Source of the DNA: an uncultured Acidimicrobiia bacterium
GTDB lineage: Bacteria > Actinomycetota > Acidimicrobiia > Spongiisociales > UBA4744
Length of the DNA: 56,801 nucleotides
Assembly (NCBI GenBank): GCA_964594235.1
Contig: CAZQMF010000005.1
Coordinates: forward strand, 1 to 56,801
Reading direction: 5' to 3'
The notes under the pieces are model-generated. The model had not been told where the DNA came from, ran no database searches, and saw nothing but the letters and a program-made list of their open reading frames with translations. Shown in pieces: positions 1 to 56,801 of the stretch (positions are counted from its first letter, which is position 1; the number at the start of each line of letters is the position of its first letter). Made by a program: the position numbers and the translations under genes.

Positions 1-24
1 GTCCCTGAGTCTCGAGACAAACGA

Positions 25-62
25 GGCCGCGTTCTCGCTGAAGACCGCGAGCGAATCGAGCT
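25..62. repeat. Heptamer-armed repeat family, partial copy E0 (cut by the window edge)
   Basis: GGCCGCGTTCTC-GCTGAAGACCG matches the inner inverted-repeat motif plus one heptamer of the other copies. The flank ACCGCGAGCG is shared with copy E5. Confidence 0.5.
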
Positions 63-1475
63 CTAGCCGATTGCGCCGGCTTCCGCCATGTTCAGCTCGA
101 TGAGACGGTTCAGCTCGACCGCATACTCCATGGGGAGTTCCCTGACAATGGGCTCGATGAACCCCGCGACGATCATCGACGTCGCCTGCTCCTCGGAGAG
201 CCCGCGGCTCATCAGATAGAAGAGCTTGTCCTCGCCAACCTTCGAGACGGTAGCCTCGTGGCCGATTTCGGCGTCGGACTCCTCGATCTCCATGTACGGG
301 TACGTGTCGGAACGTGATGCCTCGTCGAGGATCAACGCGTCGCAGCGAACGAACGACTTGGTGCGTTCCGCACCAGGCTCCACCCGGACGAGGCCCCGGT
401 AGCCCGCCCTGCCGCCACCTTTCGAGATCGATTTCGAGGTGATCGTCGAGGTCGTGCCGGAAGCGGCGTGCACCATCTTGGCTCCCGCGTCGAGGTGCTG
501 ACCCGGGCCTGCGAAGGCGATGGAGAGCACCTCGCCGTGGGCTCCCTCACCCATCATCCACACGGCCGGGTACTTCATCGTGAGCCGAGAACCCAGATTG
601 CCGTCGACCCATTCCATCGTCGCGTTCTCATAGGCAGCGGCCCGTTTGGTCACCAGGTTGTAGACGTTGTGGGACCAGTTCTGGATGGTCGTGTAGCGGC
701 ACCTGCCACCACGCTTGATGACGATTTCGACGACCGCCGCATGGAGCGAATTCTTCGAGTAGATCGGTGCGGAGCAGCCCTCCACGTAGTGCACGAACGC
801 GTCCTCATCGACGATGATGAGAGTCCGCTCGAACTGCCCCATGCTCTCGGCATTGATCCGGAAGTAGGCCTGCAGCGGCTGCTCGAGGTGCACCCCGGGC
901 GGCACGTAGATAAACGACCCGCCAGACCAGACCGCCGAGTTGAGGGCAGCGAACTTGTTGTCGTTGGGTGGAATGACCGTTCCGATGTACTCGCGGACAA
1001 TATCGGGATGCTCTCGCAGGGCCGTGTCCATGTCGGAGAAGAGCACACCGAGCCCCTCGAGCTCCTGCCTGTTGCGGTGGTAGACGACCTCCGAGTCGTA
1101 CTGGGCGCTCACACCCGCCAGGTATTTGCGTTCAGCTTCAGGGATGCCCAGCTTCTCGTAGGTCTGCTGAATCTCCTCGGGGACCATGTCCCAGTCCTCG
1201 ACGGTGCCCTCCGACGGCTTGATGTAGTAGTACATGTCGTCGAAGTCGATCTCCTCCAACAGCCCGCCGCCGCCCCATGTTGGAACGGGCTTGCGAAGAA
1301 AACGCTTGTAGGCGCGCAGACGGAACTCCAGCATCCACTCGGGCTCGCCCTTCATTGTGGACATTTCCCGGATCACGTCTTCGTCGAGTCCCTTGCGGGC
1401 CCTGAAGACCGTCTCTGCTCCGGAGTCGTGCCAGCCGAGTGAGTAGGCACTGAGATCGATATCGAGAGTCGCCAT
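63..1475 (-). CDS. sufB: Fe-S cluster assembly scaffold SufB
   Basis: Motifs [42 protein letters not shown]-like and [13 protein letters not shown]; 470 aa. Confidence 0.95.
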
Positions 1476-1488
1476 GTCGCACCTTTTC

Positions 1489-1504
1489 CACTATGTCGAT
1501 AGTG
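1489..1504. promoter_or_regulatory. 6-4-6 palindrome (candidate operator) just upstream of sufB
   Basis: CACTAT-GTCG-ATAGTG lies 14-29 nt upstream of the sufB ATG. It abuts a TATTAT -10-like hexamer on the minus strand (1510-1505). Confidence 0.35.
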
Positions 1505-1541
1505 ATAATAACAGAGGTCGGCACATGGGACCCTTGGCATG

Positions 1542-1571
1542 CGAGGAGCGGCCCCGCGGGGCCGCTCCTCG
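1542..1571. terminator. GC-rich hairpin, probable terminator of the upstream minus-strand gene
   Basis: Perfect 13-bp stem CGAGGAGCGGCCC / GGGCCGCTCCTCG, 16 nt past the stop at 1588. Confidence 0.6.
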
Positions 1572-1587
1572 ATCGAAGTGTCTCAGG

Positions 1588-2133
1588 CTACGAGTTCGAG
1601 TGGGGGTTGTGCGGGTTGGACCACCCCTTTGGCTGACCATCCTCGGTCTCTACGATCGACGTCTCGTCGCCGGCCTTGGGGCCCTTGCCGAAGCCGTCCT
1701 TTGCCGCCTGCTTCACGAGTTGTCCTCGTGGACCGTCGTACGACCCGAGTAGGGCCATCCCTTCAGGGCTCTTCAGCCAATGGACGAAACTCGACACGAA
1801 CGTGCCGTGATTCACCTGACCATTGGGTCCAGCAACGTCGAGGCAGACGGAAGTCGTATCTGTGCTCACGGGTGTGACCGTGCTTTCGAGCGTCGTGTCC
1901 AGGCACGGAGACGGCGGGTACGCGATATCGATCTCCGCCTGATTTCCCCAGAAGAGGACGAAGCTGATGAGCTCACCCGCGAACCCGAGGTTGAATGAGG
2001 TGTCGTAGCCGGGCGCGACCGTCGTTGGAGTGGTCGCTGTCTCGGTCCCCGGATCATCGGCGCTGGCGAGGCCGGCCATTGACACCACCATCGCCATCAC
2101 GAGGGTCACGACCCCCAGTCCTCTCAGTTTCAT
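1588..2133 (-). CDS. Secreted hypothetical protein
   Basis: Start re-set to MKLRGLGVV, with GGAG upstream. Signal peptide ends ...AGLASA/DD. Thr-rich linker, two Cys, coding-like codon bias. Confidence 0.75.
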   Translation of the reverse strand: MKLRGLGVVTLVMAMVVSMAGLASADDPGTETATTPTTVAPGYDTSFNLGFAGELISFVLFWGNQAEIDIAYPPSPCLDTTLESTVTPVSTDTTSVCLDVAGPNGQVNHGTFVSSFVHWLKSPEGMALLGSYDGPRGQLVKQAAKDGFGKGPKAGDETSIVETEDGQPKGWSNPHNPHSNS

Positions 2134-2213
2134 GTTCACTCCATTCTTCCTTACGAAGGACAAGTCTCGGCACGGGTCGAAACGTTACGCCACTCTCTGT
2201 GGTCACATGGCCA

Positions 2214-3992
2214 CTATACGTTGTTCTTCCCGATCCAGACCTCGTTGAGGTACGCGTAGTGCCCGCCGCCGGCGAGCAACTCAGAGTGGCTCCCCTGCTC
2301 GACGATTCGCCCACCGTCCATGACGATCACCCGATCTGCCCGCTGGGCAGTCGTCAAACGGTGGGCGATCACGATCGCCGTGCGCCTTTCGAGAAGATGA
2401 TCGAGCGCCGATTCGACCATCTCTTCCGTTTCCGGATCGAGGTTGGACGTTGCCTCGTCGAGTACGACCACCGCAGGGTTCGCAACGAACGCTCTCGCGA
2501 GCGCAACGAGCTGCCGTTCACCGGACGACAGCCGGCTCCCCCGCTCGCGGACATCCGTGTCGAGGCGCTCGGGAAGCGAGCGGACCCACTCGGCGATCCC
2601 CATCGATTCACAGATACGCCACAACTCCTCATCCGCTATGCCGGGCCTCGCGAATGACAGGTTCTCCCTCAAGGAGCCGGAGAAGAGAAAACCCTCCTGG
2701 GGAACCATCGAGAGCGACCGCCTGAGATCGCCCGACGACAGCTCACGCAGGTCCACGCCATCGAGAGCGATTCGACCCTCGGACGGATCGTAGAAGCGGA
2801 CGGCGAGCTTGGCGATGGTCGACTTGCCGGCACCTGTCTCACCCACAACGGCAATCCGCTCTCCGCAGCGGACCGTCAGATCGATGTCGTGGAGCACCGG
2901 CACATCGGGGCTGTAGCCAAAGGTCACGTGCTCGAAGACGATCTGGCCGCACGCGTCGTCCTGGATCGGAACCGGGACCTCGGCAATCGCGAGAGCAGGC
3001 TCCGTGTCGAGAATGCCAAACAGCTTGCCCAGTGCGGCCAAAGCAGCTTGGAGGAGGTTGTAGACATTCGAGAGCTGCACGATCGGGTCGAAGAAGTACC
3101 CGAGATAGAGGAGGAACGCGACGAGCGATCCGAAGCTCAGATCGCCGGCGAGCACGCGACGGCCCCCGAACAGAAGTACCAGCGCCGTGCCGACCGTCGA
3201 GATGAAGTCGACCGACGGGAAGTAGGAGGCAATGGCCCTGGCTGCCTGGAGGTTCGCTTCGAAGTACTTCTGGTTCACCCGACCGAACTCGAGGAGCTGC
3301 CTCCGCTCCTGCGTATAGGCCTGCACGACTCGGACACCCGAGATCCCCTCCTGAAGCGTCCCCAGCACTCGGCCGATCTGCTCCCTGATCGCTTCGTACG
3401 CCCGGTTCGCATAGGTGCGGAACACGATCGAGACGACGACCAGCGCCGGCAGCAATGTGAGGACAGTCCACGCGAGCCCGGTATCGATCGAGAACATGGC
3501 CACAGTCACACCGACCACCATCAGCACGCTCGTGATCACCGAGATCGCCCCTTGGTCTACGAACGCCGTCAGTGCTTCGACGTCGGACGTCATGCGAGAC
3601 ACCAGGACCCCGACCTTGGATCTCGAGAAGAACCCTACGTCGAGGCTCATCATGTGCCGGAAGACTCGTACCCGCATGCCCTGGAGATAGCGCTCACCCA
3701 CCGCGGCGACCTGATACACGGAGAACCTCTGCGTGAAGTACTGAGCGACAAGCACGACGAGGTAGGCGACTGTCGCTTCAACGACGACCCTGATGTCCCC
3801 GGACGTGACCCCATCGTCGATGCCGACGCGCAGAACGAGCGGCCCGGCGAGCCTGGCGAGCGTCGCGAGGAAGGTCAGGGCAAGCGCCCACAGGGCTGCG
3901 CCAAGGAGGGGCCGTCCATGCCTGGCTGCTCTGCGGATGAGGTGAAAGGGACGCTCGATCTTGTGATCGCCGCCGTAGCGCGCATACATCAT
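2214..3992 (-). CDS. ABC exporter, permease plus ATP-binding domain
   Basis: N-terminal TMD, Walker A GETGAGKST, signature LSSGERQ, Walker B VVLDEAT, switch IAHRL. Confidence 0.93.
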   Translation of the reverse strand: MMYARYGGDHKIERPFHLIRRAARHGRPLLGAALWALALTFLATLARLAGPLVLRVGIDDGVTSGDIRVVVEATVAYLVVLVAQYFTQRFSVYQVAAVGERYLQGMRVRVFRHMMSLDVGFFSRSKVGVLVSRMTSDVEALTAFVDQGAISVITSVLMVVGVTVAMFSIDTGLAWTVLTLLPALVVVSIVFRTYANRAYEAIREQIGRVLGTLQEGISGVRVVQAYTQERRQLLEFGRVNQKYFEANLQAARAIASYFPSVDFISTVGTALVLLFGGRRVLAGDLSFGSLVAFLLYLGYFFDPIVQLSNVYNLLQAALAALGKLFGILDTEPALAIAEVPVPIQDDACGQIVFEHVTFGYSPDVPVLHDIDLTVRCGERIAVVGETGAGKSTIAKLAVRFYDPSEGRIALDGVDLRELSSGDLRRSLSMVPQEGFLFSGSLRENLSFARPGIADEELWRICESMGIAEWVRSLPERLDTDVRERGSRLSSGERQLVALARAFVANPAVVVLDEATSNLDPETEEMVESALDHLLERRTAIVIAHRLTTAQRADRVIVMDGGRIVEQGSHSELLAGGGHYAYLNEVWIGKNNV

Positions 3993-5740
3993 GACGACGG
4001 CTCCGTCATCGTCTCGGCGAGTATCTGGCGGTACCGAGCGGACTCGACGAGGAGCCGCTCGTGTGTGCCGGACGCGATCACTCGCCCGTCGTCGAGCAAC
4101 AGCACATTGTCGGCGAGTGTCAAGGTGGATGTGCGATGGGCGATGATGATCGTCGTCCGGTCCTCCATCACTTCTTCGAGTGCATCTCTGATCTCGCGTT
4201 CGGTGATCGCATCGACCGACGAGGTTGCGTCGTCCAGAATCAGAATCCTCGGATCACGCAGGATCGCCCTCGCCAGAGCGATCCGCTGACGCTGTCCACC
4301 GCTGAGGCTGTAGCCTCGTTCGCCGACGACGGTGTCATAGCCATCGGCGAGTTGCGAGATGAATTCGTGCGCCTGGGCGAGACGCGCGGCGAGACGTACC
4401 TGTTCTTCGGTGGCGTCGGGCGCGCCGAACGCGATGTTCTCCCCGATGGTCGCCGAGAACAAGAATGGTTCTTCGAACACGAGGGCCACTTGGTTTCGAA
4501 GGTCGTCGATCCGGAGCCTGCGTACGTCGACGCCGTCGATGGTGACGGTTCCACTGTCCGGGTCGTAGAAGCGGGGCACAAGGTAGGCGAAGGTCGTTTT
4601 GCCGGATCCTGTTGATCCGACGAGCGCGACGGACGTGCCGGCGGGAATCGTCAGATCGACGTCACGCAGGACCGCAGACCCGTCCGGGTAGGCGAACGAG
4701 ACATGTTCCAGCCTGAGCATCCCCAGCCCGTCGGGAATGGCTACCGGGTGTTCGGGTGATGAGATGTCGGGGGCGGTGCGTAGCAGCTCCATCACTCTCG
4801 ATGCTGCTGCTGCCGACCTGGGCAGCTCGGCGAAGAACCAACCGGTGATCCGAAGCGGGAACATCAGCACGGCCATGTACTGAGTGAACGCGACGAAATC
4901 ACCGAGCGTCATCGAGCCCCCGATCACCCTGCTGCCTCCCACCGCCAACACGGCGGCCGTTGCGAGAGCCGGGATCAGCTCGAACATCGGCACGTAGACC
5001 GAACGAAGGTGGAGCATCTCCATGGTGCGGGAGTAGATGCGGTCGGCGCTCGCCGACAGACGCCCGACGACTGTGTCTTCCCGCCCATACGACTTGACGA
5101 CGCGCACGCCTGCGACCACCTCTTCAACCACTCGCGACAAGTCTGCGAGCCGTTGTTGCACTTCCCACGAGACGCCGAGGATGCGCGTCGCGTAGCGGTT
5201 GGCGAGTAGGAACAGCGCCGGTACGGATAGCGCGGCGATCACGCCAAGCACCGGGTCCAGCACGATGAGCATCACCACCACGATCACGGTGAGGGCAACG
5301 TTGGCGACGGTGATGGGCAACATCGAGAAGATCACCCGAACCTGCGAGAGGTCAGAGGAGGCACGAGCCATGAGTTCCCCGGTCGGGACCCTGTCGTGAA
5401 AGCTGAACGCGAGACGCTGGACATGTTCGAACAGCCGGTTCCTCAGATCGGTTTCGGCCCTATAGGCAAGGCTGAACGCGAAGAACCTCCGGCCGCCAAT
5501 GCCGAGTGCTTTCAGGAGACCGACTGCGACGATCAACCAGAACAACGGCACGAGGAGATCAGGTCGACTTCCGTCAATGGCCCTGTCCACGACGAGCTTC
5601 GTCAGGTAGGGGACGGCTGCGACCATCGACATCCAGAGGAGGGCGCTGCCGATCGAGAGTGCCGACGCCTTTCGGTACCGGAGGAGGGTTCTGCCGAGCA
5701 GGCCCATGCCCACTCTGACCGCGGGATCGCGAAGCGTCAT
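3989..5740 (-). CDS. ABC exporter, permease plus ATP-binding domain (partner of a probable heterodimer)
   Basis: GSTGSGKTT, LSGGQRQ, LILDDAT. The real start MTLRDP overlaps the upstream stop (ATGA); the extra 149 aa of the track ORF overlap the YihY gene. Confidence 0.92.
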   Translation of the reverse strand: MTLRDPAVRVGMGLLGRTLLRYRKASALSIGSALLWMSMVAAVPYLTKLVVDRAIDGSRPDLLVPLFWLIVAVGLLKALGIGGRRFFAFSLAYRAETDLRNRLFEHVQRLAFSFHDRVPTGELMARASSDLSQVRVIFSMLPITVANVALTVIVVVMLIVLDPVLGVIAALSVPALFLLANRYATRILGVSWEVQQRLADLSRVVEEVVAGVRVVKSYGREDTVVGRLSASADRIYSRTMEMLHLRSVYVPMFELIPALATAAVLAVGGSRVIGGSMTLGDFVAFTQYMAVLMFPLRITGWFFAELPRSAAAASRVMELLRTAPDISSPEHPVAIPDGLGMLRLEHVSFAYPDGSAVLRDVDLTIPAGTSVALVGSTGSGKTTFAYLVPRFYDPDSGTVTIDGVDVRRLRIDDLRNQVALVFEEPFLFSATIGENIAFGAPDATEEQVRLAARLAQAHEFISQLADGYDTVVGERGYSLSGGQRQRIALARAILRDPRILILDDATSSVDAITEREIRDALEEVMEDRTTIIIAHRTSTLTLADNVLLLDDGRVIASGTHERLLVESARYRQILAETMTEPSS

Positions 5741-6567
5741 CGGAGGCGACGACGCCGGGTGATCTCGGCGGAGACGGACGCGGTAAGGATGATCACATAG
5801 GCGATGATGTAGAGCCAGAGCAGCAACACGGCGAGAGTGAAGACCGCGAACGTCGCGCCGGGCGCTCCGCCACGCCAGTCGATGAACACCTGGAATGCGA
5901 GGGAGAATCCGACGATCCCCGCCGTGCTTGCCAGCGATGCCATAGCGATCCCCGGCAGGCGTCGCGGGGGCCCGTACCGGTAGAACAGCCAGAGGAAAGC
6001 AAGAACACCGACCGAGGCGATCGGGATCCTGAGCGACGACCAGACGGTATGAAGTCCGCTGATGCCCGTGATCGTCTCGAGTTGATCGGCAATGACGCCG
6101 CCGACGGGAATCAGCAGCATCGTGAGTGCGAACACGATGGCGCCGCCCATGGTGAGCATGATCGATACGAGCCTGACTTTCCACCACGGGCGGTCTTCCT
6201 CGAGTTCCTCGATCTGACGCAAGACGCGAATCAGGGTGAGTACGCCGCGAGAGGCGGACCAGCCGGCGACAAGGAGGCCGACGACGATGAATGCGCCCGT
6301 CCGGGAGGGCAGCACCTCAGCGACTCCGTTGATCACTTCGGCGATCTGTCTCGCCATGTCGGGCGGGAGTAGACCGGACAGCGCGGCCTCGGTCGCCTGT
6401 GCGTCCTTGCCGAACAGCGACGCGACGAGCAACAGCACGGCGGCGATCGGCACGAGCGCGAAGAACAGGTTGTAGGCGACCGCGGCCGCGAGAACGCTCG
6501 GTTCGGCGGAGCTGAAGCGTTTCATGAATCGGAACGCGGGTCGATGTTCGATGCGGTCGAGGTTCAC
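5737..6567 (-). CDS. YihY/virulence factor BrkB family membrane protein
   Basis: AAAVAYNLFFALVP, WSASRG, LFWLFYRYGP and about 6 hydrophobic helices. Confidence 0.85.
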   Translation of the reverse strand: MNLDRIEHRPAFRFMKRFSSAEPSVLAAAVAYNLFFALVPIAAVLLLVASLFGKDAQATEAALSGLLPPDMARQIAEVINGVAEVLPSRTGAFIVVGLLVAGWSASRGVLTLIRVLRQIEELEEDRPWWKVRLVSIMLTMGGAIVFALTMLLIPVGGVIADQLETITGISGLHTVWSSLRIPIASVGVLAFLWLFYRYGPPRRLPGIAMASLASTAGIVGFSLAFQVFIDWRGGAPGATFAVFTLAVLLLWLYIIAYVIILTASVSAEITRRRRLR

Positions 6568-6611
6568 CGGGGCAAGGTTAGAAGCACATGCCGCAGACCC
6601 GGCATATGCGG

Positions 6612-7046
6612 TCAGACGCGAAGGTGCTCGCGCACCCTGAACGTGATTCGCTGTGCCTCCACCCCGTCGATCGAGACAACGAACGAATACCCTCCTTCGC
6701 GCGGGAAGACGAGCCCATTGATGGTGAGCGCTCGAACGACCCCCACGTCCACACCGTCAGGGAGGCCACTGGGACGTCCGGACCGGAACTTCTGGGTGAT
6801 CGTCTTGCCTCCGAACACGCTGTGCCCGTCCTCATCGACGAGATCGACAGACAGGGTGAACTCGTTTTCGATCTGCGTCCATGGCACTCGGACACGCACG
6901 CCGACACCGAGACTCGGGTGTCGTGCCGGGAAACGTGCTGCATAGAGCGTGTCCCAGCCGCCGCCCAGCACGTACAGCTTGCCGGCGACCGCCTGCACGG
7001 CGTCCGCCAGGATGGCAACCTCGATCTCAGGGGCGAACAACGTCAT
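6612..7046 (-). CDS. Conserved hypothetical protein (DUF6941-like)
   Basis: LADAVQAVAGKLYVLGGGWD at the N-terminus and FPREGGYSFVVSIDG at the C-terminus resemble DUF6941 proteins; family name recalled from memory. Confidence 0.6.
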   Translation of the reverse strand: MTLFAPEIEVAILADAVQAVAGKLYVLGGGWDTLYAARFPARHPSLGVGVRVRVPWTQIENEFTLSVDLVDEDGHSVFGGKTITQKFRSGRPSGLPDGVDVGVVRALTINGLVFPREGGYSFVVSIDGVEAQRITFRVREHLRV

Positions 7047-7068
7047 GGGACAAGCCTAGGGCCCTAGG

Positions 7069-7173
7069 CAGTCTCCAGCTTCCAGCGGCCAGCCCGCGAT
7101 CGCGAGAGCTTGGCGCCCTCGGGGCGACCCTGCCGACTCTTGCTAGAGACTGAAGACTGAAGACTGAAGACTC
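7069..7173. repeat. Heptamer-armed repeat E1
   Basis: Left arm (CAGTCTC)(CAGCTTC)(CAGCGGC); right arm (CTAGAGA)(CTGAAGA)x3, complementary to the left. Flanked by GCCCTAGG at 7061 and 7183. Confidence 0.8.
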
Positions 7174-7198
7174 GCCCCACGAGCCCTAGGCTCTCCCC

Positions 7199-8800
7199 AT
7201 GGACTGGTACAAGGATGCGATCTTCTACGAAACCCACATCCGCTCCTTCTACGACTCGAACGGTGACGGCTTTGGCGACCTTCGGGGTCTGACCTCGAGA
7301 CTCGACTACCTGGTCGATCTCGGCATCACCGCCATCTGGCTCCTGCCCTTCTACCCGTCACCCCTCAGGGACGACGGGTACGACGTCGCCGATTACACGT
7401 CGATCGATCCGAGATACGGGACGATCGGCGACTTCACGGCTCTCCTCGCCGAGGCGCACCGACGGAACCTCAGAATCGTCACCGAGCTGATCGTCAACCA
7501 CACCTCCGATCAGCACCCGTGGTTCCAACGAGCACGACGTGCGCCGGTCGGTTCGATCGAACGGAACTTCTACGTGTGGAGCGACTCGCCGGACCGATAC
7601 CCCGACACACGCATCATCTTCACCGACAGCGAGGACTCGAACTGGGCATGGGATCAGATCGCAGGTGCCTACTACTGGCATCGATTCTTCTCCCATCAGC
7701 CGGATCTCAACTACGACAACCCTGCCGTTCGCCAGGCGGTGCTCGACGCGATGGACTTCTGGCTCGACCTCGGCGTCGACGGGTTGCGCCTGGATGCGGT
7801 CCCCTACCTGTATGAACGCGACGGCACCAACTGCGAGAACCTGCCCGAAACGCATGCCGAGCTGAAGCACATCCGCTCACACATGGACACGAAATATCGG
7901 GATCGAATGCTGCTCGCCGAGGCCAACCAGTGGCCCGGCGACGCGGTCGAGTACTTCGGGGAGGGTGACGAGAGCCACATGAACTACCACTTCCCGCTGA
8001 TGCCCCGCCTGTTCCTCGCGTTGGCACGCAGTGATCGGGGGCCTATCGAGTGGATCCTCGATCGCACTCCAGAGATCCCCACCTCGGCTCAGTGGGGCAT
8101 CTTCCTTCGGAACCACGATGAGCTGACCTTGGAGATGGTCACCGAGGAGGAGCGGGCCGAGATGTACGCCTTCTACGCCAGGGACCCTCGCGCCAAGCTC
8201 AACGTCGGTATCAGGAGGCGTCTCGCGCCGCTGCTCGACAATGATCCGCGGCGGCTCCGTCTCATGTTCTCCCTTCTGCTTGGTCTGCCCGGGAGCCCGT
8301 TCATCTACTACGGCGACGAACTTGGCATGGGTGACGATCTGAAGCTTCCCGACAGGGACGGCGTTCGGACCCCCATGCAGTGGGATGGATCCCGCAACGG
8401 CGGGTTCTCGACCTCGAGCGAGACGTTCGCCCCGATCATCGACGACGACGTGTTCGGGTATCGAGCGGTGAACGTGGCTGCGGCCGTCGGCGATGAGTCC
8501 TCACTGTGGCATTGGATTCGAAAGGCGATCGCGATCCGGCAGCGGCACCCGGCGTTCGGGCGGGGATCGGTCGAGTTCCTGCGTCCGTCGGACTCGGCGG
8601 TGCTCGCGTTTGCCCTCCACTACGAGCAGGACTCTGTGGTCGTCGTTGCGAATCTGTCCGACAGTGTCCGTCGCGCAGACGTTGGTGTCGAGGGGATCGA
8701 CGAGTTCAGTGGCACGAGGTACACAGGGCAACCGCTCGAGATCGAACCGTACGGCTACCGCTGGATCACTCGGCTTCCGGTGGGCGGCGAAGGCGCTTGA
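7199..8800 (+). CDS. treS: Trehalose synthase / maltose alpha-D-glucosyltransferase (GH13)
   Basis: WYKDAIFYE, YPSPLRDDGYD, FFSHQPDLN, GLRLDAVPY, LLAEANQW, FLRNHDELTLE, LNVGIRRRLAPL. Confidence 0.93.
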   Translation: MDWYKDAIFYETHIRSFYDSNGDGFGDLRGLTSRLDYLVDLGITAIWLLPFYPSPLRDDGYDVADYTSIDPRYGTIGDFTALLAEAHRRNLRIVTELIVNHTSDQHPWFQRARRAPVGSIERNFYVWSDSPDRYPDTRIIFTDSEDSNWAWDQIAGAYYWHRFFSHQPDLNYDNPAVRQAVLDAMDFWLDLGVDGLRLDAVPYLYERDGTNCENLPETHAELKHIRSHMDTKYRDRMLLAEANQWPGDAVEYFGEGDESHMNYHFPLMPRLFLALARSDRGPIEWILDRTPEIPTSAQWGIFLRNHDELTLEMVTEEERAEMYAFYARDPRAKLNVGIRRRLAPLLDNDPRRLRLMFSLLLGLPGSPFIYYGDELGMGDDLKLPDRDGVRTPMQWDGSRNGGFSTSSETFAPIIDDDVFGYRAVNVAAAVGDESSLWHWIRKAIAIRQRHPAFGRGSVEFLRPSDSAVLAFALHYEQDSVVVVANLSDSVRRADVGVEGIDEFSGTRYTGQPLEIEPYGYRWITRLPVGGEGA

Positions 8801-9188
8801 GGACTCCCCTCGCACGTTTCGCTTGGATACGCCGTCGGCGTGCCTCGGGGGGCGGTTTGGTCGGAACGCGAGGCGTCTCCTCGACCAGTGCCTCCCGGAG
8901 GGTTGCGACGAGTCGTCGTCTCGCCGTCTGACGGTTGCGCCATTGCGAGCGTTCCTCGTCGGCGCCGACAACCAGCATCCCGCCCTTCAGTGTGAGCCGT
9001 TCGACCAGCTTGCCTCTCGTCACCTCGTCGAACGCAACGGACGCGCCGACGTCGAACACCAACTCCACGCCGGTGTGCGAACGGTTCGCATGCTGACCTC
9101 CTGGACCGCCGGTTGTGCGAAACCGCCATACGAGCTCGTCGGCCGGGATCTCGATCTGCTCCGTGACGCGGAGTGGGTCACCGCTCAT
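8766..9188 (-). CDS. arfB: Alternative ribosome rescue peptidyl-tRNA hydrolase ArfB
   Basis: GGPGGQHAN (GGQ motif), ERSQWRNR, basic C-terminal tail PTKP...KRARG..KRLR. Confidence 0.88.
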   Translation of the reverse strand: MSGDPLRVTEQIEIPADELVWRFRTTGGPGGQHANRSHTGVELVFDVGASVAFDEVTRGKLVERLTLKGGMLVVGADEERSQWRNRQTARRRLVATLREALVEETPRVPTKPPPEARRRRIQAKRARGVLKRLRRPPEAE

Positions 9189-10468
9189 TGCTCACTCCGT
9201 TTCGGTTTGCCGAGGTCGGTTCGGGGAATCCGATCCACGAGGCTCCACAGTTTGGGCACCTTGTAGCCGGCCAGACGATCCCTGGCCCACGCAGCAAGCT
9301 CGGCCTCGTCGACGGTCGGCGCCACAACGACCGCTCGCAGCGTACGTCCCCACCGTTGGTCGTCCACACCGGTAACGACCACATCCACGACCTGCGGATG
9401 CTGCGACAGCACCGCTTCCACCTCGGCCGGGTACACGTTCTCTCCTCCGGTGATCACCATGTCGTCCAGGCGTCCCAGCACGACGAGCTTTCCCTCGTCG
9501 TCCATCATGCCGGCATCACCCGTGCGGTACGGCCCGACTCGTGGGGTCTGTCGCCAGTACCCGGACGACACCATCGGCCCCTCGACAACGATCTCACCGT
9601 GGTCGATGCCGATAGCTACACCGGGGAGCGGTGTGACCGCGCGGGCACCGGGACGACCCGTTGCCACCTGCGCGGCGGTCTCGGTCGCCCCATATGTGGG
9701 TACTGCGGGAATGCCGAGATCGTTCGCCTGCTCGAGCAGTCCGGGAGGTAGTGGGCCACCCCCGACCAGCACCGTCCTGAGCCGCTCGAACGGTCCCTCG
9801 GCGTAGGGGATGAGTCTCGAGAGCATGTTCGGTACGAATGACGCGAACTCCACGTCGTGAAGTAGCGACGCGGTGCGTTCCGGATCGAAGCGACGCTCCA
9901 GAACAACGGTGCCACCCACATGCACCGACCTGGTCAGGATCGAGAAACCGCCCACGTGGTTGAGTGGTAGGACTGCCAGCCAGCGGTCGCCCGAACGGTG
10001 ACCGAGAAACGAGGCCGATGCGTCTGCTGCAGCGAGCAGGTTCCCCGCCGTCAGCACGACGCCCTTGGGTTCGCCGGTCGAGCCGGACGTGGAGAACACC
10101 GCGACCGGTCGGCTCGCATCGGTCTCGTGAGGTTCGATCTCAGGCCCGTCGAGACCCAGCGGCTCGACGAGTTTCGCATCGAACCTTCGGCACAGTTCGG
10201 CGATTTCGGACCCGGTCAGCGCGGTTCCGATCGGCAACAAGATTCCTCCGGCTCGCGGCACGGCGAGCATCGTGATCACCGCCTCGACCGTCGATTCGGC
10301 CACCACCCCAACCAGCTCACCAGGCTCGATCACCGCGCGCACGTGGCCCGCCTCGCGGCTGATCATCTCCTCCGCGTGGGCGTACGAGATCGACTCCCCG
10401 CCCGTCACGAGGAACGCCGTGTCGGGGATGCGTTTCGCCTGTTCCGACGGCCACTCATTCACCCTCAC
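9185..10468 (-). CDS. menE: o-succinylbenzoate-CoA ligase
   Basis: AMP-binding motifs STSGSTGEPKG, YGATET, TGD, GRLDDMVITGGENV, PRTDLGK; lies next to menB. Confidence 0.85.
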   Translation of the reverse strand: MRVNEWPSEQAKRIPDTAFLVTGGESISYAHAEEMISREAGHVRAVIEPGELVGVVAESTVEAVITMLAVPRAGGILLPIGTALTGSEIAELCRRFDAKLVEPLGLDGPEIEPHETDASRPVAVFSTSGSTGEPKGVVLTAGNLLAAADASASFLGHRSGDRWLAVLPLNHVGGFSILTRSVHVGGTVVLERRFDPERTASLLHDVEFASFVPNMLSRLIPYAEGPFERLRTVLVGGGPLPPGLLEQANDLGIPAVPTYGATETAAQVATGRPGARAVTPLPGVAIGIDHGEIVVEGPMVSSGYWRQTPRVGPYRTGDAGMMDDEGKLVVLGRLDDMVITGGENVYPAEVEAVLSQHPQVVDVVVTGVDDQRWGRTLRAVVVAPTVDEAELAAWARDRLAGYKVPKLWSLVDRIPRTDLGKPKRSEQ

Positions 10469-10497
10469 TACAGTACCGGGCAGGCAACGGAGGCTCG

Positions 10498-11388
10498 ATG
10501 ACCACAGTCTCAGAGTTGTTCGACCCCGACCGATGGGTAGAGGTCGAACGGTTCGACGACATCACCTACCACCGTGCGATCGATCAAGGCACCGTACGGA
10601 TCGCGTTCAACCGACCGGAAGTCCGCAACGCCTTTCGTCCGCACACCGTCGATGAGTTGCATGCGGCGCTGGACCACGCACGTATGACCACTGACGTGGG
10701 AGTCGTCCTGCTCACCGGCAACGGCCCGTCTCCCAAGGATGGGGGATGGGCGTTCTGCTCCGGGGGGGACCAACGCATCCGAGGCGCCGACGGCTACCTG
10801 TACGAAGACGCCGATGGCGTCGACGCTGCCCGTCTCGGCAGGCTCCACATCCTCGAGGTTCAGCGCCTCATCCGCTTCATGCCGAAGGTGGTCATCGCAC
10901 TCGTACCCGGCTGGGCCGTGGGCGGTGGCCACAGCCTTCACGTGGTATGCGATTTGACGATCGCGTCACGCGAGCACGGGATCTTCAAGCAGACGGACGC
11001 CGACGTCGCGTCCTTCGACGGAGGCTACGGCTCGGCACTCCTCGCCCGCCAGATCGGGCAGAAGCGGGCCAGAGAAGTGTTCTTCCTCGGACGTGACTAC
11101 TCGGCGGACGAGGCGTTGGCGATGGGTGCGATCAACGCGTCGGTGCCGCATGTCGACCTGGAGAAGATCGGGCTCGAGTGGGCGGCCGAGATCAACGGGA
11201 AGAGCCCGACGGCGGTTCGGATGCTCAAGTTTGCCTTCAACCTGCTCGACGACGGCCTGGTCGGCCAACAACTCTTCGCCGGCGAAGCGACCCGTCTCGC
11301 CTACGGCACCGACGAAGCCAGAGAGGGCCGTGACGCGTTCCTCGAGAAGCGCCGGCCCGACTGGTCCCGCTACCCGCACCACTTCTGA
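10498..11388 (+). CDS. menB: 1,4-dihydroxy-2-naphthoyl-CoA synthase
   Basis: AFNRPEVRNAF, FCSGGDQ, LHILEVQRLIR, FKQTDADVASFDGGYG, GQQLFAGEAT. Confidence 0.97.
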   Translation: MTTVSELFDPDRWVEVERFDDITYHRAIDQGTVRIAFNRPEVRNAFRPHTVDELHAALDHARMTTDVGVVLLTGNGPSPKDGGWAFCSGGDQRIRGADGYLYEDADGVDAARLGRLHILEVQRLIRFMPKVVIALVPGWAVGGGHSLHVVCDLTIASREHGIFKQTDADVASFDGGYGSALLARQIGQKRAREVFFLGRDYSADEALAMGAINASVPHVDLEKIGLEWAAEINGKSPTAVRMLKFAFNLLDDGLVGQQLFAGEATRLAYGTDEAREGRDAFLEKRRPDWSRYPHHF

Positions 11389-11389
11389 G

Positions 11390-12283
11390 ATGCCGCCCGA
11401 TCCCGAAACGAGACTCGGTGCCTGGTACCTGGCATCGCGTCCTCACACGCTCCCTGCGGCGGTCGCCCCGGTCGCCGTGGCAGCGGGGTTGGCCATCAAG
11501 GACGGCGTCTTCCGATGGGGTCCCTTCCTCGCAGCTGCGATCGGGGCGCTCGCGATTCAGGTTGCCGCCAATTTCACGAACGACCTATCCGATGCGCGCA
11601 AAGGAGCCGACAACGAGGATCGCATCGGACCGCGCCGTGCGGTCGCGTCGGGGCTGTTGAGCGAACCGGCGATGACGGTCGCCACCGTCATGGCGTTCTC
11701 GGTCGCAACCGCTGCCGGCGTGTACCTCGTCACGCAGGCCGGTTGGATCATCGTCATCGTCGGAGTGGCGTCGATCTTCGCCACGCTGGGATACGTCGGA
11801 GGGCCGCGACCGTACGGGTACCGGGGGCTTGGTGAGGTGTTCGTGTTCGTGTTCTTCGGCCTGGTGGCAACGGTCGTGTCGCGCTTCGTGTACGACCGAA
11901 GCGCCCCTGCCGATGCCTGGCTACTTGCGATCCCCATGGGCTTTCTGGTCACCGCGATCCTGGTCGCGAACAACGTTCGGGACATCGACACCGATCGAGC
12001 GGCAGGCAAGCGGACGCTGGCAGTGATCCTGGGGCGTGAACGAACGCGCGTCTTCTTCGATGTGTTGGTGTGGGGCGCGTTCGTTCTGGTGGTCGTGTTC
12101 GTCGTGGGAGGGTGGACGCCACCGCTGTCCCTCTTGACGCTGCTGGCGGCCCCTTTGGCCGTCCCGATCACCAGAGCCATTCGCACGGCGACTGACGGTC
12201 CCTCCCTGATCGTCGCTCTGAAGGGGATCGCTCGGCTGGACTTGATCTTCGGCCTTCTCCTTGCGCTCGGGGTCGCTCTGTGA
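11390..12283 (+). CDS. menA: 1,4-dihydroxy-2-naphthoate polyprenyltransferase
   Basis: ASRPHTLPAA, ANFTNDLSD, YGYRGLGE, NNVRDIDTDRAAGKRTL; ATG 1 nt after the menB stop. Confidence 0.92.
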   Translation: MPPDPETRLGAWYLASRPHTLPAAVAPVAVAAGLAIKDGVFRWGPFLAAAIGALAIQVAANFTNDLSDARKGADNEDRIGPRRAVASGLLSEPAMTVATVMAFSVATAAGVYLVTQAGWIIVIVGVASIFATLGYVGGPRPYGYRGLGEVFVFVFFGLVATVVSRFVYDRSAPADAWLLAIPMGFLVTAILVANNVRDIDTDRAAGKRTLAVILGRERTRVFFDVLVWGAFVLVVVFVVGGWTPPLSLLTLLAAPLAVPITRAIRTATDGPSLIVALKGIARLDLIFGLLLALGVAL

Positions 12284-12360
12284 ACCAACCAAGGCAGTCT
12301 CTTATACTCGGGTGCGTCTTACATACAACAGGCTGATACTGCGCGCTCTCGAGGTTCGAA

Positions 12361-12380
12361 TAAGGGACTTTCGGCCCTAT
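12361..12380 (+). promoter_or_regulatory. DosR/DevR-type box upstream of the hexaheme lipoprotein
   Basis: TAAGGGACTTTCGGCCCTAT versus mycobacterial consensus TTSGGGACTWWAGTCCCSAA. Candidate -10 TACAGT at 12412-12417. Confidence 0.7.
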
Positions 12381-12443
12381 TCCAACAGCATGTCGGCAAC
12401 GATCCATGGCGTACAGTTTTGGGGTCGACAGAAAGGGTCGAGG

Positions 12444-13445
12444 ATGAGACGCTCGTTGTTGCTCTTGGCCGTGCTCGCGCTGGTCGTCGCGGCATGCACA
12501 GGCCCGGCAGGCCCGGTTGGACCCGAGGGTCCCCAGGGTGTCGCCGGTCCTGCGGGACCGCAGGGACCGGCAGGAGAGAACGCCACCTTCACCGCGACCG
12601 ACCTCACGTGCACGGAGTGCCACAACGACGGGTCGACGCTCACCGGCAAGGCCCTCGAGTGGTCGACGTCGGGACATGGAATGGGAACCACGTACCTACG
12701 CGCGACCACTGCCTCGTGCGCGGGATGCCACTCGGGCAACGGCTTCACCGACCGCATCACCGCAGGGATCTCGAATCCCGATGAGGTCGCTGATGGCCAG
12801 CACGACCCGACGAGGGAAGACTGCCGCGCCTGCCACCAGATCCACACCACGTACACCAGCGACGACTTCGCGTTGACGACGACGGACCCGGTGGTCCTGT
12901 ACGCGAGCGGCGAAACGTTCGATCTCGGAATGGGCAACCTGTGCGCCAACTGCCACCAGCCGAGGAGAACCCTCCCCGAGGCCGCTGCGGATGGCACGAT
13001 CGAGATCGACAGCACGCACTGGGGCCCGCACCATGGTCCGCAGTCGGCGGTCATGTTGGGCATCGGCGGTTCGACGGACGGTAGCCCCGCGGCCCACTAC
13101 CAGCTGATTGCAGATGGCTGTCCTGCATGCCATATGGGTGAGAACGCCAACCACTCGTTCGCTCCCGACACGGCCAACTGCCAGGGGTGCCACGAGGGCC
13201 TGGACACGTTCGACTACAACGGTGTCCAAACCGAGATCAAGGATCTCTTCGACCAGCTCGGCCAGGCCCTCCAGGCCAAAGGGCTGCTCGATGCGGACCT
13301 GACGCTGGTTCCAGGAAGCTATCCAGCAGCACAAGCAGGAGCCGCGTGGGACTACGAGATGATCAGCGACGACGGAAGCTGGGGTGTGCACAACCCGGGC
13401 TATGTCAAGGCACTGCTCACCGCAGACATCGCAGCCCTGCAGTAG
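12444..13445 (+). CDS. Hexaheme c-type cytochrome lipoprotein with collagen-like stalk
   Basis: MRRSLLLLAVLALVVAA-C lipobox, then (G-X-Y)9. Six CxxCH: CTECH, CAGCH, CRACH, CANCH, CPACH, CQGCH. C-terminal GSWGVHNPGY; 333 aa. Confidence 0.92.
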   Translation: MRRSLLLLAVLALVVAACTGPAGPVGPEGPQGVAGPAGPQGPAGENATFTATDLTCTECHNDGSTLTGKALEWSTSGHGMGTTYLRATTASCAGCHSGNGFTDRITAGISNPDEVADGQHDPTREDCRACHQIHTTYTSDDFALTTTDPVVLYASGETFDLGMGNLCANCHQPRRTLPEAAADGTIEIDSTHWGPHHGPQSAVMLGIGGSTDGSPAAHYQLIADGCPACHMGENANHSFAPDTANCQGCHEGLDTFDYNGVQTEIKDLFDQLGQALQAKGLLDADLTLVPGSYPAAQAGAAWDYEMISDDGSWGVHNPGYVKALLTADIAALQ

Positions 13446-13465
13446 AACACACGTCGACCCTTGTG

Positions 13466-13492
13466 AGAGCGGCGCCCGTCGGGCGCCGCTCT
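13466..13492 (+). terminator. Hairpin downstream of the lipoprotein cytochrome
   Basis: Perfect 12-bp stem AGAGCGGCGCCC-gtc-GGGCGCCGCTCT, 20 nt after the stop. Confidence 0.65.
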
Positions 13493-13501
13493 TGCGTTCT
13501 C

Positions 13502-13595
13502 AATCTTCAGTCTCCAGTCCTCAGTCCTCAGTCAGAACGCTGCCTGCAGCACCGCTAGACCGTGGGCGAGTGTGGACTACCGAGAACCTAGAGCT
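13502..13595. repeat. Heptamer-armed repeat E2
   Basis: AATCTTC AGTCTCC AGTCCTC AGTCCTC AGTC-AGAACGCTGCC ... GGCGAG.. GACTACC GAGAACC TAGAGCT. Confidence 0.75.
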
Positions 13596-13720
13596 GTCCT
13601 CCCGCTTCCTCCCCGGCGCGCCGAGTGTTGGGGGTCCGGCCGCCCCACCCAAGACTGACACAGTGAGATGTCCGAGGCGCAGACGAGGCCGGAGGGGGCC
13701 GTTCCCACCGATCTGGGCCG

Positions 13721-14089
13721 TCAACCCTTGACCGCAGCGACCCAAAACCGGTGAGCCGTCGCTCGGAGCGGTGCACCCGCCTTTTCGACTTCCGAGTGTG
13801 GCCGCTCGAGGTGCGTGCGATCGCGTCGAACGCCGCTACTCGCCACGGGACCGCTCTCAGGTAGGAGACGAGTGCGCCGACGTCTGAGAACTTCTCCAAG
13901 GACCTCATCGCCGGCATTCACCTCGATCCCGGCCTGCTCGTCCGCGGCAAACGTGAGATCCCATCAGGCAACCTCCGTCCGAACCACGCAACACTTCGCG
14001 GAGCCGTCCCGCTGCGTGAGGAAGACTCCACCGGGTGACCCGTTCGGTCGGCGAGTGGCCTCATGCCGGTTCATGATCAGATCGAACGC
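13721..14089 (-). pseudogene. Degraded C-terminal half of a class I SAM-dependent methyltransferase
   Basis: Collinear family motifs spread over two frames with an internal TGA: AFDLIMNRHEA, PGGVFLTQ, WDLTFAAD, FSDVGALVSYLRAVPW, then LERPH..ATAHRFWVAAVKG*. No N-terminal SAM-binding motif. Confidence 0.7.
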
Positions 14090-14183
14090 TCTCAGCCATC
14101 AGCCATCAATGACGAAGCTGCTCACCGCGAGCCGCGGTTCATGATTCGGGCGGATGACTGATGACTCAGGACTGAAGACTCAG
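14090..14183. repeat. Heptamer-armed repeat E3
   Basis: Left TCTC AGCCATC AGCCATC; right GATGACT GATGACT CAGGACT GAAGACT CAG, which overlaps the cytochrome stop codon. Confidence 0.75.
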
Positions 14184-15772
14184 TACCCCTGCTCGGGTGT
14201 GTGGCACGAGGTGCATTTCTCTATCTTCCATGCGCCCCCGATCGGAACGGGATGCTTGAAATCGAGACCGTTGATGCTGGAGTCGAGATCGGCGAGGTTC
14301 GCAGATTGTCCTTGCGCGGTGATGATGTGGCACACGTCACACTCCGACGAGACCGTTGTCCCGTCATACGTCTGGAGATCCGAGTTGTGGCATCTGAAGC
14401 AGCCGTCGTTGGTGAAGTGGCTGAGGTTGTTCTCACGAGTCCTGTAGTCGGTCTTCATCTCGGGGAAGAAGTTCTGGTTGTAGATCACCACTAGCGTCGC
14501 GGCCGCCTGGTCGACCTTCGCCTGATCCACGGTGCCCGCATACTTCTCTGAATAGAACGCCTCGAGACCCGTCCTGATGGCTTCGTCGGCCTGGTCCCTG
14601 GTCGTGTAGGGAGCGTTCAGGAGGTTGAGCCCCTCCCATCGCACGAACGGCAGGTCGGTCGAGATGGTGCCCTTGGTCATCTCGAGGTTGATAGCGGTGG
14701 CCGGCGGCTCGTAGTCGTGACTTGGCCTGTTGTGGCAGTCGATGCAGTCGAGCGTCCTCACTTCGATGCCTGCGGCGTTCAAGTCGACCTGCTGACCGTT
14801 CTTCCAGTACTCGGTCACCTTGTCGGTCGTCTTGTCGGTCAGCCGAACCCAGACCATGTCCTGTCGTTTCGGATCGTCGGTCGCGTACTCGATCGTGGTG
14901 CTGCCGAGCATATGCCAGTGGATGCCTCCCACCTGGCCGGTTCTCGGGTCACCGCCACCGATCTTGACAGCGAGACTGATCGTCCACGGAGTGTTGTTCT
15001 CGTCCGTGCGGAAGTACGTCTTCGTGACGAGCTTGTCGCCGTAGAACTGCTGGGGCCAGTGACATCCTTCGCACGTCTCCTGCGCGGGACGGAGGCTGGT
15101 CACCGGAGTGACGATAGGCCGATCGTAGGTATTGGTGATCGTCTTCCACACCTGCCGCAAACCGTCGATCTTCGACCTCACGAAGAACGATGCGCCCGGT
15201 CCGATGTGGCACTGGGCGCAGGCAACCTTGGCGTGCGGCGAATGCTGGTATGTGACCCACTCCGGTTCCATTACGGTGTGGCACGACTCGCCACAGAACG
15301 ACGACGAGTCGGTCACCTCGTACCCCTTGAACCCGCCCCATGCGACCGTACCAACGAGTACAGCGGAAAGGACGCCGAATATCGCGAGGGACCGCATGTA
15401 CCTGGGGCTGGACGGCTCAACGCGAAGATTGAACCGGATGCGCTCGCCGCGCTTGCGGGCTCTCACGACCTGGATCCGGATCGCGATCGCAAACAGAATC
15501 GCGCCCAACAGGACGATTACAGGGAACCCGATGAAGGTAACGAGTCCCCTATACGGGTTGGAGACGGGTGAACTGAGGTCGACGAACGCCAGGACCGCGA
15601 ATCCCAACAGCCCTGCGAGTACCAACGCCCCACCGACGGCAGCGAGCGGATGTCGGTACAGGCTCCGTACCTCGGTCTTCACCTCTTCGGTGTCGGTGCC
15701 GTTGCCGCCGGTGTTCTCGTCGCTACCGGTGTTCTCGGTGTTCTCGGCCGAATCCTCGATCTCGTCGCTCAC
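14180..15772 (-). CDS. imcH: ImcH-like membrane multiheme cytochrome c (NapC/NirT N-terminal domain, 7 heme motifs)
   Basis: Three N-terminal TM helices. CGESCH, SPHAKVACAQCHIGPGA, LRPAQETCEGCHWP, GIHWH, DCIDCHNRP, NFFP, GCFRCH, CDVCH, CTSCH. GTG start with GAGGAGG RBS. Confidence 0.88.
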   Translation of the reverse strand: MSDEIEDSAENTENTGSDENTGGNGTDTEEVKTEVRSLYRHPLAAVGGALVLAGLLGFAVLAFVDLSSPVSNPYRGLVTFIGFPVIVLLGAILFAIAIRIQVVRARKRGERIRFNLRVEPSSPRYMRSLAIFGVLSAVLVGTVAWGGFKGYEVTDSSSFCGESCHTVMEPEWVTYQHSPHAKVACAQCHIGPGASFFVRSKIDGLRQVWKTITNTYDRPIVTPVTSLRPAQETCEGCHWPQQFYGDKLVTKTYFRTDENNTPWTISLAVKIGGGDPRTGQVGGIHWHMLGSTTIEYATDDPKRQDMVWVRLTDKTTDKVTEYWKNGQQVDLNAAGIEVRTLDCIDCHNRPSHDYEPPATAINLEMTKGTISTDLPFVRWEGLNLLNAPYTTRDQADEAIRTGLEAFYSEKYAGTVDQAKVDQAAATLVVIYNQNFFPEMKTDYRTRENNLSHFTNDGCFRCHNSDLQTYDGTTVSSECDVCHIITAQGQSANLADLDSSINGLDFKHPVPIGGAWKIEKCTSCHTPEQGY

Positions 15773-15792
15773 GGTCCCTCCTCGAGGCACCG

Positions 15793-15859
15793 ACGGTAGC
15801 CGGTGCCCAGTCCCCTCCCGTAGGGCTGATAGACCCTTCTACGGGACTCCTGTCCCCTT
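15793..15859 (-). promoter_or_regulatory. imcH-like promoter: two adjacent DosR-type 20-mers plus -10 TACCGT
   Basis: 15840-15859 TACGGGACTCCTGTCCCCTT (perfect GGGAC-N4-GTCCC) and 15820-15839 GTAGGGCTGATAGACCCTTC. The -10 at 15798-15793 would centre the boxes near -63.5 and -43.5. Confidence 0.7.
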
Positions 15860-15916
15860 TTCCTCCACCCCTCAGCCATAACCGGATGGCCGAAGATGTC
15901 GTCCCAACCATAATCG

Positions 15917-17221
15917 TCACAGGCCCCGCACGAGTTCCTCGATGGACGGCCCCTCCACCACCTCGATGCCGTACGTCACACGGGTTCCAGGCATCTCGAG
16001 ATCGAGCAACGGCAGCAGGTTGACGGGTGTGGCGACGATCACCACATCCGGCTTGGATCGTCTGATCGTTTCTGCGAGTTCGTCCCGCTGGACCTGCCCA
16101 TAGCCCATGGCGGGAAGCAGCGCCCCGATGTGCGGGTACTTCTCGAACGTTGCAGCGATCGACCCGACGGCGAACGGTCTCGGGTCGATCAGTTCGGCCG
16201 CTCCTCCGGTCTGGGCCGCGATGACTCCCGCACCGTACGCCATGCTTCCGTGGGTGAGGGTCGGACCGTCCTCGATGACGAGCACCCGCTTCCCCACGAT
16301 GAACTGGGGATCGGCGACGGTGATCGGTGACGTCGTCTTCACGAGGATGGCACCGGGGTTTGCGAGCCGCACATTCCGAACCACCTGGTCGACGTCATCC
16401 GGTTTGGCCGTCCCGACCTTGTTCACGACGACCACGTCGGCCCGTCGAAGGTTGGCTTCACCCGGCCAGTACCGCAGTTCGTGTCCGGGACGGTGGGGAT
16501 CGACGACGCAGATGTGCAGATCCGGTCGATAGAACGGCAGGTCGTTGTTGCCTCCATCCCACAGGATGACGTCGGCCTCTTGCTCGGCGACCTTCAGGAT
16601 GGCCCCGTAGTCGACACCGGCGAAGATCACCCCACCCTGTTCGATGTAGGGCTCGTACTCCTCGCGCTCTTCGATCGTGCAGTCCGCATCGATGAAATCC
16701 TGGTACGTCGCGAACCGCTGGACGGCCTGCGCGGCGAGGTCTCCGTAGGGCATCGGATGCCTGACTGCCGCGACCCGCTTCCCGTCGCCGGCGAGGGCGT
16801 GCCATACGGCTCGACTGAGTGGCGACTTGCCGGAACCCGTCCGAACGGCTGTGACTGCAACGACAGGGAGACGCGAGTCGATCATCGTCTCTGAGCCGAG
16901 CAACTCGAACGATGCGCCGGCCGCCACCGTCCGAGCGGCCATGTGCATCACATGCTCATGGGTGACATCCGAGTACGAAAAGACCGCGGTGTCGACCGCA
17001 TATGCCGCAATCAATCGCTCCAACTCCACTTCGGACACGATCGGGATGCCGTCGGTGTACAGAGGTCCGGCGAGCGCGGCGGGGTATCTCCGATCGTCGA
17101 TGTTGGGGATCTGTGTGGCAGTGAACGCGACCACCTCTACGTCGGGATCATCGCGATACATCACATTGAAGTTGTGGAAGTCCCGCCCTGCGGCGCCCAA
17201 GATCAGTATCCGCTTGCCCAT
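15917..17221 (-). CDS. Cyclic 2,3-diphosphoglycerate synthetase-like P-loop NTPase (COG2403-like)
   Basis: ILGAAGRDFHNFN, AVRTGSGKS, VRHPMPYG, CTIEEREEYE, WDGGNND, EDGPTLTHG. Confidence 0.8.
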   Translation of the reverse strand: MGKRILILGAAGRDFHNFNVMYRDDPDVEVVAFTATQIPNIDDRRYPAALAGPLYTDGIPIVSEVELERLIAAYAVDTAVFSYSDVTHEHVMHMAARTVAAGASFELLGSETMIDSRLPVVAVTAVRTGSGKSPLSRAVWHALAGDGKRVAAVRHPMPYGDLAAQAVQRFATYQDFIDADCTIEEREEYEPYIEQGGVIFAGVDYGAILKVAEQEADVILWDGGNNDLPFYRPDLHICVVDPHRPGHELRYWPGEANLRRADVVVVNKVGTAKPDDVDQVVRNVRLANPGAILVKTTSPITVADPQFIVGKRVLVIEDGPTLTHGSMAYGAGVIAAQTGGAAELIDPRPFAVGSIAATFEKYPHIGALLPAMGYGQVQRDELAETIRRSKPDVVIVATPVNLLPLLDLEMPGTRVTYGIEVVEGPSIEELVRGL

Positions 17222-17251
17222 ACCTATCCTCCTCGGTTCCATTCTCGTCCG

Positions 17252-18010
17252 TCAACTGCTCCCGACCAGAAACCGGCCCACCTCGTCAGCGACCTTGTCG
17301 GGCGCTTCACCAATCACAGCATGACCCGCTCCTTCCACCGTGACAAGCATCCCGCGTGGAGCTGCAGAGGCGATTCGCGTGCCGATCGCAACGTAGGCAG
17401 GGTCGAGTGCACCAGCGACGACCAGCACTGGCATCCGGAGCTCCCCCAGTCGGCCACCGAAGTATGGTTGAGAGCCCTGACCCATTCCGCGAAGCGCGGC
17501 TGCGAGCCCCGCTGTGCGGTTCTCGAGACGAAGCTTCCTGTCCCGTTCACACCACTCGGATCCACGACGGTGCAGGCCATCGAGCAACGGCTGAGCGAGC
17601 CAGCGATCGATGAACGGCTCGAGTCCCTCGCTCTCGATCCGGTCGGCGAGCACGGCGTCCGACTTCAGCCGATCTCTGCGCAGGCCTGGATCGGCGATTC
17701 CGGGGCTGGACGACACGAGGATCAGGTGAGATACCGACCGGGGATACTCGACGGCTACTCCCAACGCGATGCGCCCGCCCTGTGAGTAGCCGAGGAGGGG
17801 CCTGCGCTCGACGGTCTGCGCCACCGACCTCACGGCCGACTCGAAGGCGGGCGGAATGCCACCCGCTGCTCCATGGCCGGGCAGATCCGGTGCGTCCACC
17901 TGCCACGGAAGGAACGCAGCGAACTCCTCGAACATCCCTCCGTGCTGTGTGAAGCCATGCAACGCGACGATCGCCGGTTCGACGCCTGGGAATCTTCGAA
18001 CGGTTTCCAT
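17252..18010 (-). CDS. menH: SHCHC synthase (alpha/beta hydrolase)
   Basis: LHGFTQ, GYSQGGRIAL, FIDRWLAQPLL, LRGMGQGSQP, GAGHA; divergent from menD. Confidence 0.85.
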   Translation of the reverse strand: METVRRFPGVEPAIVALHGFTQHGGMFEEFAAFLPWQVDAPDLPGHGAAGGIPPAFESAVRSVAQTVERRPLLGYSQGGRIALGVAVEYPRSVSHLILVSSSPGIADPGLRRDRLKSDAVLADRIESEGLEPFIDRWLAQPLLDGLHRRGSEWCERDRKLRLENRTAGLAAALRGMGQGSQPYFGGRLGELRMPVLVVAGALDPAYVAIGTRIASAAPRGMLVTVEGAGHAVIGEAPDKVADEVGRFLVGSS

Positions 18011-18018
18011 CGCCTGTA

Positions 18019-19656
18019 TTGTTGCTCCCCGTGAACGACAGCGCCTATCAGGCGGCCGCCCTATTCGTCGATGCGCTCGCACGACTCGGGCTTCGCCACG
18101 CGTGCGTCACGCCCGGATCTCGAAGCACTCCCCTCGCCCTGGCGTTCGCCGAGCATCCTGACGTCGCCGACTGGATCCACCACGACGAACGGTCATCGGC
18201 GTTCTTTGCCCTCGGAATCGCGAAAGTGACTCGAACTCCCGCCGCGATCATCACCACATCCGGCACAGCTGCGGCCGAACTCCTCCCTGCTGCCGTCGAA
18301 GCACGCCACGCGGGGGTTCCCCTGCTCTTGCTCACCGCCGACCGGCCCCCCGAGCTCAGAGGAATCGGCACTCCGCAGACGATCGACCAGGTGAACCTGT
18401 TTGCGAACGCGACCCGAATGTCGCTCGATGTCCTCCTGGTGGACATGCCTACGGGAGAAGTCGAGGCGCTCGCCGTGACGGCGTGGAGTGAGGCGGTGCG
18501 AAGACCCCGTCGCCCCGTCCACATCAACATGGCATTCCGAGAACCCTTCGTACCCACGACACTCGACCGACCCAGGGCGTCGGTGACTCCGACGCGAACA
18601 ACCGATCCCGTCCTCGAGGAGGACGAGCTCCGCGAGATGTCATCGATGCTCGGTGCGAAGCGTGCCCTGACGATTGCCGGCCCAATCGACGAGCCGGGGT
18701 TCCCCGACCATGTTCTCGCGTTGGCGACGACCTCCGGGTGGCCGATCGTCGCGGACCCTCTGAGCCAGCTCCGGAGCAAGGTTTCCGATCTCGTCCTCGA
18801 TGCCGGGGACGCCCTGTTTGCCGCCGGTCGTCTGCCGGCGAAGCCCGAGGTGATCGTCCGGCTCGGGGCAACGGTCACGTCGAAGGCGATCTCCTCCTGG
18901 CTGGCGGATCATCGGAAGATTCCACAGGTCGTCGTCGACGAAGAAGGTCGGGACGCGTCGCGCAGCGCAGCGAAGGTTCTCTCCATCGACCCGATCACGT
19001 TCGTTCGTTCACTCCAAGTGGAGCCGGCCCCCGACGAGTGGGCCGACCAGTGGACGGACGCCGACCGGCGAGCACGCGCCGCGCTTCGAGGATCACCATT
19101 TCCTTCGGAACCAGCGGTGGTCGAGATCCTTGCCGAGTGCCTCCCCATCGAGTCGGTGCTCTTCGTGGCATCGTCCATGCCGATTCGCAATGTCGACCGA
19201 TACCTTTCACGGGTCGATGCCCGCGTCCTGTCCAACAGGGGCGCAAACGGGATCGACGGCCTGATCTCATCTGCACTGGGTGTCGCAGCGACGGGGCGGC
19301 GCACATTCGTACTGGCCGGTGATCTCTCGTTGTTGCATGACGTAGGTTCCCTTGCGACTGCCGTTCGACTCGACCTTCCGATCACGATCGTCGTCGTGAA
19401 CAACGATGGCGGCGGGATCTTCTCGTTCCTCCCCCAGGTGGCGCTTCCCCGCCACTTCGAGCGTGTCTTCGGCACACCCCACGGCCTCTCGTTCGTGCCC
19501 ATCGCCGACGCATTCGGGCTCCGCGCCGTGCACGCCGACACCGCCGATCGGCTGGCATCGGAACTCGCCCTACCAGGCCTCATAGAGGTGACGACCGACA
19601 GGGCTCGCGAAGTCGAGCTGCAGGCAAGAGCCCTCGAGAGAGTCGCGTCGTCGTAG
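18019..19656 (+). CDS. menD: SEPHCHC synthase (ThDP-dependent)
   Basis: PGSRSTPL, DERSSAFFALG, TTSGTA, LTADRPPEL, SNRGANGIDG, GDLSLLHD, NNDGGGIF. Start may be GTG at 18031. Confidence 0.95.
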   Translation: MLLPVNDSAYQAAALFVDALARLGLRHACVTPGSRSTPLALAFAEHPDVADWIHHDERSSAFFALGIAKVTRTPAAIITTSGTAAAELLPAAVEARHAGVPLLLLTADRPPELRGIGTPQTIDQVNLFANATRMSLDVLLVDMPTGEVEALAVTAWSEAVRRPRRPVHINMAFREPFVPTTLDRPRASVTPTRTTDPVLEEDELREMSSMLGAKRALTIAGPIDEPGFPDHVLALATTSGWPIVADPLSQLRSKVSDLVLDAGDALFAAGRLPAKPEVIVRLGATVTSKAISSWLADHRKIPQVVVDEEGRDASRSAAKVLSIDPITFVRSLQVEPAPDEWADQWTDADRRARAALRGSPFPSEPAVVEILAECLPIESVLFVASSMPIRNVDRYLSRVDARVLSNRGANGIDGLISSALGVAATGRRTFVLAGDLSLLHDVGSLATAVRLDLPITIVVVNNDGGGIFSFLPQVALPRHFERVFGTPHGLSFVPIADAFGLRAVHADTADRLASELALPGLIEVTTDRAREVELQARALERVASS

Positions 19657-19658
19657 CG

Positions 19659-20786
19659 TCAGCCGGTCAGGACATCGAGGATCGCTGCGAGTTTCGCCTC
19701 GGTCTCGGCCACCTCGGCTGCCGGGATGGAATCCCGGACGATCCCGGCCCCCGCGTAGACCTGCGCGATCGAGCTACGAAACAGAGTCCCTCGGAGAGCG
19801 ATGATGGCCTCTCCGTCGCCGTTCTCATCCATCCAGCCCAGCGCTCCCGCGTACCACCCCCGGTCGAATGGCTCGTTCTCTTTGATGAAGAGGAGTGCAG
19901 CATCGGTTGGCGTGCCCGCAACGGCAGGGGTCGGGTGCAACGCCTGCGCGAGGTCGATGAGGCTGACGCCCGGGAGCGCCGTTCCAACGATCTCCGTCCC
20001 GAGGTGTTGAATGTTGGGCAGGCGAACCACCGATGGCGTGTCGGGGACGGCCAGCTCGGTCGTGACGGCCCTCAAGATGCGAGCGACCTCGTCGACGACG
20101 ATTCGATGTTCCTCGCCTTCCTTCGAAGCAGCGAGCAGTGCGATCGCGATCCGTTCGTCGTCATCATGCCCTGTCCCACGAGGGGCGCTCCCAGCGAGTG
20201 GGAACGACCGGACGGACGCGCCATGTCTCTCGATGAGCAGTTCCGGGCTGGCACCGAGAAACGCGGTCCCCTGCTCGATCCACCCGTAGAGGAACGTGTT
20301 CGGAAACCGTTCACCCATCGGGGCAAGAAGATCGAAGGGATGCCCGCGCTCCACGGCGACGTCGACCCGCCGAGCGAGCACGACCTTCGACAGCACGCCG
20401 GAGTCGATCTCGTCTATAGCTCGTCTGACGAGCCCGGCCCACTCATCCGCCGTGGGCACTTCGGCAACCACCCGACCTCTCGGCACATCGGGCGGCCCCG
20501 GCACACGAAGTGACTCGAGGAGACCCTCCGCACCGGGCGCGGTATGGACCCGAACCCCCTCGTCGTCCTTGACGACGGTTACCGCCGGAACCACGACGCT
20601 GCCGGCCGACTTCGGCTCGAAAGGAAGCACGAACATGCACCGTGGACCCTCGGGACGCGGCGTTCTCAGATCGGCGGAGCGCCACGCGACACCGATCCCG
20701 GCGAACTCCTCCCTGCCCCGGAAGTAGACAACCGGGTGCCCGGCCGCGGCCCCGGCCCTGGCTACGTCGAAGGGTTCCGGTTCCAC
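19659..20786 (-). CDS. menF: Isochorismate synthase
   Basis: KVVLARR, GASPELL, LAGSAPRG, KEGEEHRIVV, LHPTPAVAG, RGWYAG, AGAGIVRDS. Start uncertain. Confidence 0.88.
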   Translation of the reverse strand: MEPEPFDVARAGAAAGHPVVYFRGREEFAGIGVAWRSADLRTPRPEGPRCMFVLPFEPKSAGSVVVPAVTVVKDDEGVRVHTAPGAEGLLESLRVPGPPDVPRGRVVAEVPTADEWAGLVRRAIDEIDSGVLSKVVLARRVDVAVERGHPFDLLAPMGERFPNTFLYGWIEQGTAFLGASPELLIERHGASVRSFPLAGSAPRGTGHDDDERIAIALLAASKEGEEHRIVVDEVARILRAVTTELAVPDTPSVVRLPNIQHLGTEIVGTALPGVSLIDLAQALHPTPAVAGTPTDAALLFIKENEPFDRGWYAGALGWMDENGDGEAIIALRGTLFRSSIAQVYAGAGIVRDSIPAAEVAETEAKLAAILDVLTG

Positions 20787-20796
20787 GGCGGGCAGT

Positions 20797-21576
20797 CTAC
20801 GAGTCGAAGTACCCGACGATCTCATCGGCCACCAAACCGGGCCGTTCCATCGGAAGGAAGTGCGACGCGCCGGCAACGATCTCGTAGCGGGCGTTGGGCA
20901 TTCGTCTGGTCAGAGCGGCGGTCGACGCGTCGCTGAGCGTCGTGGAGTTCTCCCCGGCGAGTACAAGTACAGGACACCCAACTTCGTCGAGTCGGTCGTA
21001 CAGGCCGTGCGCTGTCGCGGCTCGGTACACCTCGGCCTCCACTTCCGGCCTGCACTTGAGCCACCAGCGGCCGTCTCGCTCGACGAATCCTCCGTCGACG
21101 TAGGCGGCGAGGACATCGGGACTCCAGGACGCAAAGGGGTCTTTGCCCCGGTAGTTGTCGATGATGGCCTCGCGGCTATGGAATCCGTCCCGCCGCCGCA
21201 GCGCGCCTTCGGCAAGAGGAATGTGCTCCATTCTCCTGTACGGCGGGGGGAAGATGATCGGTTCGATAACGACGAGCGCCTTGAACCGGCCGGGTCGTAG
21301 CACCTCCGCCATGAGCAGTGTTGCTCCTCCCATCGAGTGGCCCACCCCGATTGGGTGACCATCGAACGGTTCGAGGACGTCCAGCGCGTGGCGAGCGAAG
21401 GACCACCAGTCCGCCGGGGGAACGAACCCGTTGGCATCGCCGTGACCGGGGGCGTCCCAGGCGGTGAACGGTCGCCCGGCGAGCTGTTCTCCGACCGGCC
21501 CCCACACCTCCTTGCAGAATCCGGTCGCGTGGGCGAACGCGACGAACTCGGAGTTCACTCTCGTCTCAACCGTCAT
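20797..21576 (-). CDS. Alpha/beta hydrolase
   Basis: HATGF, DAPGHG, nucleophile elbow GHSMGG, C-terminal HFLPME. Confidence 0.88.
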   Translation of the reverse strand: MTVETRVNSEFVAFAHATGFCKEVWGPVGEQLAGRPFTAWDAPGHGDANGFVPPADWWSFARHALDVLEPFDGHPIGVGHSMGGATLLMAEVLRPGRFKALVVIEPIIFPPPYRRMEHIPLAEGALRRRDGFHSREAIIDNYRGKDPFASWSPDVLAAYVDGGFVERDGRWWLKCRPEVEAEVYRAATAHGLYDRLDEVGCPVLVLAGENSTTLSDASTAALTRRMPNARYEIVAGASHFLPMERPGLVADEIVGYFDS

Positions 21577-22201
21577 CCACGTCGAAGGCGACGTGAGACT
21601 CCAGCCTGACCACGCCGTCGATGCGACGAATCAGCGCCTCCAGGAGCCGCGCGTCGGTCGCGGTCGGCGCGGTACCGGAGATCGTCACCACCCCGTTCGC
21701 GACATCGACATCGAGCGAGTTCGCTTCCAAGAGGAGCACTCGTTTGACGATGTCTTCGCGGATCTCGTCTTCGATCACGTCGTCGGGTCGCGTGAATACG
21801 GCCACCACGTCGGCCCTGCTGATGATTCCGACCAGCGCTCCGCTCGAGTCGACCACAGGAAGCCTCTTCACGTGGTGGTGTGCCATCACACGGGCGGCTT
21901 CCGTGACAGTCGCTTCGGGAAAGATGACGACCGGTTCGCGCGTCATCACCTCACCAACCGTTTCGGCATCGACGATCGGACCGCGCTCTTCGATCATTGC
22001 ACTGAGGAGTCGCCGCTGAGGTCGATCCGCTTCCCTCTCGAGGAAGTCCGCCTCGGTGATGATTCCGACCAGCGTGCCCGATTCGTCGACGACTGGGAGT
22101 CCGCTGACACCGGCTCCGACCATCACGCGGGCAGCCTCCTTGAGGTAGGTCGATGGCGTGGTCGTGATCACATCGATGGTCATGATGTCGAGGACCCTCA
22201 C
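21566..22201 (-). CDS. CBS-domain pair plus C-terminal BON domain protein
   Basis: VSGLPVVD..GIITEAD and VKRLPVVD..GIISRAD, then DVDVANGVVTISG. GTG overlaps the USP stop (GTGA). Confidence 0.9.
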   Translation of the reverse strand: MRVLDIMTIDVITTTPSTYLKEAARVMVGAGVSGLPVVDESGTLVGIITEADFLEREADRPQRRLLSAMIEERGPIVDAETVGEVMTREPVVIFPEATVTEAARVMAHHHVKRLPVVDSSGALVGIISRADVVAVFTRPDDVIEDEIREDIVKRVLLLEANSLDVDVANGVVTISGTAPTATDARLLEALIRRIDGVVRLESHVAFDVDDG

Positions 22202-22629
22202 GTGCACGGTCCCTTCACCACGAGCACATCGCACGAGGAAAGGTGCACGACCCTGTGGCTCGTGCTACCCAACACGAGCGCTGCGAGTTCGCCCCGTCCT
22301 CTCGATCCGACGACGATGAGCTCAGCCTCGACCTTCTTGGCGTACTCGACGAGCGCATCCGCCGGATATCCGTCCAGGTCGACCTTGTGGATGTCCACCG
22401 AGGTATCGACAATCAGTGGATCGACGACACTCCATACGAGTTCCCGCTGCGACTGCACCAATGTTGAGAGATCGGCCGGCACCTGACTCAGCGCTCCGAG
22501 CAGGCTGCTCGGGATGTGCGATACGTGCACGACATGGAGATCGGTCCCTCGAGACTCGGCAAACTCCACCGCTCGTCGAACCGCGAGAAGCGAGTGCTCC
22601 GATCCGTCCGTCCCAACGACGATACTCAT
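22198..22629 (-). CDS. Universal stress protein (UspA family)
   Basis: IVVGTDGSEHS, LIVVGSRGRG, LGSTSHRVVH; start MSIVVG overlaps the response-regulator stop. Confidence 0.93.
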   Translation of the reverse strand: MSIVVGTDGSEHSLLAVRRAVEFAESRGTDLHVVHVSHIPSSLLGALSQVPADLSTLVQSQRELVWSVVDPLIVDTSVDIHKVDLDGYPADALVEYAKKVEAELIVVGSRGRGELAALVLGSTSHRVVHLSSCDVLVVKGPCT

Positions 22630-23294
22630 GACTCCTCCCACTGTTCCGGCGGATACTCCCGCTCGCGTTTGGCCGCGAGTCGTGCCGAGTAGGCCGCAGC
22701 TTCCGTCCTGCGTGTCATTCCGAGCTTGTTCAGAAGGTTCGACACATAGTTCTTGACCGTCTTCTCGGCGAGGAACAGCTCTTCTGCGATCTCCTTGTTC
22801 GTGAGGCCCTCTGAGATCAAGTCGAGGATCTTGCGCTCCTGGGGCGACAGCCTCGCCACGAGCGGATCGGTTGGTTCGTCGCCACGGATCCGACGGAAGA
22901 CATGTTCGGTCATCGTCGGGTCGAGGAGCGACTCGCCGGCGCCGACTCGGCGGATGCTGTCGATCAGCTGGCGAGCATCGACGCGCTTGAGGACGTAGCC
23001 CGACGCACCGGCCATGATCGACGCGAACAGAGCCTCTTCGTCGGCGAATGACGTCAGCATCAGCACGCGCACGTCCGGCCAGCGTGAACGGATCTCTCTG
23101 CACGCCTCGATGCCGGTCCCGTCTGGCAAACGCACATCCATGACGACCACTTCCGGCCGGTCGTACCCCACACGGCGAATGGCCGATTCGACGGTGCCCG
23201 CCTCGCCGACGACCTCGAGGCCGTCCTCTCCGCCGAGCAGCGTCACCAGACCCTTTCTCACGATCTCGTGGTCATCGACGATCAGAATCCGCAC
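22626..23294 (-). CDS. dosR: DosR/DevR-like NarL-family response regulator
   Basis: VDDHEIVRKGL, DVRLPDG, LTSF, GASGYVLK, GESLLDP. HTH EGLTNKEIA..FLAEKTVKNYVS carries the same recognition helix as M. tuberculosis DevR. Confidence 0.85.
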   Translation of the reverse strand: MRILIVDDHEIVRKGLVTLLGGEDGLEVVGEAGTVESAIRRVGYDRPEVVVMDVRLPDGTGIEACREIRSRWPDVRVLMLTSFADEEALFASIMAGASGYVLKRVDARQLIDSIRRVGAGESLLDPTMTEHVFRRIRGDEPTDPLVARLSPQERKILDLISEGLTNKEIAEELFLAEKTVKNYVSNLLNKLGMTRRTEAAAYSARLAAKREREYPPEQWEES

Positions 23295-23330
23295 ATGTCC
23301 TCCTTACCTTTTCAGGCTACCGGGTCGGGC

Positions 23331-23491
23331 GGTCTTGGGTTCTCGGTCTTGGGTTCTCGGTAAGAGGGATCCCTTCGCTCGCCCTTCTGAGTTCATGGTT
23401 CTCGGTCTTCGATGAGACCGTCGCTGTCCCGTGGACTCGTGGTCTCCGGGATCGCGCTCCTACCCACAACCGACAACCGAGAACCCAAGAC
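23331..23491. repeat. Heptamer-armed repeat E4, followed by GC hairpin 23493-23511
   Basis: (GGTCTTG GGTTCTC)x2 GGT ... ACCCACA ACCGACA ACCGAGA ACCCAAG AC; the arms share a 16-nt perfect complement. Confidence 0.85.
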
Positions 23492-23531
23492 GGGGCGGGC
23501 TCCGCCCGCCCTGGCACTAGCCTGATCGACA

Positions 23532-24647
23532 ATGACGCGGCCCATGATCCCCGCCTCGCGGCTCTCCGACCTGATCGGTGCGGCAGCACGTGTCACCGGT
23601 CAGACCGAACTCACCGCAGTCCTGGAGACGGTGGTGGCAACTGCCATGGACCTGACGGGAGCACCGTACGGCGCCCTCGGCGTCGTCAGCGAGAACGGCC
23701 AGCTCATCCAGTTCGTCCATCAGGGCATGCCCGAGAAGATCGCTGAGCTGATCGGTGCACCTCCGAAGGGTCGGGGTCTGCTCGGTGCGGTTACATGGCA
23801 GCCAAACCCGATCCGGCTCGAGAATGCCCAATCCCACCCTCGTGCCAGCGGCTTTCCCAAGCATCATCCGCAGCTCGACGGCTTTCTCGGTGTCTCGATC
23901 CGCATCGGCGGCGACGTATTCGGAAACCTGTATCTCGGAGCGTCGCAAGGAGGCTTCACAGAACAGGATGAGACGCTGATCCAGGCCCTCGCGCTCATCG
24001 CAGGGTCGGCGATCTCGACTCTCAGGCTGCAGGCGCGGCTTCGGAGGGCCGCCGTCCTGGAGGACCGTCAGCGCATCGCTCGGGACCTCCACGACTCCAT
24101 CATCCAGGACCTCTTCGCCGTCGGTCTGTCCCTCCAGGCTCTCACATCCCGCCTCTCCGACCCCGAGATGCGCACGAGCCTGGAGGAGGCCGCACTGCAT
24201 CTCGACGACTCGATCACCGCGCTGCGACGGTTCATCTTCGATCTTCGTCCGGCCACCCTGGGCACGCGCAATCTCAAGGACGAGCTGTCGGAGCTGCTCG
24301 GACGCCTGGCCGTTCCCTACGAAGCAAGCATCGGCATCGGCGTGACCGGTCCAGTCGACGACCTCGTTCCGGAACTGGTCGACAACGTTCTCCAGATCAC
24401 GAGGGAAGCGGTGAGCAACGCGTTGCGCCACTCGGGAGCGGACGTGGTGAGTATCTCCGTCAGTCGAGGCATCGATCGGCTCGTATTGACGGTCGTCGAC
24501 AAGGGCAAGGGCTTCGACATCGAATCGATCGCCCGCGGCATGGGTCTCGACAACATCCGGAGCCGCGCCGAGACGGCAGGGGGCGAGGCCGACGTGGAGA
24601 GCAAGGTTGGTGAGGGGACCACCGTTCGGGTGGTGCTTCCTCTCTAG
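23532..24647 (+). CDS. DosS/DosT-like sensor kinase: single heme-type GAF + HisKA_3 + HATPase
   Basis: YGALGV, GFPKHHP, FGNLYL (DosS GAF-A motifs); IARDLHDSIIQ H-box; EAVSNALRH, VVDKGKGF, GMGLDNI. Confidence 0.88.
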   Translation: MTRPMIPASRLSDLIGAAARVTGQTELTAVLETVVATAMDLTGAPYGALGVVSENGQLIQFVHQGMPEKIAELIGAPPKGRGLLGAVTWQPNPIRLENAQSHPRASGFPKHHPQLDGFLGVSIRIGGDVFGNLYLGASQGGFTEQDETLIQALALIAGSAISTLRLQARLRRAAVLEDRQRIARDLHDSIIQDLFAVGLSLQALTSRLSDPEMRTSLEEAALHLDDSITALRRFIFDLRPATLGTRNLKDELSELLGRLAVPYEASIGIGVTGPVDDLVPELVDNVLQITREAVSNALRHSGADVVSISVSRGIDRLVLTVVDKGKGFDIESIARGMGLDNIRSRAETAGGEADVESKVGEGTTVRVVLPL

Positions 24648-24665
24648 GCGGGGCTCCGCCCCGCC

Positions 24666-24817
24666 GGTGATGGGTCATGGGTCGTCAGTTCTCGGTGAGA
24701 ACGCGACCTGATTAACCACGAGACCGCCGAGCGACAACCGTTTTGTCGGAAACCCATAGCCCAAAACGGCCGAAGCGAGGCTCCTACCGAAAACTGAGAA
24801 CCGACAACCGAGAACCG
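24666..24817. repeat. Heptamer-armed repeat E5, preceded by GC hairpin 24647-24665
   Basis: GGTGATG GGTCATG GGTCGTC AGTTCTC GGT-GAGAACGCGACC ... GCTCCT-ACCGAAA ACTGAGA ACCGACA ACCGAGA ACCG. Confidence 0.85.
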
Positions 24818-24840
24818 CGAGCGGAGCTCGGCTCGGGAGG

Positions 24841-24859
24841 TACCCCCACGGAGTATCAT
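24841..24859 (+). promoter_or_regulatory. CsoR-family operator (TAC-N9-GTA with C-tract) overlapping -10 TATCAT
   Basis: TACCCCCACGGAGTA directly upstream of the csoR-family gene; matches the known CsoR/CstR operator form. Confidence 0.6.
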
Positions 24860-24884
24860 TGGGGCACCTCGCAGAAGGACACTT

Positions 24885-25142
24885 ATGCAGCTCGATGAGC
24901 AATCACGGAACGCGGTTCTCCCTCGACTGCGCCGCATCGAGGGTCAGGTTTCAGGCATCATTCGCATGATCGAAGATGGGCGCGAGTGCACCGACATCAT
25001 CACGCAGGTGGCGGCAGCCTCGAAAGCGCTCGACAAGGTCGGCTTCAAACTGCTCGCAGCCAACCTGACCCGGTGCATTCTCGACGATCAGCAGGTCGAG
25101 GACACGGCAGCGCTCGAGAAGCTCTTCATGACCCTCGCCTAG
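24885..25142 (+). CDS. CsoR/RcnR/CstR-family repressor (Cys35-Asn60-Cys64)
   Basis: RLRRIEGQV.GI.RMIE.GREC.DI..Q.AA; C-terminal LEKLFMTLA; Asn replaces the Cu-ligand His. Confidence 0.9.
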   Translation: MQLDEQSRNAVLPRLRRIEGQVSGIIRMIEDGRECTDIITQVAAASKALDKVGFKLLAANLTRCILDDQQVEDTAALEKLFMTLA

Positions 25143-25203
25143 CGGTGAAAGTCGCCCCTTGGGGACTCGGGCATATCGACCGGTTCGACCCGACCGCTAT
25201 CCT
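25139..25203 (+). promoter_or_regulatory. Candidate nifJ promoter: -10 TATCCT with two degenerate DosR-like sites
   Basis: 25159-25178 begins TTGGGGACT (consensus left half); 25139-25158 ends AAAGTCGCCCC; TATCCT at 25198-25203. Confidence 0.35.
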
Positions 25204-25261
25204 TGCCTGGACTCGACCTGACCTGGGGTCGAGAGAACTGCATCAATGAGGAGGCCGAGAA

Positions 25262-28200
25262 GTGGAGCACGAGGTTGCGACACTCGATGGCAATGAGGCA
25301 GCTGCCTACATAGCCCACAAGACAAACGAAGTCATCGCCATCTACCCGATTACACCGTCTTCGCCGATGGGGGAACACGCCGACGACTGGTCGGCGCAAG
25401 GGAAGACGAACATCTGGGGCGAGATTCCCGAAGTCGTCGAGATGCAGAGTGAAGGGGGTGCGTCTGGCGCGGTCCATGGCGCCCTGCAGGGTGGGGCGCT
25501 CACCACGACCTTCACGGCGTCGCAGGGCCTCCTCCTGATGATCCCGAACATGTTCAAGATCGCCGGTGAGCTTCTGCCGACGGTGTTCCACGTAGCTGCT
25601 CGGTCGGTCGCAACCCACGCCCTGTCCATCTTCGGCGACCACAGCGACGTCATGGCGACGCGCAGCACCGGATTCGGCCTGTTGGCGTCCACATCGATCC
25701 AGGAAGTGCACGACTTCGCGCTGATCGCGCAGGCAGCCACGCTTGCATCGCGGGTTCCGCTCGTGCACTTCTTCGACGGGTTCAGGACTTCACACGAAGT
25801 CAACAAGATCGAGCTGATCCCCGACGAGATCATCGCCGCGATGATGGACGGAGACGCCATCAGAGCGCATCATGAGCGTCGTCTCAGCGCCGAACACCCT
25901 GTCCTGCGGGGCTCTGCGCAGAATCCGGACGTGTTCTTCCAGGCACGAGAGGCGGCGAATCCCTACTACATCGCAGCGCCCGATCACCTGCAGGACGCGA
26001 TGGACAGGTTCGCGGAACTCACGGGACGTTCCTATCACCTCTTCGACTACTTCGGGGCACCCGACGCAGATCGGGTGATCGTCCTCATGGGCTCTGGTGT
26101 TGGCGCGGTCCGTGAGACGGTCGACACGCTTACATCCAGCGGTGAGAAGGTGGGGGTTGTGGCGGTACGCGCCTACCGGCCGTTCTCGACGGAGGCATTC
26201 ATCGCTTCCCTCCCCGGCACGACGAAGACGATCGCCGTTCTCGACCGGACGAAGGAACCCGGCGCGCTTGGCGAACCGTTGTACGTCGATGTCCTGGCCG
26301 GCCTGGCGGAGGCGAAAGCGGCCGGGCGTGTCGCGTGGAGCGAACTACCGACCGTGGTCGGTGGCCGGTACGGATTGTCTTCGAAAGAGTTCACCCCGGC
26401 GATGGTGGCCGGCATCTTCGAAGAGATGCAGTCCGAAACACCGAAGAACCACTTCACCGTTGGCATCGTCGACGACGTGACCGGTACGAGCCTCACACCG
26501 GTCGAAGGCTTCGATGCGGAGCCCAAGGGTAGAGTCAAGGCACTCTTCTACGGGCTCGGAAGTGACGGCACGGTCGGCGCATCGAAGAACTCGGTGAAGA
26601 TCATCGGCACGAACACGCCATTGAACGCACAGGGCTACTTCGTGTACGACTCCCGCAAGGCGGGATCGGTCACGGTCTCCCACCTCCGCTTCGATGAGGA
26701 CCCGATCCAATCGACCTACTTGATCGACAAGGCGAACTTCGTCGGCTGCCACCAGTTCGTGTTCCTGGAGAAGATGGACGTGCTGGAACACGCAGCCGAA
26801 GGAGCAACATTCCTTCTGAACAGCCCGTACGGTCCCGACGAGGTGTGGGACAACATCCCGGCGGAGGTGCAACGCCAGATCATCGACAAGCACCTCAAGT
26901 TCTACGTCGTCGACGGCTACTCGGTGGCTCGCGATGCAGGCATGCCCGGACGGATCAACACGGTGCTGCAAACCTGCTTCTTCGCGCTCAGCGGCATCCT
27001 GCCACGCGAGCAGGCGATCACCGAGATCAAAGACGCCATCGACAAGACCTACGGCAAGTTCGGAGAATCGGTCCTCGAGAAGAACTACGCGGCGGTCGAC
27101 GGTGCGTTGGCCGCGCTGCACCCGGTGGAGGTGCCTTCGGAGTCGACATCGACGATTCACATGCGCCGGCCCGTTCCGGAGCAAGCACCAGACTTCGTCC
27201 AGCGGGTCACGTCGCTCATGCTGGAGGGCAAGGGAGACCTGCTGCCGGTGAGCGCCATGCCCGTAGATGGCACGTTCCCGACTGCCACGACCAAGTGGGA
27301 GAAGCGCAACATCGCTGAAGAGATCCCGATCTGGGATGCCGACATCTGTATCGATTGCGCCAAGTGCGCGCTGGTGTGCCCACACGCTGCGATCAGGATG
27401 AAAGTGTACGACCCTGCGTTCCTCGAGGACGCCCCTACGACCTTCAAGTCCAAGGAGTGGCGCAGTCGCGAAATGCCCGGAATGGTCATGACCATCCAGG
27501 TGGCACCTGAGGACTGCACCGGCTGCGGTGTATGCGTCGACATCTGCCCCGCCAAGTCCAAGGAGATCGTCAGGCACAAGTCGATCAACATGCGGCCGCA
27601 TCTCGACCACGTGGACGAAGAGAAGGTGAACTTCGACTTCTTCCTTTCGATCCCGGAGATGGACAGGACGAAGGTGAAGACGGATACGGTGAAGGGATCG
27701 CAGATGCTCCAGCCGCTGTTCGAGTTCTCCGGAGCATGCGCCGGGTGCGGCGAGACCCCCTACATCAAGCTGCTCACCCAGATGTTCGGGGATCGGACGG
27801 TCATCGCCAACGCGACCGGTTGCTCGTCGATCTACGGCGGCAACCTGCCGACTACCCCGTACTCACAGAACGCCGACGGGCGTGGCCCCGCCTGGGCGAA
27901 CTCGTTGTTCGAGGACAACGCCGAGTACGGCATGGGCATGCGACTCGCATTCGATGCCGAGACCTCCCAAGCCAGGTTGCTGGTCAAGACACTCACGAAG
28001 GAGATCGGGCTCGAACTCGCACACGGGCTGCTCGACGCCGACCAGTCCGACGAAGCCGGCATCGCGGCTCAACGGGTTCGGGTCTCCCAACTGAAAGAGA
28101 AGCTGGCGACCATGGACTCGGAGGACGCCAGGACTCTTCTCTCGATCGTCGATTCGCTCGTCACCCAGAGCGTGTGGATCGTCGGCGGTGACGGTTGGGC

Positions 28201-28837
28201 CTACGACATCGGGTTCGGAGGTCTGGACCACGTTCTTGCGTCCGGTCGGAACGTCAACGTGCTCGTGCTCGACACCGAGGTGTACTCCAACACCGGTGGA
28301 CAGGCGTCGAAGGCCACCCCGCTCGGTGCGGTCGCCAAGTTCGCGGCGTCGGGAAAGGGGGTCCCCAAGAAGGACCTCGGCATGATCGCTATGCAGTACG
28401 GCAACATCTATGTCGCCCAGATCGCCGTTGCGGCGAACAACATACAGGCGGTCAAGGCGTTCCAGGAGGCAGAATCGTACGACGGACCCTCGCTGATCAT
28501 CGCCTACAGCCAGTGCATCGCACACGGCATCGACATGGAAACCGGCATGTCCCATCAGACGGAGGCGGTGAACAGTGGGTTCTGGCCGCTCTTCCGGTTC
28601 GATCCCCGCAGGGAGAACCGTCACCCGTTCAAGCTGGACAGCAAGAAACCCTCGATCACGTTCGAGGAGTTCGCCGACAAAGAAGCTCGGTTTGCGATGC
28701 TGAAGCGCACCGACCCGGAACGGTCGAAGAAGCTCCACGAGGACGCGCAAGCGATGATCGACGCACGCTGGTCCTACTACGAGCAGACATCCGACATCGA
28801 GAGAGACTTTCTCGAAGAAGAGGAGGCAGGCGTATGA
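25262..28837 (+). CDS. nifJ: Pyruvate:ferredoxin (flavodoxin) oxidoreductase, single-chain type
   Basis: YPITPSS, EMQSEGGA, TTFTASQGLLLM, GLGSDGTVGA, two 4Fe-4S motifs (CIDCAKC..CP, CTGCGVC..CP), FEFSGACAGCGETPY, GGDGWAYDIG, NTGGQASKATP. Confidence 0.97.
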   Translation: MEHEVATLDGNEAAAYIAHKTNEVIAIYPITPSSPMGEHADDWSAQGKTNIWGEIPEVVEMQSEGGASGAVHGALQGGALTTTFTASQGLLLMIPNMFKIAGELLPTVFHVAARSVATHALSIFGDHSDVMATRSTGFGLLASTSIQEVHDFALIAQAATLASRVPLVHFFDGFRTSHEVNKIELIPDEIIAAMMDGDAIRAHHERRLSAEHPVLRGSAQNPDVFFQAREAANPYYIAAPDHLQDAMDRFAELTGRSYHLFDYFGAPDADRVIVLMGSGVGAVRETVDTLTSSGEKVGVVAVRAYRPFSTEAFIASLPGTTKTIAVLDRTKEPGALGEPLYVDVLAGLAEAKAAGRVAWSELPTVVGGRYGLSSKEFTPAMVAGIFEEMQSETPKNHFTVGIVDDVTGTSLTPVEGFDAEPKGRVKALFYGLGSDGTVGASKNSVKIIGTNTPLNAQGYFVYDSRKAGSVTVSHLRFDEDPIQSTYLIDKANFVGCHQFVFLEKMDVLEHAAEGATFLLNSPYGPDEVWDNIPAEVQRQIIDKHLKFYVVDGYSVARDAGMPGRINTVLQTCFFALSGILPREQAITEIKDAIDKTYGKFGESVLEKNYAAVDGALAALHPVEVPSESTSTIHMRRPVPEQAPDFVQRVTSLMLEGKGDLLPVSAMPVDGTFPTATTKWEKRNIAEEIPIWDADICIDCAKCALVCPHAAIRMKVYDPAFLEDAPTTFKSKEWRSREMPGMVMTIQVAPEDCTGCGVCVDICPAKSKEIVRHKSINMRPHLDHVDEEKVNFDFFLSIPEMDRTKVKTDTVKGSQMLQPLFEFSGACAGCGETPYIKLLTQMFGDRTVIANATGCSSIYGGNLPTTPYSQNADGRGPAWANSLFEDNAEYGMGMRLAFDAETSQARLLVKTLTKEIGLELAHGLLDADQSDEAGIAAQRVRVSQLKEKLATMDSEDARTLLSIVDSLVTQSVWIVGGDGWAYDIGFGGLDHVLASGRNVNVLVLDTEVYSNTGGQASKATPLGAVAKFAASGKGVPKKDLGMIAMQYGNIYVAQIAVAANNIQAVKAFQEAESYDGPSLIIAYSQCIAHGIDMETGMSHQTEAVNSGFWPLFRFDPRRENRHPFKLDSKKPSITFEEFADKEARFAMLKRTDPERSKKLHEDAQAMIDARWSYYEQTSDIERDFLEEEEAGV

Positions 28838-29844
28838 GCGTCGATCTGACCACCACCTACCTCGGCCTGAAGCTCGCACATCCAATCGTTCCTTCTGCAT
28901 CCCCGATCACCGGGAAGCTCGACGTGCTGAAGCGCCTTCAGGACGCCGGTGCGCCGGCCGTCGTGCTCCCTTCACTGTTCGAAGAGCAGATCACCCACGA
29001 GGAAGAGGAGATGCAACGCCTCGCCGAGTTCGCTTCCGAGAGCTTCGCCGAGGCAACCTTCGGCTACTTCCCCGAGATGCGGGACTACAACACGGGTCCC
29101 GGCAGCTATCTGAAACTGATCGAGGACGCCAAAGCAACGCTCGACATCCCCGTCATCGCGAGCCTCAATGGTTCATCGGCGAGTGGATGGCTCACGTACG
29201 CGAAGCGTATCCAAGAGGCGGGCGCCGATGCGCTCGAACTCAATGTGTACTACGTGCCCGCAGACCCGAACGACTCAGGTGCTGCCGTCGAGGAACGCTA
29301 TCTGAGCCTCGTCAGGGCGTGCCGGGAATCGATCACGATTCCGATGACGGTGAAGATCGGGCCGTACTTCAGCTCGGTGGTCAACATGGTGGGCAACATC
29401 GTCGCCGCCGGCGCCGACGGTGTCGTGCTCTTCAATCGCTATCTGATGCCCGACATCGACCTCGAGAACCTCGAAGTCACTCCGGCGTTGAAGCTGTCCG
29501 ATCCATCGGAGCTGCGTCTCCCGCTGCGCTGGGTCGCGCTCATCCGAGGCAAGGTGCACACGTCCCTCGCCTTGTCGAGTGGTGTGCACTCGGCAGCAGA
29601 CGCCATCAAGGCGGTGCTGGCCGGTGCGGATGTGGCGATGACGACGTCGGCTCTGCTCAGACATGGACCCGAGTACCTGACGACGCTGCTCGAAGGGTTC
29701 CGCACGTGGTTCGAAGACAACGAGTACGCGTCGGTCGAGCAGGCAAAGGGATCGCTCAGCGAGGAGGCCGCTCCGAACCCGGAGGCGTTCTCCCGCGCCA
29801 ACTACATGAAGGCGTTGGTTTCATACTCCGGAACTCCCGTCTGA
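28834..29844 (+). CDS. Dihydroorotate dehydrogenase-like FMN protein (nifJ-associated)
   Basis: YLGLKLAHPIVPSASP, VIASLNG, ALELNVY, VLFNRY, LRLPLRW; ATG overlaps the nifJ stop. Confidence 0.9.
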   Translation: MSVDLTTTYLGLKLAHPIVPSASPITGKLDVLKRLQDAGAPAVVLPSLFEEQITHEEEEMQRLAEFASESFAEATFGYFPEMRDYNTGPGSYLKLIEDAKATLDIPVIASLNGSSASGWLTYAKRIQEAGADALELNVYYVPADPNDSGAAVEERYLSLVRACRESITIPMTVKIGPYFSSVVNMVGNIVAAGADGVVLFNRYLMPDIDLENLEVTPALKLSDPSELRLPLRWVALIRGKVHTSLALSSGVHSAADAIKAVLAGADVAMTTSALLRHGPEYLTTLLEGFRTWFEDNEYASVEQAKGSLSEEAAPNPEAFSRANYMKALVSYSGTPV

Positions 29845-29846
29845 GG

Positions 29847-30506
29847 TCAACGGGCGCCGCGCTGCTCCACTCGCCACACGACATACGAGTAGATCAGGGA
29901 TGCGAAGAACGTCCCGATCGAACCCGCGATCACGACCCACAGCATGATCGAAGTGTCGTCGACGAACACCCCGAGCATCAACGCGACGCCGAGCGCGACG
30001 AACAGACGCCCCGCGAGACGGTGCGTTCGAGACCACGCCAGGTCGCTCGCCATCGTCCAGGGAGTGCGAATCCCCATCGACGTGTTCCGTTTCAGCCCGG
30101 GAAGGAACACGCCCACGACGATGAACAGGACACCGACCAGCACCAACACGATCGTGGTCGTGTTCACTTGGCGTCCGAGCGCCGAGAACAGCACTACCGC
30201 ATGGACCGAGCCGAGCAGCAGCATCAGCACGGTCCACATGGCAACATACGTCTTGCCCATCAGCCCAACGCGGGTCGACTCGAACCTGGGAAGCACAGCG
30301 AACAGCGCGGCCGCCCCGAGCCCTATCAGGGGCACGAGATAGAGGATCTGGAACCTCGTTGCGGATCCGCCACCCATCTCGCCGAACCGCACCGGAAGAC
30401 GACTCCCGGACGGAAGCCTCCCGGAGGCCCACAGTGACAGCCCGAGCATCGCCACGATGACGAAAGAGCTCAGTCCGAGCCCCGTCCGGATCCTCCGGTC
30501 GGTCAC
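29847..30506 (-). CDS. SdpI/YhfL family membrane protein with DUF1648 N-terminus
   Basis: LPVRFG, KRNTSMGIRTPWT, WSRTHRLAG; six hydrophobic segments. Confidence 0.85.
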   Translation of the reverse strand: MTDRRIRTGLGLSSFVIVAMLGLSLWASGRLPSGSRLPVRFGEMGGGSATRFQILYLVPLIGLGAAALFAVLPRFESTRVGLMGKTYVAMWTVLMLLLGSVHAVVLFSALGRQVNTTTIVLVLVGVLFIVVGVFLPGLKRNTSMGIRTPWTMASDLAWSRTHRLAGRLFVALGVALMLGVFVDDTSIMLWVVIAGSIGTFFASLIYSYVVWRVEQRGAR

Positions 30507-30513
30507 GACCGAT

Positions 30514-33243
30514 TCACTTGACCGGGTTCGTGAGACCGGGCAGGTCGATCAGTTCGGGCGTCCATCCCGACTCGACCGGATTGACGCGGATCCTCGCGTC
30601 GACCAGCGACACTCCTTCACCGGGTGCGAGCACCTTGACGGGGTTGAGGTCCATCTCGGAGATCTCCGGAACCGCTTCGGCGAGTGCCGAAACCCGCAGG
30701 ATCACCTGTTCGAGGGCCGCAACGTCCGCGGGCGGTGTCGATCGGTACCCGTCCAGGAGCTTGGCCGACTTGATCGATCGCACCATCTCCGCAGCTTCGA
30801 GATCCGTAACGGGGTTCAGGCGAAACGCGACATCGCCGACGAGCTCCACAAGCACTCCACCCATACCGAAGACGATGAGTGGACCGAATGCCGGATCCTC
30901 GGTCATGCCGACGAGCACCTCCAGTCCGCCTTCGATCATCTCCTGCACCATCACGCCGGTCGCATCGTTGGTGAGACTCATCAGCCGTTTGAACGTCTCA
31001 CGGACCTCCTTGTCCCCTTCGACATGCAGAGCGACGCCGCCGACGTCCGACTTGTGGAGCGCGGAGGGCGACACCAGCTTCATCGCAACGGGACGGCCGA
31101 GCTTCTTCGCGAACTCGACGGCGCCGGAGGCATCAGACACCGTTGTCGAGGCCGGGAGGCACAGGCCGAACTCGCTCAAGATCTCACCGACTTCGTCCGG
31201 CTCGAGCCAGCCGCCGGAGCCACCCAGCCGCTCGAGCGCCTTCTGTGCTACCTCGCGTGCGGCCTCGGGTTTGACGTCGTCGAAGACAGGGACGGTCCCT
31301 TCGGGCTTGGCGAGCCACTCCCCGTGGCGAACCACCCTGGAAAGAGCAACCGCCGCCGCCTCGGGGAACCTGTAGCTGGGGATCTTGACCCGGTCGTCCG
31401 AGAGCAGTTCGGCTGCATTGCCCGCAGACATGAAGACCGAAAGGAGCGTCTTGTCACCCTTGTAGCCGGCCGCGGTGTCCCGAATGACTTCCGCGATCAC
31501 CCGCTCGGCACCCGGTGTCGTCGGGATGTAGCTCACGATGAGCGCGTCGATCTCGTCCGAGGCGAGCATGGTCTCGATCTCATGTCGGTACTCCTCCGGT
31601 CCCGCCGAGGCGATCATGTCGACGGGGTTCCTCGTCGACGCTTCGGCGGAAAGCCCTTCGGCGAGTGCGGCCCTGAGGGTCGCTGAGAACTCGGGCACCT
31701 CCAAACCGTGCGACTCGAGGGCGTCCGCGGCAAGGATGCCCGGTCCCCCGGCGTTTGTGAGGATCCCCACTCGCTTGCCCTTCGGAATCGGCTGGCTCGC
31801 GAGAAGCACCGCAACGTCGAACAGCTCCTCCAAGGTCGCCGTCCGGATCACGCCCGCCTGGTGGAAGAGGGCGTCGACCGCAACGTCGACCGACGCAAGT
31901 GCGCCGGTGTGGCTGCTTGCGGCCCTCGTCCCTGCTTTCGTTCGTCCCGATTTCACGGCGACGATCGGCTTTTTGCGAGCGATGCGCCGCGCGAGCCGAC
32001 CGAACCGTCGAGGATTGCCGAACGACTCGAGGTACAGCACGATGACGTCAGTGTTGGGATCACCCTCCCAGTACAGGAGCAGGTCGTTTCCGGAGATGTC
32101 GGCCTTGTTGCCCACAGATACGAACGAAGAGATCCCGATCGCGTTTCGGTTGGCGTAGTCGAGGATCGCGATCCCCAAAGCGCCGGACTGACTTGACATG
32201 GCCACGTTGCCTGGCGTTGGGAAGAACGGCGAAAACTGCCCATCGACGACAATCCTCGGGTCCGTATTGAGAACTCCCATGCAGTTCGGACCGACCATGC
32301 GCATGCCCGCAGCTCGAACCGTTTCGACGAGCTCACGTTCGAGGGCCGCACCTTCGGGCCCGATCTCGGAAAACCCCGCCGAGATCACGACGACACCCTT
32401 GACACCCTTCTCGGCGCAATCCTTCACGGCTGGGATCACCAGCGGCGCCGGCACCACGATGAACGCCAGGTCGATCGGGTCCGGAATCTCAGAGACAGTC
32501 TTGTAGGCACGAACGGAGTGCACGTAGGCTGCGGCCGGGTTCACCGGGTAGATGGGACCCGAGAACCGACCCTGGATCAGGTTGTGGAACAGGCGTCCAC
32601 CGATCGACTCGGAGTTGCGGCTCGCACCGATCACGGCAATCGACCGCGGGTAGAAGATCGGGTTCAGTGAGGTGGCGATGGCCCGTCGTTCGCGTTCCTG
32701 CTCAGCCGCCCTCGTTCCCTCCGACTGCGCTACGGGGAAGGCGACGCTGTAGACGCCCTCCTCCATCGTCCGCTCGATCTTGTAGCCGGAGTGTCGAAAC
32801 ATCCGGATCATCTGTACGTTGTCGGGGAGCACAAGGGCTTTGAACCCGCGAATGCCATGGGTACGGGCGTACGCGGTCATCAGCTGCAACAGCTGTGTTC
32901 CGATCCCCCGGTTCTGGTGGGCATCGACGACGGCGAACGCAACCTCGGCTTGGTCGGGTTCGTCTTGATCGCGGTCATACCTCCCGACGCCGATCATCTT
33001 GCCCTCGAGAAGGACGGCGAATGCCATACGGTTCTCGTAGTCGACGTTGGTGAAGTAGTCGAGCTCGGTTGACGAAAGATCGTCTTTCTCCTGGAAGAAG
33101 CGGAAGTAGCGTGACCTCTGCCCCATCCCCTGAAACAGCTCATAGAGGCGTTCTCGATCGTCTGGCACGATTGGTCTGACACGGACGACGCCGCCGTCTC
33201 TCAGCACGGCGTCGACGACGAATTCGGTGGGATACTCGGCCAT
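30514..33243 (-). CDS. GNAT acetyltransferase fused to ADP-forming acyl-CoA ligase alpha+beta domains (PatA-like architecture)
   Basis: N-terminal GNAT (AEVAF, QNRGIG); CoA-binding IAVIGAS, GPNCMG, SQSG, GNKAD; SSHTGALA; TNAGGPG; ATP-grasp HKSDVGGV, FGPLIVFG, DLNPV. Confidence 0.92.
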   Translation of the reverse strand: MAEYPTEFVVDAVLRDGGVVRVRPIVPDDRERLYELFQGMGQRSRYFRFFQEKDDLSSTELDYFTNVDYENRMAFAVLLEGKMIGVGRYDRDQDEPDQAEVAFAVVDAHQNRGIGTQLLQLMTAYARTHGIRGFKALVLPDNVQMIRMFRHSGYKIERTMEEGVYSVAFPVAQSEGTRAAEQERERRAIATSLNPIFYPRSIAVIGASRNSESIGGRLFHNLIQGRFSGPIYPVNPAAAYVHSVRAYKTVSEIPDPIDLAFIVVPAPLVIPAVKDCAEKGVKGVVVISAGFSEIGPEGAALERELVETVRAAGMRMVGPNCMGVLNTDPRIVVDGQFSPFFPTPGNVAMSSQSGALGIAILDYANRNAIGISSFVSVGNKADISGNDLLLYWEGDPNTDVIVLYLESFGNPRRFGRLARRIARKKPIVAVKSGRTKAGTRAASSHTGALASVDVAVDALFHQAGVIRTATLEELFDVAVLLASQPIPKGKRVGILTNAGGPGILAADALESHGLEVPEFSATLRAALAEGLSAEASTRNPVDMIASAGPEEYRHEIETMLASDEIDALIVSYIPTTPGAERVIAEVIRDTAAGYKGDKTLLSVFMSAGNAAELLSDDRVKIPSYRFPEAAAVALSRVVRHGEWLAKPEGTVPVFDDVKPEAAREVAQKALERLGGSGGWLEPDEVGEILSEFGLCLPASTTVSDASGAVEFAKKLGRPVAMKLVSPSALHKSDVGGVALHVEGDKEVRETFKRLMSLTNDATGVMVQEMIEGGLEVLVGMTEDPAFGPLIVFGMGGVLVELVGDVAFRLNPVTDLEAAEMVRSIKSAKLLDGYRSTPPADVAALEQVILRVSALAEAVPEISEMDLNPVKVLAPGEGVSLVDARIRVNPVESGWTPELIDLPGLTNPVK

Positions 33244-33312
33244 TCACCCTCCTTGTACCCTCGATTCTGGCACGATCGATGGCACCCTCGGGCGGAACGG
33301 TATCGTGCCCAC

Positions 33313-34425
33313 ATGAGTGTGATCGCGATCCCCTTCACCGACGAGCCCGCGTCGACCGTGGTAGCAAACGTCGAAACGGCAGCAAGTCACCCGAAAGTCG
33401 ACCGGGTGCTGTGTGTCGGATCGAAACGCAACGCAACGTTCGAGGAACTCGAAGCGATCCAGTCTCCCGACATCATTGTCATGACGCAGCAGAGGCTCGG
33501 CTCGAAGCGCCCGGGCAAGGGCGACGCTATGAACACGGCTCTGCTGCACTTCCTGGATCACACCGAGTCGGACCGGATCCACTTCTACGACGCCGACATC
33601 ACCAACTTCGACTCGACCTGGATTGACCGTGCCGAGGCGGCCGCAGACACGGGCGTCGATGTCGTCCGGCACTCGTTTCCAAGGGCCTCGACGGACGCGA
33701 TGATCACATGGATGATCACCCGTTTCGGTTTCGCCGTACTCTGGCCCGACACCGAGCTCCCCACGATCGGACAGCCGCTGGGAGGGGAACTGCTGCTCAA
33801 GAGAGCGTCGGCCGAGACACTCGCGACCGATCCGCGCGTCATCGACCGCAGCGATTGGGGAATCGATACGCTGTACACCTTTGCCGTGGTTCAGGCCGGG
33901 CTCAGCCTCCACGAGACCTTCATCCCCGAAGGCAAACGGCATCGCCTGTACGGCAGCCTTCGCGAATTGTCCACGATGCTCAACGAGTGCTTCGGGGCAC
34001 TTCAGTCGCTCGCCGGCGAAACCGTACCGACGGGCACACCCCACCAGGCGACTCCCCCGACCCCGCCTGTCGGAGGGGTCGCGTCGGCCGTCGGGTACTC
34101 GGTCGATGACACGATCGGCCTTCTTCGGCTCGGTTGGACCGAACGTCAGATGCAACTCCTGGGCCTGTTCCCTCGCGAGGTTCAGTCGGGAATGGGCGCG
34201 CTCCGGGACTACCCGTCAGTCGGTTTCATGGACGAGGACACCTGGTACGAGACTTTCCTCCGGCTCCTCACCCACTACGACGCCGACGATGCCGACTGGC
34301 ACGAGCTGCTGTTCCGGCTCTGGGTCGTTCGGGTTCTCAACTACACGTTCACCGAGGCCATGAGAGGCCACGCCGCCGCCACCAGCTATCTCGAAGGGAT
34401 GATCGAGCGAGCGATGAGAACGTAG
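33313..34425 (+). CDS. mgs: Mannosylglycerate synthase (GT78)
   Basis: Collinear with my recollection of Rhodothermus marinus MGS: RPGKGDAMNTAL, IHFYDADIT, FPRASTDAMITWMITR, QPLGGELL, SDWGIDTLYTF, IPEGKRHRLYG, RVLNYT. Confidence 0.9.
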   Translation: MSVIAIPFTDEPASTVVANVETAASHPKVDRVLCVGSKRNATFEELEAIQSPDIIVMTQQRLGSKRPGKGDAMNTALLHFLDHTESDRIHFYDADITNFDSTWIDRAEAAADTGVDVVRHSFPRASTDAMITWMITRFGFAVLWPDTELPTIGQPLGGELLLKRASAETLATDPRVIDRSDWGIDTLYTFAVVQAGLSLHETFIPEGKRHRLYGSLRELSTMLNECFGALQSLAGETVPTGTPHQATPPTPPVGGVASAVGYSVDDTIGLLRLGWTERQMQLLGLFPREVQSGMGALRDYPSVGFMDEDTWYETFLRLLTHYDADDADWHELLFRLWVVRVLNYTFTEAMRGHAAATSYLEGMIERAMRT

Positions 34426-34436
34426 ACGTTCTCATC

Positions 34437-34544
34437 GGTCATCCGTTTTCGGTTGTCAGTCGTCGGTATGAACGCGGCCGAACACCGTGAGGGACAGCAC
34501 GGCGAGTTTCTTACCGAGAACCGAGGACCGACAACTGAAGACCG
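34437..34544. repeat. Heptamer-armed repeat E6
   Basis: GGTCATC CGTTTTC GGTTGTC AGTCGTC GGT-ATGAACGCGGCC ... GGCGAGTTTCTT-ACCGAGA ACCGAGG ACCGACA ACTGAAG ACCG. Confidence 0.85.
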
Positions 34545-34564
34545 CCCACAGGGCGGGCGGTACC

Positions 34565-36487
34565 ATGCGGTCCATGGACGATGTCGTGTGGACCCCATCC
34601 GACCCCGAGTCCAGTCTGCTACATCGATTCATGTCGCAGCTCTCAACACGACCGGCTTCATACGACGAACTCTGGCACTGGTCGATCGACCATCGCTCGG
34701 AGTTCTGGCAATCCGTCTGGCAGTTTGCCGGCGTGGTCGCATCCCGGCCGGCGTCGGTCCCGATTGGTGTCGAAGCGATGCCTGGAACCGAATGGTTTCC
34801 CGACGCTCTTCTCAACTACGCAGAGAACCTGCTGCAACGGCGAGACGACGGGATTGCGGTCATCGCCGCAGGTGAAGGACGGCCCACCGAGCGAATCACG
34901 TGGGCCGAACTCGCCCGCCGGGTAGCTCGCGTGCAGGCCGGTCTCGTCGCCCTGGGCGTGGAGGCAGGAGACAGAGTCGCGGCCCTGATTCCGAACTCCT
35001 CGTTCGCCGTCATCGGGATGCTCGCGACCGCTGCGATCGGGGCGATCTGGTCGTCGTGTTCGCCGGACTTCGGTCCACTCGGGGTGATCGACCGGTTCAG
35101 CCAGATCCGACCGAAGGTGTTGATCGCTGCGGACGGGTACCGCTACAACGGCCGGGCGCACGTCCTCGAGGACACCGTGCGATCGGTGACTGGGGCGCTC
35201 TCAGACCTACGAAGTCTGATCCTCGTCGACTTCGTCGGAGCGCCATGGCACCTCGACGGCGTTCCGACGATCTCGTGGTCCGATCTCGAGGCCGGCTCGG
35301 CAGCGGAGCCCCGATTCGCGCAACTCCCCTTCGACCACCCCCTGTTCATCATGTACTCCTCAGGAACCACCGGTCCCCCGAAGAGCATCGTTCACGGTTC
35401 CGGCGGAACGCTCCTGAAACACCTCTCGGAGCATCAGCTCCACTCAGACGTTCGCCCGGGAGACGTCGTCTTCTGGTTCAGCACGTGCGGGTGGATGATG
35501 TGGAACTGGCTCGTTACCGCGCTCGCTTCTCGTGCGACGATCGTCGTCTACGACGGAAGCCCTGCTCATCCCGACCTTCGTGTGCTTTGGCGCCTCGCGG
35601 AGGAAGCGGGCATCACTCACTTCGGAACGAGCCCGAAGTTCCTGTCCGCGAACGCCAACGCAGGGGTCATCCCAGCCCAGAACGTCGATCTCTCGGCGAT
35701 GCGTTGGCTTGGTTCGACGGGCATGCCACTCAACCCGGAGCAGTTCGACTGGGTGTACGAGAACGTCAAACGAGACATCCAACTCGCATCGATCTCCGGC
35801 GGCACCGACATCATCGGATGCTTCGCTCTCGGGGTCCCGATCCTGCCGGTCCGGCGTGGACAGCTTCAGGCGCGGGCGCTCGGCATGGCAGTAGAGTCGT
35901 GGGACGACGACGGTGTCGCCCACGTAGGCCGCAAAGGTGAGCTGGTCTGCACGAAGCCATTCCCGTCGATGCCGGTGTCATTCTGGAACGATCCGACCGG
36001 CGAACGCTATCGCAAGGCCTACTTCGAGCAGTACCCCGGCGTGTGGACGCACGGCGACTTCATCGAGATCCGGCCCGAGGGTGGCGTCATCATCTACGGC
36101 CGGTCGGACACCACGCTCAACCCGTCCGGTGTGCGGATCGGAACCGCAGAGATCTACCGTGCGATCGAGACGATGCCGGAGATCGAAGACTCGATCGTCG
36201 TCGGCCACCAAACCGCCGACAACGTCGAGGTCGTTCTGTGCGTGAAGCTCGCAACGGGACATCGACTCGACGACGCCCTCAGGGACGCGATCAAGCACCG
36301 GATCAGATCGGAAACGTCCCCCCGCCACGTTCCCCGACACGTCTTCCAGGTCGATTCCATCCCCTACACGCTGAGCGGCAAGAAGGTGGAGAAGGCGGTC
36401 CGGAAGTCACTTGCGGGCGAACCGGTGTCCAACGCCGACGCGCTCATCAACCCGGAATCCCTCGAGCAGTACCGACATCTCTTCTAG
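34565..36487 (+). CDS. aacS: Acetoacetate-CoA ligase
   Basis: EWFPDALLNYAENLL, CSPDFG, MYSSGTTGPPKSIVH, GWMMWNW, ISGGTD, WTHGD, GRSDTTLNPSGVRIGTAEIY, PYTLSGKKVE. Confidence 0.93.
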   Translation: MRSMDDVVWTPSDPESSLLHRFMSQLSTRPASYDELWHWSIDHRSEFWQSVWQFAGVVASRPASVPIGVEAMPGTEWFPDALLNYAENLLQRRDDGIAVIAAGEGRPTERITWAELARRVARVQAGLVALGVEAGDRVAALIPNSSFAVIGMLATAAIGAIWSSCSPDFGPLGVIDRFSQIRPKVLIAADGYRYNGRAHVLEDTVRSVTGALSDLRSLILVDFVGAPWHLDGVPTISWSDLEAGSAAEPRFAQLPFDHPLFIMYSSGTTGPPKSIVHGSGGTLLKHLSEHQLHSDVRPGDVVFWFSTCGWMMWNWLVTALASRATIVVYDGSPAHPDLRVLWRLAEEAGITHFGTSPKFLSANANAGVIPAQNVDLSAMRWLGSTGMPLNPEQFDWVYENVKRDIQLASISGGTDIIGCFALGVPILPVRRGQLQARALGMAVESWDDDGVAHVGRKGELVCTKPFPSMPVSFWNDPTGERYRKAYFEQYPGVWTHGDFIEIRPEGGVIIYGRSDTTLNPSGVRIGTAEIYRAIETMPEIEDSIVVGHQTADNVEVVLCVKLATGHRLDDALRDAIKHRIRSETSPRHVPRHVFQVDSIPYTLSGKKVEKAVRKSLAGEPVSNADALINPESLEQYRHLF

Positions 36488-36506
36488 ACCGGCTTCGCCG
36501 GTCTAG
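36484..36506. terminator. Hairpin at the aacS 3' end
   Basis: Perfect 10-bp stem CTAGACCGGC-ttc-GCCGGTCTAG overlapping the stop codon. Confidence 0.6.
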
Positions 36507-36600
36507 GTTTTCGGTTGTCAGTTTCCAGTACGCGACCACCGGCGGTTCTGCACCACTGGGCGAGAGTTCTACCGATGACCGAGAACCGACAACTGAGAAC
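36506..36600. repeat. Heptamer-armed repeat E7
   Basis: GGTTTTC GGTTGTC AGTTTCC AGT-ACGCGACC ... GGCGAGAGTTCT-ACCGATG ACCGAGA ACCGACA ACTGAGA AC. Confidence 0.85.
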
Positions 36601-36615
36601 GGCCCTGGGCGAGCC

Positions 36616-38139
36616 TCAGCTCTCGGTAGAGAGTGGACATCCTGCAAGGACTCCGAGTGCGAAAGGCTCGGACTCGTTCAATTCCGGTACGAACCGTTCG
36701 AGACTCGCCACCTGCACCTCGAATGTCTCAGGAAGACCCGTCCCGACCAACCTCCGAGCGATCCTGACCAGCTCGTCGTGGACCATCCTCACGAATCGCT
36801 GCTCACTCCGGAGCTCAGACGGGATCTCTTTGAACTCGAAATACTCCGACATGCTCTGCGGGCCCTTGAGGATGACCACCGGCTCGTGCTGCTCGTTCTC
36901 TTCGAGCCGCCCCCGCACCGTTGCAGCGAAGAACATCGGAGAGAGATCCTCGTGCCCCATGTTCCACAACCGTTCGTACGGCTTGTGGGAGAACATCTCG
37001 AGACGGCCGTCCTCGGCGACTCCGATCGCGAAGATGCATCCGGGATAGTCGGACGTCGATCTTCGGTAGTCGCTGTAGACATCGAAGCCGCAGGTCCCTT
37101 CCGAGTCTTGCGGAGAGAGCGGCTTCAGCGTGGCCCGCCTCTCGACGGGAGCAACGTCGTACTCCTTGCAGAGTGAACCCCGGCGGGGCGGTGGCGTCAC
37201 ACCTTCGAGATACGGGAAGTGAACGGTGATCGTGGTCCCCTTTCCCAACTCGCTGTCGATCGTGAGGGTCCCCCCGAAATCGGCGACGGTCTGGCGCACG
37301 AACACGAACCCGAGCGAATGCAGCTCACCGTCCAGCGTCTCCCTGTCGGTCAGCAGCTGCGTCATCTTCTCAGGGGTCATCCCAGACCCGTCGTCGCTTA
37401 CCGTCAAGATGACTTCACCGCCGTTGGTGAGTTCCTCGATCCGGATCACCCCGAGGTTCTTGTCCGCCATCGCGTCGACCGAATTCATCACCAGGTTGAA
37501 GTACATGCGGCGGAAGCGAAATCGGTTGCCATCGACCACGGCTGGCTGGAGCAGTCCGACCTCCAGCTCCACCCGACCTGAGCTCTTCTCTGTCACGTAC
37601 CCGTAGACGACGTTGCGAACGTAGTCCTCGATGTCGCCTGCGACATCGAACATCTCGGACACGTCCTCCAGTCGCTGCTCCGCCCAGAAGTGCTCGATCC
37701 TGTAGTACACACCGCATAGCCAGCGGATCGTGTTCCGGTAGTGGTTCTTCGACTGCACGGTTCTCGACTGATCGGGAAGACGCGCCATTGCCTCTTCGAT
37801 GTGGACCCAGAGGGGGTGCAGGATCAGCTCGCACAAGTCGTGGATGGACTTGATGTACAGGTTCCCCAGTTCGAGGATTCGATCCGGATCGGCGAACCCG
37901 CGAACCGAGTCCTCGTACTCGTTGAACACTGCCCGAAGCTCGGCCGCCCGAGCACGAAGCGCAAGCAGGTCATCTCCCGTAGGCAAATCCAGATCGGTGA
38001 TCGCGTAGAGCTCGAGATCGGTATCGAGTGCGACGTGAAAGTGGATGACCTCATCGATGAACCGCTCAACCCTGAGATCGTGGATGAGGAATTTGACCTC
38101 GTCGACGTCCCTCTTGATTCCCTGTTCGCGGTCGGGCAT
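36616..38139 (-). CDS. Orphan HATPase_c (histidine kinase-like) protein with unrecognised N- and C-terminal domains
   Basis: N box FNLVMNSVDA, G1 VSDDGSGM, degenerate G2 HSLGFVFV, G3 GKGTTITVHF; possible H-box SIHDL; no TM segments seen. Confidence 0.75.
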   Translation of the reverse strand: MPDREQGIKRDVDEVKFLIHDLRVERFIDEVIHFHVALDTDLELYAITDLDLPTGDDLLALRARAAELRAVFNEYEDSVRGFADPDRILELGNLYIKSIHDLCELILHPLWVHIEEAMARLPDQSRTVQSKNHYRNTIRWLCGVYYRIEHFWAEQRLEDVSEMFDVAGDIEDYVRNVVYGYVTEKSSGRVELEVGLLQPAVVDGNRFRFRRMYFNLVMNSVDAMADKNLGVIRIEELTNGGEVILTVSDDGSGMTPEKMTQLLTDRETLDGELHSLGFVFVRQTVADFGGTLTIDSELGKGTTITVHFPYLEGVTPPPRRGSLCKEYDVAPVERRATLKPLSPQDSEGTCGFDVYSDYRRSTSDYPGCIFAIGVAEDGRLEMFSHKPYERLWNMGHEDLSPMFFAATVRGRLEENEQHEPVVILKGPQSMSEYFEFKEIPSELRSEQRFVRMVHDELVRIARRLVGTGLPETFEVQVASLERFVPELNESEPFALGVLAGCPLSTES

Positions 38140-38195
38140 CTGGCGATCATCATAGGCGGACCCCTGTGGTGAGACCTGTAGGCTGCACCCTCACA

Positions 38196-40889
38196 ATGAA
38201 CTCCGACACACCCGCCTGGCATTCCCTCGGCACGCGCGAGGTCATCCACCGGCTCGACACGTCGCCCGCCACCGGCCTCACGAGCGAAGAGGCGGCCACC
38301 CGTCTCGAACGTTCCGGTCCGAACCGCATCCAGGAAGTACACGCTGCCCGCTGGTATGACGTGCTCGCACGCCAGTTCACCGACGTGCTCATCCTCATCC
38401 TCCTCGCCGCAGCTGCCGTTTCCTTCGCCGTGGGCGAGATCGTGGATGCCGTCACGATCTTGGTGATCGTCGTACTCAACGGCGCATTGGGATTCGTTCA
38501 GGAGTGGAAGGCCGAACAGGCGCTCGAAGCGCTCCGGAGCATGCTGTCACCGACCTGCACCGTCGTACGCGACGGACAGCAGTCGGAGATCGAACGAGTC
38601 GATCTCGTGCCCGGCGACGTCGTCGTCCTCGAGATCGGTGACCAGGTACCAGCCGACGTTCGCATCGTCGAGAGCGTCGGTCTCAAGATCGACGAGTCGG
38701 CGCTGACCGGCGAGTCCGAGTCTGTGTCCAAGAGTGGAGAGCCTGTCGAACCAGACTCCCACCTCGCGGAGCGGTCGTCGATGGCGTGGATGGGCACGAG
38801 TATCACCAACGGGCGTGCTCGCGGAATCGTGGCGGCGACGGGTATGGCCACCGAGTTCGGCAAGATCGCGGAGCTGACCCAGAGCCTCGGACAAGAACCC
38901 ACACCGCTCCAACGCAAACTCGCCGTGCTAGGTCGTCAACTCGGCCTGATCTCGATCGCCATCTCGGCAGGGGTCGCCCTTGTCGGGCTCATCCTCGGCA
39001 AACCGCCGCTCGAGATGTTCCTCACCGGCGTATCGCTCGCCGTCGCGGTGGTCCCGGAAGGGCTCCCCGCCGTCGTCACCATCACCCTGGCACTCGGCAT
39101 TCGAGCAATGGTTCAGCGCCACGCGCTCCTTCGCCGACTTCAGGCGGCCGAGGCGCTCGGCTCGGCAACTGTCATCTGCACCGACAAAACAGGCACCCTG
39201 ACCCAGAACGAGATGACGGTCACCCGGATCTGGCTCCCAACAGGCGCAGTCGAAGTCACCGGCGTGGGATACGAGCCGAAGGGCACATTCGTCGCAAACG
39301 GCGTGTCCGTCGATCCGGAACAGCGACACGATATACGCTCACTGCTCGAAGCCGGTCTCGTCTGCAACCACGCGAGCCTCACAAGAACCGAGTTGGGATG
39401 GCGTGCCCTCGGCGAGCCGACCGAAGCAGCGTTGGTGGTGGCCGCGTCGAAAGCAGGGATATACACCGATACGACCGGAATCACCGAGTTCTCGTTCAAC
39501 TCCACCCGCAAACGAATGACGGTCATTGCGCAACGGCCAGAGGGACCGGTCGCGTTCATCAAGGGAGCACCCGAAGTCATCCTTGGCAGAGCTACGACAA
39601 TCCTCGACGGCCCCGACACCCGGCCCCTCACCGACGCGGACCGCTCGGCGTTCGAACGCGCCTACCGGTCTCTGGCCGAGCAAGGCCTGCGGATCCTCGC
39701 TCTGGCCCGCAGGCGGCTTCCTCCTCACGTCGAGCTGAACGAGGACGAGGTGGAAGTCGAACTGACCCTGCTGGGCTGCGTTGGAATTGTCGATCCGCCG
39801 CGTCCGGAGGTGCCCCACGCGATCACCCTTGCCCGCCGCGCTGGTGTGCGCCCGATCATGATCACGGGCGACGCAGCGGAGACCGCGCTCGCCATCGGCC
39901 GGCACGTCGGCATGCCTGTCGAGCGAGCCGTCACCGGAATAGAACTCGAGGCGATGGATGACACCGAGCTCGACGAGTTGCTGACGCATGACATCCTTTT
40001 CGCGAGGACGACGCCGGAGCACAAGCTTCGCATCGTGACCCACCTCCAGAACCAAGGACACATCGTCGCGATGACCGGCGACGGGGTGAACGACGCCCCT
40101 GCGCTGAAGAAGGCCGATATCGGCGTTGCGATGGGCATGCGTGGTACCGATGTGGCCAAGGCCGCCTCCGACATGGTGCTGACCGATGACAACTTCGCGT
40201 CGATCGTCGGGGCCGTCGAGGAGGGCCGTCGACAGTACGAGAACATCCAGAAGTTCGTCCGCTATCTGCTGTCTTCGAACACCGGTGAGGTGGTCGCCGT
40301 GTTCATCAACATCCTCCTCCGTGGCCCGCTCATCCTGCTACCAGTACAGATCTTGTGGATGAATCTCGTGACCGACGGAATGACCGCGGTCGCTCTCGGG
40401 CTCGAACCCGGCTCGGACGACTTGATGGAACGCCCACCGAGGGGGGCCCGCCAACCGATCCTCGATCGCTACGGAGCTGCACTGCTCCTCGGGCTCGGCG
40501 GCTACATCGGCCTCGGGACCTTGTGGCTGTTCCACCACTACCTCGCGGTTCTCGGCACCGGCGCCGAGGCGGTCGCGACAGCGCAGACAGTCGCCTTCAC
40601 AGGCATCATCCTGTTGGAGAAGATGAACGTGTTCAACTTCCGATCGCTTCGACGCCCGTTGCACCGCATCGGTTTCTGGACCAATCCGTGGGTGCTCGCT
40701 GCCTGGACGTTGACGATTGGTGCCCAGGTGGCGGCGGTGTACGTTCCGTTCCTCCAGAAGGTCCTGCACACCGTTCCTTTGAAGTTCTCCGACTGGCTCC
40801 TCATGCTTGCCGTGGCGCTCCCGATCTTCGTCATCGTCGAAGGAATCAAGCTTTGGCGGGATCGTAGGGTGGTCTCAGCAGGCGCGTAG
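38196..40889 (+). CDS. P-type ATPase, type IIA (Ca2+-type)
   Basis: LTGES, VPEGLP, DKTGTLT, KGAPE, MITGD, TGDGVNDAPALK, SSNTGEV, WMNLVTD. Confidence 0.95.
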   Translation: MNSDTPAWHSLGTREVIHRLDTSPATGLTSEEAATRLERSGPNRIQEVHAARWYDVLARQFTDVLILILLAAAAVSFAVGEIVDAVTILVIVVLNGALGFVQEWKAEQALEALRSMLSPTCTVVRDGQQSEIERVDLVPGDVVVLEIGDQVPADVRIVESVGLKIDESALTGESESVSKSGEPVEPDSHLAERSSMAWMGTSITNGRARGIVAATGMATEFGKIAELTQSLGQEPTPLQRKLAVLGRQLGLISIAISAGVALVGLILGKPPLEMFLTGVSLAVAVVPEGLPAVVTITLALGIRAMVQRHALLRRLQAAEALGSATVICTDKTGTLTQNEMTVTRIWLPTGAVEVTGVGYEPKGTFVANGVSVDPEQRHDIRSLLEAGLVCNHASLTRTELGWRALGEPTEAALVVAASKAGIYTDTTGITEFSFNSTRKRMTVIAQRPEGPVAFIKGAPEVILGRATTILDGPDTRPLTDADRSAFERAYRSLAEQGLRILALARRRLPPHVELNEDEVEVELTLLGCVGIVDPPRPEVPHAITLARRAGVRPIMITGDAAETALAIGRHVGMPVERAVTGIELEAMDDTELDELLTHDILFARTTPEHKLRIVTHLQNQGHIVAMTGDGVNDAPALKKADIGVAMGMRGTDVAKAASDMVLTDDNFASIVGAVEEGRRQYENIQKFVRYLLSSNTGEVVAVFINILLRGPLILLPVQILWMNLVTDGMTAVALGLEPGSDDLMERPPRGARQPILDRYGAALLLGLGGYIGLGTLWLFHHYLAVLGTGAEAVATAQTVAFTGIILLEKMNVFNFRSLRRPLHRIGFWTNPWVLAAWTLTIGAQVAAVYVPFLQKVLHTVPLKFSDWLLMLAVALPIFVIVEGIKLWRDRRVVSAGA

Positions 40890-40890
40890 C

Positions 40891-41392
40891 CTGATCTTGG
40901 CCGCACTCGAAGGAATGATGGGCGTCACCTCCGGCATGACGATCCTGCCCATCGGCGGCGCGACCAACGCCGGCCACTACCTGCGGCCGCTCGGGCCACA
41001 GGGGTTCGATCTCAGGTTGGCGGGTCTCTGCGACGTCGGCGAAGAAGGCGCGTTCCGCCGCGGACTCGAACCAGGCTTCGGGTCCGATCTCACCAGGGCG
41101 GACATGGAGTCGATGGGGTTCTTCGTCTGTATCGAAGATCTGGAAGACGAACTGATCCGCTCGATCGGCGTCGGCATGGCACAGCAGGTCGTGAACAAGG
41201 AGGGCGAGCTTCACTCGTTCCGGGTGTTCCAGGGGCAGCCCGCTCAACGAGACCGAAGCATCGAACAGCAGCTCGGACGTTTCATGGGCACCCGGGCAGG
41301 GAGAAAAGCCCGCTACGGAAACGCGCTCGTGGCATCTCTGGATCTCGACCTCCGTCCCCCGACCGCTCGAGCCCGTGCTCGATCATGTCTAG
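40891..41392 (+). pseudogene. 5'-truncated, frameshifted TOPRIM (OLD-type) domain gene
   Basis: LPIGGATN, LAGLCD, GFFVCIEDLEDELIRS, FQGQPAQR, KARY. The N-terminal VEGxSD motif is missing. A +1 shift near 41353 restores VPRPLEPVLDHV*. Confidence 0.65.
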
Positions 41393-41447
41393 CTTCGCCC
41401 GAGACCGCGGAGAGCTCCGACGCTAGCCTCGAAGCAGGAGGTGCACC

Positions 41448-42071
41448 ATGCGAGTGAGCAGCTCGAGTTTCCAACACGACACACCGATTTCTGGAACTTA
41501 TGCGTTCTGTGTTCCCGACCCGGATACGCACGCCACGTTCGCACCGAACCGCAACCCCGAGGTGCGGTGGTTTGAGCTGCCCGAAGGAACACGCTCGGTC
41601 GCAATCGTCTGCCACGATCCCGTCGCGCCAACCATGCCCGACACCGTCAACCAGGTTGGCCGAGAAGTACCTCCCGAACTCCCTCGAACGGACTTCTTCC
41701 ACTGGGTACTGGTAGATCTCGACCCGGCCATGGGTGGCATCGACGAGGGGTCCTGTTCCGACGGGGTCGTCCCGAGAGGCAAGGTGCCGGAGGCGCCGTT
41801 CGGGAGACACGGGCTCAATGACTACACCGGGTGGTTCGCAGGCGATCCGGACATGGACGGCGAGTACTACGGCTACGACGGACCGTGCCCTCCATGGAAC
41901 GACTCACTCGTTCACCAATACGTTTTCACGTTGTACGCACTGGACGTCGAACGCCTCGACGTCGACGGCGGGTTCACCGGCACCGACGTTCGCACGGCGG
42001 TCGAGGGCCATGTGCTCGACACGGCATCGATGAGCGGGACCTACACGCTCAACCCCCGACTCAGAGAGTAG
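41448..42071 (+). CDS. YbhB/YbcL (PEBP/Raf kinase inhibitor-like) protein
   Basis: NRNPEVRW, CHDPVAP, FFHWVLVD, YDGPCPPWND, HQYVFTLYALD; AGGAGG RBS. Confidence 0.93.
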   Translation: MRVSSSSFQHDTPISGTYAFCVPDPDTHATFAPNRNPEVRWFELPEGTRSVAIVCHDPVAPTMPDTVNQVGREVPPELPRTDFFHWVLVDLDPAMGGIDEGSCSDGVVPRGKVPEAPFGRHGLNDYTGWFAGDPDMDGEYYGYDGPCPPWNDSLVHQYVFTLYALDVERLDVDGGFTGTDVRTAVEGHVLDTASMSGTYTLNPRLRE

Positions 42072-42074
42072 GCG

Positions 42075-42698
42075 TCACGCGCCGAGCAGGGTCACCCCGA
42101 GCGTCCCCCCTGCGCTAACGCGCCTTCCCCGGATGAACAGTCCCCGCGCATCGGCGAGCGAGTCCAGACCGCCGCGGCGCAGGAAGTCACGGTGGTTGCA
42201 CCAGTGGTCACGCCCGGCCCCAACCTCGATGACGACGACGCCTCCCCGTATGAGCAGTCCGCTGAACCCCCGGTATGGACCCGGAAGGAAGTCGATCACG
42301 AGTATCCCTCCACCGGGGCGCACCACCCGCTGCATCTCGCAGAGGATCACCTCCCGATCATCTGAGGGAACCTCGTGAAGGACAAACGAGATGGTGGAGA
42401 GATCAAACGTGTCGTCGGCGAACGGGATCTTCGTCCCGCTCGCCTCTCGAACGTCAGCCTCCGGCCCGAGCCTGCGACGGGCCACGCCGAGCATGCCAGG
42501 TGAGAGATCGACACACGACACCCGACAACCGGCATCCGCGTAGGCGGAAAGCTGGGCCCCGGTTCCGCACCCGACATCCAGCACACGCATGCCCTTCCAC
42601 GGCGGGTACATCCCCAGCGCCGTTTCGCGGACTCCGGCGACGAGAGGCCCGATGAACCGGTCATACCTCCGCGCCGCCCGTTCGTATCTGTCGATCAC
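42075..42698 (-). CDS. Class I SAM-dependent methyltransferase
   Basis: VLDVGCGTG, VDLSPGML, FADDTFD, LHEVP, VVRPGG. The track's first 27 codons are actually the tRNA; the real start is probably GTG 42698. Confidence 0.85.
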   Translation of the reverse strand: MIDRYERAARRYDRFIGPLVAGVRETALGMYPPWKGMRVLDVGCGTGAQLSAYADAGCRVSCVDLSPGMLGVARRRLGPEADVREASGTKIPFADDTFDLSTISFVLHEVPSDDREVILCEMQRVVRPGGGILVIDFLPGPYRGFSGLLIRGGVVVIEVGAGRDHWCNHRDFLRRGGLDSLADARGLFIRGRRVSAGGTLGVTLLGA

Positions 42699-42699
42699 G

Positions 42700-42785
42700 T
42701 GCCCGGGGTGGGAGTCGAACCCACACGCCCCGAACGGGGCAGCGGAGTTTAAGTCCACCACGTCTACCGGTTCCGTCACCCGGGC
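42700..42785 (-). tRNA. tRNA-Leu (anticodon UAA), CCA not encoded
   Basis: GCCCGGG acceptor / CCCGGGC-A; D-loop GGTAGAC; anticodon stem GTGGA/TCCGC with CT-TAA-AC; long variable arm GCCCC-GTTC-GGGGC; T-arm GTGGG-TTCGACT-CCCAC. Confidence 0.95.
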
Positions 42786-42807
42786 TTGCTGCGCTCGCCC
42801 GAAGCTA

Positions 42808-43038
42808 ACAGCTCACAGGTCACAGCTCACAGGTCGGGCCATCCACTGGTTGTCTGCTGTCGGCTCCGATTGGTAGCTGGAGACCGGGGACGGGACGCCC
42901 GCTCGCTGTCGTCTTCGGTTGAAGGTCATCGGTTCAGGTCCACCGGCAGCCAGGCACCGACGGAGAGAAGTACGATTGTGCCTTGATTCACGCCGGCCGC
43001 GTTTCTTACCCACAACCGAAAACCGAGAACCCAAAACC
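42808..43038. repeat. Compound heptamer-armed repeat E8
   Basis: (ACAGCTC ACAGGTC)x2, then GGTTGTC TGCTGTC, a spacer of about 130 bp, then GGCCGCGTTTCTT-ACCCACA ACCGAAA ACCGAGA ACCCAAA ACC. Confidence 0.75.
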
Positions 43039-43053
43039 GGTAGCCTTGCTGCC

Positions 43054-43539
43054 ATGCCATGGGACACGCTGTGGGCAGGGTGGCGAAGCGAGTACGTTTC
43101 CTCGCCGGACGATCCGGAAGGCTGCCTGTTCTGCCGGCTGCCGGACGGATCCGACCGAGACGCACTGATCCTTGACCGGGGAGCGGAGTCGTTTGCGGCG
43201 CTGAACCGGTACCCCTACACGACCGGGCACGTCATGGTCGCCCCCTATCGGCATGCCGACCGTCCGACCGACCTCACCGCCGAAGAGCAGGCAGAGATGT
43301 GGCGGCTGCTGGACAGGGCGATGCGGGCGATCGACGAGACGATGCATCCGGACGGCTACAACATGGGTGCGAACATCGGCCGGATCGCGGGAGCAGGAGT
43401 GCCCGGCCACTTCCACCTCCATCTCGTTCCCCGATGGGCGGGAGACGCCAACTTCATGACGACCATCGGCGGCACTCGAGTCGTGCCTGAAGACCTCGTC
43501 GTCACCTGGCGCCGCATCCGGGATTCGTTGCCTCGCTGA
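43054..43539 (+). CDS. HIT family protein (Ap4A phosphorylase-like)
   Basis: LWAGWRSEY, CLFC, LNRYPYTTGHVMVAPYRH, GYNMGANIG, HFHLHLVPRW. Confidence 0.92.
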   Translation: MPWDTLWAGWRSEYVSSPDDPEGCLFCRLPDGSDRDALILDRGAESFAALNRYPYTTGHVMVAPYRHADRPTDLTAEEQAEMWRLLDRAMRAIDETMHPDGYNMGANIGRIAGAGVPGHFHLHLVPRWAGDANFMTTIGGTRVVPEDLVVTWRRIRDSLPR

Positions 43540-43717
43540 GCCTGCTCAGGAGCAGCTTCTTGGCGGTGCAGGGAGGGTTCTCGGCCGGAAGGGTGATGCC
43601 GGCCGGAGGAGGGGTGCTTGTCCCTGATATCCCGGATGTCGGCAGATGCGCCGGACTCACCGCTCCACAAAGGGACGGTCTTCTACGTGATGGCGAGCTC
43701 TGACGGTGCGCACTCCT

Positions 43718-44230
43718 TCAGCGAGGCTCCGACCATGCGGGGTTCGTCACCGGCGGGTCGTCGGTGACGCATGGAACCGTGCAGTCCAGCGGCTCCACCC
43801 ACGGTGCCACCAGTGCGCCGATCGGGTTGTCGTTGCCTGCGGCATGATCGGCGTAGTGGGCGTGCAGGCACTTCACACCCCCAGTGCTACCGCCAACTCC
43901 TCCAACCGGGCGGTGAACGGCGCCGGGTGAAAGGAGAACATCCCTCTGTAGCGCGTATCGATGGTTGGCCACGGCCATGGCTTCCTCGAAAGGTGGGTCG
44001 TTGCGAAGACGCCGATCCATCGCCTTGACACCGCCGGCCGCCTCGAGCCTCCCGATCCGTGCCCTTGCCGCCGGACAGGACAGCCAGTAGCGCGTTGGGA
44101 ACGGCGTACCGTCGTCCAGCAACGGAGGGACTGCAACCACGACCGGCAAACCGAGCGGGCACCTGGCCATGACCTCGACAGAGGCGCGGAGTGGCCGTCC
44201 CAGCTGAGCCGAGACGACCACATCATCCAT
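43718..44230 (-). CDS. DUF501 domain protein
   Basis: RCPLGLPVV, DGTPFPTRYWL, GVGG, VKCLHAHYA; conserved eno-divIC-DUF501 context. Confidence 0.92.
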   Translation of the reverse strand: MDDVVVSAQLGRPLRASVEVMARCPLGLPVVVAVPPLLDDGTPFPTRYWLSCPAARARIGRLEAAGGVKAMDRRLRNDPPFEEAMAVANHRYALQRDVLLSPGAVHRPVGGVGGSTGGVKCLHAHYADHAAGNDNPIGALVAPWVEPLDCTVPCVTDDPPVTNPAWSEPR

Positions 44231-44620
44231 TGGAGAGGTCGCGGCCCGTCAGAAAGTCCCAGATGTGCTGCCACCAGGGCATCGACTGCTGTTCGACCTG
44301 GGGCGTGGTGGTGGTCGGAACGTCGGGAGTGAATCCTTCGTCGTTCGGGTCTACCACCACATATGCGGTGTCCCCCGGTTTCACGAGACCGAAGTCGCGA
44401 CGGGCGACCATCTCCACTCCAGCGTCCGACGACAGGAAGTCTGCATCTGCTTGGAGTTTCGCGTTCTCCTGCTGAATCGTGGCGAGTTGGTCACGCGCTT
44501 GGTCGACACGCCGCTGTTCGGCCATGAGACTGCGAATCGGCAGCACGTTCGTCAGCAGAACGGCTGCAACGACGATTACGCCGATCACGGCAAGAAGTGC
44601 GGCGCGCGACCAGAACCTCA

Positions 44621-44621
<1 letters not shown>
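44223..44621 (-). CDS. Septum formation initiator (DivIC/FtsB family)
   Basis: One TM helix, coiled coil, VARRDFGLVKPGD; follows eno. Confidence 0.85.
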
Positions 44622-47371
<2,750 letters not shown>

Positions 47372-47372
<1 letters not shown>

Positions 47373-48289
47373 CAGGCCGGCGGGTTGATCTTGTAGTCCG
47401 GCGATCCCGCCCAGGTGCCGTACTTCTGATCGACGTCGATCGTTGCAGCATCCAGCTTGCTCATGATCCAGTCGGAGAACAGCTGTGAAGACTGGTCACT
47501 CTTGAGCTGCGTGATCAGGTCCGCCCTCATGTCGTCGAACGTCGGCACTTCTCGAGAGTCGACGATCAGTACGTGGTACCCGTATTGGGTTTGAACCGGT
47601 CCGTACACCTCGCCGATAGGAGCTGTCAGCGTCGCTGCCGCAAACTCGGGAACGTACGAGGAGGGTGCGGCGCATCCGAGGTCGCCACCGTTCTGGCCGG
47701 AAGCGGTGTCGGTGGACACCTCCGCCGCGACATCTGCGAACGACTCGCCGTTGTTCAGCCGATCGATCACCGTGTTCGCTTCCTCTTCCGTGTCGACGAG
47801 GATGTGGTGGACGCACACCGTTGTCTTGGCATCCTTGTTCGCGTCGTAGGCGGCCTGGAGTTCCTCCTCGGTCGGCTCCGTCACCTGCGCAGAGAGTTTG
47901 TCGTCGATCGCCGCTCCGAGCAGCTGCTGGATGGCGACGTGGCGGATGGTGTCGCGTGTGATGCTATTGGAGGTGAGGTATGCATCGATGGTGGCATCAT
48001 CGGAGCCGATCGACGCAAGCAGATCGTTGTACTTGGTGTCGACGGCGTTCTGGTCGATGCCCAAACCCCACTCCTGCTCGGCTGCTTGTTCGACAGCCTT
48101 CTCGATAATGAGATTCCTGAGGTTCCCGTCGAATGTGGCCGTGTCGACGGTGCCCTCAGAGGGGGCGAGGGCCTGGACATCGCTGAGGCTGATCTCGTAG
48201 CCGTTGACTGTCGCAACCGTCTTGGATCCGCTCGAACAGGCGGATCCCACGAGTGCGAGCACGAAGAAGAGAAGAAGGACCTTGCGCAC
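47372..48289 (-). CDS. Parvulin-type peptidyl-prolyl isomerase lipoprotein (PrsA-like foldase)
   Basis: Lipobox GSA-C, VCVHHILV, FADVAAEVSTD, GGDLG, YVPEF, VQTQYGYHV. Confidence 0.9.
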
Positions 48290-48355
48290 GAGATTCACAC
48301 CTTTCTGGACGAGTGAGATAGTAGGCGAGCGGCCAAACAAGCCGTAAAGGGTAGG

Positions 48356-51300
48356 TTACCCGGGCCACATCTTGTGGATGAATCGAGTCAGCGATGTGGC
48401 GATCTCCGATCTCGGCAGCGGCAGGAACAGAACGCTTTCCGCAGCGCGCAACACGGCCTTCGGAGCGATCCGTTCGAGACGGACTTCCTGTGACGCGGAG
48501 AGATCTACCGGGGCGAGTCGAACCTCCTTGCCCAGCGACACGATCTCTGTGAGCCCCACACGCAGAGCTTCGGCTCGAAGCTCTGCGATCTCCAACAGCG
48601 CCTTGACGGCTTCGGGCCACTCGCCGTACCGGTCCTTCCACTCGTCTGCGACGTCGTTCACGTCCTCGGTGGTCTGGGTTGTCGCGAGGCGCCGGTAGGC
48701 CTCGAGCCGCGTGTCCTGATCGGGGATGAACTCCTCGGGGAGGAACGCGTCGACCGGCACCTCGATGCGGACTTCCGCCGGGCGATCTTCGACGACCGTT
48801 CTCCCTTCCAGCTCGTTGACCGCATCGGCGACGAGACGGGCATACAGGTCGAATCCTACGGCGGCGATGTGGCCGGACTGTACCTCGCCGAGGATGCTGC
48901 CCGCTCCTCTGATCTCGAGGTCCCGCATGGCGATATCGAAACCCGACCCGAGGTCGGTGTGCTCGCCGATGGCCTGGAGTCGCCGCCGTGCCTCCTCCGT
49001 CAAGGACTGTTCCGGAGGATGGAACAGGTATGCATATGCCCGTTGAGATGACCGCCCGACTCGCCCTCGAAGTTGATAGAGCTGGGCGAGTCCGAGAAGG
49101 TCGGCTCGTTCGACGATGAGGGTGTTGACGGAAGGAAGGTCGAGGCCGGATTCGATGATGGTGGTGGCGACCAGCACGTCGTAGGTATGGTTCCAGAAGT
49201 CCAGCATGACCTGTTCGAGCTGTCCTTCGCTCATCTGGCCGTGTGCGACGGCGAAGCGCGCGTTCGGAACGAGTTCTCGCAGACGGGCGACGGCCCTGTC
49301 GATCGACTGGACCCGATTGTGGACGTAGAACACTTGACCTTCCCGTAGCAACTCCCTGCGAATCGCAGCCGAGACGGAGCGCTCGTCGAACGGGCCGACG
49401 TACGTCAGGATCGGGTGGCGATCCTCGGGTGGAGTCTTGATGTGGCTGACGTCGCGTATCCCGGTGAGTGCCATCTCGAGCGTTCTCGGAATCGGTGTGG
49501 CAGTCAGAGTGAGGACGTCGACACCGACCCGCAGCCGCTTGATGGCGTCCTTGGCTCCGACGCCAAAACGCTGTTCCTCGTCGACGACGAGCAGGCCGAG
49601 ATCCTTGAATCTGACATCGTCGCTGAGAAGGCGATGCGTCCCAATCACGATATCGATCTCGCCGGTGGCGAGCCCGCGCACGAGTGCCCGCTGTTCGCGT
49701 TGGCTGAGGAAACGGCTGAGCATCCCGACCTTGATCGGAAACTGTTCGAACCGCTCGCTGAACGTCTGGAAATGTTGCTGAGCGAGGAGTGTCGTCGGGC
49801 AGAGCACGGCTGCTTGTCGACCGGCCGAGACGGCCCTGAACGCCGCCCTGAGGGCGACCTCCGTCTTTCCGAACCCGACGTCCCCGAACACGAGTCGATC
49901 CATTGGCCTGTCGGACTGCATATCGTCGCGAACGTCTTCGATCGCGTGAAGCTGGTCGGTCGTCTCCTCATAGGGAAACGCAGCTTCGAGCTCGCGCTGC
50001 CACGGCCCGTCGGGACCGAAGGAATGTCCGCTCGCCATCGCCCGCGCCCGGTGAAGGCTCACGACCTCCTCTGCGACGGCGGCAACGGCCTTGCGGACCC
50101 GGTCCTTCGTTGCAGCCCAGTCGGCACCTCCCATGCGCGAAACCCGCGGTGTCTCTCCTCCGGTGTAGCGCCGGATTGCGGCAAGCTGATCGGTTGGGAC
50201 GTACAGCTTGTCGCCGGCCGCATACGCAACGATCAGATAGTCACGTTCGACTCCCGCGACGGTCTTGGCGACAAGACCTTCGAATCTCCCGATGCCGTGC
50301 CGGTGATGGACGACATAGTCCCCTTCTTGAAGATCCCGGTAGGTGGTGGCCTCGCCCCGGACCCTACGACCGGGCCGACGGTGCGCCCGTTGACGGCCGG
50401 CGATGGAGTGCTCGCCGAAGACGGCGACTCTGGCGACCTCGTGGTGGAACCCGAGGTGGATGCCGGTACCGAGCACCGCCGACTGCATACCTTCGAGATG
50501 ATCGACCCGAGGAAGGTCGAGCCCGTTCGATGCAAGCACCCTCGCGACTCGATCTGCAGCGGTGTCGCCGTCCATGGCAACGATCGTGGCGACGCCTTCG
50601 CCGATCAGCCTCCCAAGCGCACCGGCGACCGACTCGGGATCTCCGGGGACCGCACCGAGACCGGTAACTCGAAGGACCGGGTCGTCAGGTCCGGTGGGAA
50701 CCGGCGGCACGAGAAGCGCCGGTCGCTCCTCGAAGGGGATAGGGAGGTAGAGCGGTGGATGCTCGGTTGGAGCTCCCCATGTCGGCGCGAGCGCATCGGC
50801 GAGGTCCCTCTCCTCCGAGGCGAGATCTCGTATTCGATCCGCCACACCGACCGGGTCAAACACGACCAGGCGGCCGCCCGGGGGCAGATCGGACAGGACG
50901 GTCGTCGGGGGCGCCAACCACGACAGCCACGACTCGATCCCCGCAAAGGTGGCCTTCTGAGCGATTCGATCCCACGTTTCGGACGCCCATAGCTCGACGT
51001 GATGGGAAGCGAGCTCAGCCATCGTGTCGTCGGGACGGACCTCTCTCGGGGGAAACGCGACAAGCCCGGCCACTTCGTGCTCCGAGCGCTGCGACGCAAC
51101 CGAGAACGAGCGGGCGCCTTCCACGTGGTCGCCGAAGAAGTCGAGCCTGACTGGATCCCCGTCTTGGGCGGGGAATACGTCGACGATGCCGCCCCGCACC
51201 GCGAACTCACCTCGTGCTTCGACGCGGATCGTTCTCTCGTAGCCTGCCATGGCCAGTGCCGTGACGAATCCCTCGAAGTCGACGTCCGCTCCAACACGGA

Positions 51301-51685
51301 CCGTCACCGGCTCGACGGGCGAAGGGCTGACCCGTTGCGATGCGGCCCGAGCCGAGGCGATCACAACTCCCGTTGACGATTGCAGCGCGAAGCGTGCCTG
51401 AGCTCGCCTGGCCATCGTCTCTTCGTTCGGTGACACATGCTCGAACGGGAGCGTCTCCCAGGCCGGGAGCAACAGGGCCGAGTCGATGAACAGCGACACA
51501 TCGTCGAGAAGTTCCTCGGCTTCCCGTTCGCGGGGGACGAGGGCGAGAACCGGCCCATCGGAGACAAGATCGAGTCCCGCGAGGAGGAATGCCCGCCCGG
51601 GAGGAGACAGGGCGACAGTGGCCGAACCCGAGGGTGGTGGCGATCGACGCCAGGCTTCGAGAAGTGAGGAGAGCGGCGCCGGCAT
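48356..51685 (-). CDS. mfd: Transcription-repair coupling factor
   Basis: RGEFAVRGGIVD, CarD-like VVHHRHGIG, GDVGFGKTEV, DEEQRFG, TATPIPRTL, QLRGRVGRS, RDLEIRGAG. Confidence 0.97.
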   Translation of the reverse strand: MPAPLSSLLEAWRRSPPPSGSATVALSPPGRAFLLAGLDLVSDGPVLALVPREREAEELLDDVSLFIDSALLLPAWETLPFEHVSPNEETMARRAQARFALQSSTGVVIASARAASQRVSPSPVEPVTVRVGADVDFEGFVTALAMAGYERTIRVEARGEFAVRGGIVDVFPAQDGDPVRLDFFGDHVEGARSFSVASQRSEHEVAGLVAFPPREVRPDDTMAELASHHVELWASETWDRIAQKATFAGIESWLSWLAPPTTVLSDLPPGGRLVVFDPVGVADRIRDLASEERDLADALAPTWGAPTEHPPLYLPIPFEERPALLVPPVPTGPDDPVLRVTGLGAVPGDPESVAGALGRLIGEGVATIVAMDGDTAADRVARVLASNGLDLPRVDHLEGMQSAVLGTGIHLGFHHEVARVAVFGEHSIAGRQRAHRRPGRRVRGEATTYRDLQEGDYVVHHRHGIGRFEGLVAKTVAGVERDYLIVAYAAGDKLYVPTDQLAAIRRYTGGETPRVSRMGGADWAATKDRVRKAVAAVAEEVVSLHRARAMASGHSFGPDGPWQRELEAAFPYEETTDQLHAIEDVRDDMQSDRPMDRLVFGDVGFGKTEVALRAAFRAVSAGRQAAVLCPTTLLAQQHFQTFSERFEQFPIKVGMLSRFLSQREQRALVRGLATGEIDIVIGTHRLLSDDVRFKDLGLLVVDEEQRFGVGAKDAIKRLRVGVDVLTLTATPIPRTLEMALTGIRDVSHIKTPPEDRHPILTYVGPFDERSVSAAIRRELLREGQVFYVHNRVQSIDRAVARLRELVPNARFAVAHGQMSEGQLEQVMLDFWNHTYDVLVATTIIESGLDLPSVNTLIVERADLLGLAQLYQLRGRVGRSSQRAYAYLFHPPEQSLTEEARRRLQAIGEHTDLGSGFDIAMRDLEIRGAGSILGEVQSGHIAAVGFDLYARLVADAVNELEGRTVVEDRPAEVRIEVPVDAFLPEEFIPDQDTRLEAYRRLATTQTTEDVNDVADEWKDRYGEWPEAVKALLEIAELRAEALRVGLTEIVSLGKEVRLAPVDLSASQEVRLERIAPKAVLRAAESVLFLPLPRSEIATSLTRFIHKMWPG

Positions 51686-51848
51686 CGTTTGACACAGCGT
51701 AGTGTCCGGTCGTCGAATTCCGCCAAGATCCACTGCTCGCGAGGTACGGTATCGGCGGCGGCCATCCGAGTCCCCAGAACTGAACCGATTCTTACTTCGC
51801 AATGCCCCCCAGCGACGGTTCAGCCTCCCAGTCGGGTGGCCGCCTCAA

Positions 51849-52805
51849 TCACATGTGGCCGGCGTCGCGGAACCAGGCGATGGTTCGTTCGAGCGTTTCG
51901 CGGGGATTCGCGTATGTGAGCCCGAGCACGTCAGCTGCCTTTGAACCGTCATAGCGATGGCCGAAGGAGAGCACCTTCGCCATCTCTACGCAGAACGGGC
52001 GGCCGGGTACGAGCGTCTGCACCAGCCAGCCCCCTGCCACCAGCAGACCTGAAGGCACCCGGATGGTACGGGCCCGCTTCCGTGAGATGTCGGCCAGCAT
52101 GTCGACAGCATCACGCATGGAGATGCTGAAGCCGGATAGGACGTACCGCTCGCCGGGCACACCGTTGGCTTCGGCGAGCAGGTGACCCCGTGCCGCATCG
52201 GTGATGTCGACGATGCTGACGGTCGTGTCGATGAGCACGGGCAGTCTCCCCGAGGCGATGGCCAGCAGCAGCTTGCCGGTTCCGGTGACCCGTCCTGGCC
52301 CTTGCACGGAGGAAGGGTTGACCGCGACGACCTCGACCCCCACATGTTCGCCCAACGCGACCTGTTCCGCCTCGTACTTGGTTCGTTCGTAGGAGGACAG
52401 GAACCACCCTCGGTGCACCGTGTCTTCCGAACCGATCGTTCCTCTCGCCTCACCAAGCGTGACCGCGGAGGAGGTGTAGACGACCCGGCGCGCGCTCGCC
52501 GCGGCGGCGGCTCGAATGACGTTCCTGGTCCCCTGCACATTGACGCGCCGCATCGGCTCGATCGAGGTGACACACATGGCGTTCATCCCTGCCACGTGGT
52601 ACACGACCTCGGCACCGTTGATCACATCGACGAGTTTCGGGAAGTCGAGAATATCTCCGTCGACCGGCTCCGCCCCGAGCCCCTGCACGATGTCGGCCGC
52701 TGCCTTGGTTCGGGCAAGCGCCTTGACGTGTCGGCCTTCGTCCACGAGGAGACGAACTACTTCTCGCCCGACGACGCCAGACCCACCGGTGACGAGAACG
52801 GTCAC
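51849..52805 (-). CDS. NAD-dependent epimerase/dehydratase family protein
   Basis: TGGSGVVG, VVYTSS, YERTK, VNPSSVQGPG; GTG overlaps the pgsA stop. Confidence 0.9.
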   Translation of the reverse strand: MTVLVTGGSGVVGREVVRLLVDEGRHVKALARTKAAADIVQGLGAEPVDGDILDFPKLVDVINGAEVVYHVAGMNAMCVTSIEPMRRVNVQGTRNVIRAAAAASARRVVYTSSAVTLGEARGTIGSEDTVHRGWFLSSYERTKYEAEQVALGEHVGVEVVAVNPSSVQGPGRVTGTGKLLLAIASGRLPVLIDTTVSIVDITDAARGHLLAEANGVPGERYVLSGFSISMRDAVDMLADISRKRARTIRVPSGLLVAGGWLVQTLVPGRPFCVEMAKVLSFGHRYDGSKAADVLGLTYANPRETLERTIAWFRDAGHM

Positions 52806-53350
52806 GAGTCGACCTTGCGGACGATCGCGCCAAACGCCCGCACGTACCCCCATCCCGAGGCGATCGTCAGCGCGACCGCGAACCACATCACCCACTGGTC
52901 GAGATACAGACCGCCGAGTTGCTGAAAGGGCCTGAGAATCGCGAGGACGATGGCGAGGAACTGTACGTTGGCTTTCGTCTTGCCAAGGGCCGAAGGCTTG
53001 ACCACGTGCCCTTCGATTGCGACGAGGCCCCTCAGCGTCATGACGAACAGCTCTCGGGCGATGATGATCAGCGCCGCCCACACCGATACCCGGTCCGTAG
53101 CGATGAGAGCGAGAAGCGCCCCGGTGACGAGGAGTTTGTCGGCGATCGAGTCGAGGAACGCGCCGAGGATCGTTCCGATCTTCCAGCGCCGTGCCAGGTA
53201 GCCGTCGAGGAAGTCGGTCGCGGCCGCGATGATGAAGAGGACCGCCGCGATGACGGCCGCGTGCGGTGTGTGCCCATCGGCGAGCACGAGCACCATGACG
53301 ATCGGCGTCATCAAAATCCTGATCACGCCCAGCAGATTCGGCACCGACAC
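52802..53350 (-). CDS. pgsA: CDP-diacylglycerol--glycerol-3-phosphate phosphatidyltransferase
   Basis: PNLL..IR, TDFLDGYLARR, GAFLDSIADK, RELFV, GKTK. Confidence 0.9.
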   Translation of the reverse strand: MSVPNLLGVIRILMTPIVMVLVLADGHTPHAAVIAAVLFIIAAATDFLDGYLARRWKIGTILGAFLDSIADKLLVTGALLALIATDRVSVWAALIIIARELFVMTLRGLVAIEGHVVKPSALGKTKANVQFLAIVLAILRPFQQLGGLYLDQWVMWFAVALTIASGWGYVRAFGAIVRKVDS

Positions 53351-53445
53351 CCTTGGCCCTCCTTCCCGCGGGATGCTACCGCCCCGTGTCGGCGGGCTGT
53401 GGCAAGGGCCGATGACCCACCTAGAGCACAGTCGGAGCGGGGAGG

Positions 53446-53904
53446 CTAGACGTCTGGGTCGACATCGATCACCTCGCCGCCGCCGAAAGAGCCGGTCTCG
53501 ACGGTCTGGAAGCCGGAGGGGAAGACTGTCACACGCGCTGACAGCCACTTCGAACCGATCCGATAGATCACTTCCCGAACGGGAGGGAGAAGCAGCATGA
53601 ATCCGAGTGTGTCGGTGATGAAGCCGGGGGAGATGAGGAAGGCTCCAGCGACCAGGATCATCGCACCGTCGCCCAGTTCACGACCAGGCAACCCTCCTTG
53701 CTGCACCCGGCGCGTGAAACGATCGACCGCTGAGAGGCCGACTCGACGTACGAGCACGGAGCCGATGAGAGCAGTGGCGAGCGCCAACCCGAGGGCAACG
53801 CCCAGACCGACTCTGGACTCGACCCAGAAGAAGGTGGCCATCTCGGCGACGGCGAGAACTCCGAATGCTGCAAGGAACCGCATCGCGTACCACGGTACCC
53901 GCAA
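53446..53904 (-). CDS. fxsA: FxsA family membrane protein
   Basis: AEMA, ATALIG, AGAFLISPGFITD..G..LLLP. Confidence 0.88.
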   Translation of the reverse strand: MRVPWYAMRFLAAFGVLAVAEMATFFWVESRVGLGVALGLALATALIGSVLVRRVGLSAVDRFTRRVQQGGLPGRELGDGAMILVAGAFLISPGFITDTLGFMLLLPPVREVIYRIGSKWLSARVTVFPSGFQTVETGSFGGGEVIDVDPDV

Positions 53905-54015
53905 CTGAAACCAACCCGGTCCCCTCGAAGCCGCTCCGGTCCCTGAACGACCGGGGCAGGATCCTCCGTGCGTCGGTCGCCCCTGCCTTCAGCCTTCCGC
54001 TCGTAGACTCGCCGC

Positions 54016-54807
54016 ATGGCAGCCGGCCCACGAGATCACGAAGGCAGGGTGATCGACTTCGGGCGTGCAGCCGGCGACTACGACCGCTATCGCCCGGGCT
54101 TTCCAGAGAGTTTCTTCGACCATCTCGACCAGAAGGGTTGGATCGCACCAGGACTACGAGCGCTCGATCTCGGGACCGGGACCGGTTCGCTCGCACTGGG
54201 ATTCGCAGCGAGAGGTGTCGTGGCCACGGGGTTGGACATCGCTCCCGATCTGCTCGACGTTGCGCGGCGAACCGCCACCGCGCACGGCCTTGCCGCCGAG
54301 TTCGTGGAGGGCAGCGCCGAAGATACCGGCCTACCCGGCAGGAGCTTCGATCTCGTGAGCGCCGGTCAATGCTGGTGGTGGTTCGACAGCGACCGTGCGG
54401 CACAGGAAGCGGTGCGCTTGCTCGTGTCGGGCGGGAGGCTGCTGATCTGTGACTTCAGCTATCTCCCGCTGCCGGGGAATGTGTGCGCCCTCTCCGAGAA
54501 GCTCGTCCTCGAGCACAACCCGGGCTGGCCGAGGGCGGGATGGAGGGGTGTTCACCCCGAGCAGGTGCAGGCCCTCGACGTCGCCGGCTTTCGGGATGTC
54601 GAAAGCTTCAGCTACACAGTGGGCCTCCCGTTCACCCACGAGGCGTGGCGCGGCCGCATGCGCACCTGCAACGGGGTCGGCTCTGCGCTCGAACCCGAGC
54701 AGGTCGAGCGGTTCGATCGTGACCTCGCCAAACTCCTCGCCCAGGAGTTTCCTGGTGAGCTGTCCGTGCCGCACAGGGTGTTCGCAACGAGCGGGGTCAA
54801 GCCCTGA
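54016..54807 (+). CDS. Class I SAM-dependent methyltransferase
   Basis: DFGRAAGDYDRYRPG, LDLGTGTG, GSAEDTGL, AGQCWWWFD. Confidence 0.9.
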   Translation: MAAGPRDHEGRVIDFGRAAGDYDRYRPGFPESFFDHLDQKGWIAPGLRALDLGTGTGSLALGFAARGVVATGLDIAPDLLDVARRTATAHGLAAEFVEGSAEDTGLPGRSFDLVSAGQCWWWFDSDRAAQEAVRLLVSGGRLLICDFSYLPLPGNVCALSEKLVLEHNPGWPRAGWRGVHPEQVQALDVAGFRDVESFSYTVGLPFTHEAWRGRMRTCNGVGSALEPEQVERFDRDLAKLLAQEFPGELSVPHRVFATSGVKP

Positions 54808-54868
54808 TCGATGCTGACTCACTGCTGGCCGTACCGAGCCGGTCGTGATGCAATCGCAGGAACACCGC

Positions 54869-56080
54869 TCAGACTGCGCGCCCTGCCCACACCACGAACC
54901 CGATCATGAAGAGTCCGAAGACCAGGAAGCTCAGGGCGAACGGAGTCACCGAGTCCGAAACGACGGCGGCCACCGCAGCGCCAAGCAGGGATCCGCCGAC
55001 CAGCGTCACAGTGCCGATGAGGGCCGAAGCCGTGCCGGCGACGTGGCCGACATCTTCCATCGCGACCGACGTCAAGATGGCTCGAGAGATGATGATCGCG
55101 ACGATCAGCAAGGTGGTGAGGGTGTAGAACGCCGCGAACGACGGTTGCCCGCTCGACGCGACTGCCGTCATGACGAACACAACGGCCACCACCGCGTAGA
55201 CCCAGAGGACGCCGCTGAGAACTCGACCGGAACCGATTCGCCTGATCAACCGTGACGAGCCGACCGACGCAACAGCCATGAACACCGCTGCGAGCCCGAA
55301 CCAGTAGGCGAACTGGTCGGCGCGCCCGTAGATCTCCTCGTAGATCAACTGGCTGGAACCGAGGTAGGGGATGAACGCCGCCATGCCGAACATCAACGCG
55401 AGCATCATCCGCGTTGTGGTGCGGTGCCGAAAGACTTCACGGGTCGACGAAATCGTGTTTCGAATGCTGAACGAGATCCGTCTGTCTACCGGCAGCGTCT
55501 CGCTGAGCCTGATCGACCACAACCCGACCGCACCTGCGAAGAGTGCAGAGAAGAGAAACGGATATCGCCACGAACCGAACGCCATCACCGCTTGTCCGAC
55601 GGTTGGTGCGACGGCCGGAGCAACCATGAACACGCCGCTCACGATCGCCAGCACACGCGCCATCTCGTCGCCGTGGTAGCGATCGCGAACGATCGCCCGT
55701 GAGACCACACGTGGACCTCCAGCGCCGAGCCCCCACAGGAACCTGAACACGATCATTGCCGAGAGTGTTGGTGCAAGGATGGTTCCTGCGGCACCGGCAA
55801 GGTAGAGCACCACGCCCCCATAGAGGACCGGCTTTCGACCGAACGCGTCGGTGATCGGCCCGAAGATGTACTGGCCGAAGCCAAGACCCACCAGGAAGAC
55901 CGTGATGATCAGGGAGACCTGCGTGGCGTCGGGGGCGAGACCAAACGACTCACGCACCGCCCCCATCGCAGGGAGCATCACGTCGATGGCGATGGCGTTG
56001 AGTGCGGTGATGAAGGCGATCAGGACCACGAACTCGGCCTCGCCAACGCGGTAGCGCCCTGCCCGTGTGGAGTCTTTCAC
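54869..56080 (-). CDS. Bcr/CflA family MFS efflux transporter
   Basis: AIAIDVMLPA, GQYIFGPITDAFGRKP, RAIVRDRY, APAVAPTVG, LSETLP; 12 TM pattern. Confidence 0.92.
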   Translation of the reverse strand: MKDSTRAGRYRVGEAEFVVLIAFITALNAIAIDVMLPAMGAVRESFGLAPDATQVSLIITVFLVGLGFGQYIFGPITDAFGRKPVLYGGVVLYLAGAAGTILAPTLSAMIVFRFLWGLGAGGPRVVSRAIVRDRYHGDEMARVLAIVSGVFMVAPAVAPTVGQAVMAFGSWRYPFLFSALFAGAVGLWSIRLSETLPVDRRISFSIRNTISSTREVFRHRTTTRMMLALMFGMAAFIPYLGSSQLIYEEIYGRADQFAYWFGLAAVFMAVASVGSSRLIRRIGSGRVLSGVLWVYAVVAVVFVMTAVASSGQPSFAAFYTLTTLLIVAIIISRAILTSVAMEDVGHVAGTASALIGTVTLVGGSLLGAAVAAVVSDSVTPFALSFLVFGLFMIGFVVWAGRAV

Positions 56081-56151
56081 CGGTGCAACCTATCAGCGTC
56101 CGGCGACCTACTTCATCTCGGACAAGCCCCGGCCCCGTGACAAATGGGCTC

Positions 56152-56801
56152 CTACAGCGGCTCGAACCGTGCCGTGAAGTGCCGCAGCCAGGCAGCTTGT
56201 TCGACGATGCGGTAGCCGCGGATCGTACCGGCATGCTCTGCAACGGCAATCACGACCTCGCCGACGTAGTCGACGTGGCTCTGGGTATAGGTGCGTCTCG
56301 GCACGGCGAGACGCACCAGTTCCATGTCGGCGGGCGTCTCGGTCCCGTCATCGTGGGGTTTGCCGAACATGACGGAGCCGATCTCGACGCCTCTCACGCC
56401 ACCTTCTCGATACAGCTCGATGGCGAGCGCCTGCGCCGGATACTGACTCGGCGGGATATCGGGCAGGAACGCCTTCGCGTCGAGGTACACGGCGTGCCCG
56501 CCGGGCGGCCGGACGATCGGCACGCCCGCGGACCTGACCTTCTCGGCGAGGTAGGCCGTAGAGCGGATCCGGTACCGCAGGTACTCCTCGTCGAGAACCT
56601 CACGCAGACCGATAGCGATTGCCTCCAGGTCGTAGCCGGCAAGTCCCCCATACGTCGGGAATCCTTCGGTGAGGATCAGCAAGTTCCTTGCCTCTTGTGC
56701 GATCGCCGGGTCGCGCAGCCCGATGAAGCCTCCGATGTTGGCGAGTCCGTCCTTCTTGGCGGACATCGTGCACCCGTCGACGAGCGAGAACATCTCGCGG
56801 G
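56152..56801 (-). CDS. tnaA: Tryptophanase (or tyrosine phenol-lyase), C-terminal part; 5' end lies outside the window
   Basis: PLP motif TMSAKKD, EGFPTYGGL, PGGHAVYLDA, ELVRLAVPRRTYTQSH, LRHFTARF. Confidence 0.85.
   Translation of the reverse strand, partial: REMFSLVDGCTMSAKKDGLANIGGFIGLRDPAIAQEARNLLILTEGFPTYGGLAGYDLEAIAIGLREVLDEEYLRYRIRSTAYLAEKVRSAGVPIVRPPGGHAVYLDAKAFLPDIPPSQYPAQALAIELYREGGVRGVEIGSVMFGKPHDDGTETPADMELVRLAVPRRTYTQSHVDYVGEVVIAVAEHAGTIRGYRIVEQAAWLRHFTARFEPL

Follow-up and report, generated by a model that had tools for sequence, protein, structure and literature searches.

The window analysed here, the whole stretch of 56,801 nucleotides, carries on its minus strand an open reading frame (14180..15790) encoding a heptahaem inner-membrane cytochrome of the ImcH type. 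Its start codon is probably the GTG at 15772, which has GGAGG immediately 5' of it; the product is 530 amino acids long in both independent gene calls and in the database representative. The initial annotation had placed the gene at 14180-15772, an exact match to this start. The gene is under purifying selection, with a dN/dS of about 0.1 (0.09-0.15 in comparison with the related loci L001, L002 and L003). A scan for sigma-70 promoters and terminators gave nothing informative. The features of the locus were as follows, the men genes and the two-component pair having been assigned from NCBIfam/Pfam and Pfam matches, respectively:

9185-10468, minus strand: menE (left half of the men cluster, 9185..12283)
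10498-11388, plus strand: menB (left half)
11390-12283, plus strand: menA (left half)
12444..13445, plus strand: lipoprotein of 333 aa that has a (Gly-X-Y)9 stalk and six CXXCH motifs, convergent with imcH, candidate electron acceptor of ImcH
14180..15772, minus strand, stop codon included: imcH-like gene, 530-aa heptahaem inner-membrane cytochrome (open reading frame translation, gene calls)
14201..14215, minus strand: haem 7 motif CTSCH (this and the other haem motifs from translation)
14327..14341, minus strand: haem 6 motif CDVCH
14387..14401, minus strand: haem 5 motif CFRCH
14732..14746, minus strand: haem 4 motif CIDCH
15059..15073, minus strand: haem 3 motif CEGCH
15206..15220, minus strand: haem 2 motif CAQCH
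15278..15295, minus strand: haem 1 motif CGESCH, an atypical CX3CH
15119..15382, minus strand: NapC/NirT/NrfH-like quinol-dehydrogenase region, covering helix 3 and the first haem motifs (Pfam PF03264, NrfH 2j7a_C)
15326..15652, minus strand: N-terminal membrane domain with three transmembrane helices, residues 41-149 (hydropathy, charge count, AlphaFold2)
15823..15856, minus strand: pair of DosR-type palindromes 20 bp apart, within the 144 bp upstream of imcH (pattern search)
15917-17242, minus strand: gene of 441 aa, product not named (right half of the men cluster, 15917..20876)
17252-18082, minus strand: menH-like gene (right half)
18019-19656, plus strand: menD (right half)
19659-20876, minus strand: menF (right half)
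22626-23294, minus strand: NarL/LuxR-type response regulator, DosR-like
23532-24647, plus strand: GAF-HisKA_3 sensor kinase, DosS-like, divergent from the response regulator

Translation verified one CX3CH and six CXXCH motifs in the ImcH protein, and all 14 of its cysteines lie inside these seven motifs; when the protein was shuffled (n=20,000), at most 2 haem motifs arose and 98% of the shuffled sequences had none. The CGESCH motif occupies residues 160-165, 11 residues past helix 3, and was kept in 23/23 family members examined. Hydrophobic segments were found by hydropathy at residues 41-72, 74-106 and 125-149, and long helices in the AlphaFold2 model at 42-67, 73-107 and 123-154, so that the three transmembrane helices of the initial annotation, like its count of haem motifs, held up. 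Because the loop linking helices 2 and 3 contains 10 lysine or arginine residues, it is predicted to be cytoplasmic, and the topology read from the sequence puts the haem domain at the C-terminus outside the cytoplasmic membrane, on its outer face. The protein begins with an acidic extension of roughly 35 residues that is absent from Geobacter ImcH.

Five segments previously singled out as ImcH-type (SPHAKV.C..CH.GPGA, LRPA.ETCE.CHWP, GIHWH, DC.DCHNRP and NFFP) proved to be invariant or nearly so in an alignment of 69 sequences, and a Geomonas homologue has the same segments except for NIFP in place of NFFP. Six more histidines are conserved (five invariant, H287 nearly invariant), and these can serve as the distal ligands of haems 2-7. 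The AlphaFold model is of moderate confidence only (mean pLDDT 72, falling below 50 around haems 1-2). The AlphaFold2 model is haem-free and is weak where the haems sit. A Foldseek search of the PDB with this model gave no structural match (best E 0.25), and no ImcH structure is deposited in the PDB.

The region around helix 3 matched Pfam PF03264 (2e-12, residues 137-224 of the 536-aa form), and the sole PDB sequence match at E <= 0.001 was to NrfH (2j7a_C, 1.9e-6), with five others at E 0.04-0.3. Residues D155, H165, M168, K201, Q207 and Y216 (530-aa numbering) form a putative menaquinol site; on alignment, D155/H165/K201/Q207/Y216 correspond to E127/H137/K173/Q179/Y188, the quinol-site residues proposed for G. 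sulfurreducens ImcH (Pimenta 2023, bioRxiv 10.1101/2023.05.03.539133), with Asp for Glu at the first position. The Geomonas homologue has E/H/K/Q/Y at the published positions minus one. Among 24 aligned family members the lysine and histidine are invariant, while the glutamine differs in one. As judged from these alignments, the haem-1 His/Gln pair, the lysine, the tyrosine and the acidic residue of helix 3 of the putative Geobacter menaquinol site are retained.

The architecture that defines the ImcH family has been described (Levar 2014, PMC4251993; Zhong & Shi 2018, PMC6295460). Comparison with GSU3259 was made through its published residue numbers, and the orthology of the Geomonas protein (L052) rests on residue numbering and architecture; no G. 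sulfurreducens entry appeared by name among the matches listed (at least 120) for a database search seeded with it, and these matches were Geobacteraceae and Desulfuromonadales proteins. The haem motifs of the window protein are collinear with those of the Geomonas protein (spacings 25/49/109/115/20/42 and 25/49/108/117/20/42, respectively), and an alignment of the two proteins covering 486 aa has 4 gaps and 39% identity (E 3e-130). Identity to the protein of Geobacter sp. DSM 9736 was 36% over 488 aa (E 1e-116), and both values fall inside the range of 31.5-49% reported between Geobacter ImcH and homologues of other bacteria (Zhong & Shi, PMC6295460). The nearest relatives outside Acidimicrobiia were found in Zixibacteria, Ignavibacteriota and Calditrichota metagenome-assembled genomes, with 51-59% identity, identical architecture and the annotation 'NapC/NirT family cytochrome c'. 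In the tree the window protein belongs to the subfamily of these phyla (55-59% identity), outside the Geobacter subclade and separated from it by a long branch; ImcH function is therefore extrapolated across 36-39% identity.

Close relationship to the NrfH or NapC partners of known terminal reductases, which the initial annotation had named as the contrary outcome, was rejected, since the model scores lie far under their cut-offs. The values were 53.3 bits for NrfH (TIGR03153, cut-off 134.2), a family from which the seven haems and three helices also set the protein apart, 25.5 bits for NapC/NirT/CymA (TIGR02161, cut-off 310.6) and 29.3 bits for TorC (TIGR02162, cut-off 478.2). Other than the six-haem lipoprotein gene, no multihaem gene adjoins imcH. 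Architecture, collinear haem spacing, identity and conserved quinol-site residues, all read from sequence, confirm the earlier assignment of the window protein as a genuine member of the ImcH family.

The gene lies between menE-B-A and menH-D-F in the window, in L001-L003 and in three genomes of the same family (G078, G126 and G270), an enclosure that is conserved across the family, and the gene order of the right half is likewise kept in these loci and genomes; independently, imcH stands beside menF-D-B-A in a Bacteroidota metagenome-assembled genome (L051). By its gene content the host makes menaquinone, with the men genes surrounding imcH. Between the two cytochrome genes lies a gap of 734 bp that had no Rfam match and no called gene; at the protein level it did not resemble the genes occupying the corresponding interval in sister genera.

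The host, represented by a metagenome-assembled genome, is an uncultured Gram-positive-type soil or sediment bacterium of the class Acidimicrobiia. The closest imcH loci are labelled Acidimicrobiia, and Omp85 was not detected in the host genome by a search that was positive in seven diderm controls, in line with the actinobacterial, monoderm host proposed at the outset. Cytochrome c maturation, the absence of which would have counted against a functional cytochrome, is encoded by ccmB, C, E, F and G (System I) on contig C59. The suggestion of a ccsA/ccsB (resB/resC) system did not hold: because ResB (System II) is absent from the host genome, System I was adopted. CcmE occurs in 278/301 Acidimicrobiia genomes, so System I is the norm of the class and is unlinked to ImcH. 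The 88%-complete host genome encodes three terminal oxidases (two haem-copper oxidases and a cytochrome bd) and four multihaem open reading frames, none of which is a small soluble shuttle; one of the four, on contig C19, is a lipoprotein multihaem cytochrome with at least 10 CXXCH motifs and a possible selenocysteine.

The six-haem lipoprotein gene adjoins imcH in the window, L001 and L002 and lies 3 kb off in G198, while the L003 sequence ends before the position of the gene. Homologues were found within 6 kb of imcH in four further loci (L019, L029, L039 and L043). Of 301 sampled Acidimicrobiia genomes, 12 encoded ImcH and 8 the lipoprotein, with 7 encoding both proteins, a significant co-occurrence (Fisher test, P = 1.5e-10 by genome and 9e-7 by genus); the two genes are mostly on separate contigs in genomes with both, and six families, all in one order of the Acidimicrobiia, are represented in the canonical ImcH clade. 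The nine triplets of the stalk would extend about 8 nm if triple-helical, which is too short for a typical Gram-positive wall.

Stalked homologues of the lipoprotein were also found beside imcH in diderm Bacteroidota, which ruled out a monoderm-specific solution; the pairing of ImcH with a stalked lipoprotein is thus not forced by the monoderm envelope. The initial annotation had proposed the neighbouring lipoprotein as the partner needed by a cell without a periplasmic shuttle. The partnership itself is supported by adjacency in L001 and L002, class-wide co-occurrence and recurrence in other phyla, but the part of the proposal that made it an adaptation to the monoderm state was not upheld.

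The DosR-type palindromes upstream of imcH are GGGACAGGAGTCCC (15843-15856) and GGGTCTATCAGCCC (15823-15836), and a further box (12364-12377) precedes the lipoprotein gene. Ahead of imcH, a similar box occurs in L001-3, L005 and L087-90, and in 0/5 of the FCB-type or Bacteroidia diderm loci scanned. The pattern was found 4 times in the window against 5.6 expected by chance. This count is not above chance, and what is suggestive is solely where the boxes lie and the fact that they recur ahead of imcH in relatives. The DosR/DosS-like pair at 22626..24647 is a candidate regulator of the cytochrome genes.

Geobacter uses ImcH to move respiratory electrons out of the cell membrane, and the protein ranks among the three gateways known to link the quinone pool with extracellular electron acceptors. 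On the sequence evidence the window protein is most likely a menaquinol oxidase that feeds an extracytoplasmic cytochrome chain, and the full reading preferred here, to which we give a probability of roughly 0.6, is that of an ImcH-family menaquinol oxidase with the stalked six-haem lipoprotein as its acceptor, acting as a low-oxygen outlet. Menaquinol would bind beside haem 1, its two protons would be released outside (an electroneutral reaction, as measured for Geobacter ImcH), and the electrons would travel through all seven haems, the last of which, haem 7, lies at the distal end of the soluble domain. With no periplasmic PpcA-type shuttle, the acceptor would most likely be the neighbouring six-haem lipoprotein, held at the membrane surface by its short collagen-like stalk, which in turn may reduce Fe(III), humics, another cytochrome or a similar acceptor outside the cell or in the zone of the wall. 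The pathway would keep the menaquinone pool oxidised, while the proton gradient would be generated upstream, for example by NADH dehydrogenase. A low-oxygen outlet appears the most likely role because the host has three oxidases, both cytochrome genes have DosR-type boxes ahead of them and a DosR/DosS-like pair is encoded close by; low oxygen thus probably switches the pathway on.

More tentatively, ImcH and the collagen-stalked lipoprotein may constitute a self-sufficient two-protein outlet from menaquinol to the cell surface, DosR-type-switched and tied to menaquinone synthesis, in aerobic monoderm Acidimicrobiia. In that case the general partner of ImcH outside the Geobacter lineage would be the stalked lipoprotein family and not a soluble shuttle of the PpcA type, as this family also stands beside imcH in Bacteroidota, and some abundant soil and sediment Actinomycetota would possess a cytochrome-based extracellular respiration missed by current marker-gene surveys.

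The same menaquinol oxidase might instead reduce another protein, such as the C19 multihaem lipoprotein, with the six-haem lipoprotein acting downstream or in a separate pathway. The lipoprotein and imcH genes are convergent and so are not co-transcribed, 5/12 ImcH-positive Acidimicrobiia have no full-length lipoprotein homologue, and in most of these five a nine-haem cytochrome with a C-terminal anchor stands beside imcH; a nine-haem cytochrome is also the neighbour in the same orientation in most other Acidimicrobiia. However, the host genome has no homologue of the nine-haem family at E 1e-5, nor of the ten-, eight- and twelve-haem imcH neighbours of sister genomes, no homologue of the C19 protein was seen in the vicinity of the imcH loci examined, and the six-haem lipoprotein is strongly co-occurring with and repeatedly linked to imcH across three phyla, which makes a different acceptor rather improbable. 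Somewhat less probable again is a quinol-dependent reductase of a soluble substrate (nitrite, hydroxylamine, sulfite or another small oxidant), in which ImcH and the lipoprotein would be the analogues of NrfH and NrfA. Such a role would suit the NrfH-like N-terminal part of ImcH, for which NrfH is the best PDB sequence match, and a short stalk that holds the lipoprotein near the membrane and not past the wall. Against it, the characterised ImcH serves extracellular acceptors (PMC4251993), the NrfH and NapC model scores fall far short, the nearest ImcH relatives lie in large multihaem clusters of the kind usual in electron export (8 to 21 haems), and neither CXXCK nor another catalytic-haem motif was seen in either protein.

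Some cultured Acidimicrobiia are Fe(II) oxidisers, and electrons might accordingly run in reverse, entering from Fe(II) or another external donor and reaching menaquinone by way of the lipoprotein and ImcH. CymA and CbcL/MtoC relatives have been implicated in both directions, but the organisms in which ImcH homologues have been found to date are all electron exporters (PMC6295460), and reverse flow is considered very unlikely compared with the outward, low-oxygen outlet favoured above.

A survey published in 2018 listed one ImcH homologue from Actinobacteria, which was atypical and one-helix, and a lake metagenome study remarked that electron-export genes were nearly absent from Actinobacteria. 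The case is useful for its very small cytochrome inventory, its physical tie to menaquinone synthesis and its specific candidate partner, and offers a simple testable system for how menaquinol electrons might pass outward through a walled monoderm cell and for which protein ImcH reduces. It also suggests the ImcH subfamily and the stalked lipoprotein as additions to the marker sets for electroactive bacteria.

Among known systems, NrfH of Desulfovibrio vulgaris (2j7a chain C) and NapC/NirT/CymA contain a homologous, membrane-proximal module for quinol oxidation, in which a helix leads into the first haems, and have a conserved lysine near haem 1 in common with the window protein. NrfH, which works with NrfA, is a four-haem protein with a single helix and CXXCHxM as its first motif, whereas the window protein has three helices, seven haems, a CX3CH motif, His/Gln ligation of haem 1 and no NrfA partner. 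The imcH genes of Zixibacteria, Ignavibacteriota and Calditrichota belong to diderm hosts and lie in large clusters whose cytochromes have 7 to 21 haems, in contrast to the one adjacent six-haem lipoprotein of the window. In the Gram-positive Thermincola potens, membrane-anchored and wall-associated multihaem c-type cytochromes carry respiratory electrons outward, a likeness of function, namely multihaem electron export from a monoderm cell; to our knowledge no ImcH-type quinol oxidase has been reported from Thermincola, and its cytochromes are more numerous and larger.

The closest functional reference is ImcH (GSU3259) of G. sulfurreducens, a heptahaem menaquinol oxidase of the inner membrane that is required for the use of extracellular acceptors of high potential (PMC4251993; bioRxiv 10.1101/2023.05.03.539133). 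Both proteins have about 500-530 aa, three N-terminal helices, a CX3CH followed by six CXXCH with the same spacing, a NapC/NirT-like region around helix 3 and haems 1-3, and the lysine, glutamine (haem 1 distal ligand), tyrosine and helix-3 acidic residue, and both genes are apparently monocistronic. The window protein differs in having Asp for Glu in helix 3 and in belonging to a separate subfamily, and its host is a monoderm aerobe with four multihaem open reading frames rather than 60-90 and without a PpcA-type shuttle. Unlike its Geobacter counterpart, the window gene is embedded in a men cluster and has DosR-type boxes upstream.

The imcH gene was located as follows:

14180-15790, minus strand: imcH open reading frame

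The likely start codon is the GTG at 15772, as a GGAGG sequence lies just 5' of it and the resulting 530 amino acid product is found both in independent gene calls from two other assemblies and in the database representative. The protein carries one CX3CH motif (CGESCH) and six CXXCH motifs (coordinates checked by translation), which take up all 14 of its cysteines; shuffled versions of the protein (n=20,000) contained a maximum of two haem motifs. Three hydrophobic segments (residues 41-72, 74-106 and 125-149) precede the first haem motif and coincide with three long helices in an AlphaFold2 model, in agreement throughout with the membrane helices and haem motifs described in the initial annotation. 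The loop between segments 2 and 3 contains 10 Lys/Arg residues, a distribution which predicts a cytoplasmic N-terminus and an external haem domain. A structure search with the model found nothing, nor did a promoter scan.

A NapC/NirT N-terminal region was identified by Pfam (2e-12), and matches to the NCBIfam NrfH, NapC/NirT and TorC models were confined to this region, with scores far under the cut-offs (53 vs 134, 25 vs 311 and 29 vs 478 bits, respectively); the relatives are thus not the NrfH/NapC partners of terminal reductases that would have spoken against ImcH. The sole significant relative of solved structure detected by sequence was the NrfH quinol dehydrogenase. Published definitions of ImcH call for three helices, an atypical CX3CH beside the membrane domain, six CXXCH motifs, and a NapC/NirT-like region around helix 3 and haems 1-3 (PMC4251993; PMC6295460). 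Motif order and spacing were common to all 23 family members extracted from genome loci, among them one from Geomonas (Geobacteraceae). Comparison with Geobacteraceae ImcH rests on this protein (39% identity over 486 residues, with four gaps) and that of Geobacter sp. DSM 9736 (36% identity); both values are within the 31.5-49% published for Geobacter ImcH against homologues from other bacteria (PMC6295460). For G. sulfurreducens ImcH, Pimenta et al. proposed His137/Gln179 ligation of haem 1 and a menaquinol site lined by Glu127, Lys173 and Tyr188. The Geomonas protein has the identical five residues, each numbered one lower than published; aligned with Glu127, His137, Lys173, Gln179 and Tyr188, in that order, the window protein has D155, H165, K201, Q207 and Y216. 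Six further histidines conserved in the family (five invariant, H287 nearly so) can be proposed as distal ligands of haems 2-7. Motif architecture, identity to Geobacteraceae and the conserved residues of the proposed menaquinol site bear out the ImcH-like identity first proposed, and judged by its sequence the gene is a real, functional-looking member of the ImcH family.

In a maximum-likelihood tree of 48 proteins, the Acidimicrobiia sequences formed one clade (SH-aLRT 96) adjoining sequences from Zixibacteria, Ignavibacteriota and Calditrichota (51-59% identity), with a long branch between these and a group of Geobacteraceae, Bacteroidota, Myxococcota and Acidobacteriota. This placement across the long branch puts the predicted protein inside the ImcH family, therefore, but outside the Geobacter subclade. 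ImcH was found in 12 of 301 sampled Acidimicrobiia genomes, all within one order (six families, 8 of 136 genera); three of the genomes carry two copies. Purifying selection on imcH was shown by dN/dS values of 0.09-0.15 against three orthologues. A 2018 survey reported a single, atypical actinobacterial homologue (PMC6295460), and a literature search found no description of an ImcH clade in Acidimicrobiia; the widespread family now reaches a monoderm lineage.

The actinobacterial, monoderm host suggested initially was supported, as the closest loci carry the label of uncultured Acidimicrobiia, and no Omp85/BamA was found in the genome of the window (1.94 Mb, 88% completeness) by a search that was positive in seven diderm control genomes. 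Two haem-copper oxidases and one cytochrome bd are encoded, and the host is therefore an aerobe. The usual cytochrome c maturation route in Actinomycetota is System II (ResBC). ResB, one of the maturation genes to be sought, was absent from the genome, but cytochrome c maturation is present as System I on another contig, C59 (CcmB, C, E with its HxxxY motif, F and a thioredoxin-like CcmG). CcmE was detected in 278 of 301 sampled Acidimicrobiia genomes, so System I is the norm for the class.

The gene order around imcH is menE, menB, menA, six-haem lipoprotein (convergent with imcH), imcH, a 441 amino acid gene, menH-like, menD and menF. This order is kept in the close relatives L001 and L002, in L003 as far as its sequence extends, and in three genomes of the same family, where the island adds ten-, eight- (stalked) and nine-haem cytochromes. 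The larger men-embedded islands of sister genera (L079, G078:C26; L081, G126:C14; L083, G270:C41) encode a ten-haem lipoprotein (745-791 amino acids), an eight-haem lipoprotein (420-433 amino acids) with matching lipobox and collagen-like stalk, and, between the 441 amino acid gene and imcH, a C-terminally membrane-anchored nine-haem cytochrome. The window's lineage therefore carries a reduced version, in which these cytochromes have been lost or replaced. A second, independent case of linkage to menaquinone biosynthesis is a Bacteroidota MAG (DSEO01000201.1, L051:854-7916), in which imcH is followed directly by menF, menD, menB and menA; in Zixibacteria and Ignavibacteriota relatives imcH lies within clusters of 7- to 21-haem cytochromes.

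Two further features flank imcH:

15917-17242, minus strand: 441 amino acid gene between the menH-like gene and imcH
13446-14179: 734-bp intergenic gap separating the two convergent cytochrome genes, with no called gene

Searches of Pfam, NCBIfam and PDB sequences with the 441 amino acid protein gave no match, apart from a weak resemblance to P-loop proteins (LpxK, CobW, CbiA; E 0.005-0.08). The gene's position is constant, and its product is 77-94% identical across the family and more conserved than the flanking men products; no menC was seen in the cluster, and the gene could encode a missing menaquinone-pathway step or an accessory factor. The gap gave no match in an Rfam scan. Strong conservation in L001 and L002 is seen over the ~380 nt closest to imcH, where indel lengths are not divisible by three, and the gap is flanked by inverted runs of a 7-nt repeat (CAGTCCT/AGGACTG) with many further sites in the genome.

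The whole 88%-complete genome contains only four multihaem open reading frames, two of them outside the window on contigs C19 and C20, with no small soluble shuttle cytochrome among them:

14180-15772, minus strand: ImcH
12444-13445, plus strand: six-haem lipoprotein
C19:29261-30331, plus strand: lipoprotein-signal cytochrome with at least ten CXXCH, cut by the contig end
C20:13864-14457, plus strand: second NapC/NirT-like protein (198 amino acids, single N-terminal helix, five CXXCH)

In the six-haem lipoprotein, a lipobox is accompanied by nine Gly-X-Y triplets and six CXXCH motifs. Full-length homologues were found in 8 of 301 Acidimicrobiia genomes, seven of them also ImcH-positive (Fisher p 1.5e-10 by genome, 9e-7 by genus), the two genes mostly being on different contigs. 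In four loci of other phyla, homologues are likewise found no more than 6 kb from imcH, and this linkage, with the co-occurrence, supports a functional pair. Evidence against such a pair comes from five ImcH-positive Acidimicrobiia without the lipoprotein, most of which have the nine-haem, C-terminally anchored cytochrome, absent from the window's genome, adjoining imcH. The initial proposal of the lipoprotein as partner is on balance backed, but not its attribution to the monoderm envelope, since in two Bacteroidota MAGs the homologues near imcH retain lipobox and collagen-like stalk. One of the four loci (L029:77-2212, minus strand) encodes a 13-haem protein, in which an N-terminal eight-haem domain (GHPYKLN... 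type, resembling the stalked eight-haem G078 protein) is fused to a C-terminal six-haem-lipoprotein-like domain, a hint from gene fusion that the two cytochrome families may work together.

The C19 gene contains an in-frame TGA (C19:29507-29509), followed eleven nt later by a 6-bp hairpin (GCCTCA-GGT-TGAGGC) of SECIS-like geometry. SelA is encoded (C12:25399-26487, E 3e-105), but aragorn detected no tRNA-Sec in the assembly, which is 88% complete; the gene may encode a multihaem cytochrome containing selenocysteine, or be a pseudogene. No obvious reductase gene lies alongside the C20 gene.

A perfect GGGAC-N4-GTCCC palindrome is present at 15843-15856, within the 144 bp that precede imcH, with a weaker copy of this DosR-type box 20 bp downstream and a one-mismatch copy 67-80 nt ahead of the six-haem lipoprotein start codon. 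The pattern was not over-represented in the window (4 observed vs 5.6 expected). When up to one mismatch is allowed, a box also precedes imcH at eight further loci from Acidimicrobiia; a scan of five diderm loci (FCB-type and Bacteroidia) found no such box there. A DosR/DosS-like pair is encoded nearby:

22626-23294: NarL/LuxR response regulator
23532-24647: GAF-HisKA_3 kinase with one GAF domain

These genes, together with those for a USP and a CBS-BON protein (21.5-24.6 kb), form a stretch (20797-24647) directly adjoining menF. DosR-type control of the imcH pathway is likely.

In the best-supported scheme, menaquinol would be oxidised at haem 1 of ImcH, with protons released to the outside; this would be electroneutral, as has been shown for Geobacter ImcH. 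The seven-haem chain would then deliver electrons to a cytochrome outside the cytoplasm, the stalked six-haem lipoprotein being the most likely one, and from there they would reach a further acceptor. As three oxidases are present and DosR-type control is likely, the pathway would serve as a low-oxygen outlet of the menaquinone pool. With its functional steps so far predicted, ImcH of Acidimicrobiia provides a system of unusual simplicity, for which a specific candidate partner can be named.

Follow-up and report, generated by a model that had tools for sequence, protein, structure and literature searches.

DevR (DosR) is the dormancy switch of Mycobacterium tuberculosis, and OsdR is a regulator of stress responses and development in Streptomyces. 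In the DosR transcription activation complex, K179, K182 and N183 read GGGACT. At the published DevR promoters, the edge of the proximal box lies 33-34 nt from the transcription start, the box centres fall at -42.5/-43.5 and -63.5, and the boxes are arranged in tandem and in helical phase (PMC3177182, PMC13486717). The proximal box of these promoters overlaps a weak -35 element, and from -43.5 DevR acts as an activator. None of the M. tuberculosis DevR promoters has fewer than two boxes, and the secondary sites are poorly conserved yet required for cooperative activation. Within the footprinted boxes, G3, G4, G5 and C7 are the most conserved positions and are essential, and a substitution at position 9 abolished the binding of DevR to an M. 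tuberculosis box (PMC3177182). The OsdR sites tolerate G or C at the central positions; among those published, CGGGACCTTCGGCCCT has been validated by EMSA, and AGGGACCTTCGGCCCC and AGGGCCGAAAGTCCCG are also listed (PMC5069765). ImcH, in turn, has been defined by six CX2CH motifs and a single CX3CH motif that adjoins three transmembrane helices; in a 2018 survey, homologues turned up in just one actinobacterium (PMC6295460). In the literature that we searched, we found no paper combining DosR, extracellular electron transfer and multihaem cytochromes, and no description of DevR-type control of any imcH.

The window analysed here is a stretch of 56,801 nt (contig C5) from an uncultured Acidimicrobiia bacterium, whose genome (G000) comprises 1.94 Mb in 155 contigs with 63.8% G+C; in the labels used below, G denotes a genome, g a genus and f a family within the Acidimicrobiia order studied. 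The site of interest lies in a 126-nt gap with minus-strand genes on both sides, namely an upstream neighbour at 15917-17242, which codes for an unannotated protein of 441 aa, and the gene for an ImcH-like heptahaem inner-membrane cytochrome of 530 aa at 14180..15772. The latter starts with GTG at 15772 and is preceded by a Shine-Dalgarno sequence, GAGGAGGG, at 15776-15783. Its product has a NapC/NirT-type domain, hydrophobic segments at residues 41-72, 74-106 and 125-149, a CGESCH motif at residue 160 and six CxxCH motifs, and is 39% identical to a Geomonas homologue. The name imcH-like, which an earlier note on this DNA had given to the gene, is appropriate, since the three hydrophobic segments, the single CX3CH and the six CX2CH agree with the published definition of ImcH (PMC6295460). 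As in Geobacter ImcH, there are three transmembrane helices, one CX3CH plus six CX2CH and a NapC/NirT-like segment. The host here, however, is presumably a monoderm actinobacterium, and the partner is a lipoprotein cytochrome with a collagen-like stalk (see below). The menaquinone genes menB, menA, menD, menE-like and menH-like surround both cytochrome genes.

In the gap, the earlier note had described two abutting 20-mers, GTAGGGCTGATAGACCCTTC at 15820-15839 and TACGGGACTCCTGTCCCCTT, a perfect GGGAC-N4-GTCCC, at 15840-15859 (both as read on the plus strand), and all the sequences that it quoted were found where it had placed them. In the sense of the cytochrome gene (minus strand), they contain two 18-mers: a proximal DevR/OsdR-type box, AAGGGTCTATCAGCCCTA (15821..15838), and a distal box, AGGGGACAGGAGTCCCGT (15841..15858), which has the perfect GGGAC-N4-GTCCC core and lies 20 bp from the proximal one. 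The predicted -10 hexamer, TACCGT (15793..15798 on the minus strand, ACGGTA on the plus strand), would set the start of transcription at about 15786, and, provided that this start applies, the note's centres of about -43.5 and -63.5 are arithmetically correct for the two 18-mers. A GTCCC half-site that it had added to the boxes does exist at 15810..15814 (plus strand), but it is probably non-functional, since even within the genus it is changed or absent in relatives, reading GGAAC (sense) in G004 and G003 and being gone in G002. Further upstream, at 15860-15916, G000 differs from G004 and G003 by a 27-nt insertion, cgattatggttgggacgacatcttcgg, right after the stop of the upstream gene, which duplicates a GGTTATGG motif.

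Scores against known sites do not set the two boxes apart. The exact core GGGACN4GTCCC has three copies in the 1.94-Mb genome where about seven are expected from base composition, and so is not over-represented. Against the 20-mer M. tuberculosis consensus, each box shows at least six mismatches, a level that dozens of intragenic sites share. With a position weight matrix (PWM) built from 25 published Streptomyces OsdR sites (PMC5069765), rather than from M. tuberculosis Dev boxes, the proximal box scores 8.3 and the distal box -0.3, and 245 positions of the genome score at least 8. The PWM check that had been proposed for these boxes thus went against them, as neither the OsdR matrix nor the consensus mismatch scan lifts them above the genome background, and the case must rest on comparative evidence. 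A match of a seven-site PWM within the coding sequence of a prolyl-tRNA synthetase (C3:71657, in RPYGY codons) was set aside as a chance hit of an over-fitted matrix. The genome-wide gene calls come from a crude codon-usage caller, and the genic or intergenic labels of the sites that matter were therefore checked by hand.

Comparative evidence does support the proximal box. Of 61 related genomes, 28 contain an orthologue of the ImcH-like gene, and alignments together with a regular expression recovered an 18-nt box, a spacer of 21-22 nt and a TAnnnT hexamer exactly once in 24 of 29 ImcH-like upstream regions. This layout spans at least eight lineages of the order, with about 0.04 chance matches expected per region. 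With a spacer of 22 nt, the box and the -10 are, respectively, AAGGGTCTATCAGCCCTA and TACCGT in G000 (genus g1), TAGGGTCTATCTGCCCTA and TAAGGT in G002 (likewise g1), TAGGGACCATCAGCCCTG and TAGCGT in g3, TTGGGACTCTGGACCCTA and TACGTT in f8, GGGGGCATCTCGGCCCTA and TACGGT in f11, TCGGGACCATGGGCCCTA and TAATCT in f6, and AAGGGTCGAAGGTCCCTG and TAAGGT in f9; eight genomes of g4 have TAGGGACTAACGTCCCTA and TAGGCT separated by 21-22 nt, and f12 has TCGGGCCGGTGTGCTCTA and TACCGT separated by 21 nt. Across the 24 regions, the hexamer occurs as TACCGT, TACGGT, TAAGGT, TAGCGT, TAGGCT, TACGTT, TAATCT or TATCCT, with only the T, the A and the last T fixed across lineages. The corresponding region of G044 (locus L025) is a masked run of N, and so unscorable. 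In genus g4, identity reaches 0.98 in the box and 1.0 in the -10, as against 0.54-0.66 in other intergenic DNA and 73-80% in the flanking coding sequences. The upstream gene differs between genera, and the promoter therefore belongs to the cytochrome gene itself.

Within the box, the contact bases GGGnC-N4-GnCCC are retained and change is confined to the other positions, in the centre and the flanks, as seen in the cores GGGAC-TAAC-GTCCC (g4), GGGTC-GAAG-GTCCC (f9), GGGAC-CATG-GGCCC (f6) and GGGTC-TATC-AGCCC (g1). The retention of GGG, C7 and the mirror-image G and CCC, with the rest variable, is the pattern predicted for a dimeric helix-turn-helix site. The g4 box, GGGACTAACGTCCC, is a single base off the M. 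tuberculosis core GGGACTWWAGTCCC. In G000, the proximal box has GGG at positions 3-5 in both halves, C7 in the left half and a T in its place in the right half, and A and T at the central positions 9/10; each of the orthologous boxes has at least one full GGGnC half, and all except that of f12 have GGG/CCC in both halves. On these grounds, we consider the stretch 15821-15838 to be a real DevR/OsdR-type operator, apparently class-II-like in its placement, and the proximal box is probably functional as such. The earlier assignment of the boxes to the DevR/OsdR type is supported by this order-wide footprint, by the motif family in the genome and by near-identity to OsdR sites (both taken up below), and the choice of TACCGT as the -10 is supported by the T, A and final T kept across lineages.

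The predicted arrangement closely follows that of the M. tuberculosis DevR promoters (tgs1-Rv3131, hspX, Rv3134c), in which an imperfect palindrome of 18-20 bp with GGGAC half-sites overlaps the -35 at -42.5/-43.5 and an adjacent box at -63.5 faces the same side of the helix. The tandem layout may be called DevR-like, as had been proposed, for both the predicted box centres and the helical phase agree with the published promoters. There are also differences: the boxes are spaced by 20 bp here and by 21 bp in M. tuberculosis, C7 is replaced by T in the right half of the anchor box, which reads GGGCT, the centre of the distal box is C/G, and most lineages of the order show a single recognisable box.

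The distribution of the distal box is narrow. G000 has the palindrome intact, G004 has it with one spacer change and G003 with an altered core (GGAAC), and it is absent from all other genera and from G002, which has only a GGG-N8-CCC remnant; in the alignments, the ImcH-like upstream regions of other lineages have no second recognisable box. Two adjacent boxes in helical phase, with 20 bp between their centres, are accordingly found in G000 and G004, and in a degraded form in G003. Within the genus, the distal box is no more conserved than the neighbouring intergenic DNA and, being restricted to the closest genomes, it is young and without visible constraint. The primary and secondary roles in the earlier note thus have to be exchanged, with the imperfect proximal box as the order-wide anchor and the perfect palindrome as a feature of the closest genomes only. 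One reading of this distribution is that just the proximal box works, as in an OsdR-style single-site promoter, and that the distal palindrome is recent, neutral or not yet functional. The absence from G002 and all other genera, the core already changed in G003, and the negative OsdR PWM score would all fit it, as would the central C/G, which is unfavourable according to M. tuberculosis mutagenesis, and the single occurrence of the other family boxes in G000. It has to contend, however, with the position of the palindrome: the odds of finding a perfect 10-base core, of which there are three in 1.94 Mb, at 20 bp from the conserved box and on the same helical face are about 5e-4. Moreover, every contact base is present in both distal half-sites, with G3, G4, G5 and C7 complete and only the centre C/G (G and G on the sense strand) instead of A/T, and poor conservation is a known trait of secondary DevR sites. 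We hold the single-site reading to be rather unlikely, and give the distal box an even chance of being a working cooperative site, judging by its sequence and position.

The proximal box belongs to a wider family of sites. A scan with the M. tuberculosis consensus revealed TAAGGGACTTTCGGCCCTAT at 12361, and a second family box, AAGGGACTTTCGGCCCTA (12362..12379, plus strand), lies 64 nt upstream of a gene for a hexahaem lipoprotein (12444-13445, plus strand), the true start of which is the ATG at 12444. This sister box (the hit at 12363) has the best OsdR PWM score of the whole genome, 16.3, and is conserved upstream of the lipoprotein orthologue in G009, and also in G004, G003, G001 and G002. 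The TTCCAACAG that follows it is conserved in G009 too. The lipoprotein contains six CxxCH motifs, has MtrC-like and collagen-like Pfam matches, and displays a collagen-like (Gly-X-Y)n stalk after the lipobox cysteine. A genome search with WAGGGWCTWTCRGCCCTA returned four sites at no more than one mismatch, against about 0.03 expected: the two cytochrome promoters, C3:2159, and C90:4787, which, at a contig end, precedes a Tat-signal protein. An arsR-permease-thioredoxin-like operon, a divergent hlyIII/permease pair and an HTH_17/PocR-like regulator gene have weaker sites in front of them. In the 20 genomes of the family, the 17-mer of the family motif has about 40 occurrences at 0-1 mismatch, in non-homologous contexts.

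The motif of the genome, AGGGWCTTTCGGCCCT with the core AGGGACTTTCGGCCCT, is identical at 14-15 of 16 positions to the published OsdR sites of Streptomyces coelicolor, that is, AGGGACCTTCGGCCCC, CGGGACCTTCGGCCCT and AGGGCCGAAAGTCCCG. The OsdR consensus, AGGGCCGATCGGCCCT, shares the GGCCC half-site found here (PMC5069765), and the OsdR/OsdK system of S. coelicolor also resembles the present one in that its boxes are mostly single and clustered around the regulator gene, and in that its regulon includes anaerobic respiration genes (narG2 in that case). It differs in that the box centre is AT-richer here (TTTC or TATC), and in that the regulon here would comprise c-cytochromes of the extracellular-electron-transfer type and a candidate small RNA, in place of nitrate reductase and developmental genes. 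The GGCCC half-site gives the sequence a Streptomyces flavour, and the predicted architecture in G000 is Mycobacterium-like, with its tandem boxes at -43.5 and -63.5.

The candidate small RNA is an element at C3:2158-2290 (locus L067, 1498-1665). There, a gene for a hybrid sensor kinase stops on one side of an exact TAGGGTCTTTCGGCCCTA box, and a phosphoribosyltransferase gene has its 3' end on the other. The box is followed after 22 nt by TATGTA and then by an element of about 70 nt with the segments CACCCCGAT, GGCAGCGGCGCGGAGACCGG, GGCG, AATCCGATGCTAG, GTC and GTCGGGGTGCT in this order. The element is near-identical in g1 and g4 and forms a long hairpin (RNAalifold, -45.8 kcal/mol), and an Rfam search with it returned no match. 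The orientation of the box is flipped between g1 and g4. We propose the element as a candidate for a small RNA driven by a DosR box.

As to the factor that would read these boxes, the window codes for a NarL-type response regulator at 22626..23294 (minus strand), which matches M. tuberculosis DevR (3c3w) over its full length with an E-value of 1.2e-67 and is the proposed activator. The phospho-acceptor D54 and the helix EKTVKNY, with K179, K182 and N183, are identical in the two proteins, and the FLAEKTVKNYVS helix that had been ascribed to the local regulator is accordingly present and the same as in M. tuberculosis DevR. The divergent gene at 23532..24647 (plus strand) specifies a sensor kinase of 371 aa with GAF, HisKA_3 and HATPase domains (Pfam), which is the proposed oxygen or redox sensor. 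Its GAF domain matches the haem-binding GAF-A structures of DosT (2vzw, E 5e-37) and DevS and keeps the HHP motif, so that both the reading helix and a putative haem GAF domain in the kinase are shared with the M. tuberculosis system. No second GAF domain (GAF-B) is found in the 371 aa, and the kinase thus has one GAF domain where that of M. tuberculosis has two. On the strand of dosR, the gene is followed by those for a USP protein (22198-22629) and a CBS-BON protein (21566-22234). The whole run at 19659-23294 reads dosR, USP, CBS-BON, alpha/beta-hydrolase and isochorismate synthase (menF), on the same strand and with minimal gaps.

Across the order, the identity of the DevR orthologue ranges from 64% to 99%, and in g1, g3 and g5 its gene lies 7-10 kb from the ImcH-like gene. 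Two of the four best boxes of G000 are within 11 kb of dosR, and in G038 a box is found 66 nt upstream of dosR itself. In a scan of 41 genomes of other families, GGGWCNWTCGGCCCT gave 48 hits and the reversed control 11. Of the 48, 43 fall in the 30 genomes with a DevR orthologue and five in the 11 without one (binomial P=0.005, with kinship ignored), and the nine genomes of those lineages in which the orthologue is clearly missing have two hits against three controls. In the other families of the order, the motif hence appears mainly to track the DevR orthologue.

Alternatively, the boxes could be read by another factor, for which there are two candidates. One is the HTH_17 regulator, which is of the excisionase type and PocR-like in its C-terminal part (C34:16855-17707 in G000; about 1414-2270 of locus L144 in G013). 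In both of these genomes, a Dev-type box immediately precedes its gene, as would be expected under autoregulation, and the dosR promoter of G000 has none: unlike in M. tuberculosis, no DevR-type box was found in the dosR-kinase intergenic region (23295-23531). The other candidate lies on contig C10 and shares the helix motif TVKNH; apart from the DevR orthologue, it is the only NarL-type regulator with a LuxR helix-turn-helix detectable in the genome. However, the HTH_17 regulator is absent from G026, G056, G008 and G050, which carry the motif and the ImcH-like box and all of which have the DevR orthologue. It is better read as a member of the regulon that is often near dosR. The C10 regulator, for its part, has N in place of K179, and the genome motif nearly equals validated OsdR/DevR sites. 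A different reader is therefore improbable, and we retain the DevR orthologue in this role. The upstream box of the HTH_17 gene is followed by repeated TGCAG/ATGCA motifs, and this gene lies 6-7 kb from dosR in f1, f6 and f4. The dosR-kinase intergenic region contains, at 23330-23495, three copies of GGTCTTGGGTTCTCGG, two of them direct (about 23336-23367) and one inverted (about 23476-23491); these may serve as the operator through which a further factor controls the two-component system.

With the conserved TAnnnT as the -10, the edge of the proximal box is about 34-36 nt from the predicted start. The -35 region is very poor, being ACGGGA or TACGGG as compared with TTGACA, and a strict sigma-70 scan of the region detected no promoter, both of which fit an activator-dependent promoter. 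As the proximal box overlaps the expected position of the -35, the DevR orthologue could in principle bind there and repress by blocking it. This is very improbable, given that a very poor -35 and an empty strict promoter scan are typical of activator-dependent promoters and that published DevR activates from -43.5. Nor can the palindromes seriously be taken for an RNA hairpin, a terminator or chance G+C-rich symmetry: in a scan, GGGACTCCTGTCCC with CTTTTCCTCC after it came up as terminator-like on the plus strand, and the exact core is not enriched genome-wide, but both flanking genes are on the minus strand, where the hairpin has five pairs and no U tract, and the order-wide footprint at a fixed spacing to the -10 is beyond chance. 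That terminator-like hit, the sole one in the scan, was rejected as being on the wrong strand for both flanking genes. We therefore favor an activator-dependent promoter, in which a DevR/OsdR-type operator at -43.5 would act on a weak -35 with, in this lineage, a second box at -63.5, as the likely reading of the sequence.

How such a promoter might operate can be sketched by analogy with the described systems; we infer binding, activation over repression, the start site, the signal and the distal cooperativity alike. The haem-GAF kinase (23532-24647) would sense the loss of oxygen, or else NO, CO or the redox state, and would phosphorylate the DevR orthologue (22626-23294). A dimer of the regulator would then bind the proximal box, with the helix bearing K179, K182 and N183 reading GGGnC, and a second dimer would probably bind the adjacent distal box cooperatively on the same face of the DNA. 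RNA polymerase would be recruited to the TACCGT -10, with transcription from about 15786, and the hexahaem lipoprotein gene would be induced along with the cytochrome gene by the regulator acting at the 12362 box. Falling oxygen would thereby switch on a route of electron export from quinol to cytochrome.

What is new here is the content of the regulon, namely cytochromes of the ImcH type and MtrC-like ones, both of the extracellular-electron-transfer type; the mechanism itself is already known. Where the M. tuberculosis regulator controls dormancy genes, the target here is a multihaem quinol-oxidising cytochrome, and the promoter organization suggests that this ImcH-like protein is induced when oxygen runs out. 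The operator logic is kept in front of the ImcH-type cytochrome in at least eight lineages of environmental Acidimicrobiia. It is an evenly balanced proposition that, across the order, DosR/DevR has as one core and ancient target a module of the ImcH-like quinol oxidase, the hexahaem lipoprotein with the collagen stalk and the conserved small RNA. If our reading is right, a defined operator (box, 22 nt and -10) would be available that is suited to reporters in M. smegmatis or S. coelicolor, and the motif could be used for reading regulons in metagenome-assembled genomes. It would also connect the sensing of oxygen, in concrete and testable terms, with anaerobic or extracellular respiration based on cytochromes in uncultured bacteria of the Gram-positive type. 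If true, the wiring of this dormancy regulator would be one that is not seen in Mycobacterium or Streptomyces, and hypoxia would directly switch monoderm actinobacteria to cytochrome-based electron export.

What the first reader, a model, noticed from the sequence alone, without database searches (positions are those of the whole stretch)
33313..34425. Rare GT78 single-step mannosylglycerate synthase
Motif-for-motif match to Rhodothermus marinus MGS. As I recall, this family is otherwise known mainly from red algae, some early land plants and fungi, while most prokaryotes use the two-step MpgS/MpgP route. A copy in a probable actinobacterium bears on the origin and horizontal transfer of GT78. 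With treS it suggests a salt- or heat-stressed habitat.
Basis: partly seen in the sequence, partly recalled or inferred. Interest (0 to 1): 0.55.

Follow-up and report, generated by a model that had tools for sequence, protein, structure and literature searches.

The report
Ordinary mannosylglycerate synthase gene in Acidimicrobiia
The flagged gene is a genuine, intact one-step mannosylglycerate synthase (it makes a stress-protecting sugar acid), but it is a standard, inherited gene of this group of uncultured Acidimicrobiia and is already labelled in public databases, so it is not a rarity.

Summary
Window 33313-34425 (+) encodes a 370-aa protein with both mannosylglycerate synthase (MGS) domains. 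It matches Rhodothermus marinus MGS (GT78, PDB 2bo4) end to end (E 4e-120, 52% identity). All 15 checked ligand and catalytic residues are kept, and dN/dS against a same-genus copy is 0.20.

"Rare" does not hold for this lineage. The genome is an Acidimicrobiia MAG. The gene was found in:
- 4 of 4 other genomes of its genus
- 16 of 19 of its family, always head-to-head with the same Pat-like gene
- 47 of 109 sampled genomes of its order

It was not found in about 290 other Acidimicrobiia, and the only 2 carriers among 400 sampled Actinomycetota belong to the same order. Elsewhere it occurs in Bipolaricaulota, Gemmatimonadota, Desulfohalobiaceae and others. At least 906 protein clusters (90% identity) exist, many already named "mannosylglycerate synthase". 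The two-step GT55 enzyme is the rare one here (1 of 40 relatives).

GDP-mannose supply (ManC) is present in the genus. treS is real but 24.5 kb away and unlinked. The inference of a salt- or heat-stressed habitat is unsupported.

This scan has reported the same gene in at least 44 other genomes, with the same conclusion. Verdict: an ordinary new member of a known family, of low interest.

The parts
33313..34425 (+). mgs gene: 370-aa GT78 mannosylglycerate synthase (stop codon included)
   Evidence: ORF list and translation. Pfam MGS_GT + MGS_C. PDB 2bo4 at E 4e-120, full length. The identical protein occurs on 12 public contigs.
33316..34008 (+). GT-A catalytic domain (residues 2-232). It holds the D93-A-D95 motif, the metal ligand H210, the guanine contact Q59, the ribose contact E11 and the glycerate contacts I131/T132.
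   Evidence: Pfam PF21969 covers profile positions 1-239 of 239. Residue mapping against the Rhodothermus sequence across 89 homologues. Roles of the residues from PMC2581804.
34081..34404 (+). Helical C-terminal MGS_C domain (residues 257-364)
   Evidence: Pfam PF21967, E 5.1e-32, profile positions 2-110 of 110.
33244..33312 (.). 69-bp divergent intergenic region between the Pat-like gene and mgs. A TANNNT-type hexamer TATCGT lies at 33301-33306, 6 nt before the ATG, and mgs has no Shine-Dalgarno sequence. The CCCTCCTT block is the ribosome site of the Pat-like gene on the other strand.
   Evidence: Sequence. The alignment with same-genus and same-family loci keeps GGTA..GTG before the start and the GATTCTG.CACGA block. 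The sigma-70 consensus scan found nothing. A leaderless transcript is an inference, not shown.
34485..34502 (+). Terminator-like hairpin with a T-rich tail, 60 nt after the mgs stop. It would make mgs monocistronic.
   Evidence: Consensus scan: 2 sites found against 0.9 expected, so the evidence is weak. The NCBIfam alignment of the next gene begins at residue 30-33 of the 666-aa frame. Public gene calls start it 139-205 nt after mgs. The hairpin is therefore probably intergenic.
30514..33243 (-). Conserved divergent neighbour, not part of the pathway: a 909-aa fusion of a GNAT domain with an ADP-forming acyl-CoA synthetase (Pat-like)
   Evidence: Pfam and NCBIfam. The same head-to-head pairing with mgs is seen in genera g1, g5 and g4 of the family.

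Best explanation
The gene encodes a functional retaining GT-A glycosyltransferase of CAZy family GT78, an orthologue of Rhodothermus marinus mannosylglycerate synthase. It most likely binds GDP-mannose through Q59 (guanine), E11 (ribose) and a divalent metal held by D95 and H210. It most likely binds D-glycerate through the I131 main chain and the T132 side chain, and transfers mannose to O2 of glycerate with retention, giving alpha-mannosylglycerate in a single step without a phosphorylated intermediate. The product most likely serves as a cytoplasmic compatible solute. The gene is an old, vertically inherited gene of this Acidimicrobiia family and is common in its order. There the one-step route, not the two-step MpgS/MpgP route, is the usual way to this solute. 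Shown: homology, architecture, residue conservation, purifying selection, distribution and synteny. Inferred: substrates, product and physiological role.
For: Both MGS domains are present at full length. The match to the solved R. marinus enzyme is E 4e-120 over the whole chain. All 15 checked ligand and catalytic residues are kept, and most are invariant in 89 homologues (roles from PMC2581804). dN/dS is 0.195 (dN 0.101, dS 0.518) against the same-genus copy, so the gene is under purifying selection. Mannose-1-phosphate guanylyltransferase (TIGR01479, 433-446 bits, cut-off 373) is present in three same-genus genomes and one same-family genome. In this MAG it appears as a fragment cut by the end of contig C11. 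A MOFRL-type glycerate 2-kinase gene is present, so glycerate is a metabolite of this cell. No GT55 MpgS and no GpgS above cut-off were found in this genome, which is 88% complete. On distribution, 20 of 40 relatives carry MGS_GT against 1 of 40 with GT55. Pat-mgs synteny is shared across three genera. One clade for the family's copies is not rejected (p-AU 0.216). A 7-residue deletion is shared only by genera g1 and g5.
Against: There is no biochemical or metabolite evidence for any Acidimicrobiia MGS, and no paper linking the two was found. R. marinus MGS is known to accept other donors and acceptors (my knowledge of Flint 2005 and Nielsen 2011; neither paper was held), so sequence alone does not fix the product. 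The genus has a long stem branch (about 0.45-0.5 changes per site). It also has a T in place of K9. By register with GpgS L52, that residue lines the floor of the base pocket (an inference from PMC2581804), and T occurs there in only 2 of 89 sequences. The gene evolves faster than its neighbours: 83% protein identity against 94% for the Pat-like gene within the genus. ManC is incomplete in this assembly. No MGH1-like hydrolase was found, so turnover of the solute is unexplained.
Confidence: 0.8

Rival explanations
1. The enzyme is a GT78 member with a shifted specificity in this genus. It might make glucosylglycerate, or use lactate or glycolate as the acceptor, rather than making mannosylglycerate.
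For: The stem branch of genera g1 and g5 is long. The K9T change is confined to the genus, and a 7-residue loop deletion is shared with g5. The R. marinus enzyme is promiscuous (my knowledge). GlgC and GalU-like genes show that glucose nucleotides are available.
Against: Every residue named as contacting the sugar, the guanine or the glycerate carboxylate is unchanged, including Q59 (the guanine contact) and L156/W182/D185/M222 (the mannose pocket). ManC is conserved in the genus.
Confidence: 0.1
2. Mannosylglycerate is made, but as a precursor or storage form rather than a stress solute. Alternatively, the enzyme runs backwards (mannosylglycerate + GDP gives GDP-mannose + glycerate) to use imported solute.
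For: No dedicated hydrolase was found, so some other route must recycle the compound. A glycerate 2-kinase is present. Earlier finding e1-4200208 is a lead only.
Against: No sugar importer, further glycosyltransferase or phosphorylase lies next to the gene. Its neighbours are acyl-CoA metabolism genes and a sensor kinase. The gene looks monocistronic.
Confidence: 0.08
3. The gene is a recent horizontal acquisition, or a decaying remnant, in this genome.
For: Copies in G012 and G018 of the same family are broken by a stop or a frameshift. MGS trees mix phyla.
Against: The frame is intact, dN/dS is 0.20 and local GC (0.61-0.64) matches the window. Synteny is shared across three genera. The tree groups the gene with its own genus and family (98-100 support). 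The identical protein is found in several independent metagenomes.
Confidence: 0.02

Closest known systems
Rhodothermus marinus mannosylglycerate synthase (MGS; CAZy GT78; PDB 2bo4, 2bo6-8, 2y4j-m)
   Same: Same two-domain architecture and nearly the same length. Identity is 52% end to end. The DXD motif, the His metal ligand, the guanine, ribose, mannose and glycerate contacts, and the QPLGGELL loop carrying the L163 carbonyl are all identical.
   Different: It lacks 7 residues of the loop at R. marinus 51-57 and the roughly 20-residue C-terminal tail. It has T for K9. The host is an uncultured Acidimicrobiia bacterium of unknown growth temperature, and no GT55 two-step pathway was found beside it, whereas R. 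marinus has both routes (Borges 2004, cited in PMC8490865). It has not been characterised.
Uncharacterised MGS homologues of Acidimicrobiia and Bipolaricaulota MAGs, labelled 'mannosylglycerate synthase' by JGI and 'mannosylglycerate synthase domain-containing protein' by NCBI
   Same: Same family. Identity is 83% to the same-genus copy, 60% to a sister genus, and 52-54% to genus g4 and to Bipolaricaulota.
   Different: Nothing of substance. This is one more member, on a somewhat faster-evolving branch.
Two-step route: mannosyl-3-phosphoglycerate synthase (GT55, PF09488) plus MpgP phosphatase. Also the GT81 enzymes GpgS and Rubrobacter MpgS.
   Same: The end product is the same (GT55) or a related glyceryl glycoside (GT81). 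GT81 shares the GT-A fold and active-site layout (PMC2581804).
   Different: These enzymes use 3-phosphoglycerate as acceptor and need a phosphatase. The window protein scores 30 bits against the GpgS model (cut-off 262). No GT55 gene was found in this genome.
Eukaryotic GT78 proteins (red algae, Selaginella, Physcomitrella, charophytes; PMC3342304)
   Same: Same family. A Closterium gene model is 43% identical to the window protein.
   Different: In the trees, the one eukaryotic sequence I could include sits inside a derived clade with Bipolaricaulota, Rhodothermus and others, not next to the window's clade.

Membership tests
GT78 mannosylglycerate synthase | Two-domain architecture: GT-A catalytic domain (MGS_GT) plus helical C-terminal domain (MGS_C) | tested here: met
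   PF21969 at 326.8 bits and PF21967 at 110.8 bits, both over the full profile (cut-offs 27).
GT78 mannosylglycerate synthase | Full-length sequence homology to the characterised R. marinus enzyme | tested here: met
   E 4e-120, residues 1-366 against 1-373. Identity 52%.
GT78 mannosylglycerate synthase | D-X-D motif and His metal ligand (D100, D102, H217), with the K76-D192 ion-pair network | tested here: met
   D93, D95, H210, K69 and D185 are present, and each is invariant in 89 of 89 homologues. Roles from PMC2581804.
GT78 mannosylglycerate synthase | GDP-donor contacts (Q66 guanine, E11 ribose) and the mannose pocket (L163, W189, M229) | tested here: met
   Q59, E11, L156, W182 and M222 are conserved. 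K9 is replaced by T, a genus-specific change of unknown effect.
GT78 mannosylglycerate synthase | Contacts to the carboxylate of unphosphorylated D-glycerate (I138 main chain, T139 side chain) | tested here: met
   I131 and T132 are conserved, each in 89 of 89 homologues.
GT78 mannosylglycerate synthase | Catalysis: GDP-mannose + D-glycerate gives alpha-mannosylglycerate + GDP | not testable with these tools
   This needs an enzyme assay. Indirect support: ManC is present in the genus and a glycerate 2-kinase is present in the genome.
GT55 MpgS (two-step route) | Osmo_MPGsynth domain (PF09488) | tested here: not met
   No match in the own genome (88% complete). Found in 1 of 40 relatives.
GT81 GpgS / MpgS | Score above the cut-off of NF010496 | tested here: not met
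   30.1 bits against a cut-off of 262 for the window protein. The best score elsewhere in the genome is 49.8 bits.

The most novel reading that the evidence does not exclude
One order of Acidimicrobiia may be the main and oldest bacterial reservoir of GT78. Its copies form several deep branches at the base of an outgroup-rooted tree. The Rhodothermus, Bipolaricaulota, Gemmatimonadota and (charophyte) eukaryotic enzymes nest in one derived clade. If so, the textbook R. marinus enzyme and the algal and plant genes would descend from transfers out of this lineage, where the one-step route is the normal path to mannosylglycerate. The root rests on outgroup branches 1.6-7.8 changes per site long, on a quick tree, and on a single eukaryotic gene model with a missing exon, so it is only a lead.
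Probability: 0.25. Interest if true: 0.4.

Novelty: new member of a known kind. Interest (0 to 1): 0.15.

Why it matters
Its importance is small. The result corrects a picture from the literature era, in which the only characterised prokaryotic GT78 was that of R. marinus. In fact one order of uncultured, mostly mesophile-associated Acidimicrobiia carries the single-step enzyme routinely and almost never the two-step one. This predicts mannosylglycerate as a common solute in soil and sediment Acidimicrobiia. It also offers many natural variants of an enzyme of biotechnological interest. None of this is special to this window.

Tried and rejected
- **Longer start.** The TTG start at 33253 adds 20 residues with no homology, and the alignments begin at M1 of the ATG frame.
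- **Pseudogene or recent transfer.** Rejected.
- **DNA-level linkage with treS.** treS lies at 7199-8800, 24.5 kb away and separated from mgs by genes of other functions, including cytochrome genes and PFOR.
- **Missing GDP-mannose supply.** The NTP_transferase search found only GlgC, a GalU-like gene, GlmU, an RfbF-like gene and MocA. TIGR01479 then found ManC in the genus and a fragment cut off at a contig end here, so the gap comes from the assembly.
- **Thermophily test.** The IVYWREL fraction is 0.411, which gives a nominal 50 C. The method has roughly 10 C of error and I know of an upward bias in GC-rich genomes, and I called the ORFs crudely, so the result is inconclusive. A median pI of 5.7 argues against a salt-in halophile.
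- **Habitat from sample numbers.** No paper holds the JGI sample numbers of the contigs that carry the identical protein.
- **Literature.** No paper was found linking mannosylglycerate synthesis to Acidimicrobiia. The Nielsen 2011 JBC paper is not held. A search on horizontal transfer and red algae gave nothing relevant.
- **Outgroup rooting.** I rooted with distant GT-A relatives at 24-27% identity. Their branches are too long for the root to be trusted.
- **Structure prediction.** Not run, because a solved structure at 52% identity covers the whole protein.

Full report
**What is there.** The frame at 33313-34425 (+) starts with ATG and encodes 370 residues. A TTG 60 nt upstream would add 20 residues, but nothing aligns to them.

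Pfam finds both domains that define mannosylglycerate synthase, each over its whole profile. MGS_GT scores E 9.7e-98 on residues 2-232, and MGS_C scores E 5.1e-32 on residues 257-364. NCBIfam offers only a sub-threshold hit to GpgS, at 30 bits against a cut-off of 262.

Among solved structures the only real match is R. marinus MGS (2bo4, 2y4j, 2y4k). It scores about E 4e-120 and covers residues 1-366 of the query and 1-373 of the chain.

**Active site.** I took the roles of the R. marinus residues from the comparison in PMC2581804:

| Role | R. marinus residue(s) |
|---|---|
| Ribose contact | E11 |
| Guanine contact | Q66 |
| Ion-pair network | K76, D100, D192 |
| Metal ligands | D102, H217 |
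| Glycerate carboxylate contacts | I138, T139 |
| Carbonyl on the beta face | L163 |
| Sugar pocket | W189, M229 |
| Near the phosphates | Y220 |

I aligned 89 homologues, numbered by a Rhodothermus MAG sequence that begins like the crystallised protein. Every one of these residues is conserved in the window protein, as are R131 and D135. Most are invariant across the whole set.

Two features are peculiar to the window's branch. T replaces K9 in only 2 of 89 sequences, both from this genus. A 7-residue deletion in the loop at R. marinus 51-57 is shared only with the sister genus g5.

Against the same-genus copy, dN is 0.101 and dS 0.518, a ratio of 0.195. This is clear purifying selection, though looser than on the Pat-like neighbour (0.04) and similar to the acetoacetate-CoA ligase (0.15).

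**Whose genome.** The window is contig C5 of a 1.94-Mb MAG in 155 contigs, 88% complete.

Loci found independently by name and by anonymous handle coincide. G013 is 'Acidimicrobiia bacterium UBA4744' and belongs to the same family. G004 is MFD02923.bin.2.53 and belongs to the same genus. G008 is SRR13309659_concoct_16 and belongs to the same family.

**How common is the gene.** These counts use the MGS_GT profile.

| Sample | Genomes with a strong match |
|---|---|
| Other genomes of the genus | 4 of 4 |
| The family | 16 of 19 |
| Same order, within an even sample of 400 genomes of the class | 47 of 109 |
| Rest of that class sample | 0 of about 291 |
| Even sample of 400 Actinomycetota | 2, both in this order |

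- The three family genomes without a match are 89%, 77% and 52% complete. Two of the 16 matches are broken copies.
- By family within the order, the counts are f1 5/5, f4 36/48, f6 3/3, f12 2/9, f9 1/12 and 0/32 in the other three. All 47 scored E 1e-70 or better.
- In the rest of the class only weak hits appeared (E above 1e-7), presumably to other GT-A proteins.
- The f4 count includes one genome flagged as unpublished (G286). Without it the count is 35/47.

Outside the phylum, a pattern-limited scan of one genome per GTDB species returned 110 relatives. By record title they come from Bipolaricaulota/Acetothermia, Rhodothermus, Gemmatimonadota, Desulfohalobiaceae, Aerophobetes, Sumerlaeota, KSB1, Pirellulaceae and a Micromonospora isolate. 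Some are in bins labelled Acidobacteriota, Gammaproteobacteria or Clostridia.

The 5.8-billion-protein collection holds at least 906 clusters at 90% identity with E of 1e-20 or better. Many are already named 'mannosylglycerate synthase' (JGI) or 'mannosylglycerate synthase domain-containing protein [Acidimicrobiia bacterium]' (NCBI). The exact window protein is on 12 contigs from several metagenomes.

The family is nevertheless compact. Among 1.84 billion representatives at 50% identity, only 105 match, and about a dozen of those are full length. GT78 is thus a narrow family that is frequent in a few lineages.

**Inheritance.** The gene sits head-to-head with a 909-aa fusion of a GNAT domain and an ADP-forming acyl-CoA synthetase. 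The same pairing occurs in genera g1, g5 and g4 of the family. In g1 and g5 the downstream acetoacetate-CoA ligase and sensor kinase are also shared.

In both trees the window groups with its genus (100) and then with g5 (98-99). The g4 copies form a separate well-supported clade in an unresolved region. Forcing all family copies into one clade is not rejected (p-AU 0.216). Vertical descent within the family is the simplest reading.

Across phyla the tree is mixed. Acidimicrobiia occupy several deep branches. Bipolaricaulota, Rhodothermus, Gemmatimonadota and a Closterium (charophyte) gene model fall in one derived clade (96) when rooted on distant GT-A relatives. That root depends on very long branches and a quick search, so I treat it as a lead only.

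**Pathway context.**
- No GT55 MpgS, no GpgS above cut-off and no MGH1-like hydrolase were found in this 88%-complete genome.
- GT55 occurs in 1 of 40 relatives, against 20 of 40 with MGS. In this order the one-step route is therefore the norm.
- The NTP-transferase genes found are GlgC, a GalU-like gene, GlmU, an RfbF-like gene and MocA.
- ManC (TIGR01479) is complete in three same-genus genomes and one same-family genome. In this MAG it is a fragment at the very end of contig C11.
- A MOFRL-type glycerate 2-kinase is present.

**Expression signals (weak).** The 69-bp divergent spacer has no Shine-Dalgarno sequence for mgs. It has a TANNNT-type hexamer 6 nt before the ATG, and the equivalent position is kept in relatives. 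This suggests a leaderless mRNA.

A terminator-like hairpin follows the gene at 34485-34502. It probably lies in the true spacer before the ligase gene, whose homology starts about 27-30 codons into the long frame.

**Habitat.** treS is real but unlinked. The relatives' record names point to soils, sands, sediments and a salt lake.

The IVYWREL index gives a nominal 50 C, but the error is large and my ORF calls were crude. A median pI of 5.7 argues against a salt-in strategy. I could not resolve the sample numbers. The inference of a salt- or heat-stressed habitat remains untested.

**Earlier notes of this scan.** Forty-five findings in at least 44 genomes mention a GT78 MGS. Follow-ups on other Acidimicrobiia windows reached the same verdict. 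I reached mine from my own searches before reading them.

**Verdict.** The gene is an ordinary, uncharacterised member of a known enzyme family.

Noticed in passing
window 7199-8800 (+): A true trehalose synthase (maltose alpha-D-glucosyltransferase): TIGR02456 at 798 bits (cut-off 678), with alpha-amylase and Malt_amylase_C domains. It lies 24.5 kb from mgs and is not linked to it.
   Followed up: partly
window 34487-36487 (+), probable true start near 34565: The gene after mgs is an acetoacetate-CoA ligase (TIGR01217 at 846 bits, cut-off 521). The long GTG frame probably over-extends the N-terminus by about 26 codons. Public gene calls differ (618, 640 or 346 aa).
   Followed up: partly
G012:C2:120611-121267 and G018:C11:89455-90169 (same family, genus g4): The MGS copies in two relatives are split by a stop or a frameshift. 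These are either decaying genes or assembly errors.
   Followed up: no
G007:C188:14305-15450: One family member carries a GT55 mannosyl-3-phosphoglycerate synthase (E 1e-144) in addition to MGS, so it has both routes, as R. marinus does.
   Followed up: no
G000:C11:36507-36740: The mannose-1-phosphate guanylyltransferase gene of this MAG is cut off by the contig end. Only profile positions 277-354 are present.
   Followed up: yes
P0005 (Closterium sp. NIES-64, CAI5974238.1): This charophyte GT78 gene model lacks about 30 residues around the W189/D192 block and carries a 320-residue proline-rich tail. The model is probably mis-predicted (a missed exon and read-through).
   Followed up: no
L069, L077, L063, L084, L086, L087, L050, L018, L019: MGS genes in bins labelled Acidobacteriota, Gammaproteobacteria, Clostridia, Neomarinimicrobiota or Caldisericota sit among near-identical Acidimicrobiia, Aerophobetes or Bipolaricaulota sequences. 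This suggests mislabelled bins rather than gene transfer.
   Followed up: no
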